In this document: one piece after another, positions 1 through 54,662 of the stretch
Layout: each line of letters starts with the position of its first letter
Numbering within the stretch: position 1 is the stretch's first letter
Source of the DNA: a virus
Lineage: Duplodnaviria; Caudoviricetes
Direction: 5' to 3' (one strand)
DNA length: 54,662 bases
Virus record (IMG/VR): IMGVR_UViG_3300043425_000063
Coordinates: 1-54,662 of that record
The notes under the pieces: model-generated
Databases searched by the model: none
What the model was told of the DNA's origin: nothing
What the model saw: only the letters and a program-made list of their open reading frames with translations
Translations under genes and position numbers: made by a program

Positions 1-192
1 AGCGTCATTGCACGGATACCAGCCTCAGGTGAGGAGAACTGAACAAAGCCAGCAGCCTCTTTTGGCCCTTTGTCGATACCCACTTGACCTTGCCATGTGT
101 ACTGATTGCTTGGGCGAATGTTGCCGGGGTTGTTGTTAGCAAGACCACGTACTGGTTTACCCTTAGCATCTAACTGCCAATCAGCATAACCT
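1..192. repeat. Terminal overlap, left copy (circular assembly)
   Basis: Identical to 54471-54662 except G65 vs A54535; lies inside a coding region. Confidence 0.95.
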
Positions 193-1040
193 TGTTGTGT
201 AGCAGTCTGCACGTTTTGTGTACGCTCAGCCGCAGCCGTTCTAGCACGGGTAGTTTCACCAGTCTTTAACCGCTCAAGCAGTTGCGCTTCGGTCAACGGG
301 CGATTGGCTTGCTCAGCCTGACGAACCATGTCGTAGTACGGCGTAGCCGAACCAGTGCCTACGGTGGGAATCTCCACGCGAGTGACATCAGCATCATAGA
401 TACCAAGAGCACGACCAATACGTGGAATACCAATTTGGTTGGCAAGCCAAGTACCACCTTGAGCAAGAGCGTTATAAGGGCCACCAGCAACAATATCAGC
501 CGCAGCCGCAGGTACTTTACCTAATTGTGCACGGTCAACTGCTGCTTGACGTTCTTGATTCAGTGTTTGTAAACGACGAAGCCGCTCAGCCTGAGGCAAA
601 GACTGAAACTCTGCAACTGACATTTCGTCAGTCTTAACCGTAGCCAGTTGTTGAGGCGTACGTAGTCCAGCCGTAGGAGCGGCAGCAGGTGCAGCCGCAG
701 GAGGACGAGGTGCATTAGCCGCAGGAGCGGCGGCAGGAGCCGCAGCAGGTGCAGCCGCAGGTGCATTAGCAGCAGGAGCCGGAGCAGGAGCAGCCGCAGG
801 TGCAGGAACGGTAGTTTGAGTACCAAACGCTGTACCGGGTTGCGTCATAAATTCAGGGACAGGCGCATTGGCAATAGCGTTTGCATCCTCTCCCATCCGA
901 GCACGAATCTCATTGAGCCTGTTTAACTCTTGAGTTCGTAGTTGGAGGTCACGCTGTTGCATGATGTCGTTCTCAGTCGCACGCATGCGATTGGCGACAA
1001 TGCCAGCACCTCCTAGAAGTTGCGACAGATTGAGAGACAT
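1..1040 (-). CDS. 5' part of a ~743-aa internal virion/ejection protein with a lysozyme-like NNPGNIR domain; continues across the junction to 53279
   Basis: ATG at 1040, open to base 1 (MSLNLSQLLGGAG...Pro/Ala linker...RGLANNNPGNIRPS); in frame with ORF 53279..54553; 1040+1192=2232 nt; absent from the ORF track. Confidence 0.85.
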   Translation of the reverse strand, partial: MSLNLSQLLGGAGIVANRMRATENDIMQQRDLQLRTQELNRLNEIRARMGEDANAIANAPVPEFMTQPGTAFGTQTTVPAPAAAPAPAPAANAPAAAPAAAPAAAPAANAPRPPAAAPAAAPTAGLRTPQQLATVKTDEMSVAEFQSLPQAERLRRLQTLNQERQAAVDRAQLGKVPAAAADIVAGGPYNALAQGGTWLANQIGIPRIGRALGIYDADVTRVEIPTVGTGSATPYYDMVRQAEQANRPLTEAQLLERLKTGETTRARTAAAERTQNVQTATQQGYADWQLDAKGKPVRGLANNNPGNIRPSNQYTWQGQVGIDKGPKEAAGFVQFSSPEAGIRAMT

Positions 1041-1052
1041 GGTGAACCCCCC

Positions 1053-2708
1053 TTAAGCCTTGTTAGCCATCGGTGTGCCAGTGAACGTTCCGAACAAATC
1101 TCCAATGTCACCCGCAGCCTGACGACGACGGCGTTCCGCAGCATCATAAATCTGACCGATGTAGTTACCATAAGACAGAGCAGCAGTTGGGCCACCCGAT
1201 GGGAACGCACCTAGACCAGCCTGAGTCGTACGAATACGATTCTGTTGAGCCACATCAGCACCTTGGAGGTAAGCCGTTTGACCACCAGCCGAGCGTTGTA
1301 GGGCAAAGCGACGTTCTTCACCTGTGCGCAGGGCACTACGGTTCGGGCTAATACCACGAAGAACATCACGTTCTGCACGACCAGCCGCAGTCTGATAAGC
1401 CTTGAGAGACTGACCACCGAAATACTCAGGGTCAAAGTAGCGAGACTCACCCAACAAGTTCTGAGCAGCAGCCAGTTTTTGTTGGAACAACTCTTGGTTA
1501 GTCGTACGCAACTGCTCCAACTCTTGCTTCTGTTGAGCCAGCAACTGTTGTTCTTCATCCGACAAACCTTGACCAGCAATCGCAGAACCAGCCAATTGAC
1601 CAGCAGCACGTAGAATCATATCGGCCTGTGCTTTCGGGTCAGTAAACTTATCTTTGAGTGCGCCAGTAAGTTTTTCAAATGCGCCAGCACCAGTAGCGGT
1701 ACTAGCAGCAGTCTGAGTAGCCCCACCACCAAGTACGTTTGCTCCTGTTGGAGCACGTAGTCCGACACTAGTCACGCCATCGGTAGGATAGCGAAGTCCA
1801 ACACCAGCATTACCAGTTGAAGCAGCAGTTTGCGTTCCTGCAAGACTGTAATCAACAGGTTGCATTGCGGTAGATGGGTAGGTAGAGGCAATGTTTGTGC
1901 CGCCAAAATTACCAGCAGTGGTAGTACCAACATCACCGGGCATACGCAACCCAACTCCACCAGCAGTATTAGCATTTAGACCAACACCACCAGTAGCATT
2001 AGGATTCAGACCTACGCCACTATAAGAAGTACCAGCATTAGCCAAATCAATTCCAGTACCAACACTGGAAGTACCGCTAAGTGTCGTCCCAAGGTCAGCA
2101 CCAGCACCCGGTATACGGATACCAGCACCACCAAACGACTGTCCACCAGTCAGGCTGTAATCAACAGGTTGTAGCGTAGTAGATGGATAAGCGGTTGAAG
2201 TAAGGAGAGAGCCTTCTGTACCAGTCACAGGAGGGGGAGCCGTAGTAGTCGGAACTTTCAGGCCAGTGCCGCTGGCTTGCGCCGCAGCAGAAGTTGCATC
2301 CATGTAGCCACCGATACCACCACCGATACCACCAAACAGTGCACCACGACCGACGTTACCACCAGTGACCGCCGCAGTTACCGCACCTAGACCAGCACCG
2401 ACAATCGCAGAACCGAGCGTGGCTCCAACCGTGGCAGACAAGCCAAAGGTCGCGGCAGAAATACCAGCCGAGGTTGCAATCGCACCAGCAATAGCAGGGG
2501 CAGCAAAAGGAATCGCAATGGCAGCAACAACGCCGACAACAGCCATCAGGCCACCGCCACCGCCACCTTTATGTAGAGTCATTCCTGCCTGCCCCATAGC
2601 ACGAGGAATCGGTTTAAGACCACCAAACGCTTCAATTGGTAGGTCAGGTTCACCCATCAGAAGCATTGCTCTGGTGGATGGCATACGAACAAAAGTTGTT
2701 GCGCTCAT
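1053..2708 (-). CDS. Ejection (DNA pilot) protein, P22 gp7-like position
   Basis: Leader, then LHKGGGGGG, long Gly/Ala hydrophobic segment and C-terminal Q-rich coiled coil; follows the GNAT-like gene. Confidence 0.65.
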   Translation of the reverse strand: MSATTFVRMPSTRAMLLMGEPDLPIEAFGGLKPIPRAMGQAGMTLHKGGGGGGLMAVVGVVAAIAIPFAAPAIAGAIATSAGISAATFGLSATVGATLGSAIVGAGLGAVTAAVTGGNVGRGALFGGIGGGIGGYMDATSAAAQASGTGLKVPTTTAPPPVTGTEGSLLTSTAYPSTTLQPVDYSLTGGQSFGGAGIRIPGAGADLGTTLSGTSSVGTGIDLANAGTSYSGVGLNPNATGGVGLNANTAGGVGLRMPGDVGTTTAGNFGGTNIASTYPSTAMQPVDYSLAGTQTAASTGNAGVGLRYPTDGVTSVGLRAPTGANVLGGGATQTAASTATGAGAFEKLTGALKDKFTDPKAQADMILRAAGQLAGSAIAGQGLSDEEQQLLAQQKQELEQLRTTNQELFQQKLAAAQNLLGESRYFDPEYFGGQSLKAYQTAAGRAERDVLRGISPNRSALRTGEERRFALQRSAGGQTAYLQGADVAQQNRIRTTQAGLGAFPSGGPTAALSYGNYIGQIYDAAERRRRQAAGDIGDLFGTFTGTPMANKA

Positions 2709-3196
2709 TTCATAGCCTCCGTCAATTCGAGTCGCATGTGTGTATACACAGGCTTAAAACCATAACGAGAAATCACCCGCTCCATTGCTGGGGACACCCA
2801 TCCCTCAATGACTCGGACACTATTCATATACGCCCACCCACAAAGCATTTTCCAATACTTCTCGTGCAGCGCATCTAAGTCATTACCACCAAGGGCGACA
2901 ATGTTCATCGCAGGCAACTTAGGGTAATGAATTATTTCTAATACGAGTGCCAACTTCACACTCTTAGTAATTGTTTTATCACATTTGACAACAAATATAT
3001 ACATCTTGCCCTGTAAAGCAGCGTTGTAAATATCGTCGATTGTCATTTCACCGTGCATCGCACGTTTAACGCAACGCTCCAGCAGTGGCTTAGTAGCCCC
3101 CCAATACATATCGAAGTGCTCTTTTGTAGAGAGCAGCAACGGCTCGAAATCTTCGAGCGGTAATGGGTCAAATCCTGCGGGAAGGTTAGTCGTCAT
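2705..3196 (-). CDS. GNAT-like virion assembly protein (P22 gp14/T7 gp13-like position)
   Basis: 163 aa; IVALGG...CGWA...IEGW...RYGF pattern; sits upstream of the ejection genes. Confidence 0.55.
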   Translation of the reverse strand: MTTNLPAGFDPLPLEDFEPLLLSTKEHFDMYWGATKPLLERCVKRAMHGEMTIDDIYNAALQGKMYIFVVKCDKTITKSVKLALVLEIIHYPKLPAMNIVALGGNDLDALHEKYWKMLCGWAYMNSVRVIEGWVSPAMERVISRYGFKPVYTHMRLELTEAMK

Positions 3197-4173
3197 TATT
3201 GGTACTTCTTCAAAAGGTTATCGAAGAACTCCTTACCCTTGGCTTTCACCACTTTGGCAGGAATCACATACTCACCAGTTGATACACGAATGGGAACACT
3301 ATCGCTAGTGCCTGTGCCGGGGCCACGTACTGGGCCACCTTTAGCAGCATGGTCACCCATCTCGACATAACCACCGTCAGCCATACTCATCATGGGCTGT
3401 GGAGGCGTACCTGTCTGCGTACCCATACCACCAACTGCACCCATACCACCTGTCATTTGCTGAACAGAACGGATAGCGAGTAGCAGTACAAAAATCAAAC
3501 CTTGGTCATATTCAGGAGACAGACTTTGCTCGTCTGCCAACCCCTGCTGGATAGCGTACTTACGAACATACGGGTACATCTCAGGGTTCTGAAGTGCAGT
3601 CATAGCCAGTTGCCCAGCCGTATTTAGTTCATCAGGAGTAAGTTCACCAGACTGAAAACCAGCCATGATGGCGTTAGCAATCTGCTGTACTTGTTGTGGG
3701 TTCTTGCGCATGAACTCTTGGAGTTGCATCTCAATCATCTGAGGCGACATGCGCTGCTGGGAACTAGCCACACCAGCAGGGCGAACAGGCATACCGTTTT
3801 CACCAACCATACCGCCCTCGGCATATGTAGGTTGGAGACGGAAGTCGAGCGCAGGAACGCCGGGATTAGCAGCGACCGTACCAACTTGTGCCAACGAGTT
3901 TGTCTGTGGTTGTGTAAGTGCTTGCTCGTTGATAGTAACCTGAGGAGATGTATCACCCAATAGACCCTGCAACGAAGCAGGGAGGTCAAGTGAAGTAGTA
4001 GGTGTAGGCAGGTCAGCAGAAATACTAGGAGCCTGCGGGGTCATCTGCGGAGCAGGAGTAGCAGTCAAGTTGACGGCAGCAGGGCCAGCAACAGTAGGCA
4101 GACCCACTTGGGGGACAGAAGTCGGAGCCTTAGACTGTGGGTTCAAAATTGACAGCACTGGATTGTTTGCCAT
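3196..4173 (-). CDS. Virion protein with AxGG motifs and a C-terminal GPGTGTSDS..GEYV domain
   Basis: YAEGG, MADGG, AAKGGPVRGPGTGTSDSVPIRVSTGEYVIPA; P/Q/M-rich. Confidence 0.6.
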   Translation of the reverse strand: MANNPVLSILNPQSKAPTSVPQVGLPTVAGPAAVNLTATPAPQMTPQAPSISADLPTPTTSLDLPASLQGLLGDTSPQVTINEQALTQPQTNSLAQVGTVAANPGVPALDFRLQPTYAEGGMVGENGMPVRPAGVASSQQRMSPQMIEMQLQEFMRKNPQQVQQIANAIMAGFQSGELTPDELNTAGQLAMTALQNPEMYPYVRKYAIQQGLADEQSLSPEYDQGLIFVLLLAIRSVQQMTGGMGAVGGMGTQTGTPPQPMMSMADGGYVEMGDHAAKGGPVRGPGTGTSDSVPIRVSTGEYVIPAKVVKAKGKEFFDNLLKKYQ

Positions 4174-4176
4174 GAT

Positions 4177-4524
4177 TTATCCTTTCAATTGGGCAATGAG
4201 CGCATTGACGGTATTCCGCAACGCAGCCACATCATTTGCGAGAAGTTGAACATCGTTAATTAACTTTGCGTAATCGTCCAAACCAGCCACATTTTGCCCA
4301 CTAATAGTATACCCCTGTCCTGTCGCAGATACACGAGAAAATGTGGGGGCAGATGTCTGGTTGACGGTAAGTTGACCTTTGGTTACAGCCTTACTTTGTA
4401 GGTCAGCCTCACCACGAATACCTGCTAGAAGTTCGACGTTCTCCTTCAATGCCCGAAGAATCTGACCTTGCCACTCGGTCATGTTTCCTGTTGGTACAGA
4501 AGGTACGGCAGTAAATCTAGACAT
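4177..4524 (-). CDS. Putative tail needle/plug protein
   Basis: 115 aa with C-terminal coiled coil, directly after the nozzle gene. Confidence 0.45.
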   Translation of the reverse strand: MSRFTAVPSVPTGNMTEWQGQILRALKENVELLAGIRGEADLQSKAVTKGQLTVNQTSAPTFSRVSATGQGYTISGQNVAGLDDYAKLINDVQLLANDVAALRNTVNALIAQLKG

Positions 4525-7142
4525 TACGCAGTCCTTAATCCAAAGGGGGTCTCACCAATATGGATGGCTCGTACCCGAGCAGACCCCGATACGCCGACCT
4601 CGAACGTATCTGAACGATACCCAGTGGGGAGGCGGAATACATCACTGGACGACACCGTGGCTTGGAACGCAAGTTGTTTGTCCACCCAAAGGCGGAACGT
4701 GACAGGCAGCAAGCCGGGTACGGTTTTTAACGAACGTGTAAAGTTATCTCCATTGACAACTGTGGAATTCAACGTACCTAAGTTGACGATACGATTTCCA
4801 AGGGAATCAGTCCGGTCGTATGGGCCATTCAAGTCCCCTAGACCTTTGAGGCAAACCACCGTACCTGAGGTATCAGCAGTTGTACCGACGTTTGTACCCA
4901 CACTGGCATATGTAAATGTCGTCGAGTTCACAACGGTAATCACAACTTGTTGTGCATTGAATGTCAGTCCCGTACCACCTGTGAAACCAGAGATATCAAC
5001 CTTACTACCCGTTGCTAACAAATGCGGCGTTGCAGTAACAATCGTTGCTACGTTGGATGTACGAGCGTAAGACGCAGTTTGTGTTGGCGTAGAATAATCC
5101 AGCCATACCTGTGCGTTAAATGCAGGTACTCCAGCGTTATAGGCGGCAATAGCCGCAGCCTCTGCATCCGGTGTTTCGTAATCAGCCACTACGCGAGCCG
5201 CACCAAGATTCAAAAAGTCTTTGGTCACAATGGTTTTAGATTTCCACTCCATTGCGGAAAGCGGTTGTGTATCTAAGTCCCACTGGTATAGGTTTCCTAA
5301 ATTGTCAGCGATATAGTAAAACGCATTGGACTGAGCGTCATACCATGCCGCAGAAAACTTATAGTTAATCTGAACAAAGAAGCCGCCAATACGGTCATCG
5401 CGCTCAAAAATAAATGACTGATTGGGGTCAGACCCAAAGTACTTACCGTTGTAGAACTTACCGACCACGTTATCAAGGTCAACGGCTTCAGGCCATGTAT
5501 CCCAGTCGTGAACATACTTGGTAATCAAGTCCATACCAGCCGATGGGTTGTAAACCGCTAAGCCACCGTAAGTGACATAGGCAACACCAAAGCCCATATT
5601 AACCACAGACCGCTTGGACAAGCAGGGATACAGAGTATCAATACGAGCGTACGCCATCGTGGCGGGGTTGTTACCCGATACCTGATATGGGTACTCCTCA
5701 GTTAGAACAAGAATATAACCAGCCACCGAAGCAATGGCTACGATGTTTGATTCAAATGTCAGAGCATATTTTGCAGGCCAAGCATGTGGGATGTTCGGCT
5801 CAGAGAAAAATAACTGGTTGCCATCAAAGCCGCAGAGAATGTTATTCTGTGCAGCAATCAGTCCTTTGAGGTTTTCCGGCGGAGGGTCATACTCATCCGT
5901 ACCCAGAATGTCAAACAAACCTCGATAGTCAAAATCATCAGTAAACGAATATGACCCATCACCCCAGTAACGTGCTGTTTTATCTGGTGACTCAGCCACA
6001 TCGTGATAAAGAGTCCCTGCGGTTTCAGCCTTGTCAGCGACGTTTGAAGCCGTCTGCGCATATTCAAAAGTGTAGTCATCAATAACATCAGTAACAATCC
6101 CATCAGTAATGTTAAACGACGAGTCAGTACAGCCGCTAATCTTAAAGCGGTCATCAAGTGTTAAATTGTGATGATTAGACAACGTAACTCTGGATACGTT
6201 ACTAGCACGGCTCACACGAGCCAATGTCGTTGGAAACCACAGTGTGCCAAGGCGGAAGTATTCCGTACCAGAAGATGTTGCTAGTGTGCGGTACAGCCGA
6301 ACTCCACGCACAAAGTTACTACCAGTAGGTTTAGCCGTAGGTAGATTAGTAACCGTTACAGTTTGACCTTCTTTAATATACAGATTGTCAGATGGGTCAG
6401 ACGCAATAGATTCTTCTTCCCACGGTGTAAACCATGTGTATACATAGGAGCGTGGGACTGTATTACCCGCCAAAGATACACGCCCAGAGGAGTCAGAAGT
6501 TGTGCTGACTTGTTCGCCGGGAGAGAAGTACGTAAATGTCGTCGAGTCAATGACAGTTACTTCTGCGTTGGTCGCATTGAACGTAGCCACCGAGGTAGTT
6601 GCCGCAGGAAATCCTGTCACAGACACAATGTTACCCGTGCGAAGTCCGTGTGCACCGGATGTAATAACCGTTGCAATATTCCCTGTATCGCGTGCACGAC
6701 TCGCAGTTGTTTTCTGCGTAAACGTCGTCGCAGTTGTCGTTAACTTTGTGGTTGGTAGTGGCAACCCAAGGTCATAGTAATTGTTGGGATACGGCTCACC
6801 CGTAGCAGTCGCCAACTCGTAGTTGGAAACCTTGGGCACACCATCACCAGAATAGTAAAACCGCTGCTCTTGGTCTTCCGAAGCAGAAGCCGTAACAATG
6901 TCAACGTCAGTAGTCCAAGTCAACCACTTAAGTGCGTTAGTGTTCGGCTCACGTAGGGCATATAGCGTTTTAATATCGCCAGTGCGGCTGACGTTACCAG
7001 ACAGATAGGGTAAACGATAGGGAATCAAATCCCCAGAGTACAACTTGACGTTAAACGCCAGTTGCGCCGCAGCATCAGGCAACAACTCCGAAGAAATCTT
7101 CGGGGCTTCACCTAGAAATTTAACAATCTTAACTGCTGCCAT
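4524..7142 (-). CDS. Tail tubular/nozzle (stabilization) protein with three inserted beta domains
   Basis: 872 aa, beta-propeller-like (FSEPNIPHAWP, CLSKRSVV); three internal xHxLxxG..V.ISG..FN..TF[T/E]Y repeats. Confidence 0.7.
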   Translation of the reverse strand: MAAVKIVKFLGEAPKISSELLPDAAAQLAFNVKLYSGDLIPYRLPYLSGNVSRTGDIKTLYALREPNTNALKWLTWTTDVDIVTASASEDQEQRFYYSGDGVPKVSNYELATATGEPYPNNYYDLGLPLPTTKLTTTATTFTQKTTASRARDTGNIATVITSGAHGLRTGNIVSVTGFPAATTSVATFNATNAEVTVIDSTTFTYFSPGEQVSTTSDSSGRVSLAGNTVPRSYVYTWFTPWEEESIASDPSDNLYIKEGQTVTVTNLPTAKPTGSNFVRGVRLYRTLATSSGTEYFRLGTLWFPTTLARVSRASNVSRVTLSNHHNLTLDDRFKISGCTDSSFNITDGIVTDVIDDYTFEYAQTASNVADKAETAGTLYHDVAESPDKTARYWGDGSYSFTDDFDYRGLFDILGTDEYDPPPENLKGLIAAQNNILCGFDGNQLFFSEPNIPHAWPAKYALTFESNIVAIASVAGYILVLTEEYPYQVSGNNPATMAYARIDTLYPCLSKRSVVNMGFGVAYVTYGGLAVYNPSAGMDLITKYVHDWDTWPEAVDLDNVVGKFYNGKYFGSDPNQSFIFERDDRIGGFFVQINYKFSAAWYDAQSNAFYYIADNLGNLYQWDLDTQPLSAMEWKSKTIVTKDFLNLGAARVVADYETPDAEAAAIAAYNAGVPAFNAQVWLDYSTPTQTASYARTSNVATIVTATPHLLATGSKVDISGFTGGTGLTFNAQQVVITVVNSTTFTYASVGTNVGTTADTSGTVVCLKGLGDLNGPYDRTDSLGNRIVNLGTLNSTVVNGDNFTRSLKTVPGLLPVTFRLWVDKQLAFQATVSSSDVFRLPTGYRSDTFEVGVSGSARVRAIHIGETPFGLRTA

Positions 7143-7144
7143 GT

Positions 7145-7600
7145 CTATACCAGTTCAAAGTGTGGCCCGTCAATAAACGGACGCTTGTTTTGTTTGCGAC
7201 GCTCATCAATGTAGTAGTTCATGGCTTCTTCCATCGTGCCACGCCAGAGACGAATGTCGGGCACATTCCATGCAGCACCCCATCGAACAGCAACATTATT
7301 CTCAATCGCGGCTTGCTTCATTGCATCCGCAATATCATCGTACAAGTTAAGTTCCCAAGAAGCACGATTACCAAGAAACGCCATGAGGTCAACTGCACGC
7401 CCTTGAACATGCGTACCACCTTCCTCAATCTGACTGGCTCCCTGTGCAAACAACTCGCGTTGACGCGCAGCAGTACGTAGACCTTCTGTCACAGCAAAGT
7501 CCACCTTGGTGTACTTGATAGCCAGTAGAACGCACGCAACAAGGCGGTCATCAACCCCCTTGAGTTTGCTTAGGCTACGCTGTGATAGTTGAAAACTCAT
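7145..7600 (-). CDS. Endolysin, M15 family L-Ala-D-Glu peptidase-like
   Basis: EGLRT..RQ, HVQGRAVD, WGAAW, DGPHFEL zinc-peptidase motifs. Confidence 0.9.
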   Translation of the reverse strand: MSFQLSQRSLSKLKGVDDRLVACVLLAIKYTKVDFAVTEGLRTAARQRELFAQGASQIEEGGTHVQGRAVDLMAFLGNRASWELNLYDDIADAMKQAAIENNVAVRWGAAWNVPDIRLWRGTMEEAMNYYIDERRKQNKRPFIDGPHFELV

Positions 7601-7986
7601 TTCTTCAATACCTGTGCAATACCGGGCAGAACCTTCTCAGCACTACGACCAATGACGTAGCCACCGATACCTAGTTCAACAATGTCCCAAAGTTTGATGT
7701 ACTCGGCTTCAGATAAGTTAGGTGCGGCCCATCCAAACCAACGAGCAACAATCAATGCCCCGAAGGTCAACATTAAAATCGGACGCCAGTTCGCAGCCAA
7801 CCAGTGCTCACTTGCAGCCTCGGCTTTCACAATATCACCACGCACAGTCAACTCAGTAAGTTGCCCTTTCTGCGCCATTTCCATCAGCGCAAGTTTTGCT
7901 TGGTCTTTCTTTTCTTGGTCAGGCCACAGGCGGTCAATCAACTGACTGCCTATGTTGAGTACTGCGGTTAGCGGTTCTGCTGCCAT
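7597..7986 (-). CDS. Holin (GTA 3TM holin-like)
   Basis: LIDRLWPD..., WRP, two TM segments, GYVIGRSAEK; overlaps the endolysin start. Confidence 0.8.
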   Translation of the reverse strand: MAAEPLTAVLNIGSQLIDRLWPDQEKKDQAKLALMEMAQKGQLTELTVRGDIVKAEAASEHWLAANWRPILMLTFGALIVARWFGWAAPNLSEAEYIKLWDIVELGIGGYVIGRSAEKVLPGIAQVLKK

Positions 7987-7994
7987 ACAACCCC

Positions 7995-8279
7995 CTATTT
8001 ATCAGCCTTATGGTCAATCTTCTTGAACAGGAGACCCACCATATCCTCCAGTTTTGAGAAGCCATCCTTCATGTCTTGCTTCAACTCAGTCATGTCGTCC
8101 TTGACTCCCTTGATGGCTTCTTTGAAATCGTCTCGGCGTACAAAATCTTCGTGCATCTTGGAGTCAATCATTCGCAAGTCCTTTTTCAGTTCTTGGATAG
8201 CGTCCCAGATGATTTTTAGAATCCATCCGCCGCAAAAGCCAGCAATGGCAACCGCCCAGTTAAAAACCACCTGTTCCAT
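7995..8279 (-). CDS. Membrane-anchored coiled-coil protein (lysis cassette)
   Basis: N-terminal TM segment, then heptad coiled coil with FVRRDDF. Confidence 0.6.
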   Translation of the reverse strand: MEQVVFNWAVAIAGFCGGWILKIIWDAIQELKKDLRMIDSKMHEDFVRRDDFKEAIKGVKDDMTELKQDMKDGFSKLEDMVGLLFKKIDHKADK

Positions 8280-8300
8280 GATGCCCCTTTCATTACACTC

Positions 8301-8450
8301 TTATTTGGCTTTTTTCATGCACTTACCCATTGCCTTACACTTTGCAGCGTTCGGGCAACCAGCGCATGGTTTGAATGTCATACCGCCTTTGGCGTAACCC
8401 ATCATCTTCTTGGCGGGGGCTTTTTTAACACCGGGTTTCTTGTTCATCAT
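8301..8450 (-). CDS. 49-aa Lys-rich, 4-Cys peptide (below ORF-track cutoff)
   Basis: GGAG RBS; MMNKKPGVKKAPAKKMMGYAKGGMTFKPCAGCPNAAKCKAMGKCMKKAK; fills the gap between neighbours. Confidence 0.75.
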   Translation of the reverse strand: MMNKKPGVKKAPAKKMMGYAKGGMTFKPCAGCPNAAKCKAMGKCMKKAK

Positions 8451-8451
8451 G

Positions 8452-8631
8452 TCAAACTCCTTTGAGGATGATAGTTACAATGATGCCTGCCATACCAACT
8501 ATCAAAGTACCAGCAGACCCTACTAAAATCATTTCCATACGGTCAAGCCGCTTAACCAGCGTACCGTACCGCTCTGCGCTAATCACCTCATGGGTGATTA
8601 ACTTGGCTTCAAGTTCTTTGACCGTTGGCAT
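8452..8631 (-). CDS. Small coiled-coil/C-terminal TM protein (XhlA-like)
   Basis: AAGGAGG RBS before ATG 8631; HEVISAERY..RLDRME plus hydrophobic tail. Confidence 0.65.
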   Translation of the reverse strand: MPTVKELEAKLITHEVISAERYGTLVKRLDRMEMILVGSAGTLIVGMAGIIVTIILKGV

Positions 8632-8791
8632 TTTCAGCCTCCTTGACGGCTTGCGTCTGGTCGATAACAGGGGGTAATTCAGCCTCAACTAACTCAGGTT
8701 CAATAACCAACACGCACCCCTCAGGCACAGTTTCACAGCGCATTAACGAGCCGTTCGGAAACATAACGAGGGGCTGACGTTTATCAGACAT
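8609..8791 (-). CDS. Hypothetical protein
   Basis: 60 aa, overlaps both neighbours in operon fashion. Confidence 0.5.
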   Translation of the reverse strand: MSDKRQPLVMFPNGSLMRCETVPEGCVLVIEPELVEAELPPVIDQTQAVKEAENANGQRT

Positions 8792-9101
8792 TTGTGTTGG
8801 TCTCGTTTTGCATTGCTTGTGCTGTATCTAATGCCGCAGCAGCCGCAACAACTTCAGCATGGCGTTCGGCAGCAGTCTTTACCCAACCGCGTTGAAAGGC
8901 TAGTTCGACCATTGCATCTTTACTACTAGGAATTGCGGTGTTGGTTTCAAGGCATTTTTGTACAGTAACTGCAACAATTTCATCAATAGCAGCCGCACAA
9001 CGATGATGAACTGCGTGTTGAATCCAATCGTTCTGGCTAACCGCAGCAAACGACAACGCCATATCTTCAGCCGAAGAAAGCGTAATTTGATAATTAGACA
9101 T
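8784..9101 (-). CDS. Tail-fibre-associated protein (putative chaperone of fibre 2)
   Basis: AAGGA RBS; YQITLS.AED.AL...DWI..A..R...AIDEIV pattern seen next to aquatic phage fibres. Confidence 0.55.
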   Translation of the reverse strand: MSNYQITLSSAEDMALSFAAVSQNDWIQHAVHHRCAAAIDEIVAVTVQKCLETNTAIPSSKDAMVELAFQRGWVKTAAERHAEVVAAAAALDTAQAMQNETNTNV

Positions 9102-9116
9102 TTATGTTCCTTTCTT

Positions 9117-10049
9117 TTACCCGAGAAGATACCCACAAAAAAACCAGTACCCAGAATTTAAGTTTCCGTACTGCACATATATACGCGCTGTATCACTAGC
9201 AGCCATATCCATGACCACAGTTAACCCTACATGCTGGTAGTCGCTAACACCCCCATGATAGAAATACGCGCTTGGATATGCCCCACCATTTTTTTCAACC
9301 CAAAGATACGTACTGTTTCCAGCATATGTAAGCCCGCCGCAGTTGAATACATATTTACCAGCGACAGGAGCAGTAAAAGTACCTGTTGAATAATGACTGC
9401 CTACGTCATATACTTCGCTATCAAAGTTAAACACTGTGCCGGGGGTGTTAATTCTAGTATTTGCCCCCGTCCACTGTGCGTAAAAAGCAGGCTGCAACGC
9501 TTTTGTTACCCGTCCCGACCCATCAATTGCCATTAGGTTGGTTGTATTATTATTCCGAAAAGCCATACCGCCAGCACCGAGTTGGCGGATTTCCGAATAG
9601 TAAGTGCCATCATAAGCAAGCCGTAGTGAACGGTCTGCTTCACTAGAACTACTCTGTGCATGTAGCGCAGTAACCGGAGTCACACCAGAACCAACAGCCA
9701 ATTTACCTGTCAACGTACCACCAGTCAGTGGCAGATACTCGTTAGCATTTGCTTTTTCGTTGAACAGTGCAGCCGTTGGGCGCAACTCAAAACGGTCGTT
9801 GGTGCTGAAGGCTCGGGCTGTCGTGTTGTCTTGCGCACGCACGACCGTCATTGTGTCGGTCGAACGAGCCGTGACCTTGACAATCTCAAGATTGTTGGTT
9901 GTATCAATCAGCGTGGCGTAGAAGTAGTCACCAGCACTGAGCGTCGGGAACCGTGCACCCTCACCCGCATTAAGGACGATTGTGGTTGAACTGCTAGTGA
10001 TACCAGCGTTCAGTGTGCCAAAGGCGTTATTGGTGACTTTTAATCCCAT
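9117..10049 (-). CDS. Tail fibre/receptor-binding protein 2 with C1q-like tip
   Basis: N-terminal ~95 aa paralogous to 11021..12046; YLPLTGGTLTG; PAFYA..FD...GTFTAPVAGKYVF..FCGYLLG. Confidence 0.8.
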   Translation of the reverse strand: MGLKVTNNAFGTLNAGITSSSTTIVLNAGEGARFPTLSAGDYFYATLIDTTNNLEIVKVTARSTDTMTVVRAQDNTTARAFSTNDRFELRPTAALFNEKANANEYLPLTGGTLTGKLAVGSGVTPVTALHAQSSSSEADRSLRLAYDGTYYSEIRQLGAGGMAFRNNNTTNLMAIDGSGRVTKALQPAFYAQWTGANTRINTPGTVFNFDSEVYDVGSHYSTGTFTAPVAGKYVFNCGGLTYAGNSTYLWVEKNGGAYPSAYFYHGGVSDYQHVGLTVVMDMAASDTARIYVQYGNLNSGYWFFCGYLLG

Positions 10050-10071
10050 GTTTAACTCCAGTTAAGGGTAT

Positions 10072-10617
10072 TCATCGTGCTTCTACCCAGCCAGTGATGA
10101 TGTACTTATCACCTGACAGCGGCGGGTTTCCTCTGTGTACATGTGTAAACTGGCAAGGAAACACAACCATTGTTCCCTTTACCGGGGCTACCCGCAATGA
10201 CTGATATAGAAACTCTGTTTCCCCTCCTTGTTCAACAGTGTTCAAATAAATTGTCCACGCAAGTACGCGGCGAGTAAACGGTGCACCACCTGCCTCGCAA
10301 TGCCACTCATGGTAGCCCTCTGACATTTGCGTTTTTTGAAATCGCCAATCGGTGTAATCTAGTTTGAAGTGAGTAGTCCCACGAAAAGACGCTAAGTAGT
10401 CCTCAATTGAAACATTCAAACCACCACTCAAATGCTGCACTACTTGGTCAGCAACTTTTAAGTCGCTAACAGAAAAACCTTTATCTTCTTTGAATCGGTC
10501 ATTACGGGTAAACCCTAATCCATTAGCCATCATGGCTTCCCCCCACGAAACAAGTTCGTCGCACGCTTCATCAGAAAGCGCGTTAGGTTGGATACCAATA
10601 AACTGCGTAATGTTCAT
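10072..10617 (-). CDS. 2OG-Fe(II) oxygenase (prolyl-hydroxylase-like)
   Basis: WHCE, RVLAWTIYLN, GGETEF, HVHRG, KYIITGW. Confidence 0.9.
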   Translation of the reverse strand: MNITQFIGIQPNALSDEACDELVSWGEAMMANGLGFTRNDRFKEDKGFSVSDLKVADQVVQHLSGGLNVSIEDYLASFRGTTHFKLDYTDWRFQKTQMSEGYHEWHCEAGGAPFTRRVLAWTIYLNTVEQGGETEFLYQSLRVAPVKGTMVVFPCQFTHVHRGNPPLSGDKYIITGWVEAR

Positions 10618-11021
10618 TATGGTTTTACCGGAAAAACTACGTTCACAAAAGTAATGCCATCCTCGGCAAACGCAACATTAGGATAGTCATTTGGCAAATC
10701 ACGTAACGCTTGGCGGTATGCTTCTTGCGCAGGCGTTATGGTACGGTCAGATGCTGCCCACCAATCGGTTTCAGCCAGCATCCAATCGCGCACAATACGC
10801 AGACAATTAAGTGCCTCGTTCTGTACTAACTCATTATAGGTCGCCATTACTTCGGCCTCAGACGGGGCTGTTGCCGGATTGTCAAACACAATGTCTTTAT
10901 AGGTCTGCCCCGGAAAAATAGGGCCAGCAGGAGCATTAAGTTTGGAAAGGGCAGACGACAGTGTAATTAACTGTCTGATTGAAAATCCTTCTCGGCTAAC
11001 TGCTTTCATCGTTATCTCCAT
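10617..11021 (-). CDS. Tail fibre assembly chaperone
   Basis: LR..RD..LAETDW...YRQALRDLP...FPVKP. Confidence 0.8.
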   Translation of the reverse strand: MEITMKAVSREGFSIRQLITLSSALSKLNAPAGPIFPGQTYKDIVFDNPATAPSEAEVMATYNELVQNEALNCLRIVRDWMLAETDWWAASDRTITPAQEAYRQALRDLPNDYPNVAFAEDGITFVNVVFPVKP

Positions 11022-12046
11022 TATGAAACAAGTGTGTTAGACATCTTGGCTACTTCCAACACTGTAAAAGTAGAGTCGGATTCAACAGAGTAAAGTTGTG
11101 AAGCCGTAACTGTACGGTTATGGTACATAGTAGTTGAACTATGCGCCCAGTATCTAACTTTTAATGTTTGCGGAGAAGTAGACCAAACAGGTACAATACA
11201 CATACTATTCCACTGTTGGCTGATACTTGCGTTACCTTCATAAGCCGCCCATGCTTGGTAAAAACCAGCAGCAGGGCTGTTGCGCGGCGCACGAGCAACA
11301 TTACTGCTATCTGTAACTTGCCACTGAAACACCATACCGTTATTTGATACCTGAAATTCACACAGAAAAATAAAAAAGTTATCTGTCGATTTTGGCGTTA
11401 TGGCAATCGACATATTGGGATAGTCAGTTGTAGTTGTATTTGTAGAAGTAAAAAAGTTTGACTGCGTAACAGAAAACTGCTGAACAATCTGCCCCAAGTG
11501 ATTCCAATAACCGTTCTGATAAACCTCAGCAATCTTATCTGTTGAGTTGTAACGAACTGCTCCGTTATCTGGTGTACCGGGGCGTTGCGCAGTAGTGCCG
11601 GAAGGCAAATCAAAAAAGTCAACAGCCGTATTGACTTGGCTAGACACAGATGATGGAGGAACAGCACTCCACGATACTGCCGAACCATTAGTAGTCAAAA
11701 ACTTTCCGCTATTACTAGTCTGCGTAGGTACGTTGAAGTTGATGTCTGCTGTATCAACTAGCCCTTGCGCTGTAACACGTAGTTCAATACGGTCACCTGC
11801 GCTAAACGCACGGGCAGTTGTACTTTCTTGCCCACGGGTGACAGTCAGAACGTCAGTACTACGTGCCGTACATTTGACAATTTCCAAGTTATTAGAAGCG
11901 TCAATCAGAGTTGCGAAAAAGTAATCACCAGCACTGAGCGAAGGGAATCGAGCACCTTGCCCGGTGGTGAGCGTAATGCTAGTCACACTGCTGTTGATAC
12001 CAGCAGCGAGAGTAGCAAACGCGCTATTTGCGAATTTAATGCCCAT
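11021..12046 (-). CDS. Tail fibre/receptor-binding protein 1
   Basis: Shared anchor domain; SGKFLTTNGSAVSW; LPSGTTAQRP..GAVRYNS; beta-sandwich tip. Confidence 0.8.
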   Translation of the reverse strand: MGIKFANSAFATLAAGINSSVTSITLTTGQGARFPSLSAGDYFFATLIDASNNLEIVKCTARSTDVLTVTRGQESTTARAFSAGDRIELRVTAQGLVDTADINFNVPTQTSNSGKFLTTNGSAVSWSAVPPSSVSSQVNTAVDFFDLPSGTTAQRPGTPDNGAVRYNSTDKIAEVYQNGYWNHLGQIVQQFSVTQSNFFTSTNTTTTDYPNMSIAITPKSTDNFFIFLCEFQVSNNGMVFQWQVTDSSNVARAPRNSPAAGFYQAWAAYEGNASISQQWNSMCIVPVWSTSPQTLKVRYWAHSSTTMYHNRTVTASQLYSVESDSTFTVLEVAKMSNTLVS

Positions 12047-12057
12047 TCCCTTACTCC

Positions 12058-12498
12058 TTAGTTAACGGTCACAGTCCAAGTGATGCCAAGCGTATCGGCT
12101 GCGCCTTTGTTGATAACGGAGAACACAGTACGGCAAAGCAGCGTGCCAGCAGAAGAAGCATTGAACAAACCTGCTTCAGTAACAGCACCAGTGCCAGTGC
12201 CTGCTGGGAATGTCGCTACATATGCCACAGCGTTAGCCGTCACAGTAGTCGAGGTCAAAGCAACACGACCAAGTTCAGTACCAAGCGTAGTATCGCCAAC
12301 GGCAGCAGCCGTAGTACCAGAACCAATAGCCATGTGCGTCATTGCAGTTGCAGTAGCGTCCTTCATGCGTGAAGCAATGAAGTTCTTACCTACGGTAACC
12401 ACAAGGTTAGGAACGACGACCTCTTGGGTCACGTTGCCTTCGGGGTTAGTGACAGTGATACGCAGTTCACCAGTCATTTTGATTGAGTCTTGAAGCAT
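12058..12498 (-). CDS. Tail/collar structural protein
   Basis: NLVVTVG..HMAIGSGTTAA...LGTELGR..TEAGLFNA. Confidence 0.7.
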   Translation of the reverse strand: MLQDSIKMTGELRITVTNPEGNVTQEVVVPNLVVTVGKNFIASRMKDATATAMTHMAIGSGTTAAAVGDTTLGTELGRVALTSTTVTANAVAYVATFPAGTGTGAVTEAGLFNASSAGTLLCRTVFSVINKGAADTLGITWTVTVN

Positions 12499-12508
12499 GA
12501 TTCACTCC

Positions 12509-13906
12509 TTATAAAATCGGGGTTTCGTTCAATTTGTATCCACCAACTGAGCGGTCAGGCGCATCGGTATAGTGGAAGTTTACAACTAATCCTGCACCAC
12601 TGGTATCTGCGTAGGTGATAAATTCTCCGCCAATGAGCGGAGCCACCATCAACAGTCCGGGGCCACCTATCAACCCAGTGTAGTTCTCATAAGCAAACGA
12701 CTCTGTACTCTGATTCCAGATATAACTGGAGTTCAAAAGACTGTCGGCTTCTCCTAGCACTGCTGTATAGTCCGGGCGTAAAGCATAAAAACGATGCTGT
12801 ACAAACCCACTACCATCACTCATTGATACATAGTCAGGGTAGAAAGCAGTAGTTTGCCCGAGAATTAACTCTGTAACAATAGCATCTGTAATAGACGCTG
12901 TTTCAGTCAGAATCTTGGTAAATGCAAATGTGTTGACTGCATCGGAAGCAGAGACCGTATCTGTTACATCAGGACGAGTAAAGTCTTTTACCATCACCTC
13001 AGCAACTGTTACTGGGTCAGGGTCAGCATCAGCATCGGTTACATCGTAGTCAAACTCATATGCAGGGGTTTTTGCGATGAAGTCTGTCATCTCAACAGAA
13101 TCAGCAAAGACAGTCGTAACAGAGGAACTTACTGCCTCAGTAATAGTTACTACATCATTAGGGTTTACACCTATATCAAACGCATTGAGTACATCTGTAC
13201 TTGTAATCGAATCAGTCTTACCCAGCCCCGGCTCTCTGTATGAGTCATCCGTTGCTGCTATGGAATCAACAACATCCGGGCGGGTAAGTTCTTTAGCCGC
13301 TGCATCTGTGATAGACGCAGAATCAGCAACAACTTTGTCTGTGTTAAATTCATTTACTACGTCAGTAGCAGCAGCCGTATCAGTCAGTGACTTACCAACA
13401 TCTTTTGTGTTGATTGCTTCAGTAGAAGTAACTGAATCCGATGACACCTGCTCAATATCTTTTACATCAGTATCAGTTGCAGCAACCGTATCAGTTAGGG
13501 GTTTCCCTACCTCTTTTGCATCAGTGTCTGCGATATTGATTGGGTCTGGGTCAACATCAGGGTCGCCCGGGTCAAAGTCGATGTTCCCATAGAACATCTT
13601 ATTGATTACATCAGTGACTGTTACAGAGTCAGAAATGTCTTTGCTAACCGTAAGAACTACATCATCAGTAGCCGTTACTACCTCAATTGAAACTCGGTCA
13701 ATGGCAAATGCCCGGAAGTCGGACATTGTGACTGTCTGCTCCTCAAGAATATTCTGAGGTACAACAAAGACGCTGGCTGCAATAACAGGGGTAGCAACAG
13801 GAGAAGCCGAGATGCTATGTGTCGAGACGGCAGCAAGCGGCACTGGGGCAGCAAGAGCCGCCGTCAGTACAGTTGTTGCTATCGCGCCGACACGAACCAC
13901 TGGCAT
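12509..13906 (-). CDS. Acidic Asp/Thr/Val-rich repetitive fibre-shaft-like protein
   Basis: Many ~19-aa K..xD[ST]V...D repeats; two DxDPDP motifs. Confidence 0.65.
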   Translation of the reverse strand: MPVVRVGAIATTVLTAALAAPVPLAAVSTHSISASPVATPVIAASVFVVPQNILEEQTVTMSDFRAFAIDRVSIEVVTATDDVVLTVSKDISDSVTVTDVINKMFYGNIDFDPGDPDVDPDPINIADTDAKEVGKPLTDTVAATDTDVKDIEQVSSDSVTSTEAINTKDVGKSLTDTAAATDVVNEFNTDKVVADSASITDAAAKELTRPDVVDSIAATDDSYREPGLGKTDSITSTDVLNAFDIGVNPNDVVTITEAVSSSVTTVFADSVEMTDFIAKTPAYEFDYDVTDADADPDPVTVAEVMVKDFTRPDVTDTVSASDAVNTFAFTKILTETASITDAIVTELILGQTTAFYPDYVSMSDGSGFVQHRFYALRPDYTAVLGEADSLLNSSYIWNQSTESFAYENYTGLIGGPGLLMVAPLIGGEFITYADTSGAGLVVNFHYTDAPDRSVGGYKLNETPIL

Positions 13907-14241
13907 TAGAAGTTCTCCCTCACAGTGAAGCGCATTACGTCAAACACAGTCTGGAGTTCACCATTGAAGTTAATGACAATCTCACCTTCATAAGTTCCAG
14001 CAGCAACGTCGAGTACGCCGCCCACAAAACTAAACTGTACCTGCCCGGTAGTACCGCCGCTCAACTTACTGCAACTTATTGTGCTAAGCACAGTAGTTGT
14101 CCCAGCCTGACGGAACTTTACAGAAACGGTCGTTGTACCAAGGGATAGGTCAATCGGATTGCCAGTGACATCATCGGTCAGCGTCACAACAATGACTGGC
14201 CTTTCGTCGCCTTTTACTAAACGGATGACATCAAGAGCCAT
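13906..14241 (-). CDS. BppU-like fibre attachment protein
   Basis: KGD..P...LTD...PIDLS...GQV.F...AGTYEGEI. Confidence 0.6.
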   Translation of the reverse strand: MALDVIRLVKGDERPVIVVTLTDDVTGNPIDLSLGTTTVSVKFRQAGTTTVLSTISCSKLSGGTTGQVQFSFVGGVLDVAAGTYEGEIVINFNGELQTVFDVMRFTVRENF

Positions 14242-14248
14242 AGTTGCC

Positions 14249-14902
14249 TCACGCTAAAGGGCGCATTTGAACCGTCATCGACGCTCTAGCGTTTCCGATG
14301 TTGGCCCGTGCTCTGCGCTCGGTTATTTTGGAAAGATACTGCTTGGCATGATACGTCGCCAACTCACGGTCACTCCAGTTTTTATTGGGCATGACGAGTA
14401 AATGTTGCAGTGCACCGTGCATGATGACATTCTCAAGGTCATCAAATACAGATTTGTCCATTCCAGACGCTGTACGCAGCGGCTTTAAGACAACAACCAT
14501 CTTGAGGTCATATGCCACATTGGCATCAGGCATCGGGGCTACTACAAAGTTGTCAGGGTCTAGTTGGCAGATATATCGCGGACTCGACCGTTGGTCGGTG
14601 GCAAAGTCAGGCCAGTTAGGGTATCGGTTATACAACTGCTCTAGCGTCAAAGACTCAAGCGGTGAGCCGTTTACTGCCGCTGTAAGAAAAGCATGGACTT
14701 CGGTCTGAAGTGGGTTCGAGTACGGATACTCATACACGCCCGGAGTTAGCCGAGTGACAGGCTGCTCATATCGCCACGCCAGCGTGCGCTCGCACGACTC
14801 AATCGCTGAATCACGAACATGTTGCTCAATGATAGGCTGAGGACACCCCGGCACACTAGGAGCCAAGCGTGTAACGAGGGACATAAATGTGCGAGTACTC
14901 AT
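14249..14902 (-). CDS. Head-tail adaptor protein 2
   Basis: VPGCP..AIESCERT.AW, I.HGAL..L..MP.K.WSD; gene position. Confidence 0.65.
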   Translation of the reverse strand: MSTRTFMSLVTRLAPSVPGCPQPIIEQHVRDSAIESCERTLAWRYEQPVTRLTPGVYEYPYSNPLQTEVHAFLTAAVNGSPLESLTLEQLYNRYPNWPDFATDQRSSPRYICQLDPDNFVVAPMPDANVAYDLKMVVVLKPLRTASGMDKSVFDDLENVIMHGALQHLLVMPNKNWSDRELATYHAKQYLSKITERRARANIGNARASMTVQMRPLA

Positions 14903-15549
14903 GATGCAATCACTTGGTCTTTAGGTAATCCGGCTTCTTCGGTATCCGTGATTGCCCTAGCCTGTGCGCTGACGCCCAGAGCCTGTGTAAATGACTGTTG
15001 GAATAGTTGGGCACGGTTAGAGTTCACATGCTCATTGTCCACAGATTCAGCCAAAAATACAGTCCCATCAACAACTACTGGGAAAAACGCATCTGGTAGT
15101 AGTCCTACGGTTTGCGCACCCGTATAGTTGGGCGGAGTCTGACAATACTCACCAATCAATACCTGCGCGGCAGGGGCTTTCGGATAGATGAAAAACTTGT
15201 TGGGATTACGAACATGTCGCATCCAGTTTACAGTTGGGCCTGCTGGGTCATTCATCCAGCCGGGGTAGGTTTGGTCAAGGGTTGTGCGGTCAACTTCAGT
15301 TACGCCATCACCATCCTTGATTTGAAAAATTTCAATAATACGGACAGAATCCGCAGGTGGAGATTGCAACACCTGCCCCGCTACACAGGTAATCTCACCG
15401 ATATAGGCAAAGAGGTCAGGACGCAACACAGCCATCCGCTTAAGCGTTTGGTTGGCAAAGCCTAGCAGCACCGCATCGCTGTAACGCTGCGGGGCATTAA
15501 GGTCTTGTAGGAGGCGTCTGGCCTCAGTGACTACATCGTTAAGAATCAT
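14899..15549 (-). CDS. Head-tail adaptor protein 1
   Basis: R.LLQD...RYSDA.LL..N...RPD; FFIYPKAP. Confidence 0.65.
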   Translation of the reverse strand: MILNDVVTEARRLLQDLNAPQRYSDAVLLGFANQTLKRMAVLRPDLFAYIGEITCVAGQVLQSPPADSVRIIEIFQIKDGDGVTEVDRTTLDQTYPGWMNDPAGPTVNWMRHVRNPNKFFIYPKAPAAQVLIGEYCQTPPNYTGAQTVGLLPDAFFPVVVDGTVFLAESVDNEHVNSNRAQLFQQSFTQALGVSAQARAITDTEEAGLPKDQVIAS

Positions 15550-15785
15550 TCTGGTAAACCCCTAGAAGCGTCAGCATTAACGTCATCATTTGTATAAACT
15601 GGCTCAGCAGGAATCTCCTCAACGGGAGTTTCCAACTTCAGGCCAGACTTACGACCTTTTTGTTTCTTAGGGATAAATTTCTCAGGAAAGGCTTCTTCCT
15701 CAGTCACTTCCTCACAAGAAGGATTTGCTGCCAGAATCTCATTCCACTCATACACAAAACCGTTACGGTCTCTTAGGTATCGCAT
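15546..15785 (-). CDS. Hypothetical head-module protein
   Basis: AGGAG RBS; 79 aa. Confidence 0.65.
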   Translation of the reverse strand: MRYLRDRNGFVYEWNEILAANPSCEEVTEEEAFPEKFIPKKQKGRKSGLKLETPVEEIPAEPVYTNDDVNADASRGLPE

Positions 15786-15794
15786 CCTGCTCTC

Positions 15795-16028
15795 CTATCT
15801 ATATCTAGCCGTCTTCGCTGCTATTTTAGCGGGCTGTTTTACAAATTGTTGACCTTTTGCTTTGCCAGCACGCTTCACTTTTGAAGTCGCAGCATACTCT
15901 GCTGGGGTCAACGCCTTTATTGCCTTCTCTGGCAAATATCGTTCGCCAGTCTTACTGGAGGGCTTACCACTCTTGGTACGCCACTTTTGGTCTGTCCAGT
16001 CTTTGAGGGATTTCTGAGGTGCTTTCAA
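15795..16028 (-). CDS. Small basic protein (resembles C-terminal half of DUF5872-type proteins)
   Basis: QKSLKDWT.QKWRTK..GERYLPEKA..QFVKQP; TTG start overlaps the upstream TGA. Confidence 0.7.
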   Translation of the reverse strand: MKAPQKSLKDWTDQKWRTKSGKPSSKTGERYLPEKAIKALTPAEYAATSKVKRAGKAKGQQFVKQPAKIAAKTARYR

Positions 16029-16219
16029 TCTCTGTACCCCCCGCCAGCGGCCTTGTACTTCTTTGCCACTAACTGTGCCTTACGAGCAGACCATTGTCCA
16101 GCGGCTGTACCTTGCACCGCAGCAGCCTTTACTTGCGACACAATACGCTTGCGCAACTCTGGCTTGGTGTAGTTACCAGCCGCGTTGACTTTTGATTTGG
16201 TTTTTGTCTTGGCTACCAT
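16025..16219 (-). CDS. Small basic protein (resembles N-terminal half of DUF5872-type proteins)
   Basis: NYTKPELRKRI...GQWSARKAQL...YKAAGGGY. Confidence 0.75.
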   Translation of the reverse strand: MVAKTKTKSKVNAAGNYTKPELRKRIVSQVKAAAVQGTAAGQWSARKAQLVAKKYKAAGGGYRD

Positions 16220-16479
16220 TTGACTTTATCCGCCCAGTAAGCCGCAGACATCTTGCCCTTGGCAATGTTCTTCGCATGACGCGCTTTGAAACTCTTTTGT
16301 CGAGCGGTCGGCTGTCTATCGCCAGTCACGCCCTGCTGCCCAAAACGAATCGTCTTAACATCAGTACCAGACTTTGCCACTACAACGTGGCTCTTTGTCG
16401 GGTGTCCCGGTGTGCGCTTCGGTTGGTTGTACCCAGACACGCCAGCGCGTTCGAGTCGTGGGTCTTTTTTAGCAGCCAT
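16213..16479 (-). CDS. Small basic virion-module protein
   Basis: PKRTP.HPTKSHVV..KTIRFGQQG..SFKARH..SAAYWA.KVKW. Confidence 0.75.
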   Translation of the reverse strand: MAAKKDPRLERAGVSGYNQPKRTPGHPTKSHVVVAKSGTDVKTIRFGQQGVTGDRQPTARQKSFKARHAKNIAKGKMSAAYWADKVKW

Positions 16480-16480
16480 A

Positions 16481-16765
16481 TCAGTCTTTCAAAAGAACCG
16501 TAATGGATGTTGCGCCGCCAATGTCGCAATAAACTCCTGAAGAAAAAATCATACCGCCTTCAGGAATCTGAAAATCAACAACACCTTGTTTAGTAGTGTC
16601 GAGTTCTAACTTCACAGAACCCGTAGCAGATGTACCATCGTACAACTTAATGTGGTCAAGTGACCCACCACCAGAAGTGTAAAGAACCCCAAGCAGCCGG
16701 ATTTTTCCGGTGTGGAGTATTCCATCTACATTTAGATGGACTGAAGTAATGTCGCGTGCCATCAT
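16481..16765 (-). CDS. Small beta-rich head protein
   Basis: AAGGAGG RBS; IPEGGMIFSSGVY. Confidence 0.65.
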   Translation of the reverse strand: MMARDITSVHLNVDGILHTGKIRLLGVLYTSGGGSLDHIKLYDGTSATGSVKLELDTTKQGVVDFQIPEGGMIFSSGVYCDIGGATSITVLLKD

Positions 16766-16775
16766 GCCTCCTTAT

Positions 16776-16800
16776 AAGAAAGGGGGCCGAAGCCCCCTTC
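16776..16800 (-). terminator. Intrinsic terminator-like hairpin with cUUCGg loop
   Basis: AAGGGGGC-TTCG-GCCCCCTT followed by TCTT, after the decoration gene. Confidence 0.65.
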
Positions 16801-16803
16801 GTC

Positions 16804-17286
16804 TTACGCTGCGCAGTCAGCAACCAAAGCCCAAACACGAACAACGGCAACGTTAATTGCGTTGTTGTTAAGGGTCACGTCGATGGTGTCAGCGGCAGAA
16901 TAGTATTTGCCATTGCTGTAACCAGCGATAGTGTTAGGTGTGCCTTCGGTAAGTGCCAAAGCCATCACGCCAGAACCAACAGCGTTCAGGTCAACGTCAT
17001 TCAGGAAGCCGTCAGCATCGCTGCCGTCACCCAAATCAAACGTTGCAGTCGCACCTTCAGCAGTGGTCACATCGTAACCAACACGCATCACGAGCGACTT
17101 AGCAGGTACAGGAATCACTTCCAGAACATCACCAGAAGCCAAAGCAGCAGCACCAGCGGCACTACGAGCAGCGGCAATCGCAGCAAAGTCAAGAGTAACT
17201 TCCATACGAGTTACTTTGGTAAGACCATCAGCACGAAAGGCGGCTGAACCTTTGTTAAAGCCGAGAGAATCGGTATAAGTTGCCAT
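16804..17286 (-). CDS. Capsid decoration/cement protein
   Basis: 160 aa beta-rich protein immediately after the major capsid gene; AGGAG RBS. Confidence 0.65.
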   Translation of the reverse strand: MATYTDSLGFNKGSAAFRADGLTKVTRMEVTLDFAAIAAARSAAGAAALASGDVLEVIPVPAKSLVMRVGYDVTTAEGATATFDLGDGSDADGFLNDVDLNAVGSGVMALALTEGTPNTIAGYSNGKYYSAADTIDVTLNNNAINVAVVRVWALVADCAA

Positions 17287-17312
17287 TTCAAAATCTCCTA
17301 AAAGTTGCGATA

Positions 17313-17330
17313 GAGGGGCCGAAGCCCCTC
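17313..17330 (-). promoter_or_regulatory. UUCG hairpin 6 nt after the capsid stop (no U tract)
   Basis: GAGGGGC-TTCG-GCCCCTC. Confidence 0.6.
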
Positions 17331-17336
17331 AACCAA

Positions 17337-18242
17337 TTACAGAGTGATAATCCCTTGAGCCAACGCCTCAGGCTTAATCACCTTGTAGCCATAAACTTGC
17401 AAGCCACGGATGATGTTGCCGAAGGTAGACTCAGAGCGGATAGTTTCCATCTCAGTCATTTGTGAAGCAAAAGTGAAGCCCATCTTGTGACCAGCAATAA
17501 TGCTGAACTTGCCAGAAGCATTGTTCAGGTTATGGCTCATGTACACAGTGAAGCGGTCAATCATGCCCAAACGACCGTTACGGAGAATAGACACGCTGTC
17601 ACCAGTCAACGACGCATCTTTCAGGTCAGACTTCTTAATCATGCCAGCCATCTTGGCAGGAATCACAACAAAGCGGTCGCTTTCAGGGCAGTTTGCTTCG
17701 TCGAGAACAGTGCCGATGTCAACAAGATATTCCAACACGTTGGTCTTGGTGATAGCGATAGGCGAACCAGTCGTACCCAAGTCGATGTTGTTAGAGATAC
17801 GACCAGCGGTCGAACCTTTGTTGTCAGCAGAAATGTCCGGCAGGATGTCAGTCAACACGCGCTGGTCAATCTTAATCTTCATACGCTCGGAAGCGTCTTT
17901 AGACCAAGTGTCCATCAGGTTGATGTCCGACTGAACCTTGTCCACATCGTCTTCGATACAGGCAAAATACTCGCCCTTGTCGATGAGCAACTGGAGTTTA
18001 GGCTTGTCAGGATTCTCAACGCTGAGCGTTTGACCTTTGACATAAGACTTGATGGTGATTTCTGGGGTGGTACGGATGTTAACCGTATCACCGTAACGGC
18101 GAATCTCACCTTCGTAGTTGGTGTTCGAGATTGCTGCGAGCACGGTGGCATCGTAGAAATTCTCAATCAGTTTACCCGACCAAATTTCGGGGATGAAGTT
18201 GCCCGAATAGTTCGGACGGCCTTGCGAGACGGGAAATCCCAT
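17337..18242 (-). CDS. Major capsid protein
   Basis: FIPEIWS..L, YEGEI..GDTVNI, RGLQVYGYKVIKPEAL; follows the scaffold gene. Confidence 0.9.
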   Translation of the reverse strand: MGFPVSQGRPNYSGNFIPEIWSGKLIENFYDATVLAAISNTNYEGEIRRYGDTVNIRTTPEITIKSYVKGQTLSVENPDKPKLQLLIDKGEYFACIEDDVDKVQSDINLMDTWSKDASERMKIKIDQRVLTDILPDISADNKGSTAGRISNNIDLGTTGSPIAITKTNVLEYLVDIGTVLDEANCPESDRFVVIPAKMAGMIKKSDLKDASLTGDSVSILRNGRLGMIDRFTVYMSHNLNNASGKFSIIAGHKMGFTFASQMTEMETIRSESTFGNIIRGLQVYGYKVIKPEALAQGIITL

Positions 18243-18258
18243 GATATTACTCCTCTAA

Positions 18259-19302
18259 TCAAGCGTTCACAGTTATACGACCATCCCGCTGTGCAGCGAA
18301 GATGTCGCGTTCAATGCGGTCGCGCTCTGCTTCACGCCCTTTGTATTTACCTTGACGGACATCGTTAAAGAAAAGTTTGATGTCATCAGGCGAATACGTC
18401 TTGGCATTTGAACCTGAAGGGTTCCCCGTGTTCCGGCCTTTACCCGGAGCCACTTGGCGTTCAAGTTCGGAAGCAGACACATTCCGACGAGTGTTTTGAG
18501 CAACATTGGCTTGTCCAGTTAACTCAAGCCAAGACTTAAAGAAGTTACCTACTCTGCGCACATCGAGGCTGTTTTGAGCATCCTCAAGGATGGTTTGACG
18601 AGTAATACCAGACAGTGGGTCTACCTCCAACAACCACGACTGGAACGCCGGGTCATTGTTGATGTCCTTCCACTGAGGGGCATACGAAGTCAAATCCGAC
18701 CAAAATTGCTGTTCAGCAGATAGAGCCTGACGTTGTACCACGGCGTTAACCTGAGGCACTACGTTTACCTGCAACTGTTGTAGCAGGCGGTCAATCTGTG
18801 CAATCTTCTGCGCCACAGGGATGAGTTCTTCGCGGGTCACACGACGCATAACGTCAAGCGACTCGCCATATTCCTCTTGGTCTTTATCAGTAATCAGAGT
18901 TTCATCAACTTGCTGAGACTGAGCACGACCATTCTGTTGCGAGATGGTTGCCAGCAACTGCTCCATTTGCTGCAAACGACCCGAGAGTTCTTTGTTCTGA
19001 CTATGCAGACGAGGAACCTCAGCGTTGTACATGCCTTGGAGGGTGCGGTACTTCTGAGTCAGTGTTTCTTCGGCGTCTTTTCCGCCACCATTTGTGTGCT
19101 CGTCACTAGGTGGCTGAGCAGCATTGTTCGTTGCAGCGTTCTCGTCGGCGGTCGGAGTACTGTTTGCCACAGGCTCAGTGGGCGGAGTTCCACCGTCGGT
19201 GGGCGGATTTTGTCCCTCACCATTGGTTCCATCACCATTGAGTTGTTTGTACAGTTCTTGAACTGCCTCGGTCTGTTTACGAATTTGCTCTGGAAGTGCC
19301 AT
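18259..19302 (-). CDS. Capsid scaffolding protein
   Basis: KYRTLQGMYNAEVPRL, coiled coils, C-terminal AAQRDGRI; lies between portal and capsid. Confidence 0.75.
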   Translation of the reverse strand: MALPEQIRKQTEAVQELYKQLNGDGTNGEGQNPPTDGGTPPTEPVANSTPTADENAATNNAAQPPSDEHTNGGGKDAEETLTQKYRTLQGMYNAEVPRLHSQNKELSGRLQQMEQLLATISQQNGRAQSQQVDETLITDKDQEEYGESLDVMRRVTREELIPVAQKIAQIDRLLQQLQVNVVPQVNAVVQRQALSAEQQFWSDLTSYAPQWKDINNDPAFQSWLLEVDPLSGITRQTILEDAQNSLDVRRVGNFFKSWLELTGQANVAQNTRRNVSASELERQVAPGKGRNTGNPSGSNAKTYSPDDIKLFFNDVRQGKYKGREAERDRIERDIFAAQRDGRITVNA

Positions 19303-19353
19303 GATTAAAACGCTCCTATCGGTATGCGTGGATTAGACGGCGAGTCATATCAG

Positions 19354-19569
19354 TTAGGACTTTGCCGCTAGTTCAGGGGACTCTTTGGCGAGTTTGTACA
19401 ACTCACCCAAAACTTGGCATCGCCCCTGCATCAATGCCGCGTTGTTTACAGCGTGTGGAAGTTGCTCCAATTCGTGCGTACGCCAAGCAGCAATATATTC
19501 CAGAATCTCTGGATATTGCCGAACCGCAATGGCAAAAGCCTTTACAGTTTTGTCGTCAGGACGAATCAT
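19354..19569 (-). CDS. Small post-portal protein
   Basis: 71 aa with QGR motif; ATGA overlap with the portal gene. Confidence 0.65.
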   Translation of the reverse strand: MIRPDDKTVKAFAIAVRQYPEILEYIAAWRTHELEQLPHAVNNAALMQGRCQVLGELYKLAKESPELAAKS

Positions 19570-21614
19570 GCTGCCCTCCCACTAGCCCTGCTTTGCACTA
19601 CGTTCGCTTCCATTCCACCTTTGGGAGTACCGTCTGGTTGCATAGGCACGCCAGACGCTTGGTCAGCAGCAAGTGCTTGAGCGGCTTGCGCCGCCGCCTT
19701 GTCAGTGAAACCAAGTTTCTCCCGAGACGGAATAACCGCGTCCACAGGCATTTGCAACCCTTTAGCCACCTCACGAAGAATCGCGGTGCGACCATCCTTA
19801 CCAATAATTTCCATATCAAATTGATTGGCGGTTGCGTTAAGGAACTCGATACGGCGCACGTTGACAGTCTCTTTGACAGCCAAGTTAACTGCGCCACGGG
19901 CAATGACTTGTACATCACCCTTGATGCTTTCATCTTCGTCATATCGCATGTTGTACACGAACTGACGTTGAACAATCGGTTTGATTACGTCTTGGTCAAT
20001 ATGTGCTACGACCTGACGAATACCTTTACCAGCAGCACCCATCAGCATCGACAAGCCCGAAGAAGTACGGCCTGCACCCTGAACATTCAGGTCGCCATAC
20101 AGGTAGGCTGGGATACCAGAGTGGTCATCTGCCAGACGAGCAAACTTCTCATAGACAGCCATGAGGGTCTGCGCATTATCATCCGGCTGCGTAAAGCGGA
20201 CAGCAGGTGCACTCGACCCCATCGGGTCGTTAGTCACTTGCCAAATCTTCCACGGGTGCATCTGAGTAATGTCCTCGTTCGGAGGAATACGCTCAAGGTT
20301 TACCTCGACCTGTGGGCCAGAGGAGATACCCATGTTGTTGACCAATGCACGAGCGGCTGCGTTACAAACGTTCTGCAAGTCTTCAATAATCTCGGGAATA
20401 CCCTTACCCCAGAACGCGCCGGGGCACTTAATAAACGAAGTCTTGGCGTAAGGCTTCTGACCCAGTGGGTCATAATTCAGCGTGGCCTTGATAACGTAGT
20501 TACCAATCATCCACACGTTGGCATCATACTCACGGGCTTCGTCGGGCACTTCTTCCTCAGTCATACCCCACTCAAGCAACATTTTGCCAGAGACCTTACC
20601 CCAGAACTCAAGGGCGTCATACACATCGGTTGGGCGCATGTAGGAGTAGTACTTACGCTCCTCCTCTTGCTTAATCAACTCGACATCTTCGTTAATCCAA
20701 GATGGGCCTGAGCCTTCGTCAAGGATAGTACGGATAGCATCCTCATCATAGCCCGGTACACCAATCAGTTCAGACAGGTCGGTACGAGATAGAGGGTGGT
20801 GTTCAAAGATGTATCCATCCTCGATACGGGAGATACCCGGCTCAGGGTAAATACGGAAGGGGTCAACACGCTCAAACTCAGGAGCGAGTCTTTCAATCGG
20901 GTCTACAACTGTACGACCAAGTTCGGTTTTCCAACCAAGGGCACGTTGACGACGCACCACTGGGCCTTTGATGAAGGCACATGGGAAAGTAACGAGGTCA
21001 GTGATGAAGTCATTGAACGAATCAGCCCAGCCGCCTTGTGCAAACTGGTCTTCAATCTTCAACTTCATTTTGTCCGCACGATTCTGTGCGTCTTGCAAAA
21101 CTCTGAAGCGATACTCTTGCGAGACCATTTCTTTCATCTGCGCCATTTCTTCGCGGTTCGGTGCTTGCTGCTTTGCCTGCAACATCTCAAGCACACGGTT
21201 TGCAAAGATGTCCTGAATCTCTTGCCGCTGTGCGGGGGACAAATCAGGAATGGGGGTGGAGACAATATCCCAAGGAGGAGTACCACTATCGAGGAGAATG
21301 TCACGTAGCCAAGACTCCGCTGCGCGGCACTTGACTTCAGTAATCATCATGTAAATTTCAGAGCCGCCTTGGGCTTTGATTTGCTGCAACTTATCGGCTT
21401 CGTACTCACCGTTACGCTGACGCAAAGCCATGAGCATCGTATCTTCGATGGGCTTCTTGGCAATCTTGGCTACATCCCAGCATAGGCGTAGGTGAGACGC
21501 AAGGCCCAACACCATCGGTTGGTTCTGACGCTCTTGCAATGCCTGAGCCGCAGCATCTTCCTGCTGCTTAAGTTCGGCATTAGATACTACGCGTAGTAGG
21601 GATAGTCCAGCCAT
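19566..21614 (-). CDS. Portal protein
   Basis: 682 aa; DPFRIYPEP, FWGKGIPE..Q..NAAARALVNN, RTSSGLSMLM. Confidence 0.9.
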   Translation of the reverse strand: MAGLSLLRVVSNAELKQQEDAAAQALQERQNQPMVLGLASHLRLCWDVAKIAKKPIEDTMLMALRQRNGEYEADKLQQIKAQGGSEIYMMITEVKCRAAESWLRDILLDSGTPPWDIVSTPIPDLSPAQRQEIQDIFANRVLEMLQAKQQAPNREEMAQMKEMVSQEYRFRVLQDAQNRADKMKLKIEDQFAQGGWADSFNDFITDLVTFPCAFIKGPVVRRQRALGWKTELGRTVVDPIERLAPEFERVDPFRIYPEPGISRIEDGYIFEHHPLSRTDLSELIGVPGYDEDAIRTILDEGSGPSWINEDVELIKQEEERKYYSYMRPTDVYDALEFWGKVSGKMLLEWGMTEEEVPDEAREYDANVWMIGNYVIKATLNYDPLGQKPYAKTSFIKCPGAFWGKGIPEIIEDLQNVCNAAARALVNNMGISSGPQVEVNLERIPPNEDITQMHPWKIWQVTNDPMGSSAPAVRFTQPDDNAQTLMAVYEKFARLADDHSGIPAYLYGDLNVQGAGRTSSGLSMLMGAAGKGIRQVVAHIDQDVIKPIVQRQFVYNMRYDEDESIKGDVQVIARGAVNLAVKETVNVRRIEFLNATANQFDMEIIGKDGRTAILREVAKGLQMPVDAVIPSREKLGFTDKAAAQAAQALAADQASGVPMQPDGTPKGGMEANVVQSRASGRAA

Positions 21615-21805
21615 TATTCTTCCTCGGTATCAGGACGCTTTGCGTTCTTATACTCTTGGACTTCCATGATGTCGTCAATGGTCATCACAGGAGTTTTCCA
21701 CTCCATCGGCTTATATTCTTTAGGCTTTCCAGCCATGCCGCTAGTATCCATCTTCTCGTTATCTGAGAACACGGTGTACTGCTTTGTCGCCTTTTTGATT
21801 GCCAT
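21614..21805 (-). CDS. Hypothetical 63-aa protein (first late gene)
   Basis: AAGGAGG RBS before ATG 21805. Confidence 0.65.
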   Translation of the reverse strand: MAIKKATKQYTVFSDNEKMDTSGMAGKPKEYKPMEWKTPVMTIDDIMEVQEYKNAKRPDTEEE

Positions 21806-21846
21806 GCCAGCCTCCTTGCCAGACACACTAACGCATATTGTAGTGT

Positions 21847-21889
21847 GGTTCTATCAACAAGTATACATACTGTCAAGAATTTTGTGCAA
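21847..21889 (-). promoter_or_regulatory. Probable late promoter
   Basis: TTGCAC-18-TATACT and TTGACA-17-TAGAAC; 16-mer shared with the terS promoter. Confidence 0.55.
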
Positions 21890-21890
21890 G

Positions 21891-21923
21891 AAAAAAATGC
21901 CCCGGAGTGACCTCGACGGGGCA
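21891..21923 (-). terminator. Intrinsic terminator after terL
   Basis: TGCCCCG...CGGGGCA stem followed by seven T. Confidence 0.75.
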
Positions 21924-21985
21924 AACCCACAGAAGGAGATGTGGGGAGGTGACAACTGCTGCTGCAAAACAGCCCCTCCATCATA

Positions 21986-23371
21986 TCAAGTCCAACCCAT
22001 ACTTGCAACAGGCTTAATCTCACGACGCTGGGGTAAATGATGCCCCTCGCCAACGGAGGCGATATGGAGCATGAGGTATTGTAACGCCTCGGCTACGTGG
22101 GAGTGTTTGTTCTTGTCAATGTCCCCATCGCCTTTGGGTTTGTACCTATATCCACCCATCATCGCCGCCTTCAACTGGGTGCACGACGGGTCGAGTAAGA
22201 AGGCTGGGTCGCCGTCAACTTGACGCATGAGGTAGTCGTCCACAGCATTGATGCGGGCTGAGATGTTGTTGGTCTTAGCAGGGATGACTTTGAGTCCTTC
22301 GGCCTTGATGATGTCCACTGCCGAGCGTTCATCGGTCTGCGCCCGCTGAATACCCGCCGGGTCAGTAACCACCAGGATGGGCGCACCGCCAAACCGTTCG
22401 TATATCAGAGGCTTGAGCATGGTACGGACAAACCGCTGTACACCCATGTCAAACGATACACACTCGCCAAGTATCAGTGCTCGCCCTCTCGGGTCTTGCT
22501 GCCCGATGACAGCGGCTGGGGTAAGCCCCAAGTCCATCCCGACAATAATGGGTCGAACCCCATTACTGATATGGCGAAGCCTCTCTCTAGCCATATGGTA
22601 GTCTGGCCTGAAATACTTGTACACAGGCATACCCGCCGAGGATAGGCCGTAGTCACCGTCGATGTAAACCCGTATGTACTCCTCGCTACGACCTTGGGTG
22701 TCGTAGTATCCATCGGGGAGATTGTCAATATTCTCGGCAAAGGTCGAGCGGCCTGACGGCTGCTTGTAGACCGCCCACCCGTTATTGTTCGCTGATACGC
22801 CATCTTTGGGGTCTAAGCCTTCCATCTGGTAATACCACCACGTATCCATAGTCGGTGGGTTAGTATCGCCCCACATACCGTGCCACGTTGGCCCACCATC
22901 TTTCGCTGACGGAAAGCGGCCCACACGTTTGGACATCGCATCCACAATGTCTGGGTGGATGTCCCGGCACTCGTTGAACCACGCAAACGACAATTCCAAC
23001 GAGTTCAAGTTTGCTACATCGTCCGCATCGTCCAGCGCACGGAACATAATCTCGCACTCTACATCCCCCACCTTAAAGAAATAAGTCTTGGTCGTACGCA
23101 TGTACTCCCCGCACTGCCCCGGTGGGAACCAATCCAAGAAGGTCTTGATGGTGGTGTCTTGCAACTGACGAGCAGTCTCACGCACAATCGCCGCCCGGGT
23201 TTTACGCACCCCTTGTGCGTTGGGCTTTTGCAGACTGGCACGGCGCACAATCTCAAAGGAGCAGGTGACGGATTTGCCGGAGCCGACTGGCCCCATCAGA
23301 ACCCGCATCTTGGCATCCGACGCCATGAACTTCTTACCAGTTGGCGGCGGTGTATAGTTAATGTTCAGCAT
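21986..23371 (-). CDS. terL: Terminase large subunit
   Basis: Walker A GPVGSGKS, Walker B AWFNE, DTNPP, nuclease GMDLG and H..EALQY. Confidence 0.95.
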   Translation of the reverse strand: MLNINYTPPPTGKKFMASDAKMRVLMGPVGSGKSVTCSFEIVRRASLQKPNAQGVRKTRAAIVRETARQLQDTTIKTFLDWFPPGQCGEYMRTTKTYFFKVGDVECEIMFRALDDADDVANLNSLELSFAWFNECRDIHPDIVDAMSKRVGRFPSAKDGGPTWHGMWGDTNPPTMDTWWYYQMEGLDPKDGVSANNNGWAVYKQPSGRSTFAENIDNLPDGYYDTQGRSEEYIRVYIDGDYGLSSAGMPVYKYFRPDYHMARERLRHISNGVRPIIVGMDLGLTPAAVIGQQDPRGRALILGECVSFDMGVQRFVRTMLKPLIYERFGGAPILVVTDPAGIQRAQTDERSAVDIIKAEGLKVIPAKTNNISARINAVDDYLMRQVDGDPAFLLDPSCTQLKAAMMGGYRYKPKGDGDIDKNKHSHVAEALQYLMLHIASVGEGHHLPQRREIKPVASMGWT

Positions 23372-23565
23372 TGCACCTCCACGAGCATGACCCAGAACTC
23401 GCGTCCCCGGCGTTTATGCTTCACGATTTTGGTCTTATAAGACACCCCACTTTCACGCAGGGCGGACTCCATATTATGTGCTTCGCTCGCACTGACGAAT
23501 CGTACGGCTCGCATACCCTCGAAGGTCGCAGTGAACTTACTGTCCAGACTCAATGGCAGTGACAT
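23365..23565 (-). CDS. Hypothetical protein between the terminase subunits
   Basis: 66 aa, overlapping both neighbours. Confidence 0.5.
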   Translation of the reverse strand: MSLPLSLDSKFTATFEGMRAVRFVSASEAHNMESALRESGVSYKTKIVKHKRRGREFWVMLVEVQC

Positions 23566-24022
23566 CCGTTACCTCAGTATTATCTGCTTCGATTGTCCGA
23601 GCATCCTCCGGGGTAGCCCCCAGATTGATAGTGATGCGCACTCCACCTGCACCACCTTCCACAACAGCATCGTTCTTGGGTTCCAACCCACCCCACTTCA
23701 CGGTAGATTTAATCAGGTCGGCTTTGACCGCTGGCGATACAGCCGGGTCATGAATCAACAGCCAAGAAGTTGTCAGGAGTTCTTCCGCTTGGGCGCGGGC
23801 CTTGAGTTTGAATGTGATGCCCTTCTCACGGACTTCATCGCGATAATGCTCAACCTTCTTCAGAAATACCGGGTCGGCATTGAAGAAGATGATGTCGTTA
23901 GCCGAGATTTTGTGGCGGGTTATGACTTCTTGCAAAGTCTCCCCACTGCCCTCCAAAGTGAGAGCAATGTCGAACGCCAACCTATCTGACCATTTGGTGT
24001 GGTGTAGTGGTAGGGTATCCAT
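23537..24022 (-). CDS. terS: Terminase small subunit
   Basis: 161 aa; HTH-like N-terminus, helical core, VRITINLG strand; upstream of terL. Confidence 0.75.
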   Translation of the reverse strand: MDTLPLHHTKWSDRLAFDIALTLEGSGETLQEVITRHKISANDIIFFNADPVFLKKVEHYRDEVREKGITFKLKARAQAEELLTTSWLLIHDPAVSPAVKADLIKSTVKWGGLEPKNDAVVEGGAGGVRITINLGATPEDARTIEADNTEVTDVTAIESGQ

Positions 24023-24028
24023 GCCCCG

Positions 24029-24059
24029 AATATAACACGAGGTCTTACGGTTGTGTCAA
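24029..24059 (-). promoter_or_regulatory. terS promoter, probably leaderless
   Basis: TTGACA-19-TATATT with extended TG; -10 is 6 nt from the ATG; no spaced Shine-Dalgarno. Confidence 0.55.
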
Positions 24060-24261
24060 CAAGTTTGGTTATAAAGAGATTAGGGAAGTTATCGGCGGAG
24101 GCTAACTTTACACGTTCCTTTTTTTGGGTCTTGGTTTAAGGGGTTTACTATATACAGGGGGGGCGGTGCAAACGCCAGTCCATGTACCCCCCGTCAAGCC
24201 AGCCACAGCGCAAGCCAGCCAGCGCGAACCGCGCCCGCAAACGCCTTGATTTCAGGCGTAT

Positions 24262-24289
24262 TTGACATTTTTGTAAAGTCTGGCAATCT
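24262..24289 (+). promoter_or_regulatory. Early promoter P1
   Basis: TTGACA-16-CAATCT with extended TG; IHF-like AAACGCCTTGATT just upstream. Confidence 0.65.
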
Positions 24290-24315
24290 GAAATTGTCGA
24301 TGCAGATGCAGCGAC

Positions 24316-24341
24316 CAGACGAAAGTCTGATGTTCTTTAAC
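24316..24341 (+). promoter_or_regulatory. boxB-like hairpin plus boxA-like antitermination signal
   Basis: CAGAC-GAAA-GTCTG, then A, then TGTTCTTTAAC (E. coli rrn boxA is TGCTCTTTAACA). Confidence 0.6.
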
Positions 24342-24358
24342 CTTGTTAGGAGAAAACC

Positions 24359-24628
24359 ATGAGTGAACGCACTCCAACCGCTAAGCGGTCGATTGCCCCC
24401 GTAACTGTGACGGTTGAAATCACAGCCACCCGTATCAACGAGAACGGTACGCTCTCGGGAATTACGGCAAAGGTTGTGAAGCAACCAGTCAAGGGTAACG
24501 AGTTTAAGACCTCGGTTCCCCCAATGGCAGGCGGAGCAATCTACCTCAAGGCTCTCAGTCTCGACGGTCTCCAAGTCCTAGCGGACGACGAACCCAAGCA
24601 GGCAACAGCCAAGCGGAAGTTGTTCTAA
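24359..24628 (+). CDS. Early protein A1 (paralog of 25691..25948)
   Basis: AGGAG RBS; NENGT, PP.AGGA.Y.K...LDGL, C-terminal KLF. Confidence 0.85.
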
Positions 24629-24686
24629 GTAGTAGGAGCCGGAGCAATCCGGCTCCCTTTTAACCCGCACGATGAAGGAGAATACC

Positions 24687-24875
24687 ATGAGTGCATACGT
24701 AGCAGGCGAGCGCAAGAAGCGCAAGCAAGAGTCCAATCGGTTCGTAGTCAAGTGGATAGAAGAAGATTCAATCTACTTTCGCTGGTTCAAGCGTGATAGA
24801 TACGCTGTACAGTTCCAGCAGGAGTTAATTGACGACGGAATCCCACCCGAGAATGTACGGATTCAGATGAAGTAA
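24687..24875 (+). CDS. Early hypothetical protein, 62 aa
   Basis: AAGGAG RBS before ATG 24687. Confidence 0.75.
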   Translation: MSAYVAGERKKRKQESNRFVVKWIEEDSIYFRWFKRDRYAVQFQQELIDDGIPPENVRIQMK

Positions 24876-24928
24876 ACCACCGGAGCGGAGCCGAAAGGCT
24901 CCCTCCCCTAACTTTACAGGAGAATCAA

Positions 24929-25024
24929 ATGGAAAAGTTCTGCGAGAAGCACCCCGAAGTAGCAGCAATCATCATTGCACCAGTGTTGTATGTACTGTTA
25001 TGGGTAGCAATGGCACTGTTCTGA
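24929..25024 (+). CDS. 31-aa single-TM peptide
   Basis: AGGAG RBS; MEKFCEKHPEVAAIIIAPVLYVLLWVAMALF. Confidence 0.7.
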   Translation: MEKFCEKHPEVAAIIIAPVLYVLLWVAMALF

Positions 25025-25030
25025 ACCACA

Positions 25031-25054
25031 AGCCCGGCGAAAGCCGGGTTTTTT
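25031..25054 (+). terminator. Intrinsic terminator
   Basis: AGCCCGGC-GAAA-GCCGGG followed by TTTTTT. Confidence 0.85.
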
Positions 25055-25062
25055 ATTGCCTA

Positions 25063-25508
25063 AAACTTTACATTTGTATTGTATTATATATAAACCATAC
25101 GCCGGGGGGTGCAGCCATGACACTTTCGACCGCTGTATCGCAATAATCTATGGGCATAAGACAATAATCTAACTTGACATGTGCATTTTTAGATTGTTGT
25201 AAGGCCTAACTTGACACTCGTAAGTGGTTGATTCCATTGGGAATAGTGCCATGAGAGAGTGTAAACAATCCAAATAATCTAAATAATCTATAGAATATAC
25301 ACATATACCCTTTCATTAATTGTTTTGACTGTAAAGTTAAAGAAGGCGGGTGTATGTTGCAGTGTGTTGATACCCTAACTTGACTAGATTATTTGCCTCA
25401 CGTAGATTATTCCCTCGTAAGTCCTTGAATTCATTAAGAATTCCTAACAATCTAAGTTTTGTATTTGACAGTTGTCTTTGTCTCTGGTATTCGCGGTGTT
25501 AGATTATG
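25063..25508. repeat. AT-rich non-coding array of 9-mer and 11-mer repeats (candidate origin)
   Basis: Ten AAYAATCTA-like copies in both orientations and five WAACTTKACA-like copies. Confidence 0.75.
25221..25233. promoter_or_regulatory. IHF consensus site
   Basis: TAAGTGGTTGATT fits YAANNNNTTGATW; 1-mismatch copy at 25418-25430. Confidence 0.55.
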
Positions 25509-25591
25509 GCGTGACCTTGTATAATTACAAAACTCAGCCGACCCCTCGAAGTGAGTGCTCGCTCACCCGCAAACCCTTGCCCAGCCTGTGT

Positions 25592-25619
25592 TTGCGTTTT
25601 TCTCGGGTCGTGGCAATCT
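25592..25619 (+). promoter_or_regulatory. Early promoter P2 (paralog of P1)
   Basis: TTGCGT-16-CAATCT; same TGGCAATCTGA block and spacing as P1. Confidence 0.55.
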
Positions 25620-25690
25620 GACCCTGACCCCAGCAACACCGCTGTGGTGTCAAAGATGTAATGTAAACTTAACCAACTTCAGGAGTAATT

Positions 25691-25948
25691 ATGCAAGCAA
25701 CAGTGAAGAAGTCCATCAAGCCCGTTACCTTTACCATCACCGTGGTAGCCAAGAAGGTTAACGAGAACGGTACATTCAGTGCCTTTGAGGTACAGAGTGT
25801 CAAGGGTAATGTCAAGAACAGTACCTTTAAGGTAGTAGCCCCACCACAAGCAGGTGGTGCTCTGTACATCAAGTGCGAAACACTTGACGGATTGGAACTT
25901 ATGACTGACGGTGCAGTAGCCAATGCACCCAAAGCCAAGTTGTTCTAA
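25691..25948 (+). CDS. Early protein A2 (paralog of 24359..24628)
   Basis: AGGAG RBS; colinear similarity to A1. Confidence 0.85.
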   Translation: MQATVKKSIKPVTFTITVVAKKVNENGTFSAFEVQSVKGNVKNSTFKVVAPPQAGGALYIKCETLDGLELMTDGAVANAPKAKLF

Positions 25949-26000
25949 CCCCACGGCGGAGGTATCCCCTCCGCCTTCTTTCAACTTATTGGAGGATGAT

Positions 26001-26366
26001 ATGAACCAATACGATTTATCAGGTGTACCTCGTGTACCCAATGCCAAGTGCAGACAATACGTAGCAGACCGTGAACCATTCAGGGGTAGTAACCTGTACG
26101 GTGTTTACTCATTGGTTGACACAGACCACGAAGTTTACACGGTGTTCTCATACGGTGACCACTACCCAATGTTCATCTACACGGAGGGGATGTGGTTCGA
26201 GAATGAGGATAGGTACAGTCGGTCAACTACCCGACACCATTCACAGGCTAAACCTTACGGCATTAACACCATCCTGCTCTCAACCCGATGGATGCAACGA
26301 CTAGCCAACAACGGCTATCAGTCCATTGCCAAAGAGCGTATCTTCAACGAACCAGTGGAGGCTTAA
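26001..26366 (+). CDS. Early hypothetical protein
   Basis: GGAGG RBS; SYG.HYP..WFEN..RYS.STTRH pattern. Confidence 0.75.
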   Translation: MNQYDLSGVPRVPNAKCRQYVADREPFRGSNLYGVYSLVDTDHEVYTVFSYGDHYPMFIYTEGMWFENEDRYSRSTTRHHSQAKPYGINTILLSTRWMQRLANNGYQSIAKERIFNEPVEA

Positions 26367-26367
26367 C

Positions 26368-26580
26368 ATGGAGGACTACCACCTTCCCATCTGTACGAAC
26401 TGCTATGCCGTGAGGGTAGAACCACAACGGCGCAACATGCCAAGACCAACGTGTATGCGATGTGGTGAGGAAGTTGCCAAGCAACGTAAGTTTACAGTGG
26501 CATGCAACAACAAGCAGGGGTATGAGTTAATCACTGACCCTGCTCATCTCAAACAACTGAATCCCAAGAGGACAACATGA
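26368..26580 (+). CDS. C4 zinc-finger protein (DksA/TraR-finger-like)
   Basis: GGAGG RBS; CTNC-x16-CMRC with RR and TC. Confidence 0.65.
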   Translation: MEDYHLPICTNCYAVRVEPQRRNMPRPTCMRCGEEVAKQRKFTVACNNKQGYELITDPAHLKQLNPKRTT

Positions 26581-26651
26581 ACAACAGACTAATACTTTAC
26601 ATTGTCATCGGGGCTATCCTCGGTGCTCTCGGTGGGTGGTTACTCTCATGA
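26577..26651 (+). CDS. 24-aa hydrophobic peptide
   Basis: GAGGA RBS; ATGA overlaps at both ends; MNNRLILYIVIGAILGALGGWLLS. Confidence 0.6.
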   Translation: MNNRLILYIVIGAILGALGGWLLS

Positions 26652-26815
26652 ACCGCCTACTTACCCTTTTCGCCACAGCCATAGTCACTCTACTGGTAGT
26701 TGGACTGTTCGCAGTAATGCTCATCGAGTGGATGGCAGGTTGTGGCGAAACCTATATTGATGCTAAAGGGGTGAGGCATCAATACGAATGTGTGTTCATC
26801 CCGCAACCTAAATAA
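26648..26815 (+). CDS. 55-aa membrane protein/possible lipoprotein
   Basis: TM segment, then WMAGCGETY...C. Confidence 0.6.
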   Translation: MNRLLTLFATAIVTLLVVGLFAVMLIEWMAGCGETYIDAKGVRHQYECVFIPQPK

Positions 26816-26830
26816 CCAAAGGAGTAAACC

Positions 26831-27010
26831 ATGAAGCGACTGTTCGCCCTGCGTGATAGCCGTGGAAACATTGTCCGTAACGAGGACAAGCAACCCATGT
26901 ACTTTGCCGACAAGCAAGCGGCAAGGAACTACCGAAGCAAGTTGACAAGTGAAGTCAACGTGTACTTCGTCACCTACGGCATTGACCATAAACTTTACAA
27001 AGGAAACTGA
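26831..27010 (+). CDS. 59-aa hypothetical protein
   Basis: AAGGAG RBS; MKRLFALRDS...YGIDHKLYKGN. Confidence 0.7.
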   Translation: MKRLFALRDSRGNIVRNEDKQPMYFADKQAARNYRSKLTSEVNVYFVTYGIDHKLYKGN

Positions 27011-27011
27011 C

Positions 27012-27998
27012 ATGCGAGCCACACTACTCAAAGACACCATCCGTTCCACCTTCCCCATTCAGCGTACGCTGTGTATCGAGGGTAGCCCCGGTGGTGGTAA
27101 GACCACAATCGTTCACGAGGTAGCCAAAGAACTGGAAGTGCCTGTGATTGAACGACACATGCCAACGATGCTTGTCGAGGACTTCGGTATCCTGTTCCCT
27201 GAGGGTGACGAGGGACTGAAGTACAAACTGCCTGACTGGTTCCCCGTCAAAGGCAAAGCCCCTGAGCGTGGCATCCTGTTGTTCGATGACCGCAACCAAG
27301 CCAATGCTGACTTGCAAAAAGTCCTAGCCAACATCTGCCAAGCCCGTACCCTACACGGCACACCGATGCCTGATGGGTGGCAAGTCATCTCGACAGGCAA
27401 CCGACAAGCAGACCGAGCAGGTGCTAACCGTGTGCTATCCCATCTGCGTAACCGTGAGACTGTGGTCGAGTTGGAAACCCACCTCGATGACTGGACTTCA
27501 TGGGCACTTGACCATGACGTAAAGCCTGAGGTCATCTCGTTCATTCGGTTCCGCCCTGCCCTACTGCATGACTTCGACCCTCAACGTGACCAAAACGCTA
27601 CCCCCCGTTCATGGGTTGAAGGTGTGTCCGACATCCTCGGCATGTGTCCATCCGATGCAGAGTTCGAGATGTTCAAGGGTGCAGTCGGTGAAGGTGCGGC
27701 GGCTGAGTTCGTAGGCTTTCTGCGTATCTTCCGTAAGTTGCCCAACCCTGATGCAGTTCTCATGAACCCAACGACTTCGGATGTACCGCAAGACCCTGCC
27801 ACTTTGTATGCGCTTAGTGGTGCACTGGCTGAACGAGCAACTGAGAACAACTTTGAGCGTGTTTGTACCTATGCAGAGCGTATGCCTGCTGACTTCAGTG
27901 TGCTCACGGTGTCCTATGCCTCACGTAAGAAACCCGAATTGGCTAACACGCAAGCGTTTACCAAGTGGGCGATGAAACATCAAGACGTATTGTTCTAA
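27012..27998 (+). CDS. MoxR-like AAA+ ATPase
   Basis: GSPGGGKT, LLFDD, TGNR, LRNR, TPRSW. Confidence 0.85.
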   Translation: MRATLLKDTIRSTFPIQRTLCIEGSPGGGKTTIVHEVAKELEVPVIERHMPTMLVEDFGILFPEGDEGLKYKLPDWFPVKGKAPERGILLFDDRNQANADLQKVLANICQARTLHGTPMPDGWQVISTGNRQADRAGANRVLSHLRNRETVVELETHLDDWTSWALDHDVKPEVISFIRFRPALLHDFDPQRDQNATPRSWVEGVSDILGMCPSDAEFEMFKGAVGEGAAAEFVGFLRIFRKLPNPDAVLMNPTTSDVPQDPATLYALSGALAERATENNFERVCTYAERMPADFSVLTVSYASRKKPELANTQAFTKWAMKHQDVLF

Positions 27999-28044
27999 CC
28001 AACCGAGGGGCATCTGCCCCTCACCAACAGAAGGAGTATCAACT

Positions 28045-28890
28045 ATGAATCTGAGTGACCGTGCTCTACTTGTGCAGTTATCCGTAAGCCAATGGACTGC
28101 TCGCAAGTACGACAAAAAAGTAACGAGTGAGGTGGCATCTGCTCATGGCACAACCACTGCGGCAGGGCGGTACAACAAGTCGCTACTGCCCATGAACGAC
28201 TACCTCGACAGGGTGCATAAGAAAACCACCCATATCCGCACCAAGTTCTACGAGAACACCCTACCGTGGGGTATCGAGGGAACGATGATGCTACCGACAA
28301 GCAACTACCTGCAATTCATGACCGACTTTCGTAAGGAGAAGGGCGAGTGGCAGTACCTTGTCAACGAGTTCGTAGGCAACTACGACCAGTTGCGACTGGA
28401 TGCAAAGCGACTACTCGGTAGCCTGTACAACGATGAGGACTACCCTGATGAGAGCGATGTGTCCCGCAAGTTCAAGATGGACATGGCAATCTTCCCCGTA
28501 CCGAACACCGACTTCAGGGTAGCGATAGCGAGCGATGAGTTGACACGTATCCAACAAGATGTTGAGAAGCGTATCGCTGATGCTCAGACTACTGCCATGA
28601 AGGAAGTATGGGATAGACTTTACGACCGAGTAAAGCACATGGCTGAGAAGTTGGCTGACCCCAAGGCTATCTTCCGTGACACGATGGTGGAAAACACCAA
28701 GGAACTGTGTGCCCTACTGCCTCGACTGAACTTCATGGATGACCCCAACTTGGAACAGTTACGCCAACAAGTTGAGGTAAGTTTGCTCAAGCATCCTGAA
28801 GCACTGCGTAACGACCCCGACCTTCGCCGTGACACTGCGGCTGAAGCCAAAGCAATCATGGACAAGATGTCCGTTTTCATGGGAGCCTGA
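28045..28890 (+). CDS. DUF3150-like helical protein of MoxR/VWA modules
   Basis: WTARKYD, TLPW, DYP...KF; lies between MoxR and VWA genes. Confidence 0.6.
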   Translation: MNLSDRALLVQLSVSQWTARKYDKKVTSEVASAHGTTTAAGRYNKSLLPMNDYLDRVHKKTTHIRTKFYENTLPWGIEGTMMLPTSNYLQFMTDFRKEKGEWQYLVNEFVGNYDQLRLDAKRLLGSLYNDEDYPDESDVSRKFKMDMAIFPVPNTDFRVAIASDELTRIQQDVEKRIADAQTTAMKEVWDRLYDRVKHMAEKLADPKAIFRDTMVENTKELCALLPRLNFMDDPNLEQLRQQVEVSLLKHPEALRNDPDLRRDTAAEAKAIMDKMSVFMGA

Positions 28891-28891
28891 T

Positions 28892-30058
28892 ATGACCACA
28901 CCTGTACCCAACCATGCCGACCGTGAGCCGTTGAGCCAAGCCGATGAGAAGGCTATCGACCGACTGCTTGCCAAGGCTAGGACTGCCCTAGTCCTTGAGC
29001 ATCCGTTCGTTGGCAACATTGCACTGAACATGCCGTTCATTGCCGACTACACCTGCCGTACTGCCAAGACCAATGGCAAGGAGATACGCTACAACCCACA
29101 CTTCATGAAGGACATGGGTGATGAGGAACGCAAGTTCGTGGTAGCCCACGAGTGCTTTCACCCCATGCTTGAACACAACTTCAGACGTGGTGAACGTCAA
29201 CACCAACGGTGGAACAAAGCAGGTGACTACGTTATCAACCAACTGCTGACCGATGAAGGTATCGGCAAGATGCCCCAGTTCGGTTTGTACAACCCACAAC
29301 TGTACCAAGCAGGTGGCGGTACGACTGACGGTATCTACAACTTGTTGCCCGATGAACCTGATGACGGCACAGGTGGTGATGGTACTGAAGCAATGGATGA
29401 CTGTGCAGATGGTGGCGGTAGCCCTGCTGAACAAGCACAACAACAAGCCGAGTGGAAAGTCCGTGTAGCACAAGCGGCACAAGCCGCTAAGATGATGGGC
29501 AAGATGTCGGCAGGACTTGAACGACTTGTCGGTGATGTGCTTGCACCTAAGGTTGACTGGCGAGATGTGCTACGCAAGTTCGTAGAGAAGTGCAAGTCCG
29601 ACCAACGCTCATGGGCTAGACCCAACCGTAGGTTCCTGTCGCAAGGACTGTACTTGCCTAGTGTCTCAGGTGAAGCACTCGGTGAGATAGCCATTGCAGT
29701 TGACTGCTCAGGTTCGATTGATGAAAAGACTATTGCTCAGTTTGCAGGTGAGATTACTGCAATCAAGGAGGACGGTAACCCAACGTGTGTGCATGTGGTG
29801 TATTTTGATAGCGAGGTATCACACTACGAGAAGTATGAGCGTGACGATACGCTTAACATCCGTGCCCACGGTGGTGGCGGTACTGCCTTTAGCCCTGTGT
29901 TCCAGTACTTTGCAGAGCATGAAGTCAACCCCATTGCCTGTATCTTCCTGACCGACTTGTGCTGTGATGACTTCGGTGATGTACCTGAGTATCCTGTACT
30001 GTGGGTATCAACTGATGAGGGCACTGCACCATTCGGTGAGGTAGTGTTGATGACATGA
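28892..30058 (+). CDS. Metallopeptidase-VWA protein (DUF2201-like)
   Basis: HECFH (HExxH), WN.AGDY.IN, MIDAS DCSGS, GGGGT, LTD. Confidence 0.85.
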   Translation: MTTPVPNHADREPLSQADEKAIDRLLAKARTALVLEHPFVGNIALNMPFIADYTCRTAKTNGKEIRYNPHFMKDMGDEERKFVVAHECFHPMLEHNFRRGERQHQRWNKAGDYVINQLLTDEGIGKMPQFGLYNPQLYQAGGGTTDGIYNLLPDEPDDGTGGDGTEAMDDCADGGGSPAEQAQQQAEWKVRVAQAAQAAKMMGKMSAGLERLVGDVLAPKVDWRDVLRKFVEKCKSDQRSWARPNRRFLSQGLYLPSVSGEALGEIAIAVDCSGSIDEKTIAQFAGEITAIKEDGNPTCVHVVYFDSEVSHYEKYERDDTLNIRAHGGGGTAFSPVFQYFAEHEVNPIACIFLTDLCCDDFGDVPEYPVLWVSTDEGTAPFGEVVLMT

Positions 30059-30327
30059 TTAACTTACCTGACGGATACACCTTGGAAACAACCAAGCGTA
30101 GGCAAGCCCAAGCAAGGGCTAGTCTCTTTGGTGTTGACTGGCAGATAGTCATCTACCACAAAGGCTATCCTGCCTTCACACTTGCCAAGCAACTACGCTC
30201 AGACATGCTTGAGCCTGAGTATGCAGGTAAGTTATCAGGTGCTGATGGTGCATGGCATCGCAGTCTTGACCTCAATGAACTGGTACGAATCATGTGCACC
30301 AAGCACAGAATAGGAGTAGGAAAATGA
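30055..30327 (+). CDS. Hypothetical protein
   Basis: ATGA coupling; 90 aa. Confidence 0.65.
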   Translation: MINLPDGYTLETTKRRQAQARASLFGVDWQIVIYHKGYPAFTLAKQLRSDMLEPEYAGKLSGADGAWHRSLDLNELVRIMCTKHRIGVGK

Positions 30328-30533
30328 TTAGTTATGCTGAACTGCTTATCGGTGTGGTGTACTTTGCTATGGCAGGGTACATCATGTACCTACAACACCA
30401 ACTCAAGAAGTCTAACCGTGCAGGTGAGTTCTTGACTATGGTAATACACGACATGGCAAGCGGTAATGTAACGATTGAAAGGACAGAAGATGGCATCAAA
30501 GTTATGCGCCCTGCTACTGGTGCTGATAAGTAG
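30324..30533 (+). CDS. Small N-terminal TM protein
   Basis: AGGAG RBS; ATGA overlap; hydrophobic N-terminus. Confidence 0.6.
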   Translation: MISYAELLIGVVYFAMAGYIMYLQHQLKKSNRAGEFLTMVIHDMASGNVTIERTEDGIKVMRPATGADK

Positions 30534-30822
30534 CGTAGCCTATGCACAAAAGCCACTGGACTTTAATAACAGTCCGTTGAACTGGGCGAATAGCCCACTC
30601 AACTTCGACAATAGCCCACTCAACTGGATGAATAGTCCATTGAACTGGGCGAATAGTCCACTCAATATCCACTCGACCAATGGCATCTACTCACCTGATG
30701 GCAACCGCATCGGGTATGTAGTACCCAAACCTTCAGGTGGTGCAAACATCTTTATGGGTGGACAGAACGCAGGGTATGTAGCACCGCCCCTCGTACCACT
30801 AACACCTATGTTCGGGAGGTAG
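30490..30822 (+). CDS. Secreted NSPLNxx-repeat protein
   Basis: Signal peptide MASKLCALLLVLISSVAYA|Q; five heptad repeats. Confidence 0.75.
   Translation: MASKLCALLLVLISSVAYAQKPLDFNNSPLNWANSPLNFDNSPLNWMNSPLNWANSPLNIHSTNGIYSPDGNRIGYVVPKPSGGANIFMGGQNAGYVAPPLVPLTPMFGR
30568..30672 (+). repeat. 5 x 21-bp coding tandem repeat
   Basis: AAYAGYCCRYTSAAY plus 6 variable nt; synonymous divergence between units. Confidence 0.9.
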
Positions 30823-30824
30823 AT

Positions 30825-31403
30825 ATGGAAGTAGCCGAGTCATTGATTGATAAGTACCGCTACTACAACGTAGAACATATTGACTGGTGGGAGTACACCT
30901 ACAACGAGTTCACCGAGCGTATGAAGCAGAAGGGCATTGGTGTAGACCGCATGTTCTTCTCAGGCTTTTGGTCGCAGGGTGATGGCGCATGCTTTGAGGG
31001 TGACATTGAGGACATGGAGTTGTTTCTCAACACACACTTCAAGCCTGATGAGTACTCAGCAATACGCAAGTTGATTGAACACAAAGGCACGGTGAAGTTC
31101 AAGTGTACCCATAGTGGACACTACTACCACGAGAACTGCACTCGCTTTGATGTTGACTGCGATGTGTTTGCGTACGTACTCGACAAGCCAACAGACTTCC
31201 ATGAACAAGTTGTGGAAGGATTAGACAAGCAACTGGATGTAGAGATGGTGGACTTTGAGAAAGAAAGCGTAGAGATTTTTAAGACTTACATGCGTGAGTT
31301 GTACCGTGAGTTGGAACAAGAGTACGACCACCTTGTAAGTGATGAAGCAGTGAAGGAAGCGATAGTCGCAAACGATTTAGTGGAGGTGCAAGATGACGAT
31401 TGA
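30825..31403 (+). CDS. Acidic protein with FSGFWSQGDGACF motif
   Basis: GGAGG RBS; D/E-rich; motif recalled from mobile-element proteins. Confidence 0.75.
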   Translation: MEVAESLIDKYRYYNVEHIDWWEYTYNEFTERMKQKGIGVDRMFFSGFWSQGDGACFEGDIEDMELFLNTHFKPDEYSAIRKLIEHKGTVKFKCTHSGHYYHENCTRFDVDCDVFAYVLDKPTDFHEQVVEGLDKQLDVEMVDFEKESVEIFKTYMRELYRELEQEYDHLVSDEAVKEAIVANDLVEVQDDD

Positions 31404-31602
31404 CAGTCCGTTTTACAGACAACTGAAGCAGGAGATACGAATGAATGTAGCAGAGCAAGCAATACAAACAATCAACAACTTGTCGTACCTTGTTCGAGAG
31501 TTGTACCCCGATGATGCCGCAACGCAAGAGATGTTGAACATTGACGAGGTGCTAGAGCAAGCGCAACTGACAGTTTATAACTTAACCCAACGAGGAGAAT
31601 GA
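31393..31602 (+). CDS. Hypothetical protein
   Basis: GGAGG RBS; alternative start at 31441. Confidence 0.6.
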   Translation: MTIDSPFYRQLKQEIRMNVAEQAIQTINNLSYLVRELYPDDAATQEMLNIDEVLEQAQLTVYNLTQRGE

Positions 31603-31603
31603 C

Positions 31604-32233
31604 ATGGCAACAGTACGATTCAGCAAAGAATTGCAAGACGAGATTATCAAACGAGCCAAGGCAGTATTCGATAAGCAGTTAGAGACTGCAAAGAACAGTC
31701 GCCCAAGCCACGAGTGGGGTGACAAGATTTACACGACACTCTTTGGACAACATGTTCCTGCATTGAACGCAGTACCGCAGGAGTTCCTGAACATGGTGGA
31801 GTACATCGAGGTCGGTCGTGTCAGTGCTGTCAACTGTGGACTGCGCTTTGACCTACCATCTAAACGTGCATGGCCTCGTGAGTTTGTTGAGACTGAGTAT
31901 GCCAAGCGCACCAACACCTACGGCAGTGAACTAATACTCAAAGACCACTTGGTATGGGGTGAATTGTTTGTCGAAGTCAAAGAATGGCAAGACCGTATCA
32001 AGGCAGTACACACCAAGCGAGATGAGTTCGTAGCCCAAGTGCAGAAGATTATTGATGCACATGCCACCCTTGCACCTGCCCTCAAGATGTGGCAACCCTT
32101 GTGGGATTTAATCCCCGAGGAGTACAAGGAACGTCATCGCAAAGTTGTTGAGCGTGAGAAGAAAGAAACCGTGGTGGATGTAGACCTGTCCTCTATGACT
32201 GCCGCAGTAGTAGCCCACAAAATTACACGATAA
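31604..32233 (+). CDS. Hypothetical protein, possibly Nmad5-like
   Basis: GAGGAG RBS; TL..AL..W..L..LIP pattern. Confidence 0.6.
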   Translation: MATVRFSKELQDEIIKRAKAVFDKQLETAKNSRPSHEWGDKIYTTLFGQHVPALNAVPQEFLNMVEYIEVGRVSAVNCGLRFDLPSKRAWPREFVETEYAKRTNTYGSELILKDHLVWGELFVEVKEWQDRIKAVHTKRDEFVAQVQKIIDAHATLAPALKMWQPLWDLIPEEYKERHRKVVEREKKETVVDVDLSSMTAAVVAHKITR

Positions 32234-32242
32234 GGAGTTGAC

Positions 32243-33151
32243 ATGAGAACAGACAAACTTTCCTACCAAGAAGTTCACGAATGGTTCAAGAAGGCACGTA
32301 ACCCTGAGAACGGTAGACCCGTACAGTCATGGGCACGGATGTATCAAGTCGGTGAGAACTACGAGTTACGCTTGGGCACTAACGTGGTCGGTGTGTTCAC
32401 ACCTGACAACAAGTTTACGTTTAAGTTGACATCGAGCGAAGCCCGTAATTGCAGTGTGACCCTGAGCCAAGCACTCGGCAGGGCTATCCCCTTCCTGTGG
32501 TATCGCAAAGCCACTGGTCGATACGTAATCAAACCTACCCCCCAGTATGCGGAGTACCAAGCAAAGAACCCTAATAGTCAAACCTATGGGTGGAAGTACT
32601 TTAACGAGCAAGAAGGCTACGAGTTGTTCGATGGACTGTGCTTTGACCTGAATACTTATGAGCCTGTCAATGCTCGTATCCCCTTAACCAAACAAGCAGT
32701 CAACAAAGATAACAAACTGGAATGGCTACGAGCACTGCGTAAGTTCAAACTCGCAGTAAAAATCCGTGCCCGAATGGGTGTGTTGGAATCTCTGATTCAG
32801 CAGGTAGATAACGAACGTAAAGGTGCTAAGAGATATGACTGGGTACAACCCGATTGGAACTCAGACAAGTGGCAAGATGTGTTATACACTTCTATCAAAT
32901 CAAGCGAGTGTTCCACCGAGTTACTGAAAGGATTTATCTCATCAGTACGGCGCGGTTATTACTCGTCAACCACAACTGTCAAAGAAGTAATTGATGAGGT
33001 AGATAAGGTATGCACAACATACAGTCTCGACTTGCGCCGAAGATTCGGGGTATATGATGAAGTGTCCGACATGCAAGATACGAATGAAGTGTCTCGACAC
33101 ACGATGGAACGAAGCCACGAAGGTAACGCACCGCAGGTGGAACTGCAATAG
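32243..33151 (+). CDS. Hypothetical protein
   Basis: AAGGAG RBS; 302 aa. Confidence 0.75.
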   Translation: MRTDKLSYQEVHEWFKKARNPENGRPVQSWARMYQVGENYELRLGTNVVGVFTPDNKFTFKLTSSEARNCSVTLSQALGRAIPFLWYRKATGRYVIKPTPQYAEYQAKNPNSQTYGWKYFNEQEGYELFDGLCFDLNTYEPVNARIPLTKQAVNKDNKLEWLRALRKFKLAVKIRARMGVLESLIQQVDNERKGAKRYDWVQPDWNSDKWQDVLYTSIKSSECSTELLKGFISSVRRGYYSSTTTVKEVIDEVDKVCTTYSLDLRRRFGVYDEVSDMQDTNEVSRHTMERSHEGNAPQVELQ

Positions 33152-33425
33152 GTGTAATGGTAGGGGCAAGACCGAGGAGACTTGGCTTGTCCAACCTACG
33201 GTTGAAATACCGAAGGCAAAGCAACCAAAGCCAAAGAAGTTGTCGGAGATTGATAAGGCAGTGAACCGTATTCACAATGCCATGTATGGTGGTAAGACCA
33301 AGCAACCCAAAGAGGTTAAGCACAAGCCAACCAAGTCAATGTTCGATGACATGGAAGAAGATAGTCGGTACTCAGAGAACTACGGTGACTTGGGTATTGA
33401 CATACCAAAAGGTGATGACTGGTGA
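33054..33425 (+). CDS. NrdR-like zinc-ribbon protein
   Basis: MKCPTC..DTR..RRWNCNRC..KTEE. Confidence 0.65.
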   Translation: MMKCPTCKIRMKCLDTRWNEATKVTHRRWNCNRCNGRGKTEETWLVQPTVEIPKAKQPKPKKLSEIDKAVNRIHNAMYGGKTKQPKEVKHKPTKSMFDDMEEDSRYSENYGDLGIDIPKGDDW

Positions 33426-33601
33426 GATATGACAAAAAGTATGAGGTGCATGACGATGTAGGTGTACTGCGTATCTTTGATGACCCTGACATGGCAGAGC
33501 AGTTCGCAAAGCCAAGGGACTACAAAGTTGTTGTGCGTAGAACACCCCGCCCTACCAAACCGAAAGTAGACCTTTCGGGGCTAGAGCCTGCCCCTTTCTA
33601 G
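33422..33601 (+). CDS. 59-aa hypothetical protein ending EPAPF
   Basis: GTGA overlap; fills the gap between neighbours. Confidence 0.55.
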   Translation: MRYDKKYEVHDDVGVLRIFDDPDMAEQFAKPRDYKVVVRRTPRPTKPKVDLSGLEPAPF

Positions 33602-33610
33602 GAGAAAGAT

Positions 33611-33856
33611 ATGGACAAAGTAATATGTAACGAACGTCGATGTTATTGGAAAGGGACTACTGAGCAGATGCTTAGAGCACCTAACCCATTTGAACCTGAG
33701 GATGAAATCATTGGATGCCCCGACTGTAAGGGTGTAGATACCCTTGTTGTAGCCTGTGATGTAGAAGGATGTTGGAAAGAATCCACCTGCGGTTTTCCTA
33801 CACCCGAAGGCTATCGCCGTACATGTGGCAACCACTATCGGGAGATGAATCCATGA
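33611..33856 (+). CDS. Cys-rich zinc-binding protein
   Basis: AGGAG RBS; 8 Cys in 81 aa. Confidence 0.65.
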   Translation: MDKVICNERRCYWKGTTEQMLRAPNPFEPEDEIIGCPDCKGVDTLVVACDVEGCWKESTCGFPTPEGYRRTCGNHYREMNP

Positions 33857-34326
33857 CAGTAATCGTATGGGATGGCAAACAACTTGCCTCCGATAAACAA
33901 GCCACGAACGCAGGACTAAAGTGCATAGTAACCAAGATACACAGAGTCAATGGACACTTGCTTGGGTTCTCAGGTGAACTTGATTATGCTCAGGCGATGC
34001 GCAAGTGGTTCGAGAATGGTGCAGACATAGAGAAGTTTCCAAAACACCAAGAAGATACTGATAAATGGGTGGGTATGCTAGTCATCACCCCCGACAAGAG
34101 AGTACTGAAGTACGAACGCTCACCGATACCTATGGACTTTACCGAAAATAAAGTTCTGTGTATGGGTAGTGGTCGAGACTTTGCCTTTGGTGCGTTGGCG
34201 ATGGGTGCTGATGCAATCAAGGCAGTACAGGTTGCCTGTATCTACGAAGCATCGTGTGGTATGGGTGTTGATGTTTTAACTTACGAAGGAGAATCAAATG
34301 AAAAGCAAATCACAGAAGGTACGTGA
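33853..34326 (+). CDS. HslV/proteasome-beta-like Ntn peptidase
   Basis: GGAG RBS; M-T start, ASD.QAT, KI, GFSG, MGSG..FA.GA. Confidence 0.8.
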   Translation: MTVIVWDGKQLASDKQATNAGLKCIVTKIHRVNGHLLGFSGELDYAQAMRKWFENGADIEKFPKHQEDTDKWVGMLVITPDKRVLKYERSPIPMDFTENKVLCMGSGRDFAFGALAMGADAIKAVQVACIYEASCGMGVDVLTYEGESNEKQITEGT

Positions 34327-34708
34327 GTACTTCATAAAGAATCCGCTTGCCACACCAAAAGAAGTTGGTGCGAAGTTCAAGGTAGCCATGCCTATCGTGT
34401 ACAAGATTCGCAAAGAGGTGATGCCTGTGGTGCAGGAAGAAAATGCGAAGGTCATTATTCAGACCAAGCCATTCGTGCCAAGCACCCGAGCCGATGACCT
34501 ACAAGTTGGCGGTGACCACTACAAGAACATGGGTGTCCAACCTTGGAAGGCTATGGAATCTTGGATGACACCCGAAGAATTCCGTGGGTTCTTAAAGGGT
34601 AACTCTATTAAATATCTTGCACGTTGCAATGCCAAGGGTGGCATTGACGACATCAAGAAAGCCAAGCACTACATCGAGAAACTTATCGAGGTGCGTGATG
34701 ATTCTTGA
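34298..34708 (+). CDS. DUF3310 (T7 gp1.7-like nucleotide kinase) domain protein
   Basis: QVGGDHY, FLKGNSIKYLAR..KGG.DD..KAKHY. Confidence 0.85.
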   Translation: MKSKSQKVREYFIKNPLATPKEVGAKFKVAMPIVYKIRKEVMPVVQEENAKVIIQTKPFVPSTRADDLQVGGDHYKNMGVQPWKAMESWMTPEEFRGFLKGNSIKYLARCNAKGGIDDIKKAKHYIEKLIEVRDDS

Positions 34709-34814
34709 AGCCATTTGGGAAATCTTTAAGTGGGCTATGTTTTTGCTCGGATGCTTTACTGCATTGGGCGCAGTAGCCCTGATTACATTCTTATGGATGC
34801 AAGACCGTGATTAA
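34698..34814 (+). CDS. 38-aa membrane peptide
   Basis: GAGG RBS; hydrophobic. Confidence 0.5.
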   Translation: MILEAIWEIFKWAMFLLGCFTALGAVALITFLWMQDRD

Positions 34815-35007
34815 CTACGAGTTCTTTGACTACGCAACCATCATGTTGCGTATGGACAAGTTGAACAAAGACATTCATCAAGACCTGTTGAACCACAAGT
34901 ATGCCGATGCTCGTGTCAAGTCGCAGGAACTCTTGTTTCAAACTCGGCTACTGAACCTGTGGATTACACAGGAGATTGAGAGAACCAATGGACATAGTAA
35001 CCATTGA
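34807..35007 (+). CDS. Hypothetical protein
   Basis: 66 aa, overlaps both neighbours. Confidence 0.55.
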   Translation: MINYEFFDYATIMLRMDKLNKDIHQDLLNHKYADARVKSQELLFQTRLLNLWITQEIERTNGHSNH

Positions 35008-36865
35008 CTTTGAAACATACTACGACAAGGATTTTTCTCTGTCGAAGATGACCACAGAAGCCTACATCCGTGACCCGCAGTTCGAGGTCATTGGTGTGGG
35101 GGTAAAGGTCAACAACTACCCGACCGACTGGTACTCAGGCAGTGACCCTGCTAAGTTCTTGAAGTCACTTGACTATCGTGACAAAGCAATCCTCTGTCAC
35201 AACACTGCGTTCGATGGGGCAATCCTGTCATGGCACTACGGTATCAAGCCTAAGTTGTGGCTTGACACTTTATCTATGGCAAGACCACTTCACCAAATGA
35301 CTGTGGGGGGTTCACTCAAAGCACTCGCTACATACTATGGGCTAGGGCAGAAGGGCGAAGAAGTACTCAATGCGATTGGTAAACGCAGGGCTAACTTTGC
35401 GCCTGATGAACTGGCTAGGTATGGTGAGTACTGCAAGAACGATGTGGAACTAACCTACAACTTGTTCAAGAAACTGAGCAAGGGTTTCCCCACCAGTGAG
35501 TTGATGGTCATTGACCAAACGCTACGCATGTACACCGAGCCTACGATTGAACTCGACAGGGAACTCTTAGAGCAACATCTTGAGGAAGTACTTGCACGAA
35601 AGCGCACGTTGATTGCCGACATGGGTCTTACGGGGGTGAGCGACGAAGCCATTACAAAGACTTTGATGAGCAACCAAATCTTTGGAAAGTATCTGAAGAA
35701 CTTGGGGGTCGAGCCACCAACCAAGGTGAGCGCACGCACAGGCAAAGAAACTCTAGCGTTCGGCAAGACCGACAAGGGATTCACTGACTTACTAGAACAT
35801 CCTGATGAGAGGGTGCAGGTTGCGGTCGCTGCGAGGCTCGGGGTCAAGTCTACTATTGAGGAGACCCGAACTCAGAACTTGATTGCGGTGTCCGAGCGAG
35901 GTCGCCTGCCAATCATGCTCAACTATTATGGTGCGCACACAGGCAGGTTCTCGGGGGGTGACAAACTCAACCTACAAAATCTTCCTGCTCGTGGGAACAA
36001 CACCATTCGTCGTGCATTGAAAGCACCCGAGGGTCACGTTCTTATTGCTTGCGATTCGTCACAGATTGAAGCAAGAATGGTGGCATGGATGGCAGAGCAG
36101 AACGATTTGATTGGTGCGTTCTCTGAAAAGCGTGATGTGTATTCTGAGTTTGCATCCGAGGTCTATGGTCGAACCATTACCAAGGCAGACAAGGTAGAAC
36201 GATTCGTTGGTAAGACTTGTATCTTGGGTCTAGGCTATGGCATGGGTGCAGAGAAGTTCAGACGCACTCTTGAGATTGGTCAAGGCGGTGTGTCCGTCAA
36301 GATTGAACTTGCCGAAGCAGAACGTATCGTCCGACTGTACCGACAGAAGAACCACAGAATTGTTGCTCTATGGCAGAAGTGTGGAAGCGCACTGGGTGGC
36401 ATCCTTGCAAGACAAAGCGGTGTCATTAGTAAGTGTGTGACCTACGACGAGCATGGTATACGCCTACCCAATGGGTTGTACATCCGCTATCCAGCACTCC
36501 GTGCAAGCGCAAACAACTATGAATATATTGGTGATGCAAGGCAGTACCGCAAGGCAGTCAAAGATAGAGTGATGACAGGCGAGACTGATGACATCTCATG
36601 GACAAAAATCTATGGGGGTAAGGTCACAGAGAACGTCGTCCAAGCATTGGCTCGTATTGTTGTGGCGGAACAAATGGCGAACATCGGGCAACACTATCAC
36701 GTTGCTTTCCAAGTACATGATGAAATCATCATCACGGCCCCGGCAACACAGGCAACAGACGCAGAGCAACTTCTTGTGGAGATGATGTCAACACCACCCG
36801 CGTGGTGTGCAGACCTACCAGTTGCATGTGAATCAGGTGTAGCAACTAACTATGGAGATACATGA
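34988..36865 (+). CDS. DNA polymerase family A with 3'-5' exonuclease
   Basis: DFET, HNTAFD, YCKND; motif A DSSQIEAR, motif B KTCILGLGYG, motif C VHDE. Confidence 0.95.
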   Translation: MDIVTIDFETYYDKDFSLSKMTTEAYIRDPQFEVIGVGVKVNNYPTDWYSGSDPAKFLKSLDYRDKAILCHNTAFDGAILSWHYGIKPKLWLDTLSMARPLHQMTVGGSLKALATYYGLGQKGEEVLNAIGKRRANFAPDELARYGEYCKNDVELTYNLFKKLSKGFPTSELMVIDQTLRMYTEPTIELDRELLEQHLEEVLARKRTLIADMGLTGVSDEAITKTLMSNQIFGKYLKNLGVEPPTKVSARTGKETLAFGKTDKGFTDLLEHPDERVQVAVAARLGVKSTIEETRTQNLIAVSERGRLPIMLNYYGAHTGRFSGGDKLNLQNLPARGNNTIRRALKAPEGHVLIACDSSQIEARMVAWMAEQNDLIGAFSEKRDVYSEFASEVYGRTITKADKVERFVGKTCILGLGYGMGAEKFRRTLEIGQGGVSVKIELAEAERIVRLYRQKNHRIVALWQKCGSALGGILARQSGVISKCVTYDEHGIRLPNGLYIRYPALRASANNYEYIGDARQYRKAVKDRVMTGETDDISWTKIYGGKVTENVVQALARIVVAEQMANIGQHYHVAFQVHDEIIITAPATQATDAEQLLVEMMSTPPAWCADLPVACESGVATNYGDT

Positions 36866-37128
36866 TGAACTTGCAGGAACAAGTATTAGAGGACAAGGCT
36901 AGTGAGTTCGACCAAGTGTGGGTCGATGAACTTACCAAAGAACTAAACACTGTGAAGTATGGTTATGCCACTCCGTTCTTTTGGATTGAGATGCCTGATG
37001 GCAAGCGCAATCACATGATTACTCGTGGCAAATTCATGGCATCACTGGCAGTACTACGCATGAATTACCCCCATATCAAACTGGAATTAGTCGGGCAACT
37101 ACCGCAACCTAAAAGGAAAAACAAATGA
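36862..37128 (+). CDS. Hypothetical protein
   Basis: GGAG RBS; ATGA overlap. Confidence 0.65.
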   Translation: MMNLQEQVLEDKASEFDQVWVDELTKELNTVKYGYATPFFWIEMPDGKRNHMITRGKFMASLAVLRMNYPHIKLELVGQLPQPKRKNK

Positions 37129-37361
37129 AAGACGTAACAAACCTGACTGAAGTAGTCGAGAATAAACGCAAGGCAGAAGTTGTTGAGATGTTGCAGTCGG
37201 CACTGAACAAAGTCGAGCAGGATGGTGCAAACAACGTACTCATCCTGATGAAAACCGATGGTGTCTACACACGTTTCTCTACCAAGATGGACGATGTGAT
37301 GGAGATTATTGCCCAGTTGGAAGTACTCAAGTACGACATCTTGCGCCGTATGCACAGTTGA
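37125..37361 (+). CDS. Hypothetical protein
   Basis: AAGGA RBS; ATGA overlap. Confidence 0.65.
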   Translation: MKDVTNLTEVVENKRKAEVVEMLQSALNKVEQDGANNVLILMKTDGVYTRFSTKMDDVMEIIAQLEVLKYDILRRMHS

Positions 37362-37421
37362 TGTACACTGGACTTTCCAATAAACAGAGAACCCCAAGGA
37401 TACCCCGAGGGGCTACAACCT

Positions 37422-38081
37422 ATGCGCCTTAGCCACTCCTACTCGTCCATTAAGTTGTATGAGAACTGCCCCTACCGCTACTTCCGTCAGCGTGTTGTCA
37501 AAGATGTTGTCGATGAGGGAGGTGAAGCCAGTAAGTATGGGGAACGCATCCACCAATATCTTGAGTATCGTTTGGCGAATGATGCTGTACTACCCCAAGA
37601 GGTGGCGCACTACGAACCATTGTGCCTATCGGTAAAACGAATTGCTGAGGGGGGTGAACTGCACATCGAGAAAGAACTGGTGCTTACCGAGAACCTTACA
37701 CCAACAGGTTGGTGGGATGCGGACGCATGGCTACGAAGTAAACTTGACATCCTTGTAATCAATGGTAACCTAGCCAATGTGATGGACTGGAAAACTGGCA
37801 AGCGAAATGCTGACCAGTTTCAGATGCAACTGTTCGCTGCGCAGGTGTTCAAGCACTTCCCTGATGTGCAGTCTGTGCGTACATCCTTGGTGTGGCTCAA
37901 GACGATGGAGATGGATACAGAAACTTATTTCCGTGCGGATGTCAATGCGATATGGGCCGATGTAATGAAGCGCATCCAACGCATCCACAGTTCGCTAGAG
38001 CATGACAACTGGCCTGCCCGACCATCGGGGCTATGCCGATTCTGCCCTGCTCGACACGATTGTGATTCGGCTAGGGTTTAA
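37422..38081 (+). CDS. Cas4-like PD-(D/E)XK exonuclease
   Basis: SYS...CP, G..IH, E, LD, DWKTGK, Q..L, CRFCP...C. Confidence 0.9.
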   Translation: MRLSHSYSSIKLYENCPYRYFRQRVVKDVVDEGGEASKYGERIHQYLEYRLANDAVLPQEVAHYEPLCLSVKRIAEGGELHIEKELVLTENLTPTGWWDADAWLRSKLDILVINGNLANVMDWKTGKRNADQFQMQLFAAQVFKHFPDVQSVRTSLVWLKTMEMDTETYFRADVNAIWADVMKRIQRIHSSLEHDNWPARPSGLCRFCPARHDCDSARV

Positions 38082-38087
38082 CCTTAC

Positions 38088-38115
38088 TTGACAGGAGCGT
38101 AAAGTGTCTTATAAT
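38088..38115 (+). promoter_or_regulatory. Consensus sigma70 promoter overlapping the VRR-NUC start
   Basis: TTGACA-16-TATAAT. Confidence 0.6.
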
Positions 38116-38412
38116 ACACCCGAAGGTAAGGTAAAAAAGAAAGTTGTTGAGGTACTGAAAGGGCATGGTGTGTGGTACTTCTTCCCTGCGAACAATGGGT
38201 TCGGAGTGGCAGGAATCCCCGACATCATCGCCGTAGTGAAGGGTCAGTTCCTTGGCATTGAAGTGAAAGCCGACAGGACAAAGAAGCCTACGGCATTGCA
38301 AGTGCAGTGTGGTGCAAAGATACAGAAGGCAGGTGGTTGGTGGATGGTTGTATATGACCAAGACACCATCGACCAGTTGGATTTGATTATTAAAGAAAAA
38401 CTTTACAGGTGA
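38104..38412 (+). CDS. VRR-NUC nuclease (resolvase-like)
   Basis: TPEGKVK, GIPD, IEVKA, PTALQ, AGG. Confidence 0.9.
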   Translation: MSYNTPEGKVKKKVVEVLKGHGVWYFFPANNGFGVAGIPDIIAVVKGQFLGIEVKADRTKKPTALQVQCGAKIQKAGGWWMVVYDQDTIDQLDLIIKEKLYR

Positions 38413-38416
38413 CAAC

Positions 38417-39970
38417 ATGCTAGTGGTGGAACAAGCAAGGACGCTTGCTCTGAAATTAAACAATCCCAATCGGGTACTCGACAGTATCCCGACTGCGAAA
38501 CCTATTGAGGTTCGTGGTGTTCCGTTGGTTGTGACACCGCACAAACTTGACGAGGTGCGTGTGCTGAGAAATCTCGGCATCAATGCGCCATCGCCTATCC
38601 TGCATTACTACAACTGGCCCGGGCAGTACATCCCGTATGACCATCAGAAACATACTGCTGCGTTCTTGACGCTCAACCATCGAGGGTTGGTGCTGAACGA
38701 AATCGGCACAGGTAAAACACAGTCGGCTCTATGGGCTGCGGACTATCTCATCAAAACCAAGCATGTAAAGAAGGTGCTGATTCTCTCGCCACTATCCACG
38801 TTGGAACGAGTGTGGGGTGATGCAGTCTTTACAGGATTTCCTCATCGCAAGTTCGTCGTCCTGCATGGCACGGCTGACAAGCGTAAACAACTTCTGCGTA
38901 AAGAGGTGGACTTCTACATCATCAATCATGATGGGTTCAACATCATCCAAGAAGAAACCAAAGGGATGTTTGACTTGGTTATCGTTGATGAGGCGGCGGT
39001 ACTGCGCAACCCAACTACCCAACGGTTCAAGATATTCCGCCGTTGGATGGACGCTAACCCTGCAACACGTTTGTGGTTGATGACTGGTACTCCTACGCCT
39101 AATGACCCAACTGATGCGTGGGCGTTGGCGAAGTTAGTCAACAGTCCAGTATGCACTAAAACTTACACTGCTTTCCGTGAGCAGGTAATGATGAAGATAG
39201 GGCAGTGGAAGTTTGTACCCCGCCCTGAATCAGTAGACATTGTGAAGCACATCCTCCAACCTGCGGTGCGCTTTACTCGTGATGAATGTTTTGACCTACC
39301 CGATACAGTTGTTCAGACTCGACAAGTCGAACTGACTGTCGAGCAGAAGAAACATTACACGCAAATGCTCAGGCATTTCGTGACCGAGATGACTGCCGAA
39401 GGAACCATCACGGCAGTGAACGAAGCAGTCAAGATTCAGAAACTTGTTCAGATAGCCTGCGGTGTAGCCTACGGTGATGATGGACAGAACATTGAGTTGG
39501 ACTGTACCCCCCGTGTCAATCTTGTGAAGGAGGTGATTGAGGAAGCAGGTGAAAAAGTAATCGTGTTTGTTCCACTGACAGGTACTCTGCACATGTTGGA
39601 GAAGGAACTTGGCAAGCACTGGACGGTAGCAGTTGTGAATGGTGAGGTCTCCTCACACAAACGCAATCAAATCTTCCATGACTTTCAGCATGCCAAAGAC
39701 CCACATGTTTTGATTGCCCATCCGGGGACTATGGCGCATGGGTTAACGCTCACCAGTGCGTCAACGATTGTCTGGTATGGCCCTGTGACAAGCAACGAGC
39801 AATATGTTCAGGCAAACGGACGCATTGAGCGTATAGGTAAGAAGCATGTGTCGAACGTCATTCACATCGAGGCGACAGACCTTGAGTACAGGATGTACGA
39901 ACGGCTAAAGAACAAGCAGAAACTGCAAGGTTTGCTTCTTGATTTAATTCAACAACAGACTAATAGGTGA
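38417..39970 (+). CDS. SNF2-family helicase
   Basis: GTGKT, DEAA, TGTP, HGLTLT, QANGRIERIG. Confidence 0.92.
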   Translation: MLVVEQARTLALKLNNPNRVLDSIPTAKPIEVRGVPLVVTPHKLDEVRVLRNLGINAPSPILHYYNWPGQYIPYDHQKHTAAFLTLNHRGLVLNEIGTGKTQSALWAADYLIKTKHVKKVLILSPLSTLERVWGDAVFTGFPHRKFVVLHGTADKRKQLLRKEVDFYIINHDGFNIIQEETKGMFDLVIVDEAAVLRNPTTQRFKIFRRWMDANPATRLWLMTGTPTPNDPTDAWALAKLVNSPVCTKTYTAFREQVMMKIGQWKFVPRPESVDIVKHILQPAVRFTRDECFDLPDTVVQTRQVELTVEQKKHYTQMLRHFVTEMTAEGTITAVNEAVKIQKLVQIACGVAYGDDGQNIELDCTPRVNLVKEVIEEAGEKVIVFVPLTGTLHMLEKELGKHWTVAVVNGEVSSHKRNQIFHDFQHAKDPHVLIAHPGTMAHGLTLTSASTIVWYGPVTSNEQYVQANGRIERIGKKHVSNVIHIEATDLEYRMYERLKNKQKLQGLLLDLIQQQTNR

Positions 39971-39974
39971 CACT

Positions 39975-40379
39975 ATGACTGTAAACGTAGATGATGTAGT
40001 AGCGACCTACATGAAACTCAGGTCGCAGAAAGAATCTATTGAGGCTGAGGTGAAAGACCGTGTGTCTACCATCAAAGCCAAGATGGAGAAGTTAGAAGCA
40101 TGGATTAAGGAACAGGCTGACGCTCAAGGTGTTACCTCGTTCAAGACCAAGCATGGTACTGCGTTCTTAACCACCACCGACTATGCCAACGTGGGTGACT
40201 GGGATGCTGTACTCGGATTTATTCGTGAGAACGAAGCGTTTGACATGCTTGAGAAACGCATTAGCAAGATTGCCGTGCGTGGATATATTGAGTCAAACAA
40301 AGCAGTACCCCCCGGTGTCAACTACGGCACGAAGTTGGAGGTGAACATCCGCAAACCAGTAACCCGAGTGGAGGACTAA
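39975..40379 (+). CDS. Conserved replication-module coiled-coil protein
   Basis: Coiled coil, KTKHGT, DWDA, LEKRI, VPPGV. Confidence 0.7.
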   Translation: MTVNVDDVVATYMKLRSQKESIEAEVKDRVSTIKAKMEKLEAWIKEQADAQGVTSFKTKHGTAFLTTTDYANVGDWDAVLGFIRENEAFDMLEKRISKIAVRGYIESNKAVPPGVNYGTKLEVNIRKPVTRVED

Positions 40380-40382
40380 GCC

Positions 40383-40778
40383 ATGAGTGTCAAAGGATTT
40401 TTTGGTAAAGGACTAGCGTCCCTGCTGCAAGCGCATCAAAGCGATATGAACCGTTCCATTGAAAATGTCCGTGTGGCTACTGACATGGAGCGCATGTTCG
40501 GCAACTGCTCACCCGCAGTCGTTGCGTTCAAGATTGAGAACGGCTTTGTTGTTCGCACTTGTGATATGCGTCGTGAGATGGAGGGTCACATGCAAGGTGG
40601 ATTCCACTACTGCAAAGACCATCAAGAAATAGCCGAACACATTATTGCCACCGAAGCCAAGCGCAAGTTAGGTCTAGGTGAACAACAAGAGATGTTTGCT
40701 GAACGTGCTTACCAAGCACAAACGCTCGTAGGTAGCGGCGGATTCGCTCAAGCCAAACGTGCAACCAATCGTATTTAA
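40383..40778 (+). CDS. Hypothetical protein
   Basis: GGAGG RBS; IENGFVV; contains QQEMF. Confidence 0.7.
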   Translation: MSVKGFFGKGLASLLQAHQSDMNRSIENVRVATDMERMFGNCSPAVVAFKIENGFVVRTCDMRREMEGHMQGGFHYCKDHQEIAEHIIATEAKRKLGLGEQQEMFAERAYQAQTLVGSGGFAQAKRATNRI

Positions 40779-40801
40779 CCGCTCACTTAAAGGAGAAATC
40801 T

Positions 40802-41776
40802 ATGAGCAATGCCCTTACTCTTGCCAACGTGCAAGTACCCGCCCACCTCGCACAACGTGTTGGTGTTCCATCTGTCCTCGCTCAATCATTGGGTGGTGGC
40901 ATCGGCAGTGGCGAAGCCGTACCCCGTATCAGTATTAAAGGTTCTCGTTTCCGTATTGTCGAAGGCAGTACTGAGACTGTGCTTGACACGACCACCATCG
41001 ACGTAGTTGTTGTGGGTGCTAATCCCCGCTTGTCTAAAACTTGGTATGCCAAGGCGTGGACACCTGAGAGCGAACCGTCTAGCCCTGACTGCTTCTCTAT
41101 GGATGGTGTATCGCCTGATGCTTCTAGTGCTGAACCACAGAATGACCTGTGTGCATCTTGCCCACAAAACGCATGGGGTTCCAAAGTGACTCCGCAAGGC
41201 AAGCAAATCAAAGCCTGCTCTGACCAAAAGCGTTTGGCAGTCGTGGCTGCTGATGACCCGACAGGCCCGATTTACCTGCTCCAAGTTACCCCTGCTGCAC
41301 TGCAAGGTCTTGGCAAGTATCAGAAGGAACTGTCTATGCGTGGCATCCCTGCTGAGATTGTCCGTACCCGCCTGTCGTTTGACACCGATGCGTCTTTCCC
41401 CAAACTGAAGTTTGACTTTGGTGGATTCCTTGACGAAGCCACCCAAGCAGAAGTTGATAAACTGTTTGGCACGGAAGAAGTCCGTTCGATTACTGGTGAG
41501 TTGCGTACTTCCGCTGCCCCGGCAGTGCCGAAGATTGCCGCACCACAACAAGTTGCACCGAAACCCGCTCCCGTAGTGGCGACTCCTGAACCTGCTCCTA
41601 CCCCCGTGGCAGATAAACCTGCCGCTGCGAAGCGTGGTTTTGGTGCTCCTAAAGCGGCTGCTCCTGCTGCCGCACCAGTAAAGGCGGCTGCTCCTGCGGC
41701 TGCGGCTCCGTCTGCTGCATCACTGGCTGACGAGATTGCCGCTCTTGTTGGGGAGGTAAATGCAGATGACGCCTAA
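40802..41776 (+). CDS. Putative Zn-binding ssDNA-binding/annealing protein
   Basis: RISIKG..F, C.S.DG..P, C..CPQN..GS, C...RLAV; Ala/Pro linker and acidic tail. Confidence 0.65.
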   Translation: MSNALTLANVQVPAHLAQRVGVPSVLAQSLGGGIGSGEAVPRISIKGSRFRIVEGSTETVLDTTTIDVVVVGANPRLSKTWYAKAWTPESEPSSPDCFSMDGVSPDASSAEPQNDLCASCPQNAWGSKVTPQGKQIKACSDQKRLAVVAADDPTGPIYLLQVTPAALQGLGKYQKELSMRGIPAEIVRTRLSFDTDASFPKLKFDFGGFLDEATQAEVDKLFGTEEVRSITGELRTSAAPAVPKIAAPQQVAPKPAPVVATPEPAPTPVADKPAAAKRGFGAPKAAAPAAAPVKAAAPAAAAPSAASLADEIAALVGEVNADDA

Positions 41777-42053
41777 TCCGCCTCTTGACTTTACAAAGGT
41801 TGAGGCGTTAAGGAAGCACATGTTGTTGACTACCAATGACATGGCTTCCCTGTTTGGTGTTAGTCGCATGACGTATTATGGATGGGTGCGGGGGAAGGAA
41901 CTCCGCAAATCCAATGACGCTACGGTGAGGGTGCTTCTCAAGAGGCTACTCAACATCATGGTCGAGGACAAGTGGCCTACACCTGATGTCATTGCGATGG
42001 AGCAACCACAACGGAAAGAACGCCTTGATGATTTATTGAAGCGTTTTGAATGA
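41760..42053 (+). CDS. XRE/Cro-like HTH regulator
   Basis: LR...LT..DMA.LFGVSR.TYY.W..G. Confidence 0.8.
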   Translation: MQMTPNPPLDFTKVEALRKHMLLTTNDMASLFGVSRMTYYGWVRGKELRKSNDATVRVLLKRLLNIMVEDKWPTPDVIAMEQPQRKERLDDLLKRFE

Positions 42054-42093
42054 GGAACATGGGGGGCATGTGCCCCCCAATAACGGGGGTTTT

Positions 42094-44958
42094 ATGGACA
42101 CGCTGAGTTTCTTTCAGCGGGTGCTACCGACAGAAGGACTGTACTGCATTGCGAGTTTTGAAGGCGACAACCCAAAACCACGACACGGCTACTTTGATTC
42201 AGTCGAAGCACTTGCTAAAGTTGCTCTTGCTCTAAATAGCAGGGGACAAAACACATACTACGCAATCTCTACGTTCACAGAGAAGCGTCGTAAGCAGGAG
42301 TTCGTCGAGCGCACGAAGGTGCTTGCCATCGACGTTGACTGCGGTATTGGTAAGAACGGAAAGCCTAAGCCGTTCAAGGATGCAAGCGAGGGAGCAAAGG
42401 CTCTCGTGACTTTCGTCCAAGCAGTTGGGCTACCCATGCCGATGATTGTATCGTCGGGCAATGGGCTACATGTTTACTGGATATTAGATGAGGCGATTGA
42501 GCCTGCACAGTGGAAGCCGTTAGCCAGTGCATTGAAGGCGGCTTGCCTTGATAAAGGATTCACACCCGACATTGGTGTTACGGGGGACAGTGCTCGTGTT
42601 CTGAGACCGATTGGATGTACTAACCCCCGTGGAGGAAAGACCGCTAAGTTGATACGAGATGCGCAGGATGTGACCTATGCGCAGTTGTGGGCAGTCCTCG
42701 AACCGTTTACACATGGCTCATCTTATGAGCCACCCGTTGAGCAGACACGTACCAACTCGTTGTTGGATAACCTAGCAGTCAAGCATGAGTACCAACCCGC
42801 AAACGCTGACAAGATTATTGAGTCCTGCCAACAGATTAAATGGGCAGTAGAGAATCAAGGGGATGTCCCCGAACCAATGTGGTACAACCTGATTGGAGTA
42901 GCCGCATTTTGTAGTGACCCTGAAGCCACTGCCATCAAGTGGTCTGAGCAACACCCCGGATACAGTCAACAAGCAACCATCAGTAAGTTGCACCATTGGA
43001 AGCAGGGCGCAACAGGCCCAGCAACCTGCCAAAAGTTTGAAGCCGAACACCCCGGTGGATGCAAGGGCTGCAAGTTCAAAGACAAGATTGGTAGCCCTGC
43101 CCGTCTAGGCACACAGTTCGCAGAAGTTAAATCAACGGCGGCAGTGACCGACCCCCTCGCTGCACAAATACCAGTACCCCGACCATTCAAACGTACCACT
43201 GACGGTATGAAGATGGTCATTGACGAAACCGATATTGACGTTTGTAAGTTCGACATCTACCCCATCGGCTACGGCAAAGATGAGGGTCTTGGTTATGAAG
43301 TAGTCCGCTACATGTGGCATCGTCCGCACGTTGGATGGACTGAACTTGTACTACGGCAGGCTCATCTTACTGATGGCAGTCGAGAGTTCTCAGGTGCGAT
43401 TGCTGACCAAGGCATCGTGTTGTTCAACAAAAATCAAACGGTACACTTCCAAATGCTTCTACGCTCATACATGGAGGAACTGAAGCAACGCCGAGGATTG
43501 ACCAACCTGTATTCGTCAATGGGTTGGAAAGCAAACTACAACGAGTTTGTGATTGGCAGTACGCTTCTCCGCCGGGACTCCACTGGCAACATCGCAACTG
43601 AAAACATTAACCTCGCTTCGGCAATCGGCAAGGTCACGGACGAGATGTATGGATGTCAGGGTTCCCTGCAAGAGTGGGTGAACTTCACCCGCATCCTCGA
43701 AACCGCAGACCTGAAACTCCACAAGTTCCTGATTGGCTTTGCCTTTGCTACACCACTGCTCAAGGTCAGCGGACTCAAGGGTTTGATTCTGTCCCTGTAC
43801 GGCAAGACTGGTGGCGGTAAGACGCTCGGTCAGTACATGATGCAGTCAGTGTGGGGCAATCCCGATACGCTCCACTTCGGTGGTAAGTTCACACAGAACG
43901 GTTTGTTCTCCCGCCTTGCACTACACGGCAACCTACCCATGACTGTGGACGAGTTGACTATGCTTGACCGTGAGGAAGCAGGCGACCTGATTTACTGGAC
44001 AAGTCAAGGGCGTGACAAGGCTAGGCTGAACCGCAACTCTGAGGAACGTGCCATTAAAGAGTGGGCAACCACCATGACGGTATCGACCAACGAATCGCTA
44101 CACAGTATGTTGTACGCAGGTGGTCATGCTACGGATGCTAAGTTAGCCCGACTGCTTGAGTTCAATGTTCACCCTCACCCACTGTTCACTAAAGGTAGTC
44201 AGGTAGGGCGACAGATTCATGCGTTTCTGATGGCGAACTACGGACACCCCGGACATGCGTTTATGCGGCAACTGCTGCCGCTTGGTGTCGATGCAATCAA
44301 AGCGATGTTGGAGCATGCCATCAATGAGTTCCCCAAGAAGTACGGCGTTCACTTTAGCGGCGACGAACGGTTTTGGGAGATTGGTTTGGTGCTATCTGAC
44401 CTCGGTAACCAACTTGCTAAAGAATACGGACTCATCCTATATGACCACCAAGACGCAACCGAGTGGGCACTGGGTGAACTGAAGTCCATGAAAACATCTG
44501 CGGCTACCAACCGTATGGATGCCTTCGATGCACTGGGCGAGTTCATCAACGAGAACATGGACGCAACTATCACGGTCATGCACACCCCGGGTCAGAAGCC
44601 TATGCGAGACAACAACCGTCCGTATATTGCAGACATCCTTGTACGCTACGACCTGTACCGCAAGACCTACGATGGGACATTCGATTCAGGCACGGTGCTT
44701 GTCGAGCGTACCAAACTACGCAAGTGGCTCAGTCAACGTGGCTATGACTACAAGCAATTTGTTCAGGAGTTTGAAGCCGAAGGCATCATTGCCACACCGA
44801 AATCACAGAAGGCGTACTTCGGTAAAGATGTTGGTATCAAAATTCCGCAGTGTTATGTAGTCGGCATCAACCTCAACCACCCACGTTTGCAGGGAATCTT
44901 GGATGACGCCGACCAATCCGTAAATGACCTAACCCACGGTCAACTCAAGGTCGTTTAA
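42094..44958 (+). CDS. Primase-helicase (AEP-type primase, PriCT-like region, DUF927-type helicase)
   Basis: DVD, SSGNGLHVYW, RVLR; Cys cluster; GKTGGGKT, VDE, STN, NYGH. Confidence 0.88.
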   Translation: MDTLSFFQRVLPTEGLYCIASFEGDNPKPRHGYFDSVEALAKVALALNSRGQNTYYAISTFTEKRRKQEFVERTKVLAIDVDCGIGKNGKPKPFKDASEGAKALVTFVQAVGLPMPMIVSSGNGLHVYWILDEAIEPAQWKPLASALKAACLDKGFTPDIGVTGDSARVLRPIGCTNPRGGKTAKLIRDAQDVTYAQLWAVLEPFTHGSSYEPPVEQTRTNSLLDNLAVKHEYQPANADKIIESCQQIKWAVENQGDVPEPMWYNLIGVAAFCSDPEATAIKWSEQHPGYSQQATISKLHHWKQGATGPATCQKFEAEHPGGCKGCKFKDKIGSPARLGTQFAEVKSTAAVTDPLAAQIPVPRPFKRTTDGMKMVIDETDIDVCKFDIYPIGYGKDEGLGYEVVRYMWHRPHVGWTELVLRQAHLTDGSREFSGAIADQGIVLFNKNQTVHFQMLLRSYMEELKQRRGLTNLYSSMGWKANYNEFVIGSTLLRRDSTGNIATENINLASAIGKVTDEMYGCQGSLQEWVNFTRILETADLKLHKFLIGFAFATPLLKVSGLKGLILSLYGKTGGGKTLGQYMMQSVWGNPDTLHFGGKFTQNGLFSRLALHGNLPMTVDELTMLDREEAGDLIYWTSQGRDKARLNRNSEERAIKEWATTMTVSTNESLHSMLYAGGHATDAKLARLLEFNVHPHPLFTKGSQVGRQIHAFLMANYGHPGHAFMRQLLPLGVDAIKAMLEHAINEFPKKYGVHFSGDERFWEIGLVLSDLGNQLAKEYGLILYDHQDATEWALGELKSMKTSAATNRMDAFDALGEFINENMDATITVMHTPGQKPMRDNNRPYIADILVRYDLYRKTYDGTFDSGTVLVERTKLRKWLSQRGYDYKQFVQEFEAEGIIATPKSQKAYFGKDVGIKIPQCYVVGINLNHPRLQGILDDADQSVNDLTHGQLKVV

Positions 44959-47900
44959 TCAGGGATGCCATTGAGTGTTTCTTCATCTACACCGTAGAGT
45001 CGAAGCATCTCTTTGGCTTCTGCCCGGCCTGACTTAGCGGAGGACTTGAGGCTACGTAGTGCCAGTGGCTTACGTGCTTCTTTGAACGCTTGGTTGACAG
45101 ACCTATCGAAGTTGCGAATCTCAAGGCGAGTACCCTTGGTGGATTCGTTCCAGTCTTTCACAAAGTCTTTGACGTTCTTCTCGGACTCAGGGTCACCTGA
45201 CAGTCTTGATGCAACCGCACGGCGTACAGCCTCAGTCTTAATCATGGACATATAGGCTTGTTCCTGTGAGTCTGCCATCATCCAATCCATCTGAGCCTGC
45301 GCACGGGATGGATACCATCCGAGTGCCTTACCCATAATCTCCCATGCCGTAGCGTTCTTTGCCACAACATATCCCTTGGAGTCGAGAATTGCACCAGTGT
45401 CTTGGAACTTCAAGGCTTCACCAAAGTTCTTGACCGCACGAACAGGCGCATCAGTCATAAGGCTAGATAGGCTTGAGCGACCAGTGACTACACCGGGGAT
45501 GGTGTTGGTAAAGTACTCAAGGCTACCCACGAGGAACGAGGTAGGTGCACCTGCAATGTTCACCACTTCACGGAGAAGTTCTTGCTTAGTGGCTGACGGT
45601 TTCAGTAGGCCCGTGCCGGGGACAATATCCCCAAGACCCAATCGGTTAGAGAATGACCAACCAGTGAAGTGGTCAAGCAAACCACGCATGATGATTGGGT
45701 TAATCTCAGCACCAAGTTCATCACCGAATACCGTGCGTGTCAGACGAGCAAACTCTTTTTCGATGGAGCCCATCTTTAGACCCAAGCGTTGAGCGATGCC
45801 GTCAACAACGTCCAAGATGTCGTCAGAACCCGGTAGTCCACGCACACCGGAGAGCAGAATCAATGACCCAAGCATGATGATGCGACCCTCGTAGTTCATG
45901 TTCTTCAACAATTGAACCATGAGAATCGGGTACTGCTTGTACATATAGATGAACGACTGGAGTCCACCACGGAAGAAAGCAGGGCGGTTGTACTGTGCGT
46001 AGTCACCTTGTGTGGCGTCCACGGCACGAGACGCAACTGCTCGGGCAGCGATGTCGGCTGCATTGTGGTCTACCCCAGAAGCGCGTTGGCGGTCATACTC
46101 ACCACGATATGCTGCTAGGAGAGTAGTACGGCGGTTGAACTGTTCCGAGTAGGAGAACGGAGCCATCCAAACCTTGACGAACTTTTGGAACGTAGGGTTA
46201 ACGAGGATGGCACGACCCCGACTTGTACCAGTCAAAGCGTTGAACTGGGCAGCATCAAGACGCTGCTCCTCAGTCATGGTGTACAGGAAGTTCAGTTCAG
46301 CAAACGTCAGACCATCTTTGTTGCGGTCTTTACCTGACTTCTGCAACTCCTTAATCTGTTGGTCGATGTAGTCGAGGTTGGCGTAGCGGAAACTACCTGC
46401 CTTCTTGGCGTACTCCAACAAGAGGTAGCCTGCACGACCTGCACCTAGCCCAACACCAAAGCCGTTCTTCGGATTGAACGAAGCAAGGTAAGCCCACGAG
46501 TTAGTCGGCAGCGAAAGCATCTGTGTGACACCCGTGGCGATAGAGCCACCGAGTTGAGCAAGAGCCGCCCATGTACGAGCAGCCACAGAGAACTCGTTGT
46601 TTGTCCAAATGTCATCCGCATGGATGATGTCGCCAGTGGATTCTTTCCAGTCGAGCAAAGACTTGGCACGTTCTTTGTACCAGTTGCCACGCTCTACCCG
46701 CTTACCATCCACCATCGTGACGGCATTGTCGTAGTAGAACTTCTCTTGGAAATACTCACGGGCTGCAATCTCTTTGGCAGGGCCAGTCGCACCTTCCCAC
46801 TTAGCCTTGAGTTCTTCAAGACGGGTAGGGTCGCCATACCAGTTACGGTTGTCCTCAAGAACTTCGTCGTACTGATGGCGGAACTCTTTGTTGGCTGCGG
46901 TGTAGGCTTGCTGCTCCAGATAGGCAGACGCACTCTTGACAACATCTTTGTCCCAGCCGGGTGTGCCTGCACGTTTCAGGTTTGCACGAGCACGAGTGTT
47001 CTGTGCCTGTGTTTTCTTGACAAGAATCTCCCGAGTTTGTGGGGTCAACTGAATACCAAGGCGAGACAAGGAATACATCACCTCGTCGTAGTGGAGGATG
47101 TCCACAAGCGCAGGGGTCTGCTCAGCCACGGAAGAAATTGCACGGAGTTTGACAGTCTGCAAGTTGTTGTCAACATCACGCATCTCGTACTCGCCTGCGA
47201 ACATGATGTCGAGTTCGTCTTGGAGTTCACGAGCATCTTTCTCGGTAGCGACCTTGCCATAGAACAGAGAGTCCTGCTGACCTTGGCGCAACTTGATAGG
47301 TACTTCCTGACCGTTGACTTCCTTGTAGGCTTGGATACGAACCTGCCAGTCACCCTCACGGATTAGCGGGACGTAAGAGCCAGCGATGGTTCGCTTGGCG
47401 TAGAACTGGTCATCATTGATAGACGCTGCAAACATGGTGCGTTCTTCGATGCGGCGCACCAATGCCCAAATGGAACTGTCGTTCACGTTGTCAAGGTCAG
47501 GGTCAACCTTGTTACGTAGTTTGTTCCGCAGGCCACGCACAAGCGTATCGACTTGCTCAGGGGTATACCCCTCAATCATTGTCTTTAGGTCGCCAAGGGC
47601 AAGGTCTTTATAGAACGAGCCACCAAACTTGTAGTTCAACCACTCGTCAGCATCTTCTTGTGCTGCCTCGCTCATGACGAAACGGTTGTTCTTGTACTCT
47701 GAATCTTTTAGGCGCATACGGTCGTATTGCTCGACCACATCTTTAATGAACTCTGTCTCTTGGGCAGTTAGACTCTCAGAGAACGCACTGGATATACCAG
47801 ACGTAACTGCTCGTTGCTGTTCGTGGATTGCGCCAAGATATTTACCGATGAGCACATCCACGGAGGATTTCGAGATGGCATCAAAGAACTCTAGGTAAAC

Positions 47901-50900
47901 CTTGTACTCGATGCTGTTACCCGTGTAGCGGATGATTCCGTTTTCATCTTCCTCAAGGGTTCCATCAACATCTTTGAACCAGTCCAATGAGGGCTGCATG
48001 TTCGGAGCCTCGTAGGTGGTCTCCGCCATACGCTTGGTATACGTCCGCTTGGTCATCTCAATGTTGCGGTCGTACTTGCTTTCGGTTTTCTTAAGACGCA
48101 ACTGGTACTCAAGACGGGCTTCCTCGTTCTGAGCCGTATCCAGTTTCTTTTGCAGACGAGCCATTTCACGAGCCTTGCCAGACTCAAGGGAAGCCAACTC
48201 AGCGTCACGCTGTGCAACCAGTTCAGCCTGATACTCAGGCGTCATTGGGCGTTCTTCAGTACCTTGTTGAACCATGAAGCCCTTACGGAACTCCTCAGGG
48301 GTAACCCTACCCATCTTCTTGAGTTCTTCAAAAGCCTCAGGGTTAATCTGCGGAGTGGGGTCTAGGTTGTTCGGGTCATAGAACACCACGTTCTGCATCT
48401 TCTGAATCTGATTGTCCGTGTACTGCCCCATCCGGCGCAACGTGGCATATGCCATGAGTTCACCGGAACGGACATTCTGTTCGGGAGTCAAACCACCACC
48501 AAAGCCCAAGAACTTAGCGTCATGGGCAATCTTAGTCATCTCAGCGTACTGAGTTTTCAGTTCAGTCTGACGAGCGGCTTGGTCTTGCAGGCGACTAAAG
48601 ATTTTGAAATATCCCTTGCTCTTACGGGCCATGTTGTCTTGCGTCTGGATTCCATCAAGAACTTTCTGTGTGACGTTACCCACGTTGGCAAGCACGCCCC
48701 TACCCTGCTTACGCATCTCGGCGGCTTTTTGTGAGGTGTTTACGATGTCACGGATAGAACGCTCAAGGTCACCGTAGATGGCAAAGTTACGGTTCGTAAA
48801 ATTCTGAGCAAAAAACGCAGAGCCTTGTGCCACAGATTGGGCAAAGCGCAACACTTCCATGTCGGACTTCTCGTTACCCAGTGCCTCAGTAATCTCCTTG
48901 AACATGCCAGAGGTGTTGACCTCGGAACGCCCAATGCCTTGACGCACGTACTTGCGTGATAGCCCAATCAGATAGCGAGCAGCGTCATCATTGAAGCGCA
49001 AGCCCATCTTATTGAGTTGGTCTTTCAACCAGTTCCAAAAGCGCAGGATAGTGTTGTTGTCGATGGCAGCAGCACGGTCAGCCAGTACTTCTTCAACGGC
49101 TTCGAGAAAGGGTATACCCTTACCATTCGCATAGACCGTGGCTTCTTGTGTCAGTTGCGGGTCAGAGTCAGCGATGAAGCGCAGAATCTTGTCGAGGGCT
49201 TGGCTGCTAAACAATCCACGGAAGCCAACGTGCCCAAGAGTTTCGTGGGCAATGATGAACCGAGCGTGTTCTTCCGAGTGGATGAAGTCGGCAAACAGTA
49301 CTACGTTGTCGCCCCATGCCATACCAGCAGCGTTGACTGCTTCAATGTCGCCATTCTTACGTGCCTTAGCGGCAGCCTCGAACAAAGTAGGATTACTCCT
49401 ACGCATATCTTGTATGTTGGCAAACACGCTTACACGCGGCTTACGAGCGTACTTGGAAATCACACGGGCTGCAAACAAGCGCAGTGGGCCGACCTTCATT
49501 GGATTCAGAGGCTTACCGTCCGCACGATAGGCACGCCAGTCGTCGTCGCTGTTGGGTTTACGGTCATAGAACGGGTCGAACTGGAGGTCATCCAGTGTCG
49601 TTTGATTCTCAGTTTCTTCAAGGTCACGCAGTTCTTTACGTGCTGCCTCATGCTTTTGCACAAAGTCAGTCTTGGTTGTTTTCTCCTCAGCCACCGTGTT
49701 GGGGATGAAGTAGGATGTGCCCGCAGGCTGAGTCACATAGGGATTACCCTTAGCATCAAAGAAGTCTTTGATAAGCCCACGCTTACCAACGAGGAAGTTG
49801 TCATCGACTACACCAGCGTAGTACTTCTTCAACTTGTCAATAAGTTGTGCTTTGTCATAGTACTGTGGGTTCGAGTCAATAAAGTTTGCCAAGCGTTCTT
49901 CGGCACTGATGTCCTCGTTGACTGCAACCACATCATCCTTAACCGCTTCTTGTGTGGTTTTAGCCCCGGGCACACGCACCTTCGCCATGACATTGGCATC
50001 GTTCAACAAGCCAGTGTCGGCAAGTAGGGCGTACAAACGGGACTTCGGAGAAATGGATTCTTGGTCGAGCGCAACTTCACGCAGCGCATCGGTGTAATCT
50101 ATCTTAGATACACCACCCTCAGGGTCTGTCAAGAAGTTGGCAGCAGTCTTACGCAAGTAGGTACGGTCTGCCCCAAAGACATAAGCCGACACAATATCGT
50201 ACAGAGCCTCTGCGTAAGCAGCAGCGTTCTTGGTTGTCTCAGCAGTCTCGATAGCCATATCGAGTTCTTCGTTTGCAGCCACAGTCTCAGCACTTGCTTC
50301 CTGTGCACCACGCTTAACAGGTTGGCTTTCCACAACCGCAGGCTGTGTAGTCGTACCCATAAGTTGCCCGACCATTGCAGCAAGACCGCTAGGGCCACGT
50401 TGCAACTTAGCACCTGCGGGGGCTGCGGCCTTACCTGCCGCTTCAATCTTTTTTGCTGGGGCTTTCTTTAGAGCCTTACCCCCCTTAGGTGGGGGCGGAG
50501 GTGGTTCCTCCGTAGGCGTTACGGCTTCTTGCTTCTTCCCGCGCTTGAGAGACTTGCCGCCACCGCCTGCTTCAGTGCCGCCGCCTTGCTCTTGGGTCGT
50601 GGGCTGTTGCCCAGTTTGCCGCCCGCCTTGTACTCCCGCATTATCTTGCTGACGTTTTGGCTGACGACCTTGTTGCTGCTTCCTTTCTTGAGGGGCATTT
50701 GCTTCTCCTTGTGGTTCGGGTTGAACGAAGTCGCCTTCATCAAACTGTCCATCGAACACCGTACCGTCTACGTCCTCAAAACGACCAGTGCCATGCGGCA
50801 GACCGTCCTTGAACTGACCAGTGTAGGTGGATGTGTCAGAGTAAATCAGCGTACCTTGACCGCTAGGTACGCCCTTCTTGAGTTGGCCTGTATATACAGA

Positions 50901-53270
50901 ACCATCCTCGAAGTTCAACGTACCAGACTTCTGTTTCTTGAGTGCTTCGCCTCGTGCAGCCTGTGAAGTAACGGCAGTGACTGGCGCACCAGTCGGAGGA
51001 ATCTGAGCCGCACCTTGTTCAACAGTCGGAACAACTTGTTGCGGTGCAGCAGCACTACGCAAAGCAGCCACGGTAGGCTGACCTTGCTGAGTAAACATCG
51101 CCATCTGTGGTGAACTACGCAAGTCAACCCGTGGAGTAACTGGAGCACCAGTAGGGGCAGGCAACTGAGTACCCACACCACGGCGCAAACCTTCTGCACG
51201 AGAAGGACGAGGAGCCTCACGACGACTAAACAATTCCAGTTGTTGCGGTGCACGTACAGGCAGCGGCTTTGTAGGAAGTTGTTGTGGTGTCTGTTGCTGT
51301 TGTGCGGCCCGCTGTTCTTGCAACGCTGCTTGTTGGGCAATTTCCAACTGACGCTGTGCTTGAGCAAGGTTGTTCATCCGAGCAAGGTCTGCCTCACGTT
51401 GGGCTGCTTGTTCGGCTTGCATACGCTCCTGAGCCTGACGACTTTGCGCCAAGTTCATTTGCTGCTGCATGATAGGGTTAACCACAGGGGCGGCTTGGTC
51501 GGTAAAGCCAACACCACCCGGTGCAGGTGGCGCAAACTGGAGAGCCAACTGATTAGGGTCAGGGGTTAGATTCGGAGGGCCAACTTGAGCCGCTAGTTCT
51601 TGAGGAGTGACATCTCGGAATGATTGAGTAGTGACATCCCACACCTGTTGTGGACGCACATTGCCTTGCATGCTGCGAGCCTTGGCTTCAGCAACGGGAA
51701 TACCACCGAGGTCAAGCACACCTTGTGCACCACCGAACTGGTTGGGTTGTACCTCACCTGTGTAGATACGGTCACCCGGAGTAGAGCGACGGACACCTTC
51801 TGCGCCAGCCACAAAGTCAGGGCGTGCACCCATACCACCAGCAGGGGTCGGGCCACCGACAGGAGTGATTTCAACAGACTCGGAGGTGGGTGGTGGGACT
51901 TGCTGATTACCTTTAAGAAGGTCAGTTTCGTTGCGACCAATCGGGCCACGGCGAAGGTTTGCACCTGCACCAAGTACACCGCCGACACCAAAGCCAGCAG
52001 CAAAAGATTCGAGAAGGCGTTTGCGAACATCGGCATCACCAAAGTCCTGTCCAGTCATGCCAACCAGCAGGCTTTCCTGTCCGAGTTCAGTTGCGCCCTC
52101 AGCAGTACCACCAACAATCAACCCTTTGCCGCCTCGCTTGAGCAGTTCTGCACCACGAAGTCCTTGCGTCCCCAAGAAAGTCTTACCTTGGATGTCTTGG
52201 AGATTCGTTGCTCCACCTCTAGCGGACAGACCACCACGACCAAACAGACGGGATGCAAGTAAAAATTCAGGGAGGGATTCAAGGACGGCATAGGGAACTG
52301 CGCCAGACAAAGCGGCAAGACGAGCGTTGGCGTCATCGGCTCCTACTCCTTGTTCACGGAACTCCCCATAAATATCAGCAGCACCAGTGGCATAGTTCTG
52401 TGCCACGCTGGTAATGGTTGCGCCTGCAATACCAGCCGCTTCACGCAGCAGTTTGGTTTCGGCAGCATCAAGGACTTCACCTGCCGCACGTTTTTTTAGG
52501 GCAGCAAGTACGGATTGTTTGAAAGTTTCTTTACCCGCGAGTGATGCCAAGGACACACCTGCACCTGCAAGTGGGCCACCAGCGGCAGAACCAGCAAAAA
52601 AGCCTGCGGCAGCAGTACCGACAGACTCAAGAATATTTGGGCCTTGTTGGGCAACCGTTGCAGCCAACCACTCAATCGCACCACGGGTGGAGTCAATGTC
52701 ACTGAACTCACGACGGTAGGGCAAATTCTTACGCAAGTCCTCCATCTGTTGGTCAACAATACCCTGACCAATCTGCTCAGCACCAGCAAGTTGTAATCCA
52801 CGACCAGCAAGCAGTTGTAACTGGTCAACGCCAATACCGAAGTTCTTGGACATAAGACGCCCAAGACTCGGATTACGGATTGTGTTGGCTAGTTGCCCGT
52901 AGGACTCAGGAGTTAAAGCAATCCAGTCACCACCTTGAGGTAGCCCCACAGAAGGTTGTCCAAGTAATTGCTCGGCACGCAGGGTCATATCGGCGTCGTC
53001 CTCTGCGAACGTCACGCCTTGTACAAACAACTCTTTCTTTGACGGGCTATATGCAATCGCAGGTGGTTTCTTCATCTGCGGCATTTCAAACTGCGTAGCC
53101 CGCTGACCCATTGCGCCAATGGTAGCGATGTCGGCTAGACCTCTCTGAAGTGCATCAGCCCCACTAGACGCAGCAGGGTTTAGAAAGGTGTAGCCACTCA
53201 TGTCACTGGCAATCGAGCCGCCAGAATCCGCATACAGAGGATTTTCAAATGATGTGGCTTTAGTTGCCAT
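44955..53270 (-). CDS. Giant polyvalent internal virion/ejection protein (2771 aa)
   Basis: Gly/Ala hydrophobic N-part, Q/P linker, MORN repeats, HETLGH...EE zincin motif, YVPLIREG (PLxRFG-like), helical C-terminus; last gene of the late arm. Confidence 0.85.
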   Translation of the reverse strand: MATKATSFENPLYADSGGSIASDMSGYTFLNPAASSGADALQRGLADIATIGAMGQRATQFEMPQMKKPPAIAYSPSKKELFVQGVTFAEDDADMTLRAEQLLGQPSVGLPQGGDWIALTPESYGQLANTIRNPSLGRLMSKNFGIGVDQLQLLAGRGLQLAGAEQIGQGIVDQQMEDLRKNLPYRREFSDIDSTRGAIEWLAATVAQQGPNILESVGTAAAGFFAGSAAGGPLAGAGVSLASLAGKETFKQSVLAALKKRAAGEVLDAAETKLLREAAGIAGATITSVAQNYATGAADIYGEFREQGVGADDANARLAALSGAVPYAVLESLPEFLLASRLFGRGGLSARGGATNLQDIQGKTFLGTQGLRGAELLKRGGKGLIVGGTAEGATELGQESLLVGMTGQDFGDADVRKRLLESFAAGFGVGGVLGAGANLRRGPIGRNETDLLKGNQQVPPPTSESVEITPVGGPTPAGGMGARPDFVAGAEGVRRSTPGDRIYTGEVQPNQFGGAQGVLDLGGIPVAEAKARSMQGNVRPQQVWDVTTQSFRDVTPQELAAQVGPPNLTPDPNQLALQFAPPAPGGVGFTDQAAPVVNPIMQQQMNLAQSRQAQERMQAEQAAQREADLARMNNLAQAQRQLEIAQQAALQEQRAAQQQQTPQQLPTKPLPVRAPQQLELFSRREAPRPSRAEGLRRGVGTQLPAPTGAPVTPRVDLRSSPQMAMFTQQGQPTVAALRSAAAPQQVVPTVEQGAAQIPPTGAPVTAVTSQAARGEALKKQKSGTLNFEDGSVYTGQLKKGVPSGQGTLIYSDTSTYTGQFKDGLPHGTGRFEDVDGTVFDGQFDEGDFVQPEPQGEANAPQERKQQQGRQPKRQQDNAGVQGGRQTGQQPTTQEQGGGTEAGGGGKSLKRGKKQEAVTPTEEPPPPPPKGGKALKKAPAKKIEAAGKAAAPAGAKLQRGPSGLAAMVGQLMGTTTQPAVVESQPVKRGAQEASAETVAANEELDMAIETAETTKNAAAYAEALYDIVSAYVFGADRTYLRKTAANFLTDPEGGVSKIDYTDALREVALDQESISPKSRLYALLADTGLLNDANVMAKVRVPGAKTTQEAVKDDVVAVNEDISAEERLANFIDSNPQYYDKAQLIDKLKKYYAGVVDDNFLVGKRGLIKDFFDAKGNPYVTQPAGTSYFIPNTVAEEKTTKTDFVQKHEAARKELRDLEETENQTTLDDLQFDPFYDRKPNSDDDWRAYRADGKPLNPMKVGPLRLFAARVISKYARKPRVSVFANIQDMRRSNPTLFEAAAKARKNGDIEAVNAAGMAWGDNVVLFADFIHSEEHARFIIAHETLGHVGFRGLFSSQALDKILRFIADSDPQLTQEATVYANGKGIPFLEAVEEVLADRAAAIDNNTILRFWNWLKDQLNKMGLRFNDDAARYLIGLSRKYVRQGIGRSEVNTSGMFKEITEALGNEKSDMEVLRFAQSVAQGSAFFAQNFTNRNFAIYGDLERSIRDIVNTSQKAAEMRKQGRGVLANVGNVTQKVLDGIQTQDNMARKSKGYFKIFSRLQDQAARQTELKTQYAEMTKIAHDAKFLGFGGGLTPEQNVRSGELMAYATLRRMGQYTDNQIQKMQNVVFYDPNNLDPTPQINPEAFEELKKMGRVTPEEFRKGFMVQQGTEERPMTPEYQAELVAQRDAELASLESGKAREMARLQKKLDTAQNEEARLEYQLRLKKTESKYDRNIEMTKRTYTKRMAETTYEAPNMQPSLDWFKDVDGTLEEDENGIIRYTGNSIEYKVYLEFFDAISKSSVDVLIGKYLGAIHEQQRAVTSGISSAFSESLTAQETEFIKDVVEQYDRMRLKDSEYKNNRFVMSEAAQEDADEWLNYKFGGSFYKDLALGDLKTMIEGYTPEQVDTLVRGLRNKLRNKVDPDLDNVNDSSIWALVRRIEERTMFAASINDDQFYAKRTIAGSYVPLIREGDWQVRIQAYKEVNGQEVPIKLRQGQQDSLFYGKVATEKDARELQDELDIMFAGEYEMRDVDNNLQTVKLRAISSVAEQTPALVDILHYDEVMYSLSRLGIQLTPQTREILVKKTQAQNTRARANLKRAGTPGWDKDVVKSASAYLEQQAYTAANKEFRHQYDEVLEDNRNWYGDPTRLEELKAKWEGATGPAKEIAAREYFQEKFYYDNAVTMVDGKRVERGNWYKERAKSLLDWKESTGDIIHADDIWTNNEFSVAARTWAALAQLGGSIATGVTQMLSLPTNSWAYLASFNPKNGFGVGLGAGRAGYLLLEYAKKAGSFRYANLDYIDQQIKELQKSGKDRNKDGLTFAELNFLYTMTEEQRLDAAQFNALTGTSRGRAILVNPTFQKFVKVWMAPFSYSEQFNRRTTLLAAYRGEYDRQRASGVDHNAADIAARAVASRAVDATQGDYAQYNRPAFFRGGLQSFIYMYKQYPILMVQLLKNMNYEGRIIMLGSLILLSGVRGLPGSDDILDVVDGIAQRLGLKMGSIEKEFARLTRTVFGDELGAEINPIIMRGLLDHFTGWSFSNRLGLGDIVPGTGLLKPSATKQELLREVVNIAGAPTSFLVGSLEYFTNTIPGVVTGRSSLSSLMTDAPVRAVKNFGEALKFQDTGAILDSKGYVVAKNATAWEIMGKALGWYPSRAQAQMDWMMADSQEQAYMSMIKTEAVRRAVASRLSGDPESEKNVKDFVKDWNESTKGTRLEIRNFDRSVNQAFKEARKPLALRSLKSSAKSGRAEAKEMLRLYGVDEETLNGIPD
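50519..50698 (-). CDS. Nested out-of-frame gene: 59-aa basic MPLKKG-type protein
   Basis: AAGGAG RBS 6 nt before ATG; MPLKKGSSNKVVSQNVSKIMREYKAGG...KQAVAASLSSAGRSKKP. Confidence 0.7.
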   Translation of the reverse strand: MPLKKGSSNKVVSQNVSKIMREYKAGGKLGNSPRPKSKAAALKQAVAASLSSAGRSKKP

Positions 53271-53278
53271 AATTCACC

Positions 53279-54662
53279 TTACCTAACTTCTTGTTGAGGA
53301 GTATTGACAATGCTCCAAATACTCCTATCGACTCCGGCAACACGCTGTGCTCGCGGGCCAACATCGAGTTTGACCCCGTTGACTTCAACCTGATTGTTGA
53401 GAGTATCGACCACAAAAATATCGCCAAGACCATTGCTGTAAGTTACTTTACCATCCGAAGCACCCGTAGCGACAGCCTTAAAGCCAGCCAGTTTGAGTTT
53501 TTCTTCAGCAAGTTTAGTATTGCCTTTGATAACTTCGAGTTGGATTTCACGAGCAGTTTGAAGAACTTGTTTACTGGCTTCTTCTTCCCTACGCAGACCA
53601 GACTTAAATGCTTCTGTACCGCGCTCGGCTTGAATAGTTGCGAGTTGTTTGCGGTACTCAGCATCCACTTGTGTCTTAACGAGTAGTTCAATTTGCTTTC
53701 CGTCCAAACCAGCCTTAGCCACTTTACCGTTGATATACAAATCGAAGTTCCCATCAGGGCGTTGTAAGACTTGATGCGGTGCACCAGTAAACGTCGAGAG
53801 TACAGATAGGGCACGGCTGTAATTACCAGTCGTGGCTCCTTCATACACACCGATGTCGGCTTGGTTCTTGTATAGACCCATGTCAAGGGCTTGAATCTTG
53901 GCAGCAGCCTCAATAGCCTTATCGCCCATACCATACTGATTAAACAAAGTTACTTGGCGTTGCAAGATTGCACGCTGTTGTAGGGTCTGTTGAATCAGCG
54001 GATTGCGAGCAGACGGGTCAAGCGTAGCCGAGCCGTACATCGTGCCACCCTCAGCAGGCTTAACAATATTGGCGGCTGCATTGGCAACTTGTGTAGGTGT
54101 CCCGGTCTGTACAGCGGTGTTGAGCGTAGCCACAGGGTTCGTAGCAGCAGCCGCAGCAGGCGCACGAGGTGGCGTTGCAGAAGCAACTGCGGTAAGCGGA
54201 GTATCTTTGTTGAACCCAAGAGCAATACCGTTATCAAGAGTACGCATGTCGTACGGCTGTTTACCATTCTCTTTCTGAATGATGGCGGTAATCAACTGCT
54301 TCATAACCGCAGGGTCTTGTACGTTGATAACGTCCGTAGCCTTAACACCCAACGCCGTAGAGACATCTTTGATGTATGCACCAGTGAGGTTTCTATCAGA
54401 CTCAGGAGCCCAGCGACTGATAATGCCTTGAACAGTATTGATACCTTGCTGGTTGTAACTCAGCAAGTTCAGCGTCATTGCACGGATACCAGCCTCAGGT
54501 GAGGAGAACTGAACAAAGCCAGCAGCCTCTTTTGACCCTTTGTCGATACCCACTTGACCTTGCCATGTGTACTGATTGCTTGGGCGAATGTTGCCGGGGT
54601 TGTTGTTAGCAAGACCACGTACTGGTTTACCCTTAGCATCTAACTGCCAATCAGCATAACCT
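53279..54662 (-). CDS. 3' part of the junction-spanning ~743-aa ejection protein with lysozyme-like domain
   Basis: NNPGNIR..F.SPEAGIRA..IISRWAP..YI..V..ENG. Confidence 0.85.
   Translation of the reverse strand, partial: GYADWQLDAKGKPVRGLANNNPGNIRPSNQYTWQGQVGIDKGSKEAAGFVQFSSPEAGIRAMTLNLLSYNQQGINTVQGIISRWAPESDRNLTGAYIKDVSTALGVKATDVINVQDPAVMKQLITAIIQKENGKQPYDMRTLDNGIALGFNKDTPLTAVASATPPRAPAAAAATNPVATLNTAVQTGTPTQVANAAANIVKPAEGGTMYGSATLDPSARNPLIQQTLQQRAILQRQVTLFNQYGMGDKAIEAAAKIQALDMGLYKNQADIGVYEGATTGNYSRALSVLSTFTGAPHQVLQRPDGNFDLYINGKVAKAGLDGKQIELLVKTQVDAEYRKQLATIQAERGTEAFKSGLRREEEASKQVLQTAREIQLEVIKGNTKLAEEKLKLAGFKAVATGASDGKVTYSNGLGDIFVVDTLNNQVEVNGVKLDVGPRAQRVAGVDRSIWSIVNTPQQEVR
54471..54662. repeat. 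Terminal overlap, right copy
   Basis: Matches 1-192 with one mismatch. Confidence 0.95.

Follow-up and report, generated by a model that had tools for sequence, protein, structure and literature searches.

A small basic-protein gene, very likely functional, nested out of frame in a giant phage virion-module gene

The whole 54,662-nt stretch of viral DNA analyzed here (the window) contains a giant minus-strand gene (53270..44955; an 8316-nt ORF of 2771 codons, 2771 aa), inside which a much shorter ORF opens on the same strand in another frame, behind a ribosome-binding site of its own. This raises the question of whether one set of bases is maintained as two genes here, or whether the second open frame is incidental.

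Anatomy of the nested frame and its giant host

The Shine-Dalgarno-like motif AAGGAG (50710-50705, minus strand, read directly) lies 6 nt (aagcaa) ahead of an ATG (50698-50696) that begins 59 sense codons and is closed by TAA (50521-50519), giving a nested gene at 50698..50519 on the minus strand whose end reads AGC AAG AAG CCG TAA. It occupies the +1 frame relative to the giant ORF (53270 − 50698 = 2572 = 3 × 857 + 1). An earlier sequence-only reading had proposed exactly this AAGGAG-6nt-ATG-ORF-stop arrangement, which was confirmed with a peptide identical letter for letter; that reading had left the strand unstated. A further in-frame ATG upstream, at 50752, would give a 77-aa version, the extension of which is not kept in relatives. 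No sigma-70-like promoter was found upstream of the nested start, the sole site falling inside the nested ORF itself. The locus thus has the anatomy of a wholly embedded, out-of-frame gene pair (different frame, own start signals, inside a larger ORF). The predicted product is a 6.1-kDa protein of pI 11.3 with 14 Lys + Arg vs 1 Asp + Glu and, on inspection of its sequence, neither Cys nor a hydrophobic stretch. An AlphaFold2 model built from a 37-sequence alignment (pLDDT 74) contains two helices (residues 9-24 and 38-53), and a Foldseek search with this model found nothing in BFVD at E ≤ 0.001; as a fold, a hairpin of two helices carries too little information.

It could be argued that this is a chance open frame behind a chance Shine-Dalgarno motif, as is common in GC-rich genes. 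The giant gene holds nine other same-strand alternative-frame ORFs (72-150 aa), and an open alternative frame alone is therefore no evidence beyond chance. There is also one more Shine-Dalgarno-ATG combination in the gene: AGGAG-N5-9-ATG occurs 29 times in the window (7.1 expected), mostly at real gene starts, and only twice on the coding strand within the giant gene, at the nested ORF and at a 72-aa ORF (52336-52118). Against chance stand the match of the nested peptide to the phage protein family phrog_2423 at E = 5e-8, compared with 0/9 of the control ORFs matching any PHROG at E ≤ 0.01, the existence of at least 333 relatives in viral contigs, and the selection evidence described below; chance is all but excluded. 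The 72-aa ORF carries in-frame stops in four of the six relatives that matched. No other nested gene in the window's giant is supported by the PHROG search of the nine ORFs, by the broken 72-aa ORF or by a second deep trough in synonymous variation.

The giant protein is 35-85% identical to its relatives, and wherever a relative's contig extends to the slot, the giant ORF runs through it uninterrupted. Directly upstream of the nested gene lie MORN repeats (giant aa 778-846; 50733..50939, minus strand; Pfam PF02493, E = 3.4e-9; phrog_7324), with the best PF02493 stretch at aa 816-838 and PDB MORN chains aligning to aa 777-850. The nested bases themselves, read in the giant frame (giant aa 858-917; 50520..50699, minus strand), encode a low-complexity linker rich in Q, G, K and T that begins QGEANAPQERKQQQGRQ... 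directly past the repeats, so the low-complexity Q/G linker claimed for the host frame right after the MORN repeats held. Giants of the L092/L004 type lack MORN repeats, yet carry the nested gene. Toward its C terminus the window's giant has a PLxRFG domain (giant aa 2316-2733; 45072..46325, minus strand; phrog_11358, E = 5.9e-39) that meets the NCBIfam model NF032893 “PLxRFG domain-containing protein” (148 bits vs a cut-off of 100) and shares 24-28% identity with the giant “structural protein” genes found in Hollowayvirus phages of Pseudomonas. The upstream neighbor (53279..54553, minus strand; frame open to the record end) has a transglycosylase domain of internal-virion or ejection type (phrog_873, E = 6e-39) and matches phrog_7182 “tail injection transglycosylase” at E = 4e-18. 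By Pfam, the label “polyvalent protein” given to the host by the sequence-only reading holds only for the more distant giant of locus L020, which carries the same nested gene and an LPD38 domain (E = 2e-34); the window's giant is instead a PLxRFG match, in which no LPD domain was found with Pfam at E ≤ 1 (MORN being the sole match). Four giants from other clusters had no Pfam matches, and the nesting giants of L141, L120 and L101 had none in NCBIfam.

A small-protein family that mostly stands alone

Residues 1-22 of the nested peptide align with positions 1-22 of the 52-position phrog_2423 profile (33.8 bits), and the nested copy of L020 gives the same result. The N terminus is thus what the nested peptide has in common with the small MPLKKGSS... 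phage proteins of the phrog_2423 type. The match is restricted to these N-terminal residues, and phrog_2423 has no known function. Homology to stand-alone genes extends further: among the 80 best viral loci for the peptide, nine are nested in giant ORFs and 71 stand alone with no long overlapping ORF, and to the latter tblastn gave 47-60% identity over residues 1-57/59. A family profile retrieved 2190 cluster representatives at E ≤ 1e-3, and these counts bear out the claim that the peptide resembles stand-alone small phage proteins. In a full-length alignment with 36 relatives, MPLKKGSS, K10, N15, A45 and A47 are invariant. Stand-alone members are mostly 79-94 aa long and have a C-terminal extension that nested copies lack, whereas the nested subfamily is set apart by a distinct signature (SPRPKSK..., AASLSSAGRS). 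Membership in Pfam DUF6496 (PF20106) was considered and rejected (16.4 bits vs a gathering cut-off of 24; E = 0.012), with only 1 of 37 family members matching at E ≤ 0.01; in the nearest ESM Atlas cluster DUF6496 is found on only 17% of members, which is a lead and not membership. Upstream of the stand-alone copies, three of the five neighbors tested were portal proteins and the other two had no match. Standard prokaryotic gene callers generally forbid long same-strand overlaps, and it had been claimed that they would miss the nested gene; this was only partly borne out, as public protein sets already include five near-identical entries of 59-74 aa. No further copy of the nested gene was found in the window's genome.

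Selection on both frames and exchange of the nested ORF

For 8 sequences, pooled NG86 pN/pS across the slot came to 0.30 when scored in the small frame, against 1.86 for the giant frame and 1.51 for the third. Sequences found only via the giant N terminus gave 0.23, 2.05 and 3.18 for the same three frames (7 sequences), and this frame-specific check of the claim that a gene is encoded here therefore favors the small frame in both sets. Exact peptide words had been used to ascertain loci L001-L080 and L097-L176, a choice that biases them toward conservation of those words; the set ascertained by the giant N terminus and the exclusion of search-pattern codons offset this bias. It should be noted that pooled pairwise sums count shared history repeatedly and carry no significance test. 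Variable columns at small-frame codon positions 1, 2 and 3 numbered 15, 14 and 32 of 54, respectively, and serine codons switched between AGC and TCN while keeping Ser. In the giant frame, pN/pS was 1.3-7.4 at the slot vs 0.19-0.68 in the rest of the gene, and pS was 0.01-0.18 at the slot vs 0.60-0.78 in the flanking parts; in a scan of 549 windows along the giant gene, the slot was the only run with pS <0.3 and hence the only deep trough. Giant-frame stops were absent from all nine nested copies, compared with 1-20 stops in the equivalent frame of every one of the 71 stand-alone homologues. Among nested copies, then, the small frame is under purifying selection, while the giant frame over the same bases is unconstrained but stop-free.

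Start signals are conserved along with the frame. A Shine-Dalgarno-like motif (AAGGAG, AGGGAG, AAAGGA or AGGAGG) precedes the start in all ten nested copies compared, which likewise keep the start (ATG or GTG) and stop (TAA or TAG), while their flanks have diverged beyond recognition. Start and stop of the small ORF are intact, and no stop codon interrupts the small frame, in nine copies found by peptide and 11 found by the giant N terminus; stops in this frame in close relatives would have counted against the original claim. Among relatives, the Shine-Dalgarno-like motif was checked only in the nine peptide-found copies.

Suppressed synonymous variation in the giant frame could in principle result from any overlapping functional element, so that a nucleic-acid element (RNA structure, packaging or regulatory) or a constrained giant peptide, with the +1 frame merely incidental, might be invoked. 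However, the giant-frame peptide is not conserved at the slot, variation is periodic in the small frame, and stand-alone homology covers the whole of the 59 residues. RNA around the nested start folds no better than shuffled sequences (z = +1.0), and the segment can be replaced by an unrelated ORF (see below), which a sequence-specific cis element would not tolerate. This alternative, too, can be set aside with near certainty in favor of a protein-coding small frame.

All 15 loci found through the giant N terminus have a nested ORF at the slot: 11 carry this family and four an unrelated ORF of 45 aa (MPFKSQAQR...), substituted exactly from ATG to stop. Between L087 and L094, 26-30 of 30 nucleotides are identical per bin for 600 nt on each side, and identity is lost exactly between ATGCC and AAGTAAC. 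The slot thus behaves as a cassette in which the small ORF is replaceable from ATG to stop by an unrelated one, with the giant frame left intact. A common origin of the two cassette families was considered and rejected (hhalign probability 2.2%). The second family is nested in 49 of its 80 best loci, always in the same relative frame and within giant ORFs of four BLAST clusters. With search-pattern codons excluded, its pN/pS was 0.28-0.39 in the small frame vs 1.4-1.5 in the giant frame. Its Phe3 codon is TTC in 45/45 nested copies (23/23 in AT-rich contigs) vs 14/30 copies that are not nested; TTT followed by AAR would make TAA in the giant frame. Taken together, small-frame pN/pS, the absence of giant-frame stops and this TTC choice in the second family show that both frames of the nested pair are maintained by selection. 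The suggestion that nested genes may be a general feature of large polyvalent proteins therefore held in modified form, with a second, unrelated family nested in most of its best loci. Universality fails: the nearest cultured giant relative examined, gp62 of Pseudomonas phage Epa33 (“structural protein 5”), is a PLxRFG giant with no nested ORF beginning MP[LF]K behind a Shine-Dalgarno motif. Among GenBank phages, tblastn with the 59-aa peptide, blastn with the surrounding 2 kb and tblastn with an AT-rich nested peptide gave no matches, and the 45-aa peptide gave one partial match, to an annotated hypothetical protein of Prochlorococcus phage P-RSP2. These searches being near-empty, no annotated cultured example of nesting was found.

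Small-frame selection could also be maintained if programmed frameshifting, and not an independent start, gave access to the small frame. A +1 shift from the giant frame would yield a truncated N-terminal product with a basic peptide tail; alternatively, translation from the ATG followed by a −1 shift into the giant frame would fuse the peptide to the C-terminal two thirds. In support, the second-family motif forms the N terminus of longer proteins (123-425 aa) in seven of its 80 loci, a sign that such modules are able to lead larger products. A-rich lysine runs close some of the nested ORFs, and the small ORF is always in the same frame relation to the giant. A constant frame relation is, however, expected automatically from ORF-for-ORF replacement. 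The start codon, with a Shine-Dalgarno motif 6-8 nt upstream, is kept in all nested copies of the first family, the N terminus of which is residue 1 in nearly all of 150 listed stand-alone representatives, and the 3' end of the window's nested ORF shows no conserved slippery heptamer. Many nested copies also have a small-frame stop 0-6 codons before the ATG (TAA directly before it in L120 and L121), in which case ribosomes shifting out of the giant frame would be unable to produce the conserved MP... start. Frameshifting is accordingly very unlikely, and an independent start at the nested ATG remains the preferred reading.

Another objection is that the small gene was recently captured or transferred and is silent here, its conservation being only apparent owing to little elapsed time or horizontal exchange. 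Between genomes, the nested peptide shares 83-96% identity where the giant proteins share only 35-62%, and this gap, together with recombination at the slot, means that horizontal spread of the cassette is real. Nevertheless, nested copies differ at up to 23% of nucleotides (small-frame pS reaching about 0.5-0.9 in single pairs), with changes concentrated at small-frame third positions and including the serine codon-family switches. Every copy compared is nested, and no stand-alone relative exceeds 60% identity to them; these changes therefore arose in the nested state. The window's genome holds no other copy, and the non-functional 72-aa ORF in the same gene, despite its Shine-Dalgarno motif, decays. 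We regard silent capture as highly improbable.

Proposed explanation and comparison with known overlaps

Very likely, then, 50698-50519 on the minus strand is a functional gene with an independent start, lying wholly within a giant virion-module gene in its +1 frame, although translation and function are inferred. Ribosomes would start independently at the nested Shine-Dalgarno motif and ATG on the late mRNA of the giant gene, making a 59-residue, strongly basic, two-helix protein of the widespread family phrog_2423. Shifted by one base, these 180 bases would be decoded by ribosomes on the giant gene as a sequence-unconstrained, low-complexity linker, predicted to join the N-terminal third, ending in the MORN repeats, to the C-terminal two thirds, ending in the PLxRFG domain. 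Dual coding would be workable since the giant frame would demand only the absence of stops. A giant-frame stop arises only where a small-gene codon ending in T precedes a codon starting with AA, AG or GA; because it needs a T at the third position of a small-gene codon, a synonymous third-position substitution there can always remove it. Of the two readings, the small gene would be the older unit and the linker derived.

The sequence-only reading had held that a whole gene, ribosome-binding site included, was absorbed without breaking the frame and is still translated. The first part is supported, except that the direction implied by “absorbed” is a parsimonious inference and not proven; translation is inferred from selection only, as there are no Ribo-seq or mass-spectrometry data. 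A link of the small gene to the giant is seen in L147, where a giant homologue has no nested ORF and the small gene begins 2 nt past its stop. tblastn of 47 giants against 102 non-nested loci found no split form (N-gene/small gene/C-gene), giant homology being limited to L147, where the entire giant precedes the small gene, and to a short segment in L039. With no split form found, capture by fusion cannot be separated from insertion into an existing linker. As for what the small protein does, a basic component of the head or ejection module, produced alongside the giant, is a guess that could equally well prove wrong, with no fold or family annotation to support it. The only leads are the portal neighborhood, drawn from no more than the five neighbors tested, and the high pI.

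Small same-strand genes lying wholly inside a larger one in the +1 frame are exemplified by the Rz/Rz1 spanin genes of phage lambda and by T7 18.5/18.7. In Rz/Rz1-type pairs both products are functional and come from one late mRNA; Rz1 itself is a lipoprotein that has a lipobox Cys behind a signal sequence. The nested peptide, lacking Cys and any hydrophobic segment, does not meet the criterion for an Rz1-type o-spanin, and its host is an 8.3-kb virion-module gene and not a lysis gene. Unlike in Rz/Rz1, moreover, the nested family is mostly stand-alone, the host frame reads the overlap as an unconstrained linker, and an unrelated ORF can take the place of the nested one. Viral overprinting (PMC8227390) likewise involves two same-strand frames over the same bases, one reading being young and of low complexity; there, however, a new ORF is born inside an older gene, whereas here the nested ORF would be older and the enclosing reading derived. 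No case of cassette replacement within an overlap was found in the literature searched. The main text of the paper on large polyvalent proteins (Iyer et al. 2017; PMC5512222; supplements not included) uses neither “overlap” nor “frameshift”, and its single “reading frame” passage concerns neighboring cassettes and not nested ones. Nor did the literature searched, supplements being outside its scope, yield an account of ORFs nested within giant, polyvalent or PLxRFG genes of phages.

A bolder reading, toward which we lean only slightly when its parts are taken jointly, is that several large phage groups, both GC-rich and AT-rich and for the most part uncultured, share a conserved nested-gene slot about 30% of the way into their giant virion-module genes. 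A free-standing gene for a small basic protein would have come to be read out of frame as the giant's own linker, and unrelated small genes, alike only in their MP[LF]K start and lysine-rich end, would then be swapped ORF for ORF by recombination, the giant frame being kept open through synonymous codon choice in the small gene. If true, this would be a new route to overlapping genes, in which an old gene supplies the raw material of a new linker, and the slot would mark a functional partnership of the small proteins with the giant ejected protein.

For the nested pair itself, a conserved class of phage proteins may be under-called where the giant gene is intact, nesting having been seen at 9/80 and 49/80 of the loci examined for the two families. 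The locus would also provide a well-supported natural case in which the enclosing frame, and not the enclosed one, is the young, unconstrained reading, and it indicates that an overlap can be modular, the nested ORF giving way to an unrelated one in a host gene that remains whole. The proposed genetic-code reason, that every host-frame stop can be removed synonymously in the guest, is simple and testable. The scan for suppressed synonymous variation picked out exactly the nested element within an 8.3-kb gene, and could thus be applied across viral metagenomes. Two tiny, very basic families of unknown function are now tied to giant virion-module proteins and to the portal neighborhood. In this association with giants, the small gene mostly lies nested; in L147 it follows directly downstream.

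Anatomy of the nested gene and its family

Direct reading of the reverse complement of 50800-50480 confirmed the observation made from the sequence alone, namely a Shine-Dalgarno (SD) motif, an ATG and a 59-residue ORF in another frame of the giant gene. The SD-like AAGGAG (50710-50705, minus strand) is followed by the spacer aagcaa, an ATG at 50698-50696 and a TAA at 50521-50519, and the peptide is the one first reported. The giant gene (53270-44955, minus strand; 8316 nt, 2771 aa) starts 2572 nt upstream of the nested start (3 × 857 + 1), placing the nested ORF in its +1 frame. In the giant frame these bases encode QGEANAPQERKQQQGRQ..., directly after the MORN repeats (50733-50939, minus strand; Pfam PF02493, E = 3.4e-9; PDB MORN chains align to aa 777-850). 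The window is an entire virus record of 54,662 bases (completeness estimate 99%), and the small gene is present in it as a single copy. Its protein (6.1 kDa, pI 11.3, 14 K+R, 1 D+E) is predicted to form two helices (residues 9-24 and 38-53; pLDDT 74), and a fold search with this model returned no informative match.

The 59-aa ORF is not a chance open frame. It matches phrog_2423 (E = 5e-8), while none of the nine other same-strand alternative-frame ORFs in the giant gene (72-150 aa) matched a PHROG at E ≤ 0.01. At least 333 relatives of the peptide were found among pattern matches in viral contigs, of which the best 80 were taken as the locus set. Stand-alone homologues, whose absence the sequence-only reading had named as a refutation, made up 71 of these 80 loci, where no long ORF overlaps the gene; the other nine (L001-L007, L020, L021) are nested in another frame of same-strand ORFs of 5.6-8.2 kb, two of them truncated by contig ends. 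All nested copies have an SD-like motif 6-8 nt before an ATG or GTG and stop at TAA or TAG, and their flanking sequence cannot be aligned between more distant genomes. Among 1.84 billion cluster representatives, a 37-member profile matched 2190 at E ≤ 1e-3 and 224 at E ≤ 1e-10; the matched proteins are about 55-320 aa long, and in nearly all of them the motif begins at residue 1. Membership of Pfam DUF6496 was rejected as below threshold (16.4 versus 24 bits; 1 of 37 family members matched).

Another SD-ATG occurs within the giant gene (AGGAGTAGGAGCCGATG; 52118-52350, minus strand) and opens a 72-aa +1-frame ORF. It has no PHROG match and no trough in synonymous divergence (pS), and in-frame stops interrupt it in four of the six relatives that matched; it was rejected as a second nested gene and, as a chance ORF, serves as a useful negative control.

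Selection on the two frames

Frame-specific selection, which the earlier reading had named as a check, was estimated from pairwise sums that are not phylogenetically independent and carry no significance test. Across eight nested copies, variable columns at small-frame codon positions 1, 2 and 3 numbered 15, 14 and 32 of 54, and several of the first- and second-position changes were AGC↔TCN serine switches. Pooled Nei-Gojobori pN/pS was 0.30 for the small frame, compared with 1.86 (giant frame) and 1.51 (third frame). Because these loci had been found by peptide words, the count was repeated on seven sequences found only via the giant N-terminus, with similar small- and giant-frame values (0.23 and 2.05; third frame 3.18). 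The small frame is thus the selected frame over the slot, the bases shared by both genes.

Outside the slot, the N- and C-terminal parts of the giant compared with seven relatives gave pS of 0.60-0.78 and pN/pS of 0.19-0.68, and the giant is therefore a real gene under purifying selection; within the slot its frame gave pS of 0.01-0.18 and pN/pS of 1.3-7.4. Across 549 windows of 30 codons (median pS 0.66), the sole deep trough (0.02-0.32) spans giant aa 836-925 and encloses the nested ORF (aa 858-917). The peptide is 83-96% identical across genomes in which giant-protein identity is 35-62%. The only other windows with pS below 0.35 (0.32-0.34) fell at giant aa 2516-2550 (45623-45727, minus strand), within the PLxRFG domain, where the dip may simply reflect strong codon or amino-acid constraint.

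Exchange of the small gene and a second family

A search with the first 600 residues of the giant recovered 15 loci at 60-85% identity. The MPLKKG ORF occupies the slot in 11 (one cut by a contig end) and went undetected in the remaining four (L085, L086, L090, L094) at a threshold as loose as E ≤ 10; there, a different 45-codon ORF (MPFKSQAQRKYLYANEP...) with its own SD lies in the same place and the same +1 frame. Comparison of a locus of the first type (L087) with one of the second (L094) showed 26-30 of 30 identical positions per bin over 600 nt on each side, with identity lost exactly between ATGCC and AAGTAAC, the two limits being the start and stop codons of the small ORF. The small gene is therefore a unit of recombination, and the slot acts as a cassette. 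No homology between the two cassette families was detectable (hhalign probability 2.2%); all they have in common is that they begin with MP[LF]K and are rich in lysine at the end. The surroundings of the slot are indel-prone: the MORN block is present in window-type giants and is one gap of ~75 aa in L092-type giants (L092 and L004 compared), which have the nested gene nonetheless.

Relatives of the second family in viral contigs number at least 478. The best 80 comprise 49 loci nested in host ORFs of 2.3-9.9 kb, the giant codon always starting 1 nt before the small codon, and 31 that are not nested, mostly stand-alone genes of 40-63 aa. In seven of these 31 (L119, L132, L137, L146, L148, L149, L170) the MPFKSQAQR motif is the N-terminus of a 123-425 aa protein. 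With search-pattern codons excluded, small-frame pN/pS was 0.39 and 0.28 (14 and 21 sequences), against 1.46 and 1.41 in the giant frame. The 47 nesting giants form four BLAST clusters (22, 21, 2 and 2), with the small ORF at 0.19-0.44 of giant length, or 0.66-0.73 in the pair L101/L102. The host ORF of this pair is shorter (1425-1571 aa, versus 2000-3300 aa with the slot at about 0.3), and in these phages what follows the slot in other giants may be encoded by a separate gene. In L147 (2184-10186), a 2604-aa homologue of the AT-rich giants lacks a nested ORF, and an MPFK-type small gene begins 2 nt after its stop; in this natural un-nested arrangement, the association of small and giant genes holds even without nesting. 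As to the earlier suggestion that nesting may be a general feature of large polyvalent proteins, it is borne out only in modified form, by the 49 nested loci of the second, unrelated family; the alternative frames of the Pseudomonas phage gene Epa33 gp62 (11.4 kb) contain no MP[LF]K ORF with an SD.

That the giant frame can stay open follows from the genetic code itself. A giant-frame stop arises only where a small-gene codon ends in T and the next begins with AA, AG or GA, and it can therefore always be removed synonymously. The giant-equivalent frame contains 1-20 stops in each of the 71 stand-alone MPLKKG homologues and none in the nine nested copies. Codon choice in 75 distinct second-family ORF sequences bears this out at Phe3, where TTT followed by AAR would give TAA in the giant frame: TTC is used in 45/45 nested copies (including 23/23 from contigs with GC < 0.42) versus 14/30 non-nested copies. 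The giant-equivalent frame is open in all 45 nested copies (by definition) versus 2/30 non-nested ones, and the other alternative frame in 8/45 nested copies. Both frames are thus preserved across the 180 bases: what is kept in the small frame is its protein sequence, and in the giant frame only the absence of stops.

Host gene, possible function and origin

The giant C-terminus carries a PLxRFG domain (NCBIfam NF032893, 148 versus 100 bits; also phrog_11358), 24-28% identical to giant genes of 40 GenBank phages (37 from Pseudomonas), annotated among other names as "structural protein," "PLxRFG domain-containing protein," "DarB-like antirestriction protein" and "putative internal virion polymerase." Pfam found LPD38 in the giant of L020, whose nested copy is 60% identical to the window's, no LPD in the window's giant, and no match in four giants of other clusters. 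Upstream lies a gene with a transglycosylase domain (53279-54661, minus strand), and further along the same strand are an "internal virion protein" (phrog_511), portal and large terminase; the giant is therefore the last gene of the virion module, and we infer that it is an ejected protein.

Most stand-alone MPLKKG proteins have 79-94 residues, including a C-terminal segment that the nested copies lack. Many of their genes (L013, L018, L019, L022, L029, L030, L036, L055, L057, L067, L069 and others) follow a 630-913 aa ORF so closely that they begin on its stop codon or only a few bases from it; of five upstream neighbors tested, three were portal proteins and two had no match. Five downstream neighbors gave two "GroES" PHROG matches (both of the ~155-aa ORFs tested), one large terminase and two without match. 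This post-portal position is occupied in the window by an unrelated 71-aa ORF (MIRPDDKTVK...; 19354-19569, minus strand). Other phages have small basic proteins, T7 gp6.7/gp7.3 and the T4 internal proteins among them, whose genes lie close to the portal gene or alongside those for internal proteins; these are packaged in the virion and exit together with the DNA. By analogy with these, the small protein could be a basic head- or ejection-module protein, a guess we are slightly more inclined to doubt than to accept.

The sequence-only interpretation, that an RBS-bearing gene sits in a linker of the giant without breaking its frame and is translated, is supported, and a functional, independently initiated gene at 50698-50519 (minus strand) is very likely; translation itself remains inferred. 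Ribosomes would initiate at the internal SD-ATG on the giant's mRNA, for which there are no direct translation data; no promoter-like site was found upstream of the nested start, nor is the RNA around that start strongly structured. The small gene is inferred to be older than the nesting, since its family extends far beyond the nested copies. Two routes to nesting are possible: the genes on either side of the small one may have fused across it, or the small gene may have been inserted into a linker that already existed; the 102 non-nested loci included no split form.

Nested overlapping genes are a known kind. The architecturally nearest known system is Rz/Rz1, a +1 nested gene within a late gene; the peptide here, having no Cys and no signal sequence, is not a spanin. 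The arrangement is conceptually the reverse of overprinting as defined in a review (PMC8227390). The main text of a study of polyvalent proteins (PMC5512222) contains neither "overlap" nor "frameshift" and does not mention overlapping or nested frames, and the literature searched held no description of a small gene nested in a giant phage gene. Unusual here are an old guest in a young host reading, its exchangeability and its wide distribution in giant phage genes.

At the ends of the record, one minus-strand ORF (1040..3) runs past the start and another (54661..53279) is still open. Together they are probably one gene of about 800 aa with the transglycosylase toward its C-terminal part, in which case the record would be a permuted or circularised genome.

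What the first reader, a model, noticed from the sequence alone, without database searches (positions are those of the whole stretch)
51093..51725. Four sliding-clamp-binding-like motifs in the disordered linker of the ejected protein
Seen: QGVLDL (51708-51725), QLALQF (51534-51551), QLELF (51228-51242) and QMAMF (51093-51107), spaced through a Q/P/A-rich linker that otherwise has few hydrophobic clusters. Established: beta-clamp (DnaN) ligands are QL[SD]LF pentamers and QLxLxL/F hexamers. Inference: a virion-delivered multivalent clamp binder could sequester host clamps or tether the incoming genome to them before any phage gene is expressed. No clamp gene is recognisable in the genome, and another protein (40383..40778) contains QQEMF.
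Basis: partly seen in the sequence, partly recalled or inferred. Interest (0 to 1): 0.7.

Follow-up and report, generated by a model that had tools for sequence, protein, structure and literature searches.

The report
Clamp-binding motif array in phage giant
A giant phage protein that is probably carried in the virion has, in its floppy linker, conserved short motifs that look like the ones bacterial proteins use to grip the DNA sliding clamp, so it may dock onto the host replication machinery; binding has not been tested.

Summary
All four motifs are at the stated coordinates in a 2771-aa ORF (44955..53270, minus strand). This is a PLxRFG-type giant protein at the end of the structural module of a roughly complete 54.7-kb phage genome.

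They are not chance. In 15 related viral loci all four persist. Positions 1, 4 and 5 are held, with synonymous codon changes, while position 3 drifts. In the relatives at 62-63% identity, motif 4 reads QLSLF in all four and motif 3 in three.

Among 102 family representatives, Qxx[LM]F occurs 151 times in the linker against 8.7±2.9 in shuffles. Reversed and near-miss patterns are not enriched. 82 copies sit at non-homologous positions, which points to motif turnover. AlphaFold2 puts all four motifs in low-confidence segments.

QLELF and QLALQF fit the published canonical clamp-binding definitions. QMAMF is near-canonical. QGVLDL is atypical, with G at position 2.

The phage has its own PolA and primase-helicase and no recognisable clamp. 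Tethering to host clamps seems more plausible than bulk sequestration. My verdict is a likely new variant of a known kind, with interest about 0.6.

The parts
44955..53270 (-). Giant gene, 2771 aa, one continuous ORF; full-length relatives are 2714-2835 aa
51951..53270 (-). N-terminal domain (aa 1-440), an all-helical bundle from about aa 65 with Gly/Ala-rich helices; no PDB fold match
   Evidence: AF2 with a 24-sequence alignment; Foldseek against pdb matched only the MORN part
51654..51953 (-). First low-confidence (predicted disordered) segment, aa 440-539. It holds motif 1, and in relatives it holds a variable swarm of QGELF/QGDLF/QMELF copies
51708..51725 (-). Motif 1, QGVLDL (aa 516-521). 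The family form is QG[VLI]L[DNP][LIV], often followed by F. It is atypical for a clamp motif (G at position 2)
   Evidence: (27 copies in 25 of 102 against 0.1 expected)
51534..51551 (-). Motif 2, QLALQF (aa 574-579), a hexamer of the QLxLxF type. The commonest family form is QGALQF
   Evidence: definition from PMC11139829
51297..51476 (-). Long Q/A-rich helix (aa 599-658, block-mean pLDDT about 61-84), a possible coiled coil inside the linker
51228..51242 (-). Motif 3, QLELF (aa 677-681), a canonical QLxLF pentamer. Relatives have QLSLF, QLDLF, QLPLF, QMSLF, QMPLF
   Evidence: (35 of 102 representatives at this column)
51177..51197 (-). Conserved block AEGLRRG (aa 692-698) between motifs 3 and 4; function unknown and not explained by clamp binding
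51093..51107 (-). Motif 4, QMAMF (aa 722-726), a near-canonical pentamer. Relatives have QLSLF, QMSLF, QVPLF, QLPLF, QLPMF
   Evidence: (33 of 102 at this column)
51051..51092 (-). Conserved block TQQGQPTVAALRSA (aa 727-740) directly after motif 4, with a short predicted helix at aa 734-741; function unknown
50721..50927 (-). MORN repeats (aa 782-850); absent from the relatives at 62-63% identity
   Evidence: Pfam PF02493, 36.5 bits against a cut-off of 22.5; AF2 and Foldseek
50376..50633 (-). Basic Lys/Ala/Pro/Gly-rich low-complexity segment (aa 880-965; 15 K+R against 6 D+E in 86 aa), predicted disordered
49230..49247 (-). HETLGH (aa 1342-1347), an HEXXXH metal-site-like motif; H1342, E1343, G1346 and H1347 are invariant in 28 sequences
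   Evidence: the HEXXXH variant of polyvalent-protein metallopeptidases is described in PMC5512222; the fold was not confirmed
45072..46325 (-). C-terminal PLxRFG domain (aa 2316-2733)
   Evidence: NCBIfam NF032893, 148 bits against a cut-off of 100; phrog_11358; tblastn hits to F116-like giant proteins
53279..54661 (-). Upstream neighbour, the C-terminal part of a transglycosylase-domain protein. Its 5' part lies at 3..1040 because the record is circularly permuted
40683..40697 (+).

Best explanation
The linker (aa ~440-790) of this giant PLxRFG-type protein carries an array of short linear motifs of the bacterial beta-clamp-binding class. I read the protein as a phage 'polyvalent' protein, probably packaged in the virion. 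The array has two pentamers (QLELF, QMAMF) 45 residues apart, one QLxLxF-type hexamer (QLALQF) and one atypical relative (QGVLDL).

Proposed mechanism, all inferred:
- Once the protein is in the host cytoplasm, the exposed motifs insert into the hydrophobic cleft of host DnaN.
- Several motifs on one chain, and possibly oligomerisation through the aa 599-658 helix, would give avidity. The motif 3/4 pair could occupy both clefts of one clamp ring.
- The outcome would be tethering of the protein, its other domains and perhaps the DNA end it accompanies to DNA-loaded clamps at or behind host forks. A side effect would be local competition with host polymerases and Hda.

Shown here: the motifs exist, they are under motif-specific purifying selection, they are hugely enriched across the family, they turn over, and they lie in predicted disorder. 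Not shown: binding, virion packaging and ejection, and the downstream effect.
For: 1. Fit to definition. QLELF matches QLxLF and QLALQF matches QLxLxF, which the review gives as the highest-affinity consensus forms (PMC11139829, passages). 'QL[S/D]LF or more generally QxxLF', with positions 1, 4 and 5 critical, comes from PMC12309361 (passages).

2. Close relatives. In 16 of 16 sequences (window plus 15 loci, 62-84% identity in the N-domain) all four motifs persist. Motif 3 reads QLELF 11, QLSLF 3, QLDLF 1, QMPLF 1. Motif 4 reads QVPLF 6, QLSLF 4, QMAMF 2, QMSLF 2, QVPMF 2. The Q, L/M and F codons change synonymously (CAA/CAG, TTG/CTG/CTA/ATG, TTT/TTC) while position 3 is free. The linker around them takes large insertions in some loci.

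3. Deep relatives. Q516, Q574, Q677 and Q722 are at least 90% conserved in 28 full-length sequences reaching 30% identity.

4. Family-wide, in residues 420-860 of 102 representatives of at least 900 aa. Qxx[LM]F occurs 151 times in 68 of 102 against 8.7±2.9. The controls are reverse 3, Nxx[LM]F 0, Exx[LM]F 3, Qxx[LM]Y 1 and Qxx[AG]F 15 against 20.7. Q[LMIV]x[LMIV]F occurs 84 times against 3.0±1.7, and outside the linker 22 against 16.0. Position 4 is L 63 and M 21, never I or V although both were allowed; position 2 is L 51, M 24. For hexamers, Qxx[LM]xF occurs 57 times against 8.5 and its reverse 7 against 8.5.

5. Turnover. Of 150 copies, 35 and 33 lie at the two homologous columns. The other 82 lie at 42 other positions in 48 proteins, mostly Qx[DE][LM]F in the first disordered segment. 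That is the form reported for the experimentally clamp-binding MuC/Mor family (bioRxiv 10.1101/2025.01.04.631326, passages).

6. Accessibility. All four motifs lie in AF2 segments with pLDDT below 50.

7. Specificity. There are 0 such motifs in 8166 residues of F116 p59, F116 p60 and USP_18 gp31, which are other PLxRFG-phage giants. The rest of this phage's proteome is near chance for the stricter pattern, 2 against 1.07. A look-alike in the neighbouring gene is kept in only 3 of 9 relatives.

8. Context. The gene ends the structural module, just after a transglycosylase-domain protein, with an internal-virion-protein homologue further upstream in the same module.
Against:
- Only 47 of 102 representatives have the stricter pentamer. 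Presence falls with distance from the query: 17/17, 12/17, 5/17, 4/17, 5/17, 4/17 by rank block. The array is therefore not a universal feature of the family.
- QGVLDL and the commonest family form of motif 2 (QGALQF) have Gly at position 2, outside the canonical definition. Pentamers ending in L are not enriched, 8 against 8.3.
- Sequence next to the motifs is conserved as strongly as the motifs (AEGLRRG at aa 692-698; TQxGxPxxAAxKxA at aa 727-740). A 5-6 residue clamp motif does not need this, so the region has at least one further, unknown function.
- The representatives are homologues, so shuffle statistics overstate independence.
- The phage encodes its own PolA, primase-helicase, SNF2 helicase and exonuclease, so it has no obvious need for the host clamp in replication.
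- Virion packaging is inferred, not shown.
Confidence: 0.6

Rival explanations
1. The motifs serve a phage-internal function: docking of the giant protein to portal, scaffold or capsid during packaging, or recognition sites for a maturation protease (possibly its own HEXXXH domain). On this view the likeness to clamp-binding motifs is coincidental.
For: The gene lies in the late structural module. Flanking blocks conserved with the motifs suggest larger recognition elements. An invariant HEXXXH motif sits in the same polypeptide, and autoprocessing of polyvalent proteins has been proposed (PMC5512222, passages).
Against: The pattern matches the clamp motif at every critical position and in its tolerated variation. 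Copy number and position turn over, with 82 copies at 42 non-homologous positions, which is unlike fixed assembly or cleavage sites. F116-type PLxRFG giants, which face the same packaging problem, have none.
Confidence: 0.15
2. The motifs bind a different host hub protein through a Gln-anchored hydrophobic peptide, for example an envelope, periplasmic or other cytoplasmic partner used during entry, in the way colicin translocation domains carry linear epitopes (recalled analogy).
For: The motifs form a multivalent array in a disordered region of a probable entry protein. Two of the four motifs have a non-canonical Gly at position 2. The host is unknown.
Against: I know of no other bacterial hub that recognises Q-phi-x-[LM]-F (recalled, not searched for exhaustively). 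The preference at position 3 for D, S, E and P, and the L/M-only position 4, reproduce clamp-motif statistics.
Confidence: 0.15
3. The protein acts through clamp sequestration or replication shut-off: it titrates clamps in bulk, as proposed for over-expressed MuC, rather than being localised by them. This shares the clamp-binding step with the best explanation and differs only in the downstream effect, so its confidence lies within that of the best explanation rather than adding to it.
For: Multivalency. Precedents are MuC toxicity through its clamp motif (10.1101/2025.01.04.631326, passages) and Twort gp168 / G1 gp240 listed as DnaN-targeting shut-off proteins (PMC3594737, table passage).
Against: An internal virion protein is delivered in few copies, whereas clamps are present in hundreds per cell (recalled orders of magnitude, not computed here). 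The gene is in the late module, so high intracellular levels arise only late. The motifs are absent from many family members.
Confidence: 0.1
4. The motifs are chance or compositional artefacts of a Q-rich low-complexity linker.
For: The linker has 47 Gln in 311 residues. The four-motif pattern was assembled after the fact, and the strict QL[SD]LF does not occur in this protein.
Against: Shuffles that keep composition give 8.7±2.9 against 151 observed. Reversed and near-miss patterns are at or below expectation. Key positions are kept with synonymous codon changes.
Confidence: 0.02

Closest known systems
Clamp-binding motifs of bacterial replication and repair proteins (Pol III alpha, Pol II, Pol IV, Hda, MutS and others)
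   Same: The sequence class is the same: Q-phi-x-[L/M]-[F/L] and Q-phi-x-[L/M]-x-[F/L]. Positions 1, 4 and 5 are conserved, and the motifs sit in disordered regions (PMC11139829; PMC12309361).
   Different: Here there are up to four or five copies in one internal linker of a phage structural-module protein, not a single terminal or loop motif on a DNA enzyme. No enzyme domain that would use a clamp was recognised in the protein.
Phage Mu MuC/Mor transcription activators
   Same: A phage protein with an experimentally supported clamp motif (QHDLF). Its family consensus Qx[D/E][L/M]F (10.1101/2025.01.04.631326, passages) is the form that dominates the first disordered segment in relatives of the giant protein.
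   Different: MuC is a small, newly synthesised transcription factor with one N-terminal motif. The protein here is a 2771-aa probable virion protein with an array, and there is no homology between them.
Mobile-element clamp binders: IS transposases, Tn7 TnsE, RK2 TrfA
   Same: These are mobile-element proteins that convergently acquired QLxLF-type motifs, often in unstructured sequence and at different positions in homologues (PMC4549789, passages; TnsE and TrfA as cited).
   Different: Those proteins act on DNA (transposition, initiation) and usually have one C-terminal motif. None is delivered from a virion.
Staphylococcal phage proteins Twort gp168 and G1 gp240
   Same: Phage proteins reported to target DnaN and shut off host replication (table passage in PMC3594737).
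   Different: They are small proteins made after infection. Their sequences were not compared here, and no motif array or virion association is reported in the passages read.
Polyvalent proteins of phages and conjugative elements (Iyer, Burroughs, Anand, de Souza & Aravind 2017); PLxRFG giant proteins of F116-like phages
   Same: A giant multidomain protein in a phage structural module, with a C-terminal PLxRFG domain (NF032893) and an HEXXXH motif like one described variant of the polyvalent metallopeptidases.
   Different: The main text of that paper never mentions clamps (0 occurrences). F116 p59, F116 p60 and USP_18 gp31 carry no such motifs. The N-domain, the linker array and the MORN repeats are particular to this family.

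Membership tests
Beta-clamp (DnaN) ligands carrying a clamp-binding motif | Sequence fits Q-phi-x-[L/M]-[F/L] or Q-phi-x-[L/M]-x-[F/L] (PMC11139829) | tested here: met
   QLELF and QLALQF fit exactly. QMAMF fits if Met counts as the position-2 aliphatic residue. QGVLDL does not fit at position 2 (Gly).
Beta-clamp (DnaN) ligands carrying a clamp-binding motif | Positions 1, 4 and 5 conserved in homologues while position 3 varies | tested here: met
   Q is at least 90% conserved at all four sites; position 4 is L 63 / M 21; position 3 is P, D, S, E or A; synonymous codon changes occur at the key positions.
Beta-clamp (DnaN) ligands carrying a clamp-binding motif | Motif accessible (disordered region, terminus or loop) | tested here: met
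   AF2 pLDDT is below 50 around all four motifs. This is a prediction from a 24-sequence alignment, not a measurement.
Beta-clamp (DnaN) ligands carrying a clamp-binding motif | Physical binding in the hydrophobic cleft of DnaN, lost on mutation of the motif and competed by known ligands | not testable with these tools
No complex fold was attempted by other means, and the host is unknown.
PLxRFG domain-containing giant phage proteins (NCBIfam NF032893) | C-terminal domain scoring above the curated cut-off | tested here: met
   148 bits against a cut-off of 100, aa 2316-2733; phrog_11358 at 5.9e-39; tblastn to 39 phage records at 24-28% identity.
Polyvalent proteins (Iyer et al. 2017) | Zincin-like metallopeptidase domain (HEXXH or HEXXXH) or other catalogued LPD domains | tested here: inconclusive
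   HETLGH is invariant in 28 sequences. No Pfam MPTase or LPD hit passes a cut-off: LPD26 at E=0.029, and LPD23 only as a rank-25 atlas lead. The AF2 model of aa 1191-1511 has pLDDT 42.8 and is unusable. The paper's supplementary domain tables could not be seen.
Virion-internal / ejected proteins of podovirus-like phages | Presence in virions and release into the cell at infection | not testable with these tools
   Only context is available. It is the last gene of the structural module, after a transglycosylase-domain protein, with an internal-virion-protein homologue (phrog_511) further upstream in that module. Homologous C-terminal domains are annotated 'structural protein' in some phage records.
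MORN repeat proteins | Pfam PF02493 above the gathering score, with a beta-hairpin repeat fold | tested here: met
   36.5 bits against 22.5; AF2 strands at aa 782-849 with block-mean pLDDT about 75-82; the top Foldseek matches are MORN proteins.

The most novel reading that the evidence does not exclude
A widespread family of giant phage proteins is injected with the DNA and uses a multivalent, evolutionarily plastic array of clamp-binding motifs to seize DNA-loaded host sliding clamps within moments of infection, before any phage gene is expressed. This would be the first virion-delivered ligand of the bacterial replisome hub. It would either park the entering genome and its effector domains at host replication forks, or stall those few forks by avid two-cleft binding of the motif 3/4 pair, which lies 42-50 residues apart in 16 of 37 neighbouring motif pairs.
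Probability: 0.3. Interest if true: 0.8.

Novelty: new variant of a known kind. Interest (0 to 1): 0.62.

Why it matters
Clamp-binding motifs are known in host enzymes, transposases, a plasmid initiator and, recently, phage Mu transcription factors. I found nothing in the held literature that places them in a virion or ejected protein, or in 'polyvalent' giant proteins (searches; 0 mentions of 'clamp' in PMC5512222).

If the motifs bind DnaN, three things follow:
- The function of a large, uncharacterised phage protein family becomes approachable (240 clusters at E≤1e-3).
- There would be a case of a phage targeting the replisome hub at the moment of entry.
- Nature would have supplied a set of multivalent clamp ligands, which is of interest because the clamp cleft is an antibacterial target.

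The claim can be tested directly with peptides and purified DnaN, even without the unknown host.

Tried and rejected
- **Complex prediction.** I sent E. coli DnaN x2 with aa 666-732 as an alignment.
- **Host identification.**
  - The genome-contig scan found only four MAG contigs, labelled Verrucomicrobiota (2), Burkholderiaceae (a 56-kb contig of phage-genome size) and Armatimonadia. These are mutually inconsistent and probably binned phage DNA.
  - The window has no tRNA.
  - Megablast of 15 kb against the phage collection gave no match.
- **PDB profile search of the 28-sequence alignment.** Nothing below E=0.1.
- **Foldseek of the aa 1-960 model.** Only the MORN part matched; the N-domain stays unassigned.
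- **AF2 of the HEXXXH region with an 8-sequence alignment.** pLDDT 42.8, so no fold search was run on it.
- **Pfam at E≤1 on three middle segments and three relatives.** Nothing useful.
- **The motif 3/4 block in shorter proteins.** Only contig-truncated fragments of the same family came up, so it is not a portable module seen elsewhere.
- **Rejected: the motif array is a general property of PLxRFG giants.** There are 0 motifs in 8166 aa of F116 and USP_18 proteins.
- **Rejected as chance: QVTLF in the upstream neighbour.** It is kept in 3 of 9 relatives.
- **First alignment for the genome scan.** Too divergent; I re-sent a smaller one.

Full report
**1. What the window is**

The window is a whole virus record: 54,662 bp, estimated 99% complete, ends not repeated.

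The minus strand of roughly 1-24 kb carries a structural module:
- terminase, 21986..23371;
- portal/adaptor, 19566..21614;
- major head protein, 17337..18242;
- tail-fibre-like genes;
- an internal-virion-protein homologue, 4524..7142;
- an endolysin.

The plus strand of 27-45 kb carries a replication and nucleotide module:
- AAA ATPase;
- DUF2201 metallopeptidase/VWA protein;
- an Nmad5-like protein;
- family-A DNA polymerase, 34976..36865;
- PD-(D/E)XK exonuclease;
- SNF2 helicase;
- primase-helicase, 42046..44958.

The record is circularly permuted. A transglycosylase-domain gene starts at 1040, runs off base 1 and continues at 54661..53279. The 2771-aa ORF 53270..44955 follows directly, so it is the last gene of the structural module.

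**2. The observation**

The linker aa 480-790 is Q/A/P-rich with 8 Phe, and 3 of them close a motif.

Taken alone, this protein gives only modest statistics:
- two loose pentamers against 0.04 expected (P=0.0005);
- one QLxLx[LF] against 0.019 (P=0.019);
- none of the strict QL[SD]LF.

Lumping the four motifs into one pattern is post hoc.

**3. Close relatives**

A scan of viral contigs with the N-domain returned 15 loci. Eleven are at 80-84% identity and four at 62-63%. Eleven of the 15 hold a full-length ORF of 2714-2835 aa.

All four motifs are present in all 16 sequences:
- Motif 1: QGVLDL in 15, QGVIDL in 1.
- Motif 2: QLALQF in 10, QMALQF in 6.
- Motif 3: QLELF 11, QLSLF 3, QLDLF 1, QMPLF 1.
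- Motif 4: QVPLF 6, QLSLF 4, QMAMF 2, QMSLF 2, QVPMF 2.

Position 3 is free. Position 2 moves among L, M and V. Position 4 stays L or M. Positions 1 and 5 never change, yet their codons do (CAA/CAG; TTT/TTC; TTG/CTG/CTA/ATG at position 4). In the more distant group motif 4 is the textbook consensus QLSLF in all four loci, and motif 3 is QLSLF in three. The surrounding linker accepts large insertions in some loci.

**4. The wider family**

A full-library phmmer search with aa 1-800 found 240 cluster representatives at E≤1e-3. 150 were listed, and 102 of those are at least 900 aa.

In a 28-sequence full-length alignment reaching 30% identity, Q516, Q574, Q677 and Q722 are each at least 90% conserved. 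A second, 24-sequence alignment agrees and adds L680.

Counts in residues 420-860 of the 102 representatives:

| Pattern | Observed | Shuffle expectation |
|---|---|---|
| Q[LMIV]x[LMIV]F | 84, in 47 proteins | 3.0±1.7 (max 11 in 1000) |
| same pattern, outside the linker | 22 | 16.0±4.0 |
| Qxx[LM]F | 151, in 68 proteins | 8.7±2.9 |
| reversed F[LM]xxQ | 3 | 8.7 |
| Nxx[LM]F | 0 | 2.9 |
| Exx[LM]F | 3 | 6.9 |
| Qxx[LM]Y | 1 | 3.4 |
| Qxx[AG]F | 15 | 20.7 |
| hexamer Qxx[LM]xF | 57, in 46 proteins | 8.5 |
| reversed hexamer | 7 | 8.5 |
| QG[VLI]L[DNP][LIV] (motif 1 form) | 27, in 25 proteins | 0.1 |
| pentamers ending in L | 8 | 8.3 |

Within the 84 loose pentamers:
- position 4 is L 63 and M 21, and never I or V although the pattern allowed both;
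- position 2 is L 51, M 24, I 5, V 4;
- position 3 is P 30, D 18, S 10, E 9, A 7.

Mapped on a 103-sequence alignment, 35 and 33 representatives have the motif at the columns of motifs 3 and 4, and 27 have both. A further 82 copies lie at 42 other positions in 48 proteins. 54 of those are in the first disordered segment, mostly as QGELF, QGDLF, QMELF or QQELF. One representative has five pentamers in its linker. Neighbouring pentamers are 42-50 residues apart in 16 of 37 cases.

Results against the reading:
- The stricter pentamer is found in 17/17 and 12/17 of the closest rank blocks but only 4-5 of 17 in the remoter ones.
- The sequences are homologues, so shuffles overstate independence.
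- Two adjacent blocks are conserved as strongly as the motifs: AEGLRRG (aa 692-698) and TQxGxPxxAAxKxA (aa 727-740).

**5. Disorder**

AlphaFold2 on aa 1-960 with a 24-sequence alignment gave mean pLDDT 55.5. It shows:
- a helical N-domain, aa ~65-440;
- pLDDT below 50 at aa 440-539, 563-598, 660-687, 700-723 and 741-781, which covers all four motifs;
- a small element at aa 540-562;
- a confident long helix at aa 599-658;
- MORN strands at aa 782-849;
- disorder again from aa 853.

Foldseek matched only MORN proteins.

**6. Comparison with the definition**

The review of the beta-clamp defines canonical motifs as Q-phi-x-[L/M]-[F/L] and Q-phi-x-[L/M]-x-[F/L]. It names QLxLF and QLxLxF as the tightest forms, calls Gln important, and says position 2 is less restricted (PMC11139829, passages read). 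A 2025 paper gives 'QL[S/D]LF or more generally QxxLF', with positions 1, 4 and 5 critical (PMC12309361, passages).

By these rules:
- QLELF and QLALQF are canonical.
- QMAMF is near-canonical.
- QGVLDL is atypical.

In some relatives the column of motif 1 holds a true pentamer (QGEMF, QGDLF, QGIMF). The common family form QGVLD[IV]F adds a terminal Phe.

A preprint on phage Mu shows that MuC binds the clamp through QHDLF. It reports Qx[D/E][L/M]F as the consensus of the Mor/C family (10.1101/2025.01.04.631326, passages). That is the same form as the extra copies in this family.

**7. Specificity controls**

- F116 p59, F116 p60 and the part of USP_18 gp31 held, which belong to phages whose giant proteins share the PLxRFG domain, have 0 pentamers and 0 hexamers in 8166 residues.
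- The other 44 ORFs of the window (12,948 residues) have 2 loose pentamers against 1.07 expected, and 6 Qxx[LM]F against 1.9±1.3.
- One of these, QVTLF in the upstream neighbour, is kept in 3 of 9 relatives.

**8. The rest of the protein**

- Pfam finds only MORN.
- NCBIfam places the C-terminus (aa 2316-2733) in the PLxRFG family, 148 bits against a cut-off of 100.
- HETLGH at aa 1342-1347 is invariant. It has the HEXXXH spacing that the polyvalent-protein paper describes for one set of its metallopeptidases (PMC5512222, passages).
- I could not confirm that fold.
- The papers that mention PLxRFG give no tested function.

**9. Interpretation**

The simplest account of a Gln-anchored, L/M-F-terminated motif is a beta-clamp-binding array. 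The motif is position-3-free, repeated, turning over and embedded in disorder.

I put about 0.6 on DnaN binding. Within that, I favour tethering or localisation, possibly with avid two-cleft binding by the motif 3/4 pair, over bulk sequestration. My reasons are that such proteins are delivered in few copies (recalled) and that the phage brings its own polymerase and no recognisable clamp.

The conserved flanking blocks show the region does something more than bind a clamp. Virion delivery rests on gene position only.

**10. What could not be done**

- The host is unresolved.
- Supplementary files, such as the domain tables of PMC5512222 and figure S1 of PMC11139829, could not be read and may bear on whether this family or such motifs were catalogued.

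In the held library I found no paper linking clamp-binding motifs to virion, ejected or polyvalent phage proteins:
- 'clamp-binding motif' + phage + virion gave 0 papers.
- 'clamp binding motif' + bacteriophage gave 16 papers, none on this by title.
- 'sliding clamp' + DnaN + 'phage protein' + inhibit gave 3 papers.
- PLxRFG gave 5 papers.

**11. Verdict**

It is a new variant of a known kind, with interest 0.62.

Noticed in passing
window 3..1040 and 53279..54661 (minus strand): The record is circularly permuted. A transglycosylase-domain gene (phrog_873 hits on both parts) is split by the record's ends and lies directly upstream of the giant gene.
   Followed up: partly
window 40383..40778 (+), aa 101-105: QQEMF in a 131-aa protein of the replication module. 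Qxx[LM]F is present in 99 of 120 homologues (QQEMF 71, QQELF 11, QQDMF 10). 13 homologues have [LIV]xEH[YL] at the same place, and the other 8 lack the motif (7 of them with a shorter, different tail). The site looks like part of a helix, so its status as a clamp motif is doubtful.
   Followed up: yes
window 26949..27998 (+), C-terminus: The MoxR-like AAA ATPase ends in ...HQDVLF-stop, a C-terminal QxxLF. Of 80 related loci (75-99% identity) a tail was found in 69. 63 of those keep HQ[DEN][VI]LF and 6 have HSDVLF. The relatives are too close to judge.
   Followed up: partly
window 49230..49247 (minus strand; aa 1342-1347 of the giant protein): An invariant HETLGH (HEXXXH) with surrounding invariant residues, a possible polyvalent-type metallopeptidase. 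There is no Pfam hit and the AF2 model failed.
   Followed up: partly
window 50376..50633 (minus strand; aa 880-965): A basic Lys/Ala/Pro/Gly-rich low-complexity stretch (15 K+R against 6 D+E in 86 aa) just after the MORN repeats. It is reminiscent of histone-H1-like DNA-binding tails (recalled analogy).
   Followed up: no
L011, L012, L014, L015 compared with window aa 782-850: The MORN repeat block is missing from the relatives at 62-63% identity. L005, L006, L007, L010 and L013 have a long insertion, and L008 a shorter one, elsewhere in the linker.
   Followed up: no
P0007 (1176 aa, 53.9-kb contig) and P0157 (1160 aa, 54.8-kb contig): These N-terminal, linker-containing proteins of about 1170 aa sit on near-genome-length contigs. 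In some relatives the giant gene may be split or frameshifted after the linker/MORN part.
   Followed up: no
window 37422..38081 (+) aa 134; 42046..44958 (+) aa 617: QMQLF in the PD-(D/E)XK exonuclease and QNGLF in the primase-helicase. Both are probably inside folded domains. Conservation was not checked.
   Followed up: no
window 31604..32233, 33769..34326, 34298..34708 (+): An Nmad5-like protein (below the Pfam cut-off), an HslV-family peptidase homologue and a nucleotide-kinase-like protein in the replication module hint at nucleotide or DNA modification.
   Followed up: no
L016-L019 (genome contigs): Family members appear only on MAG contigs labelled Verrucomicrobiota, Burkholderiaceae and Armatimonadia. 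One contig is 56.4 kb, the size of a phage genome, so these are probably binned phage contigs rather than evidence of host.
   Followed up: no
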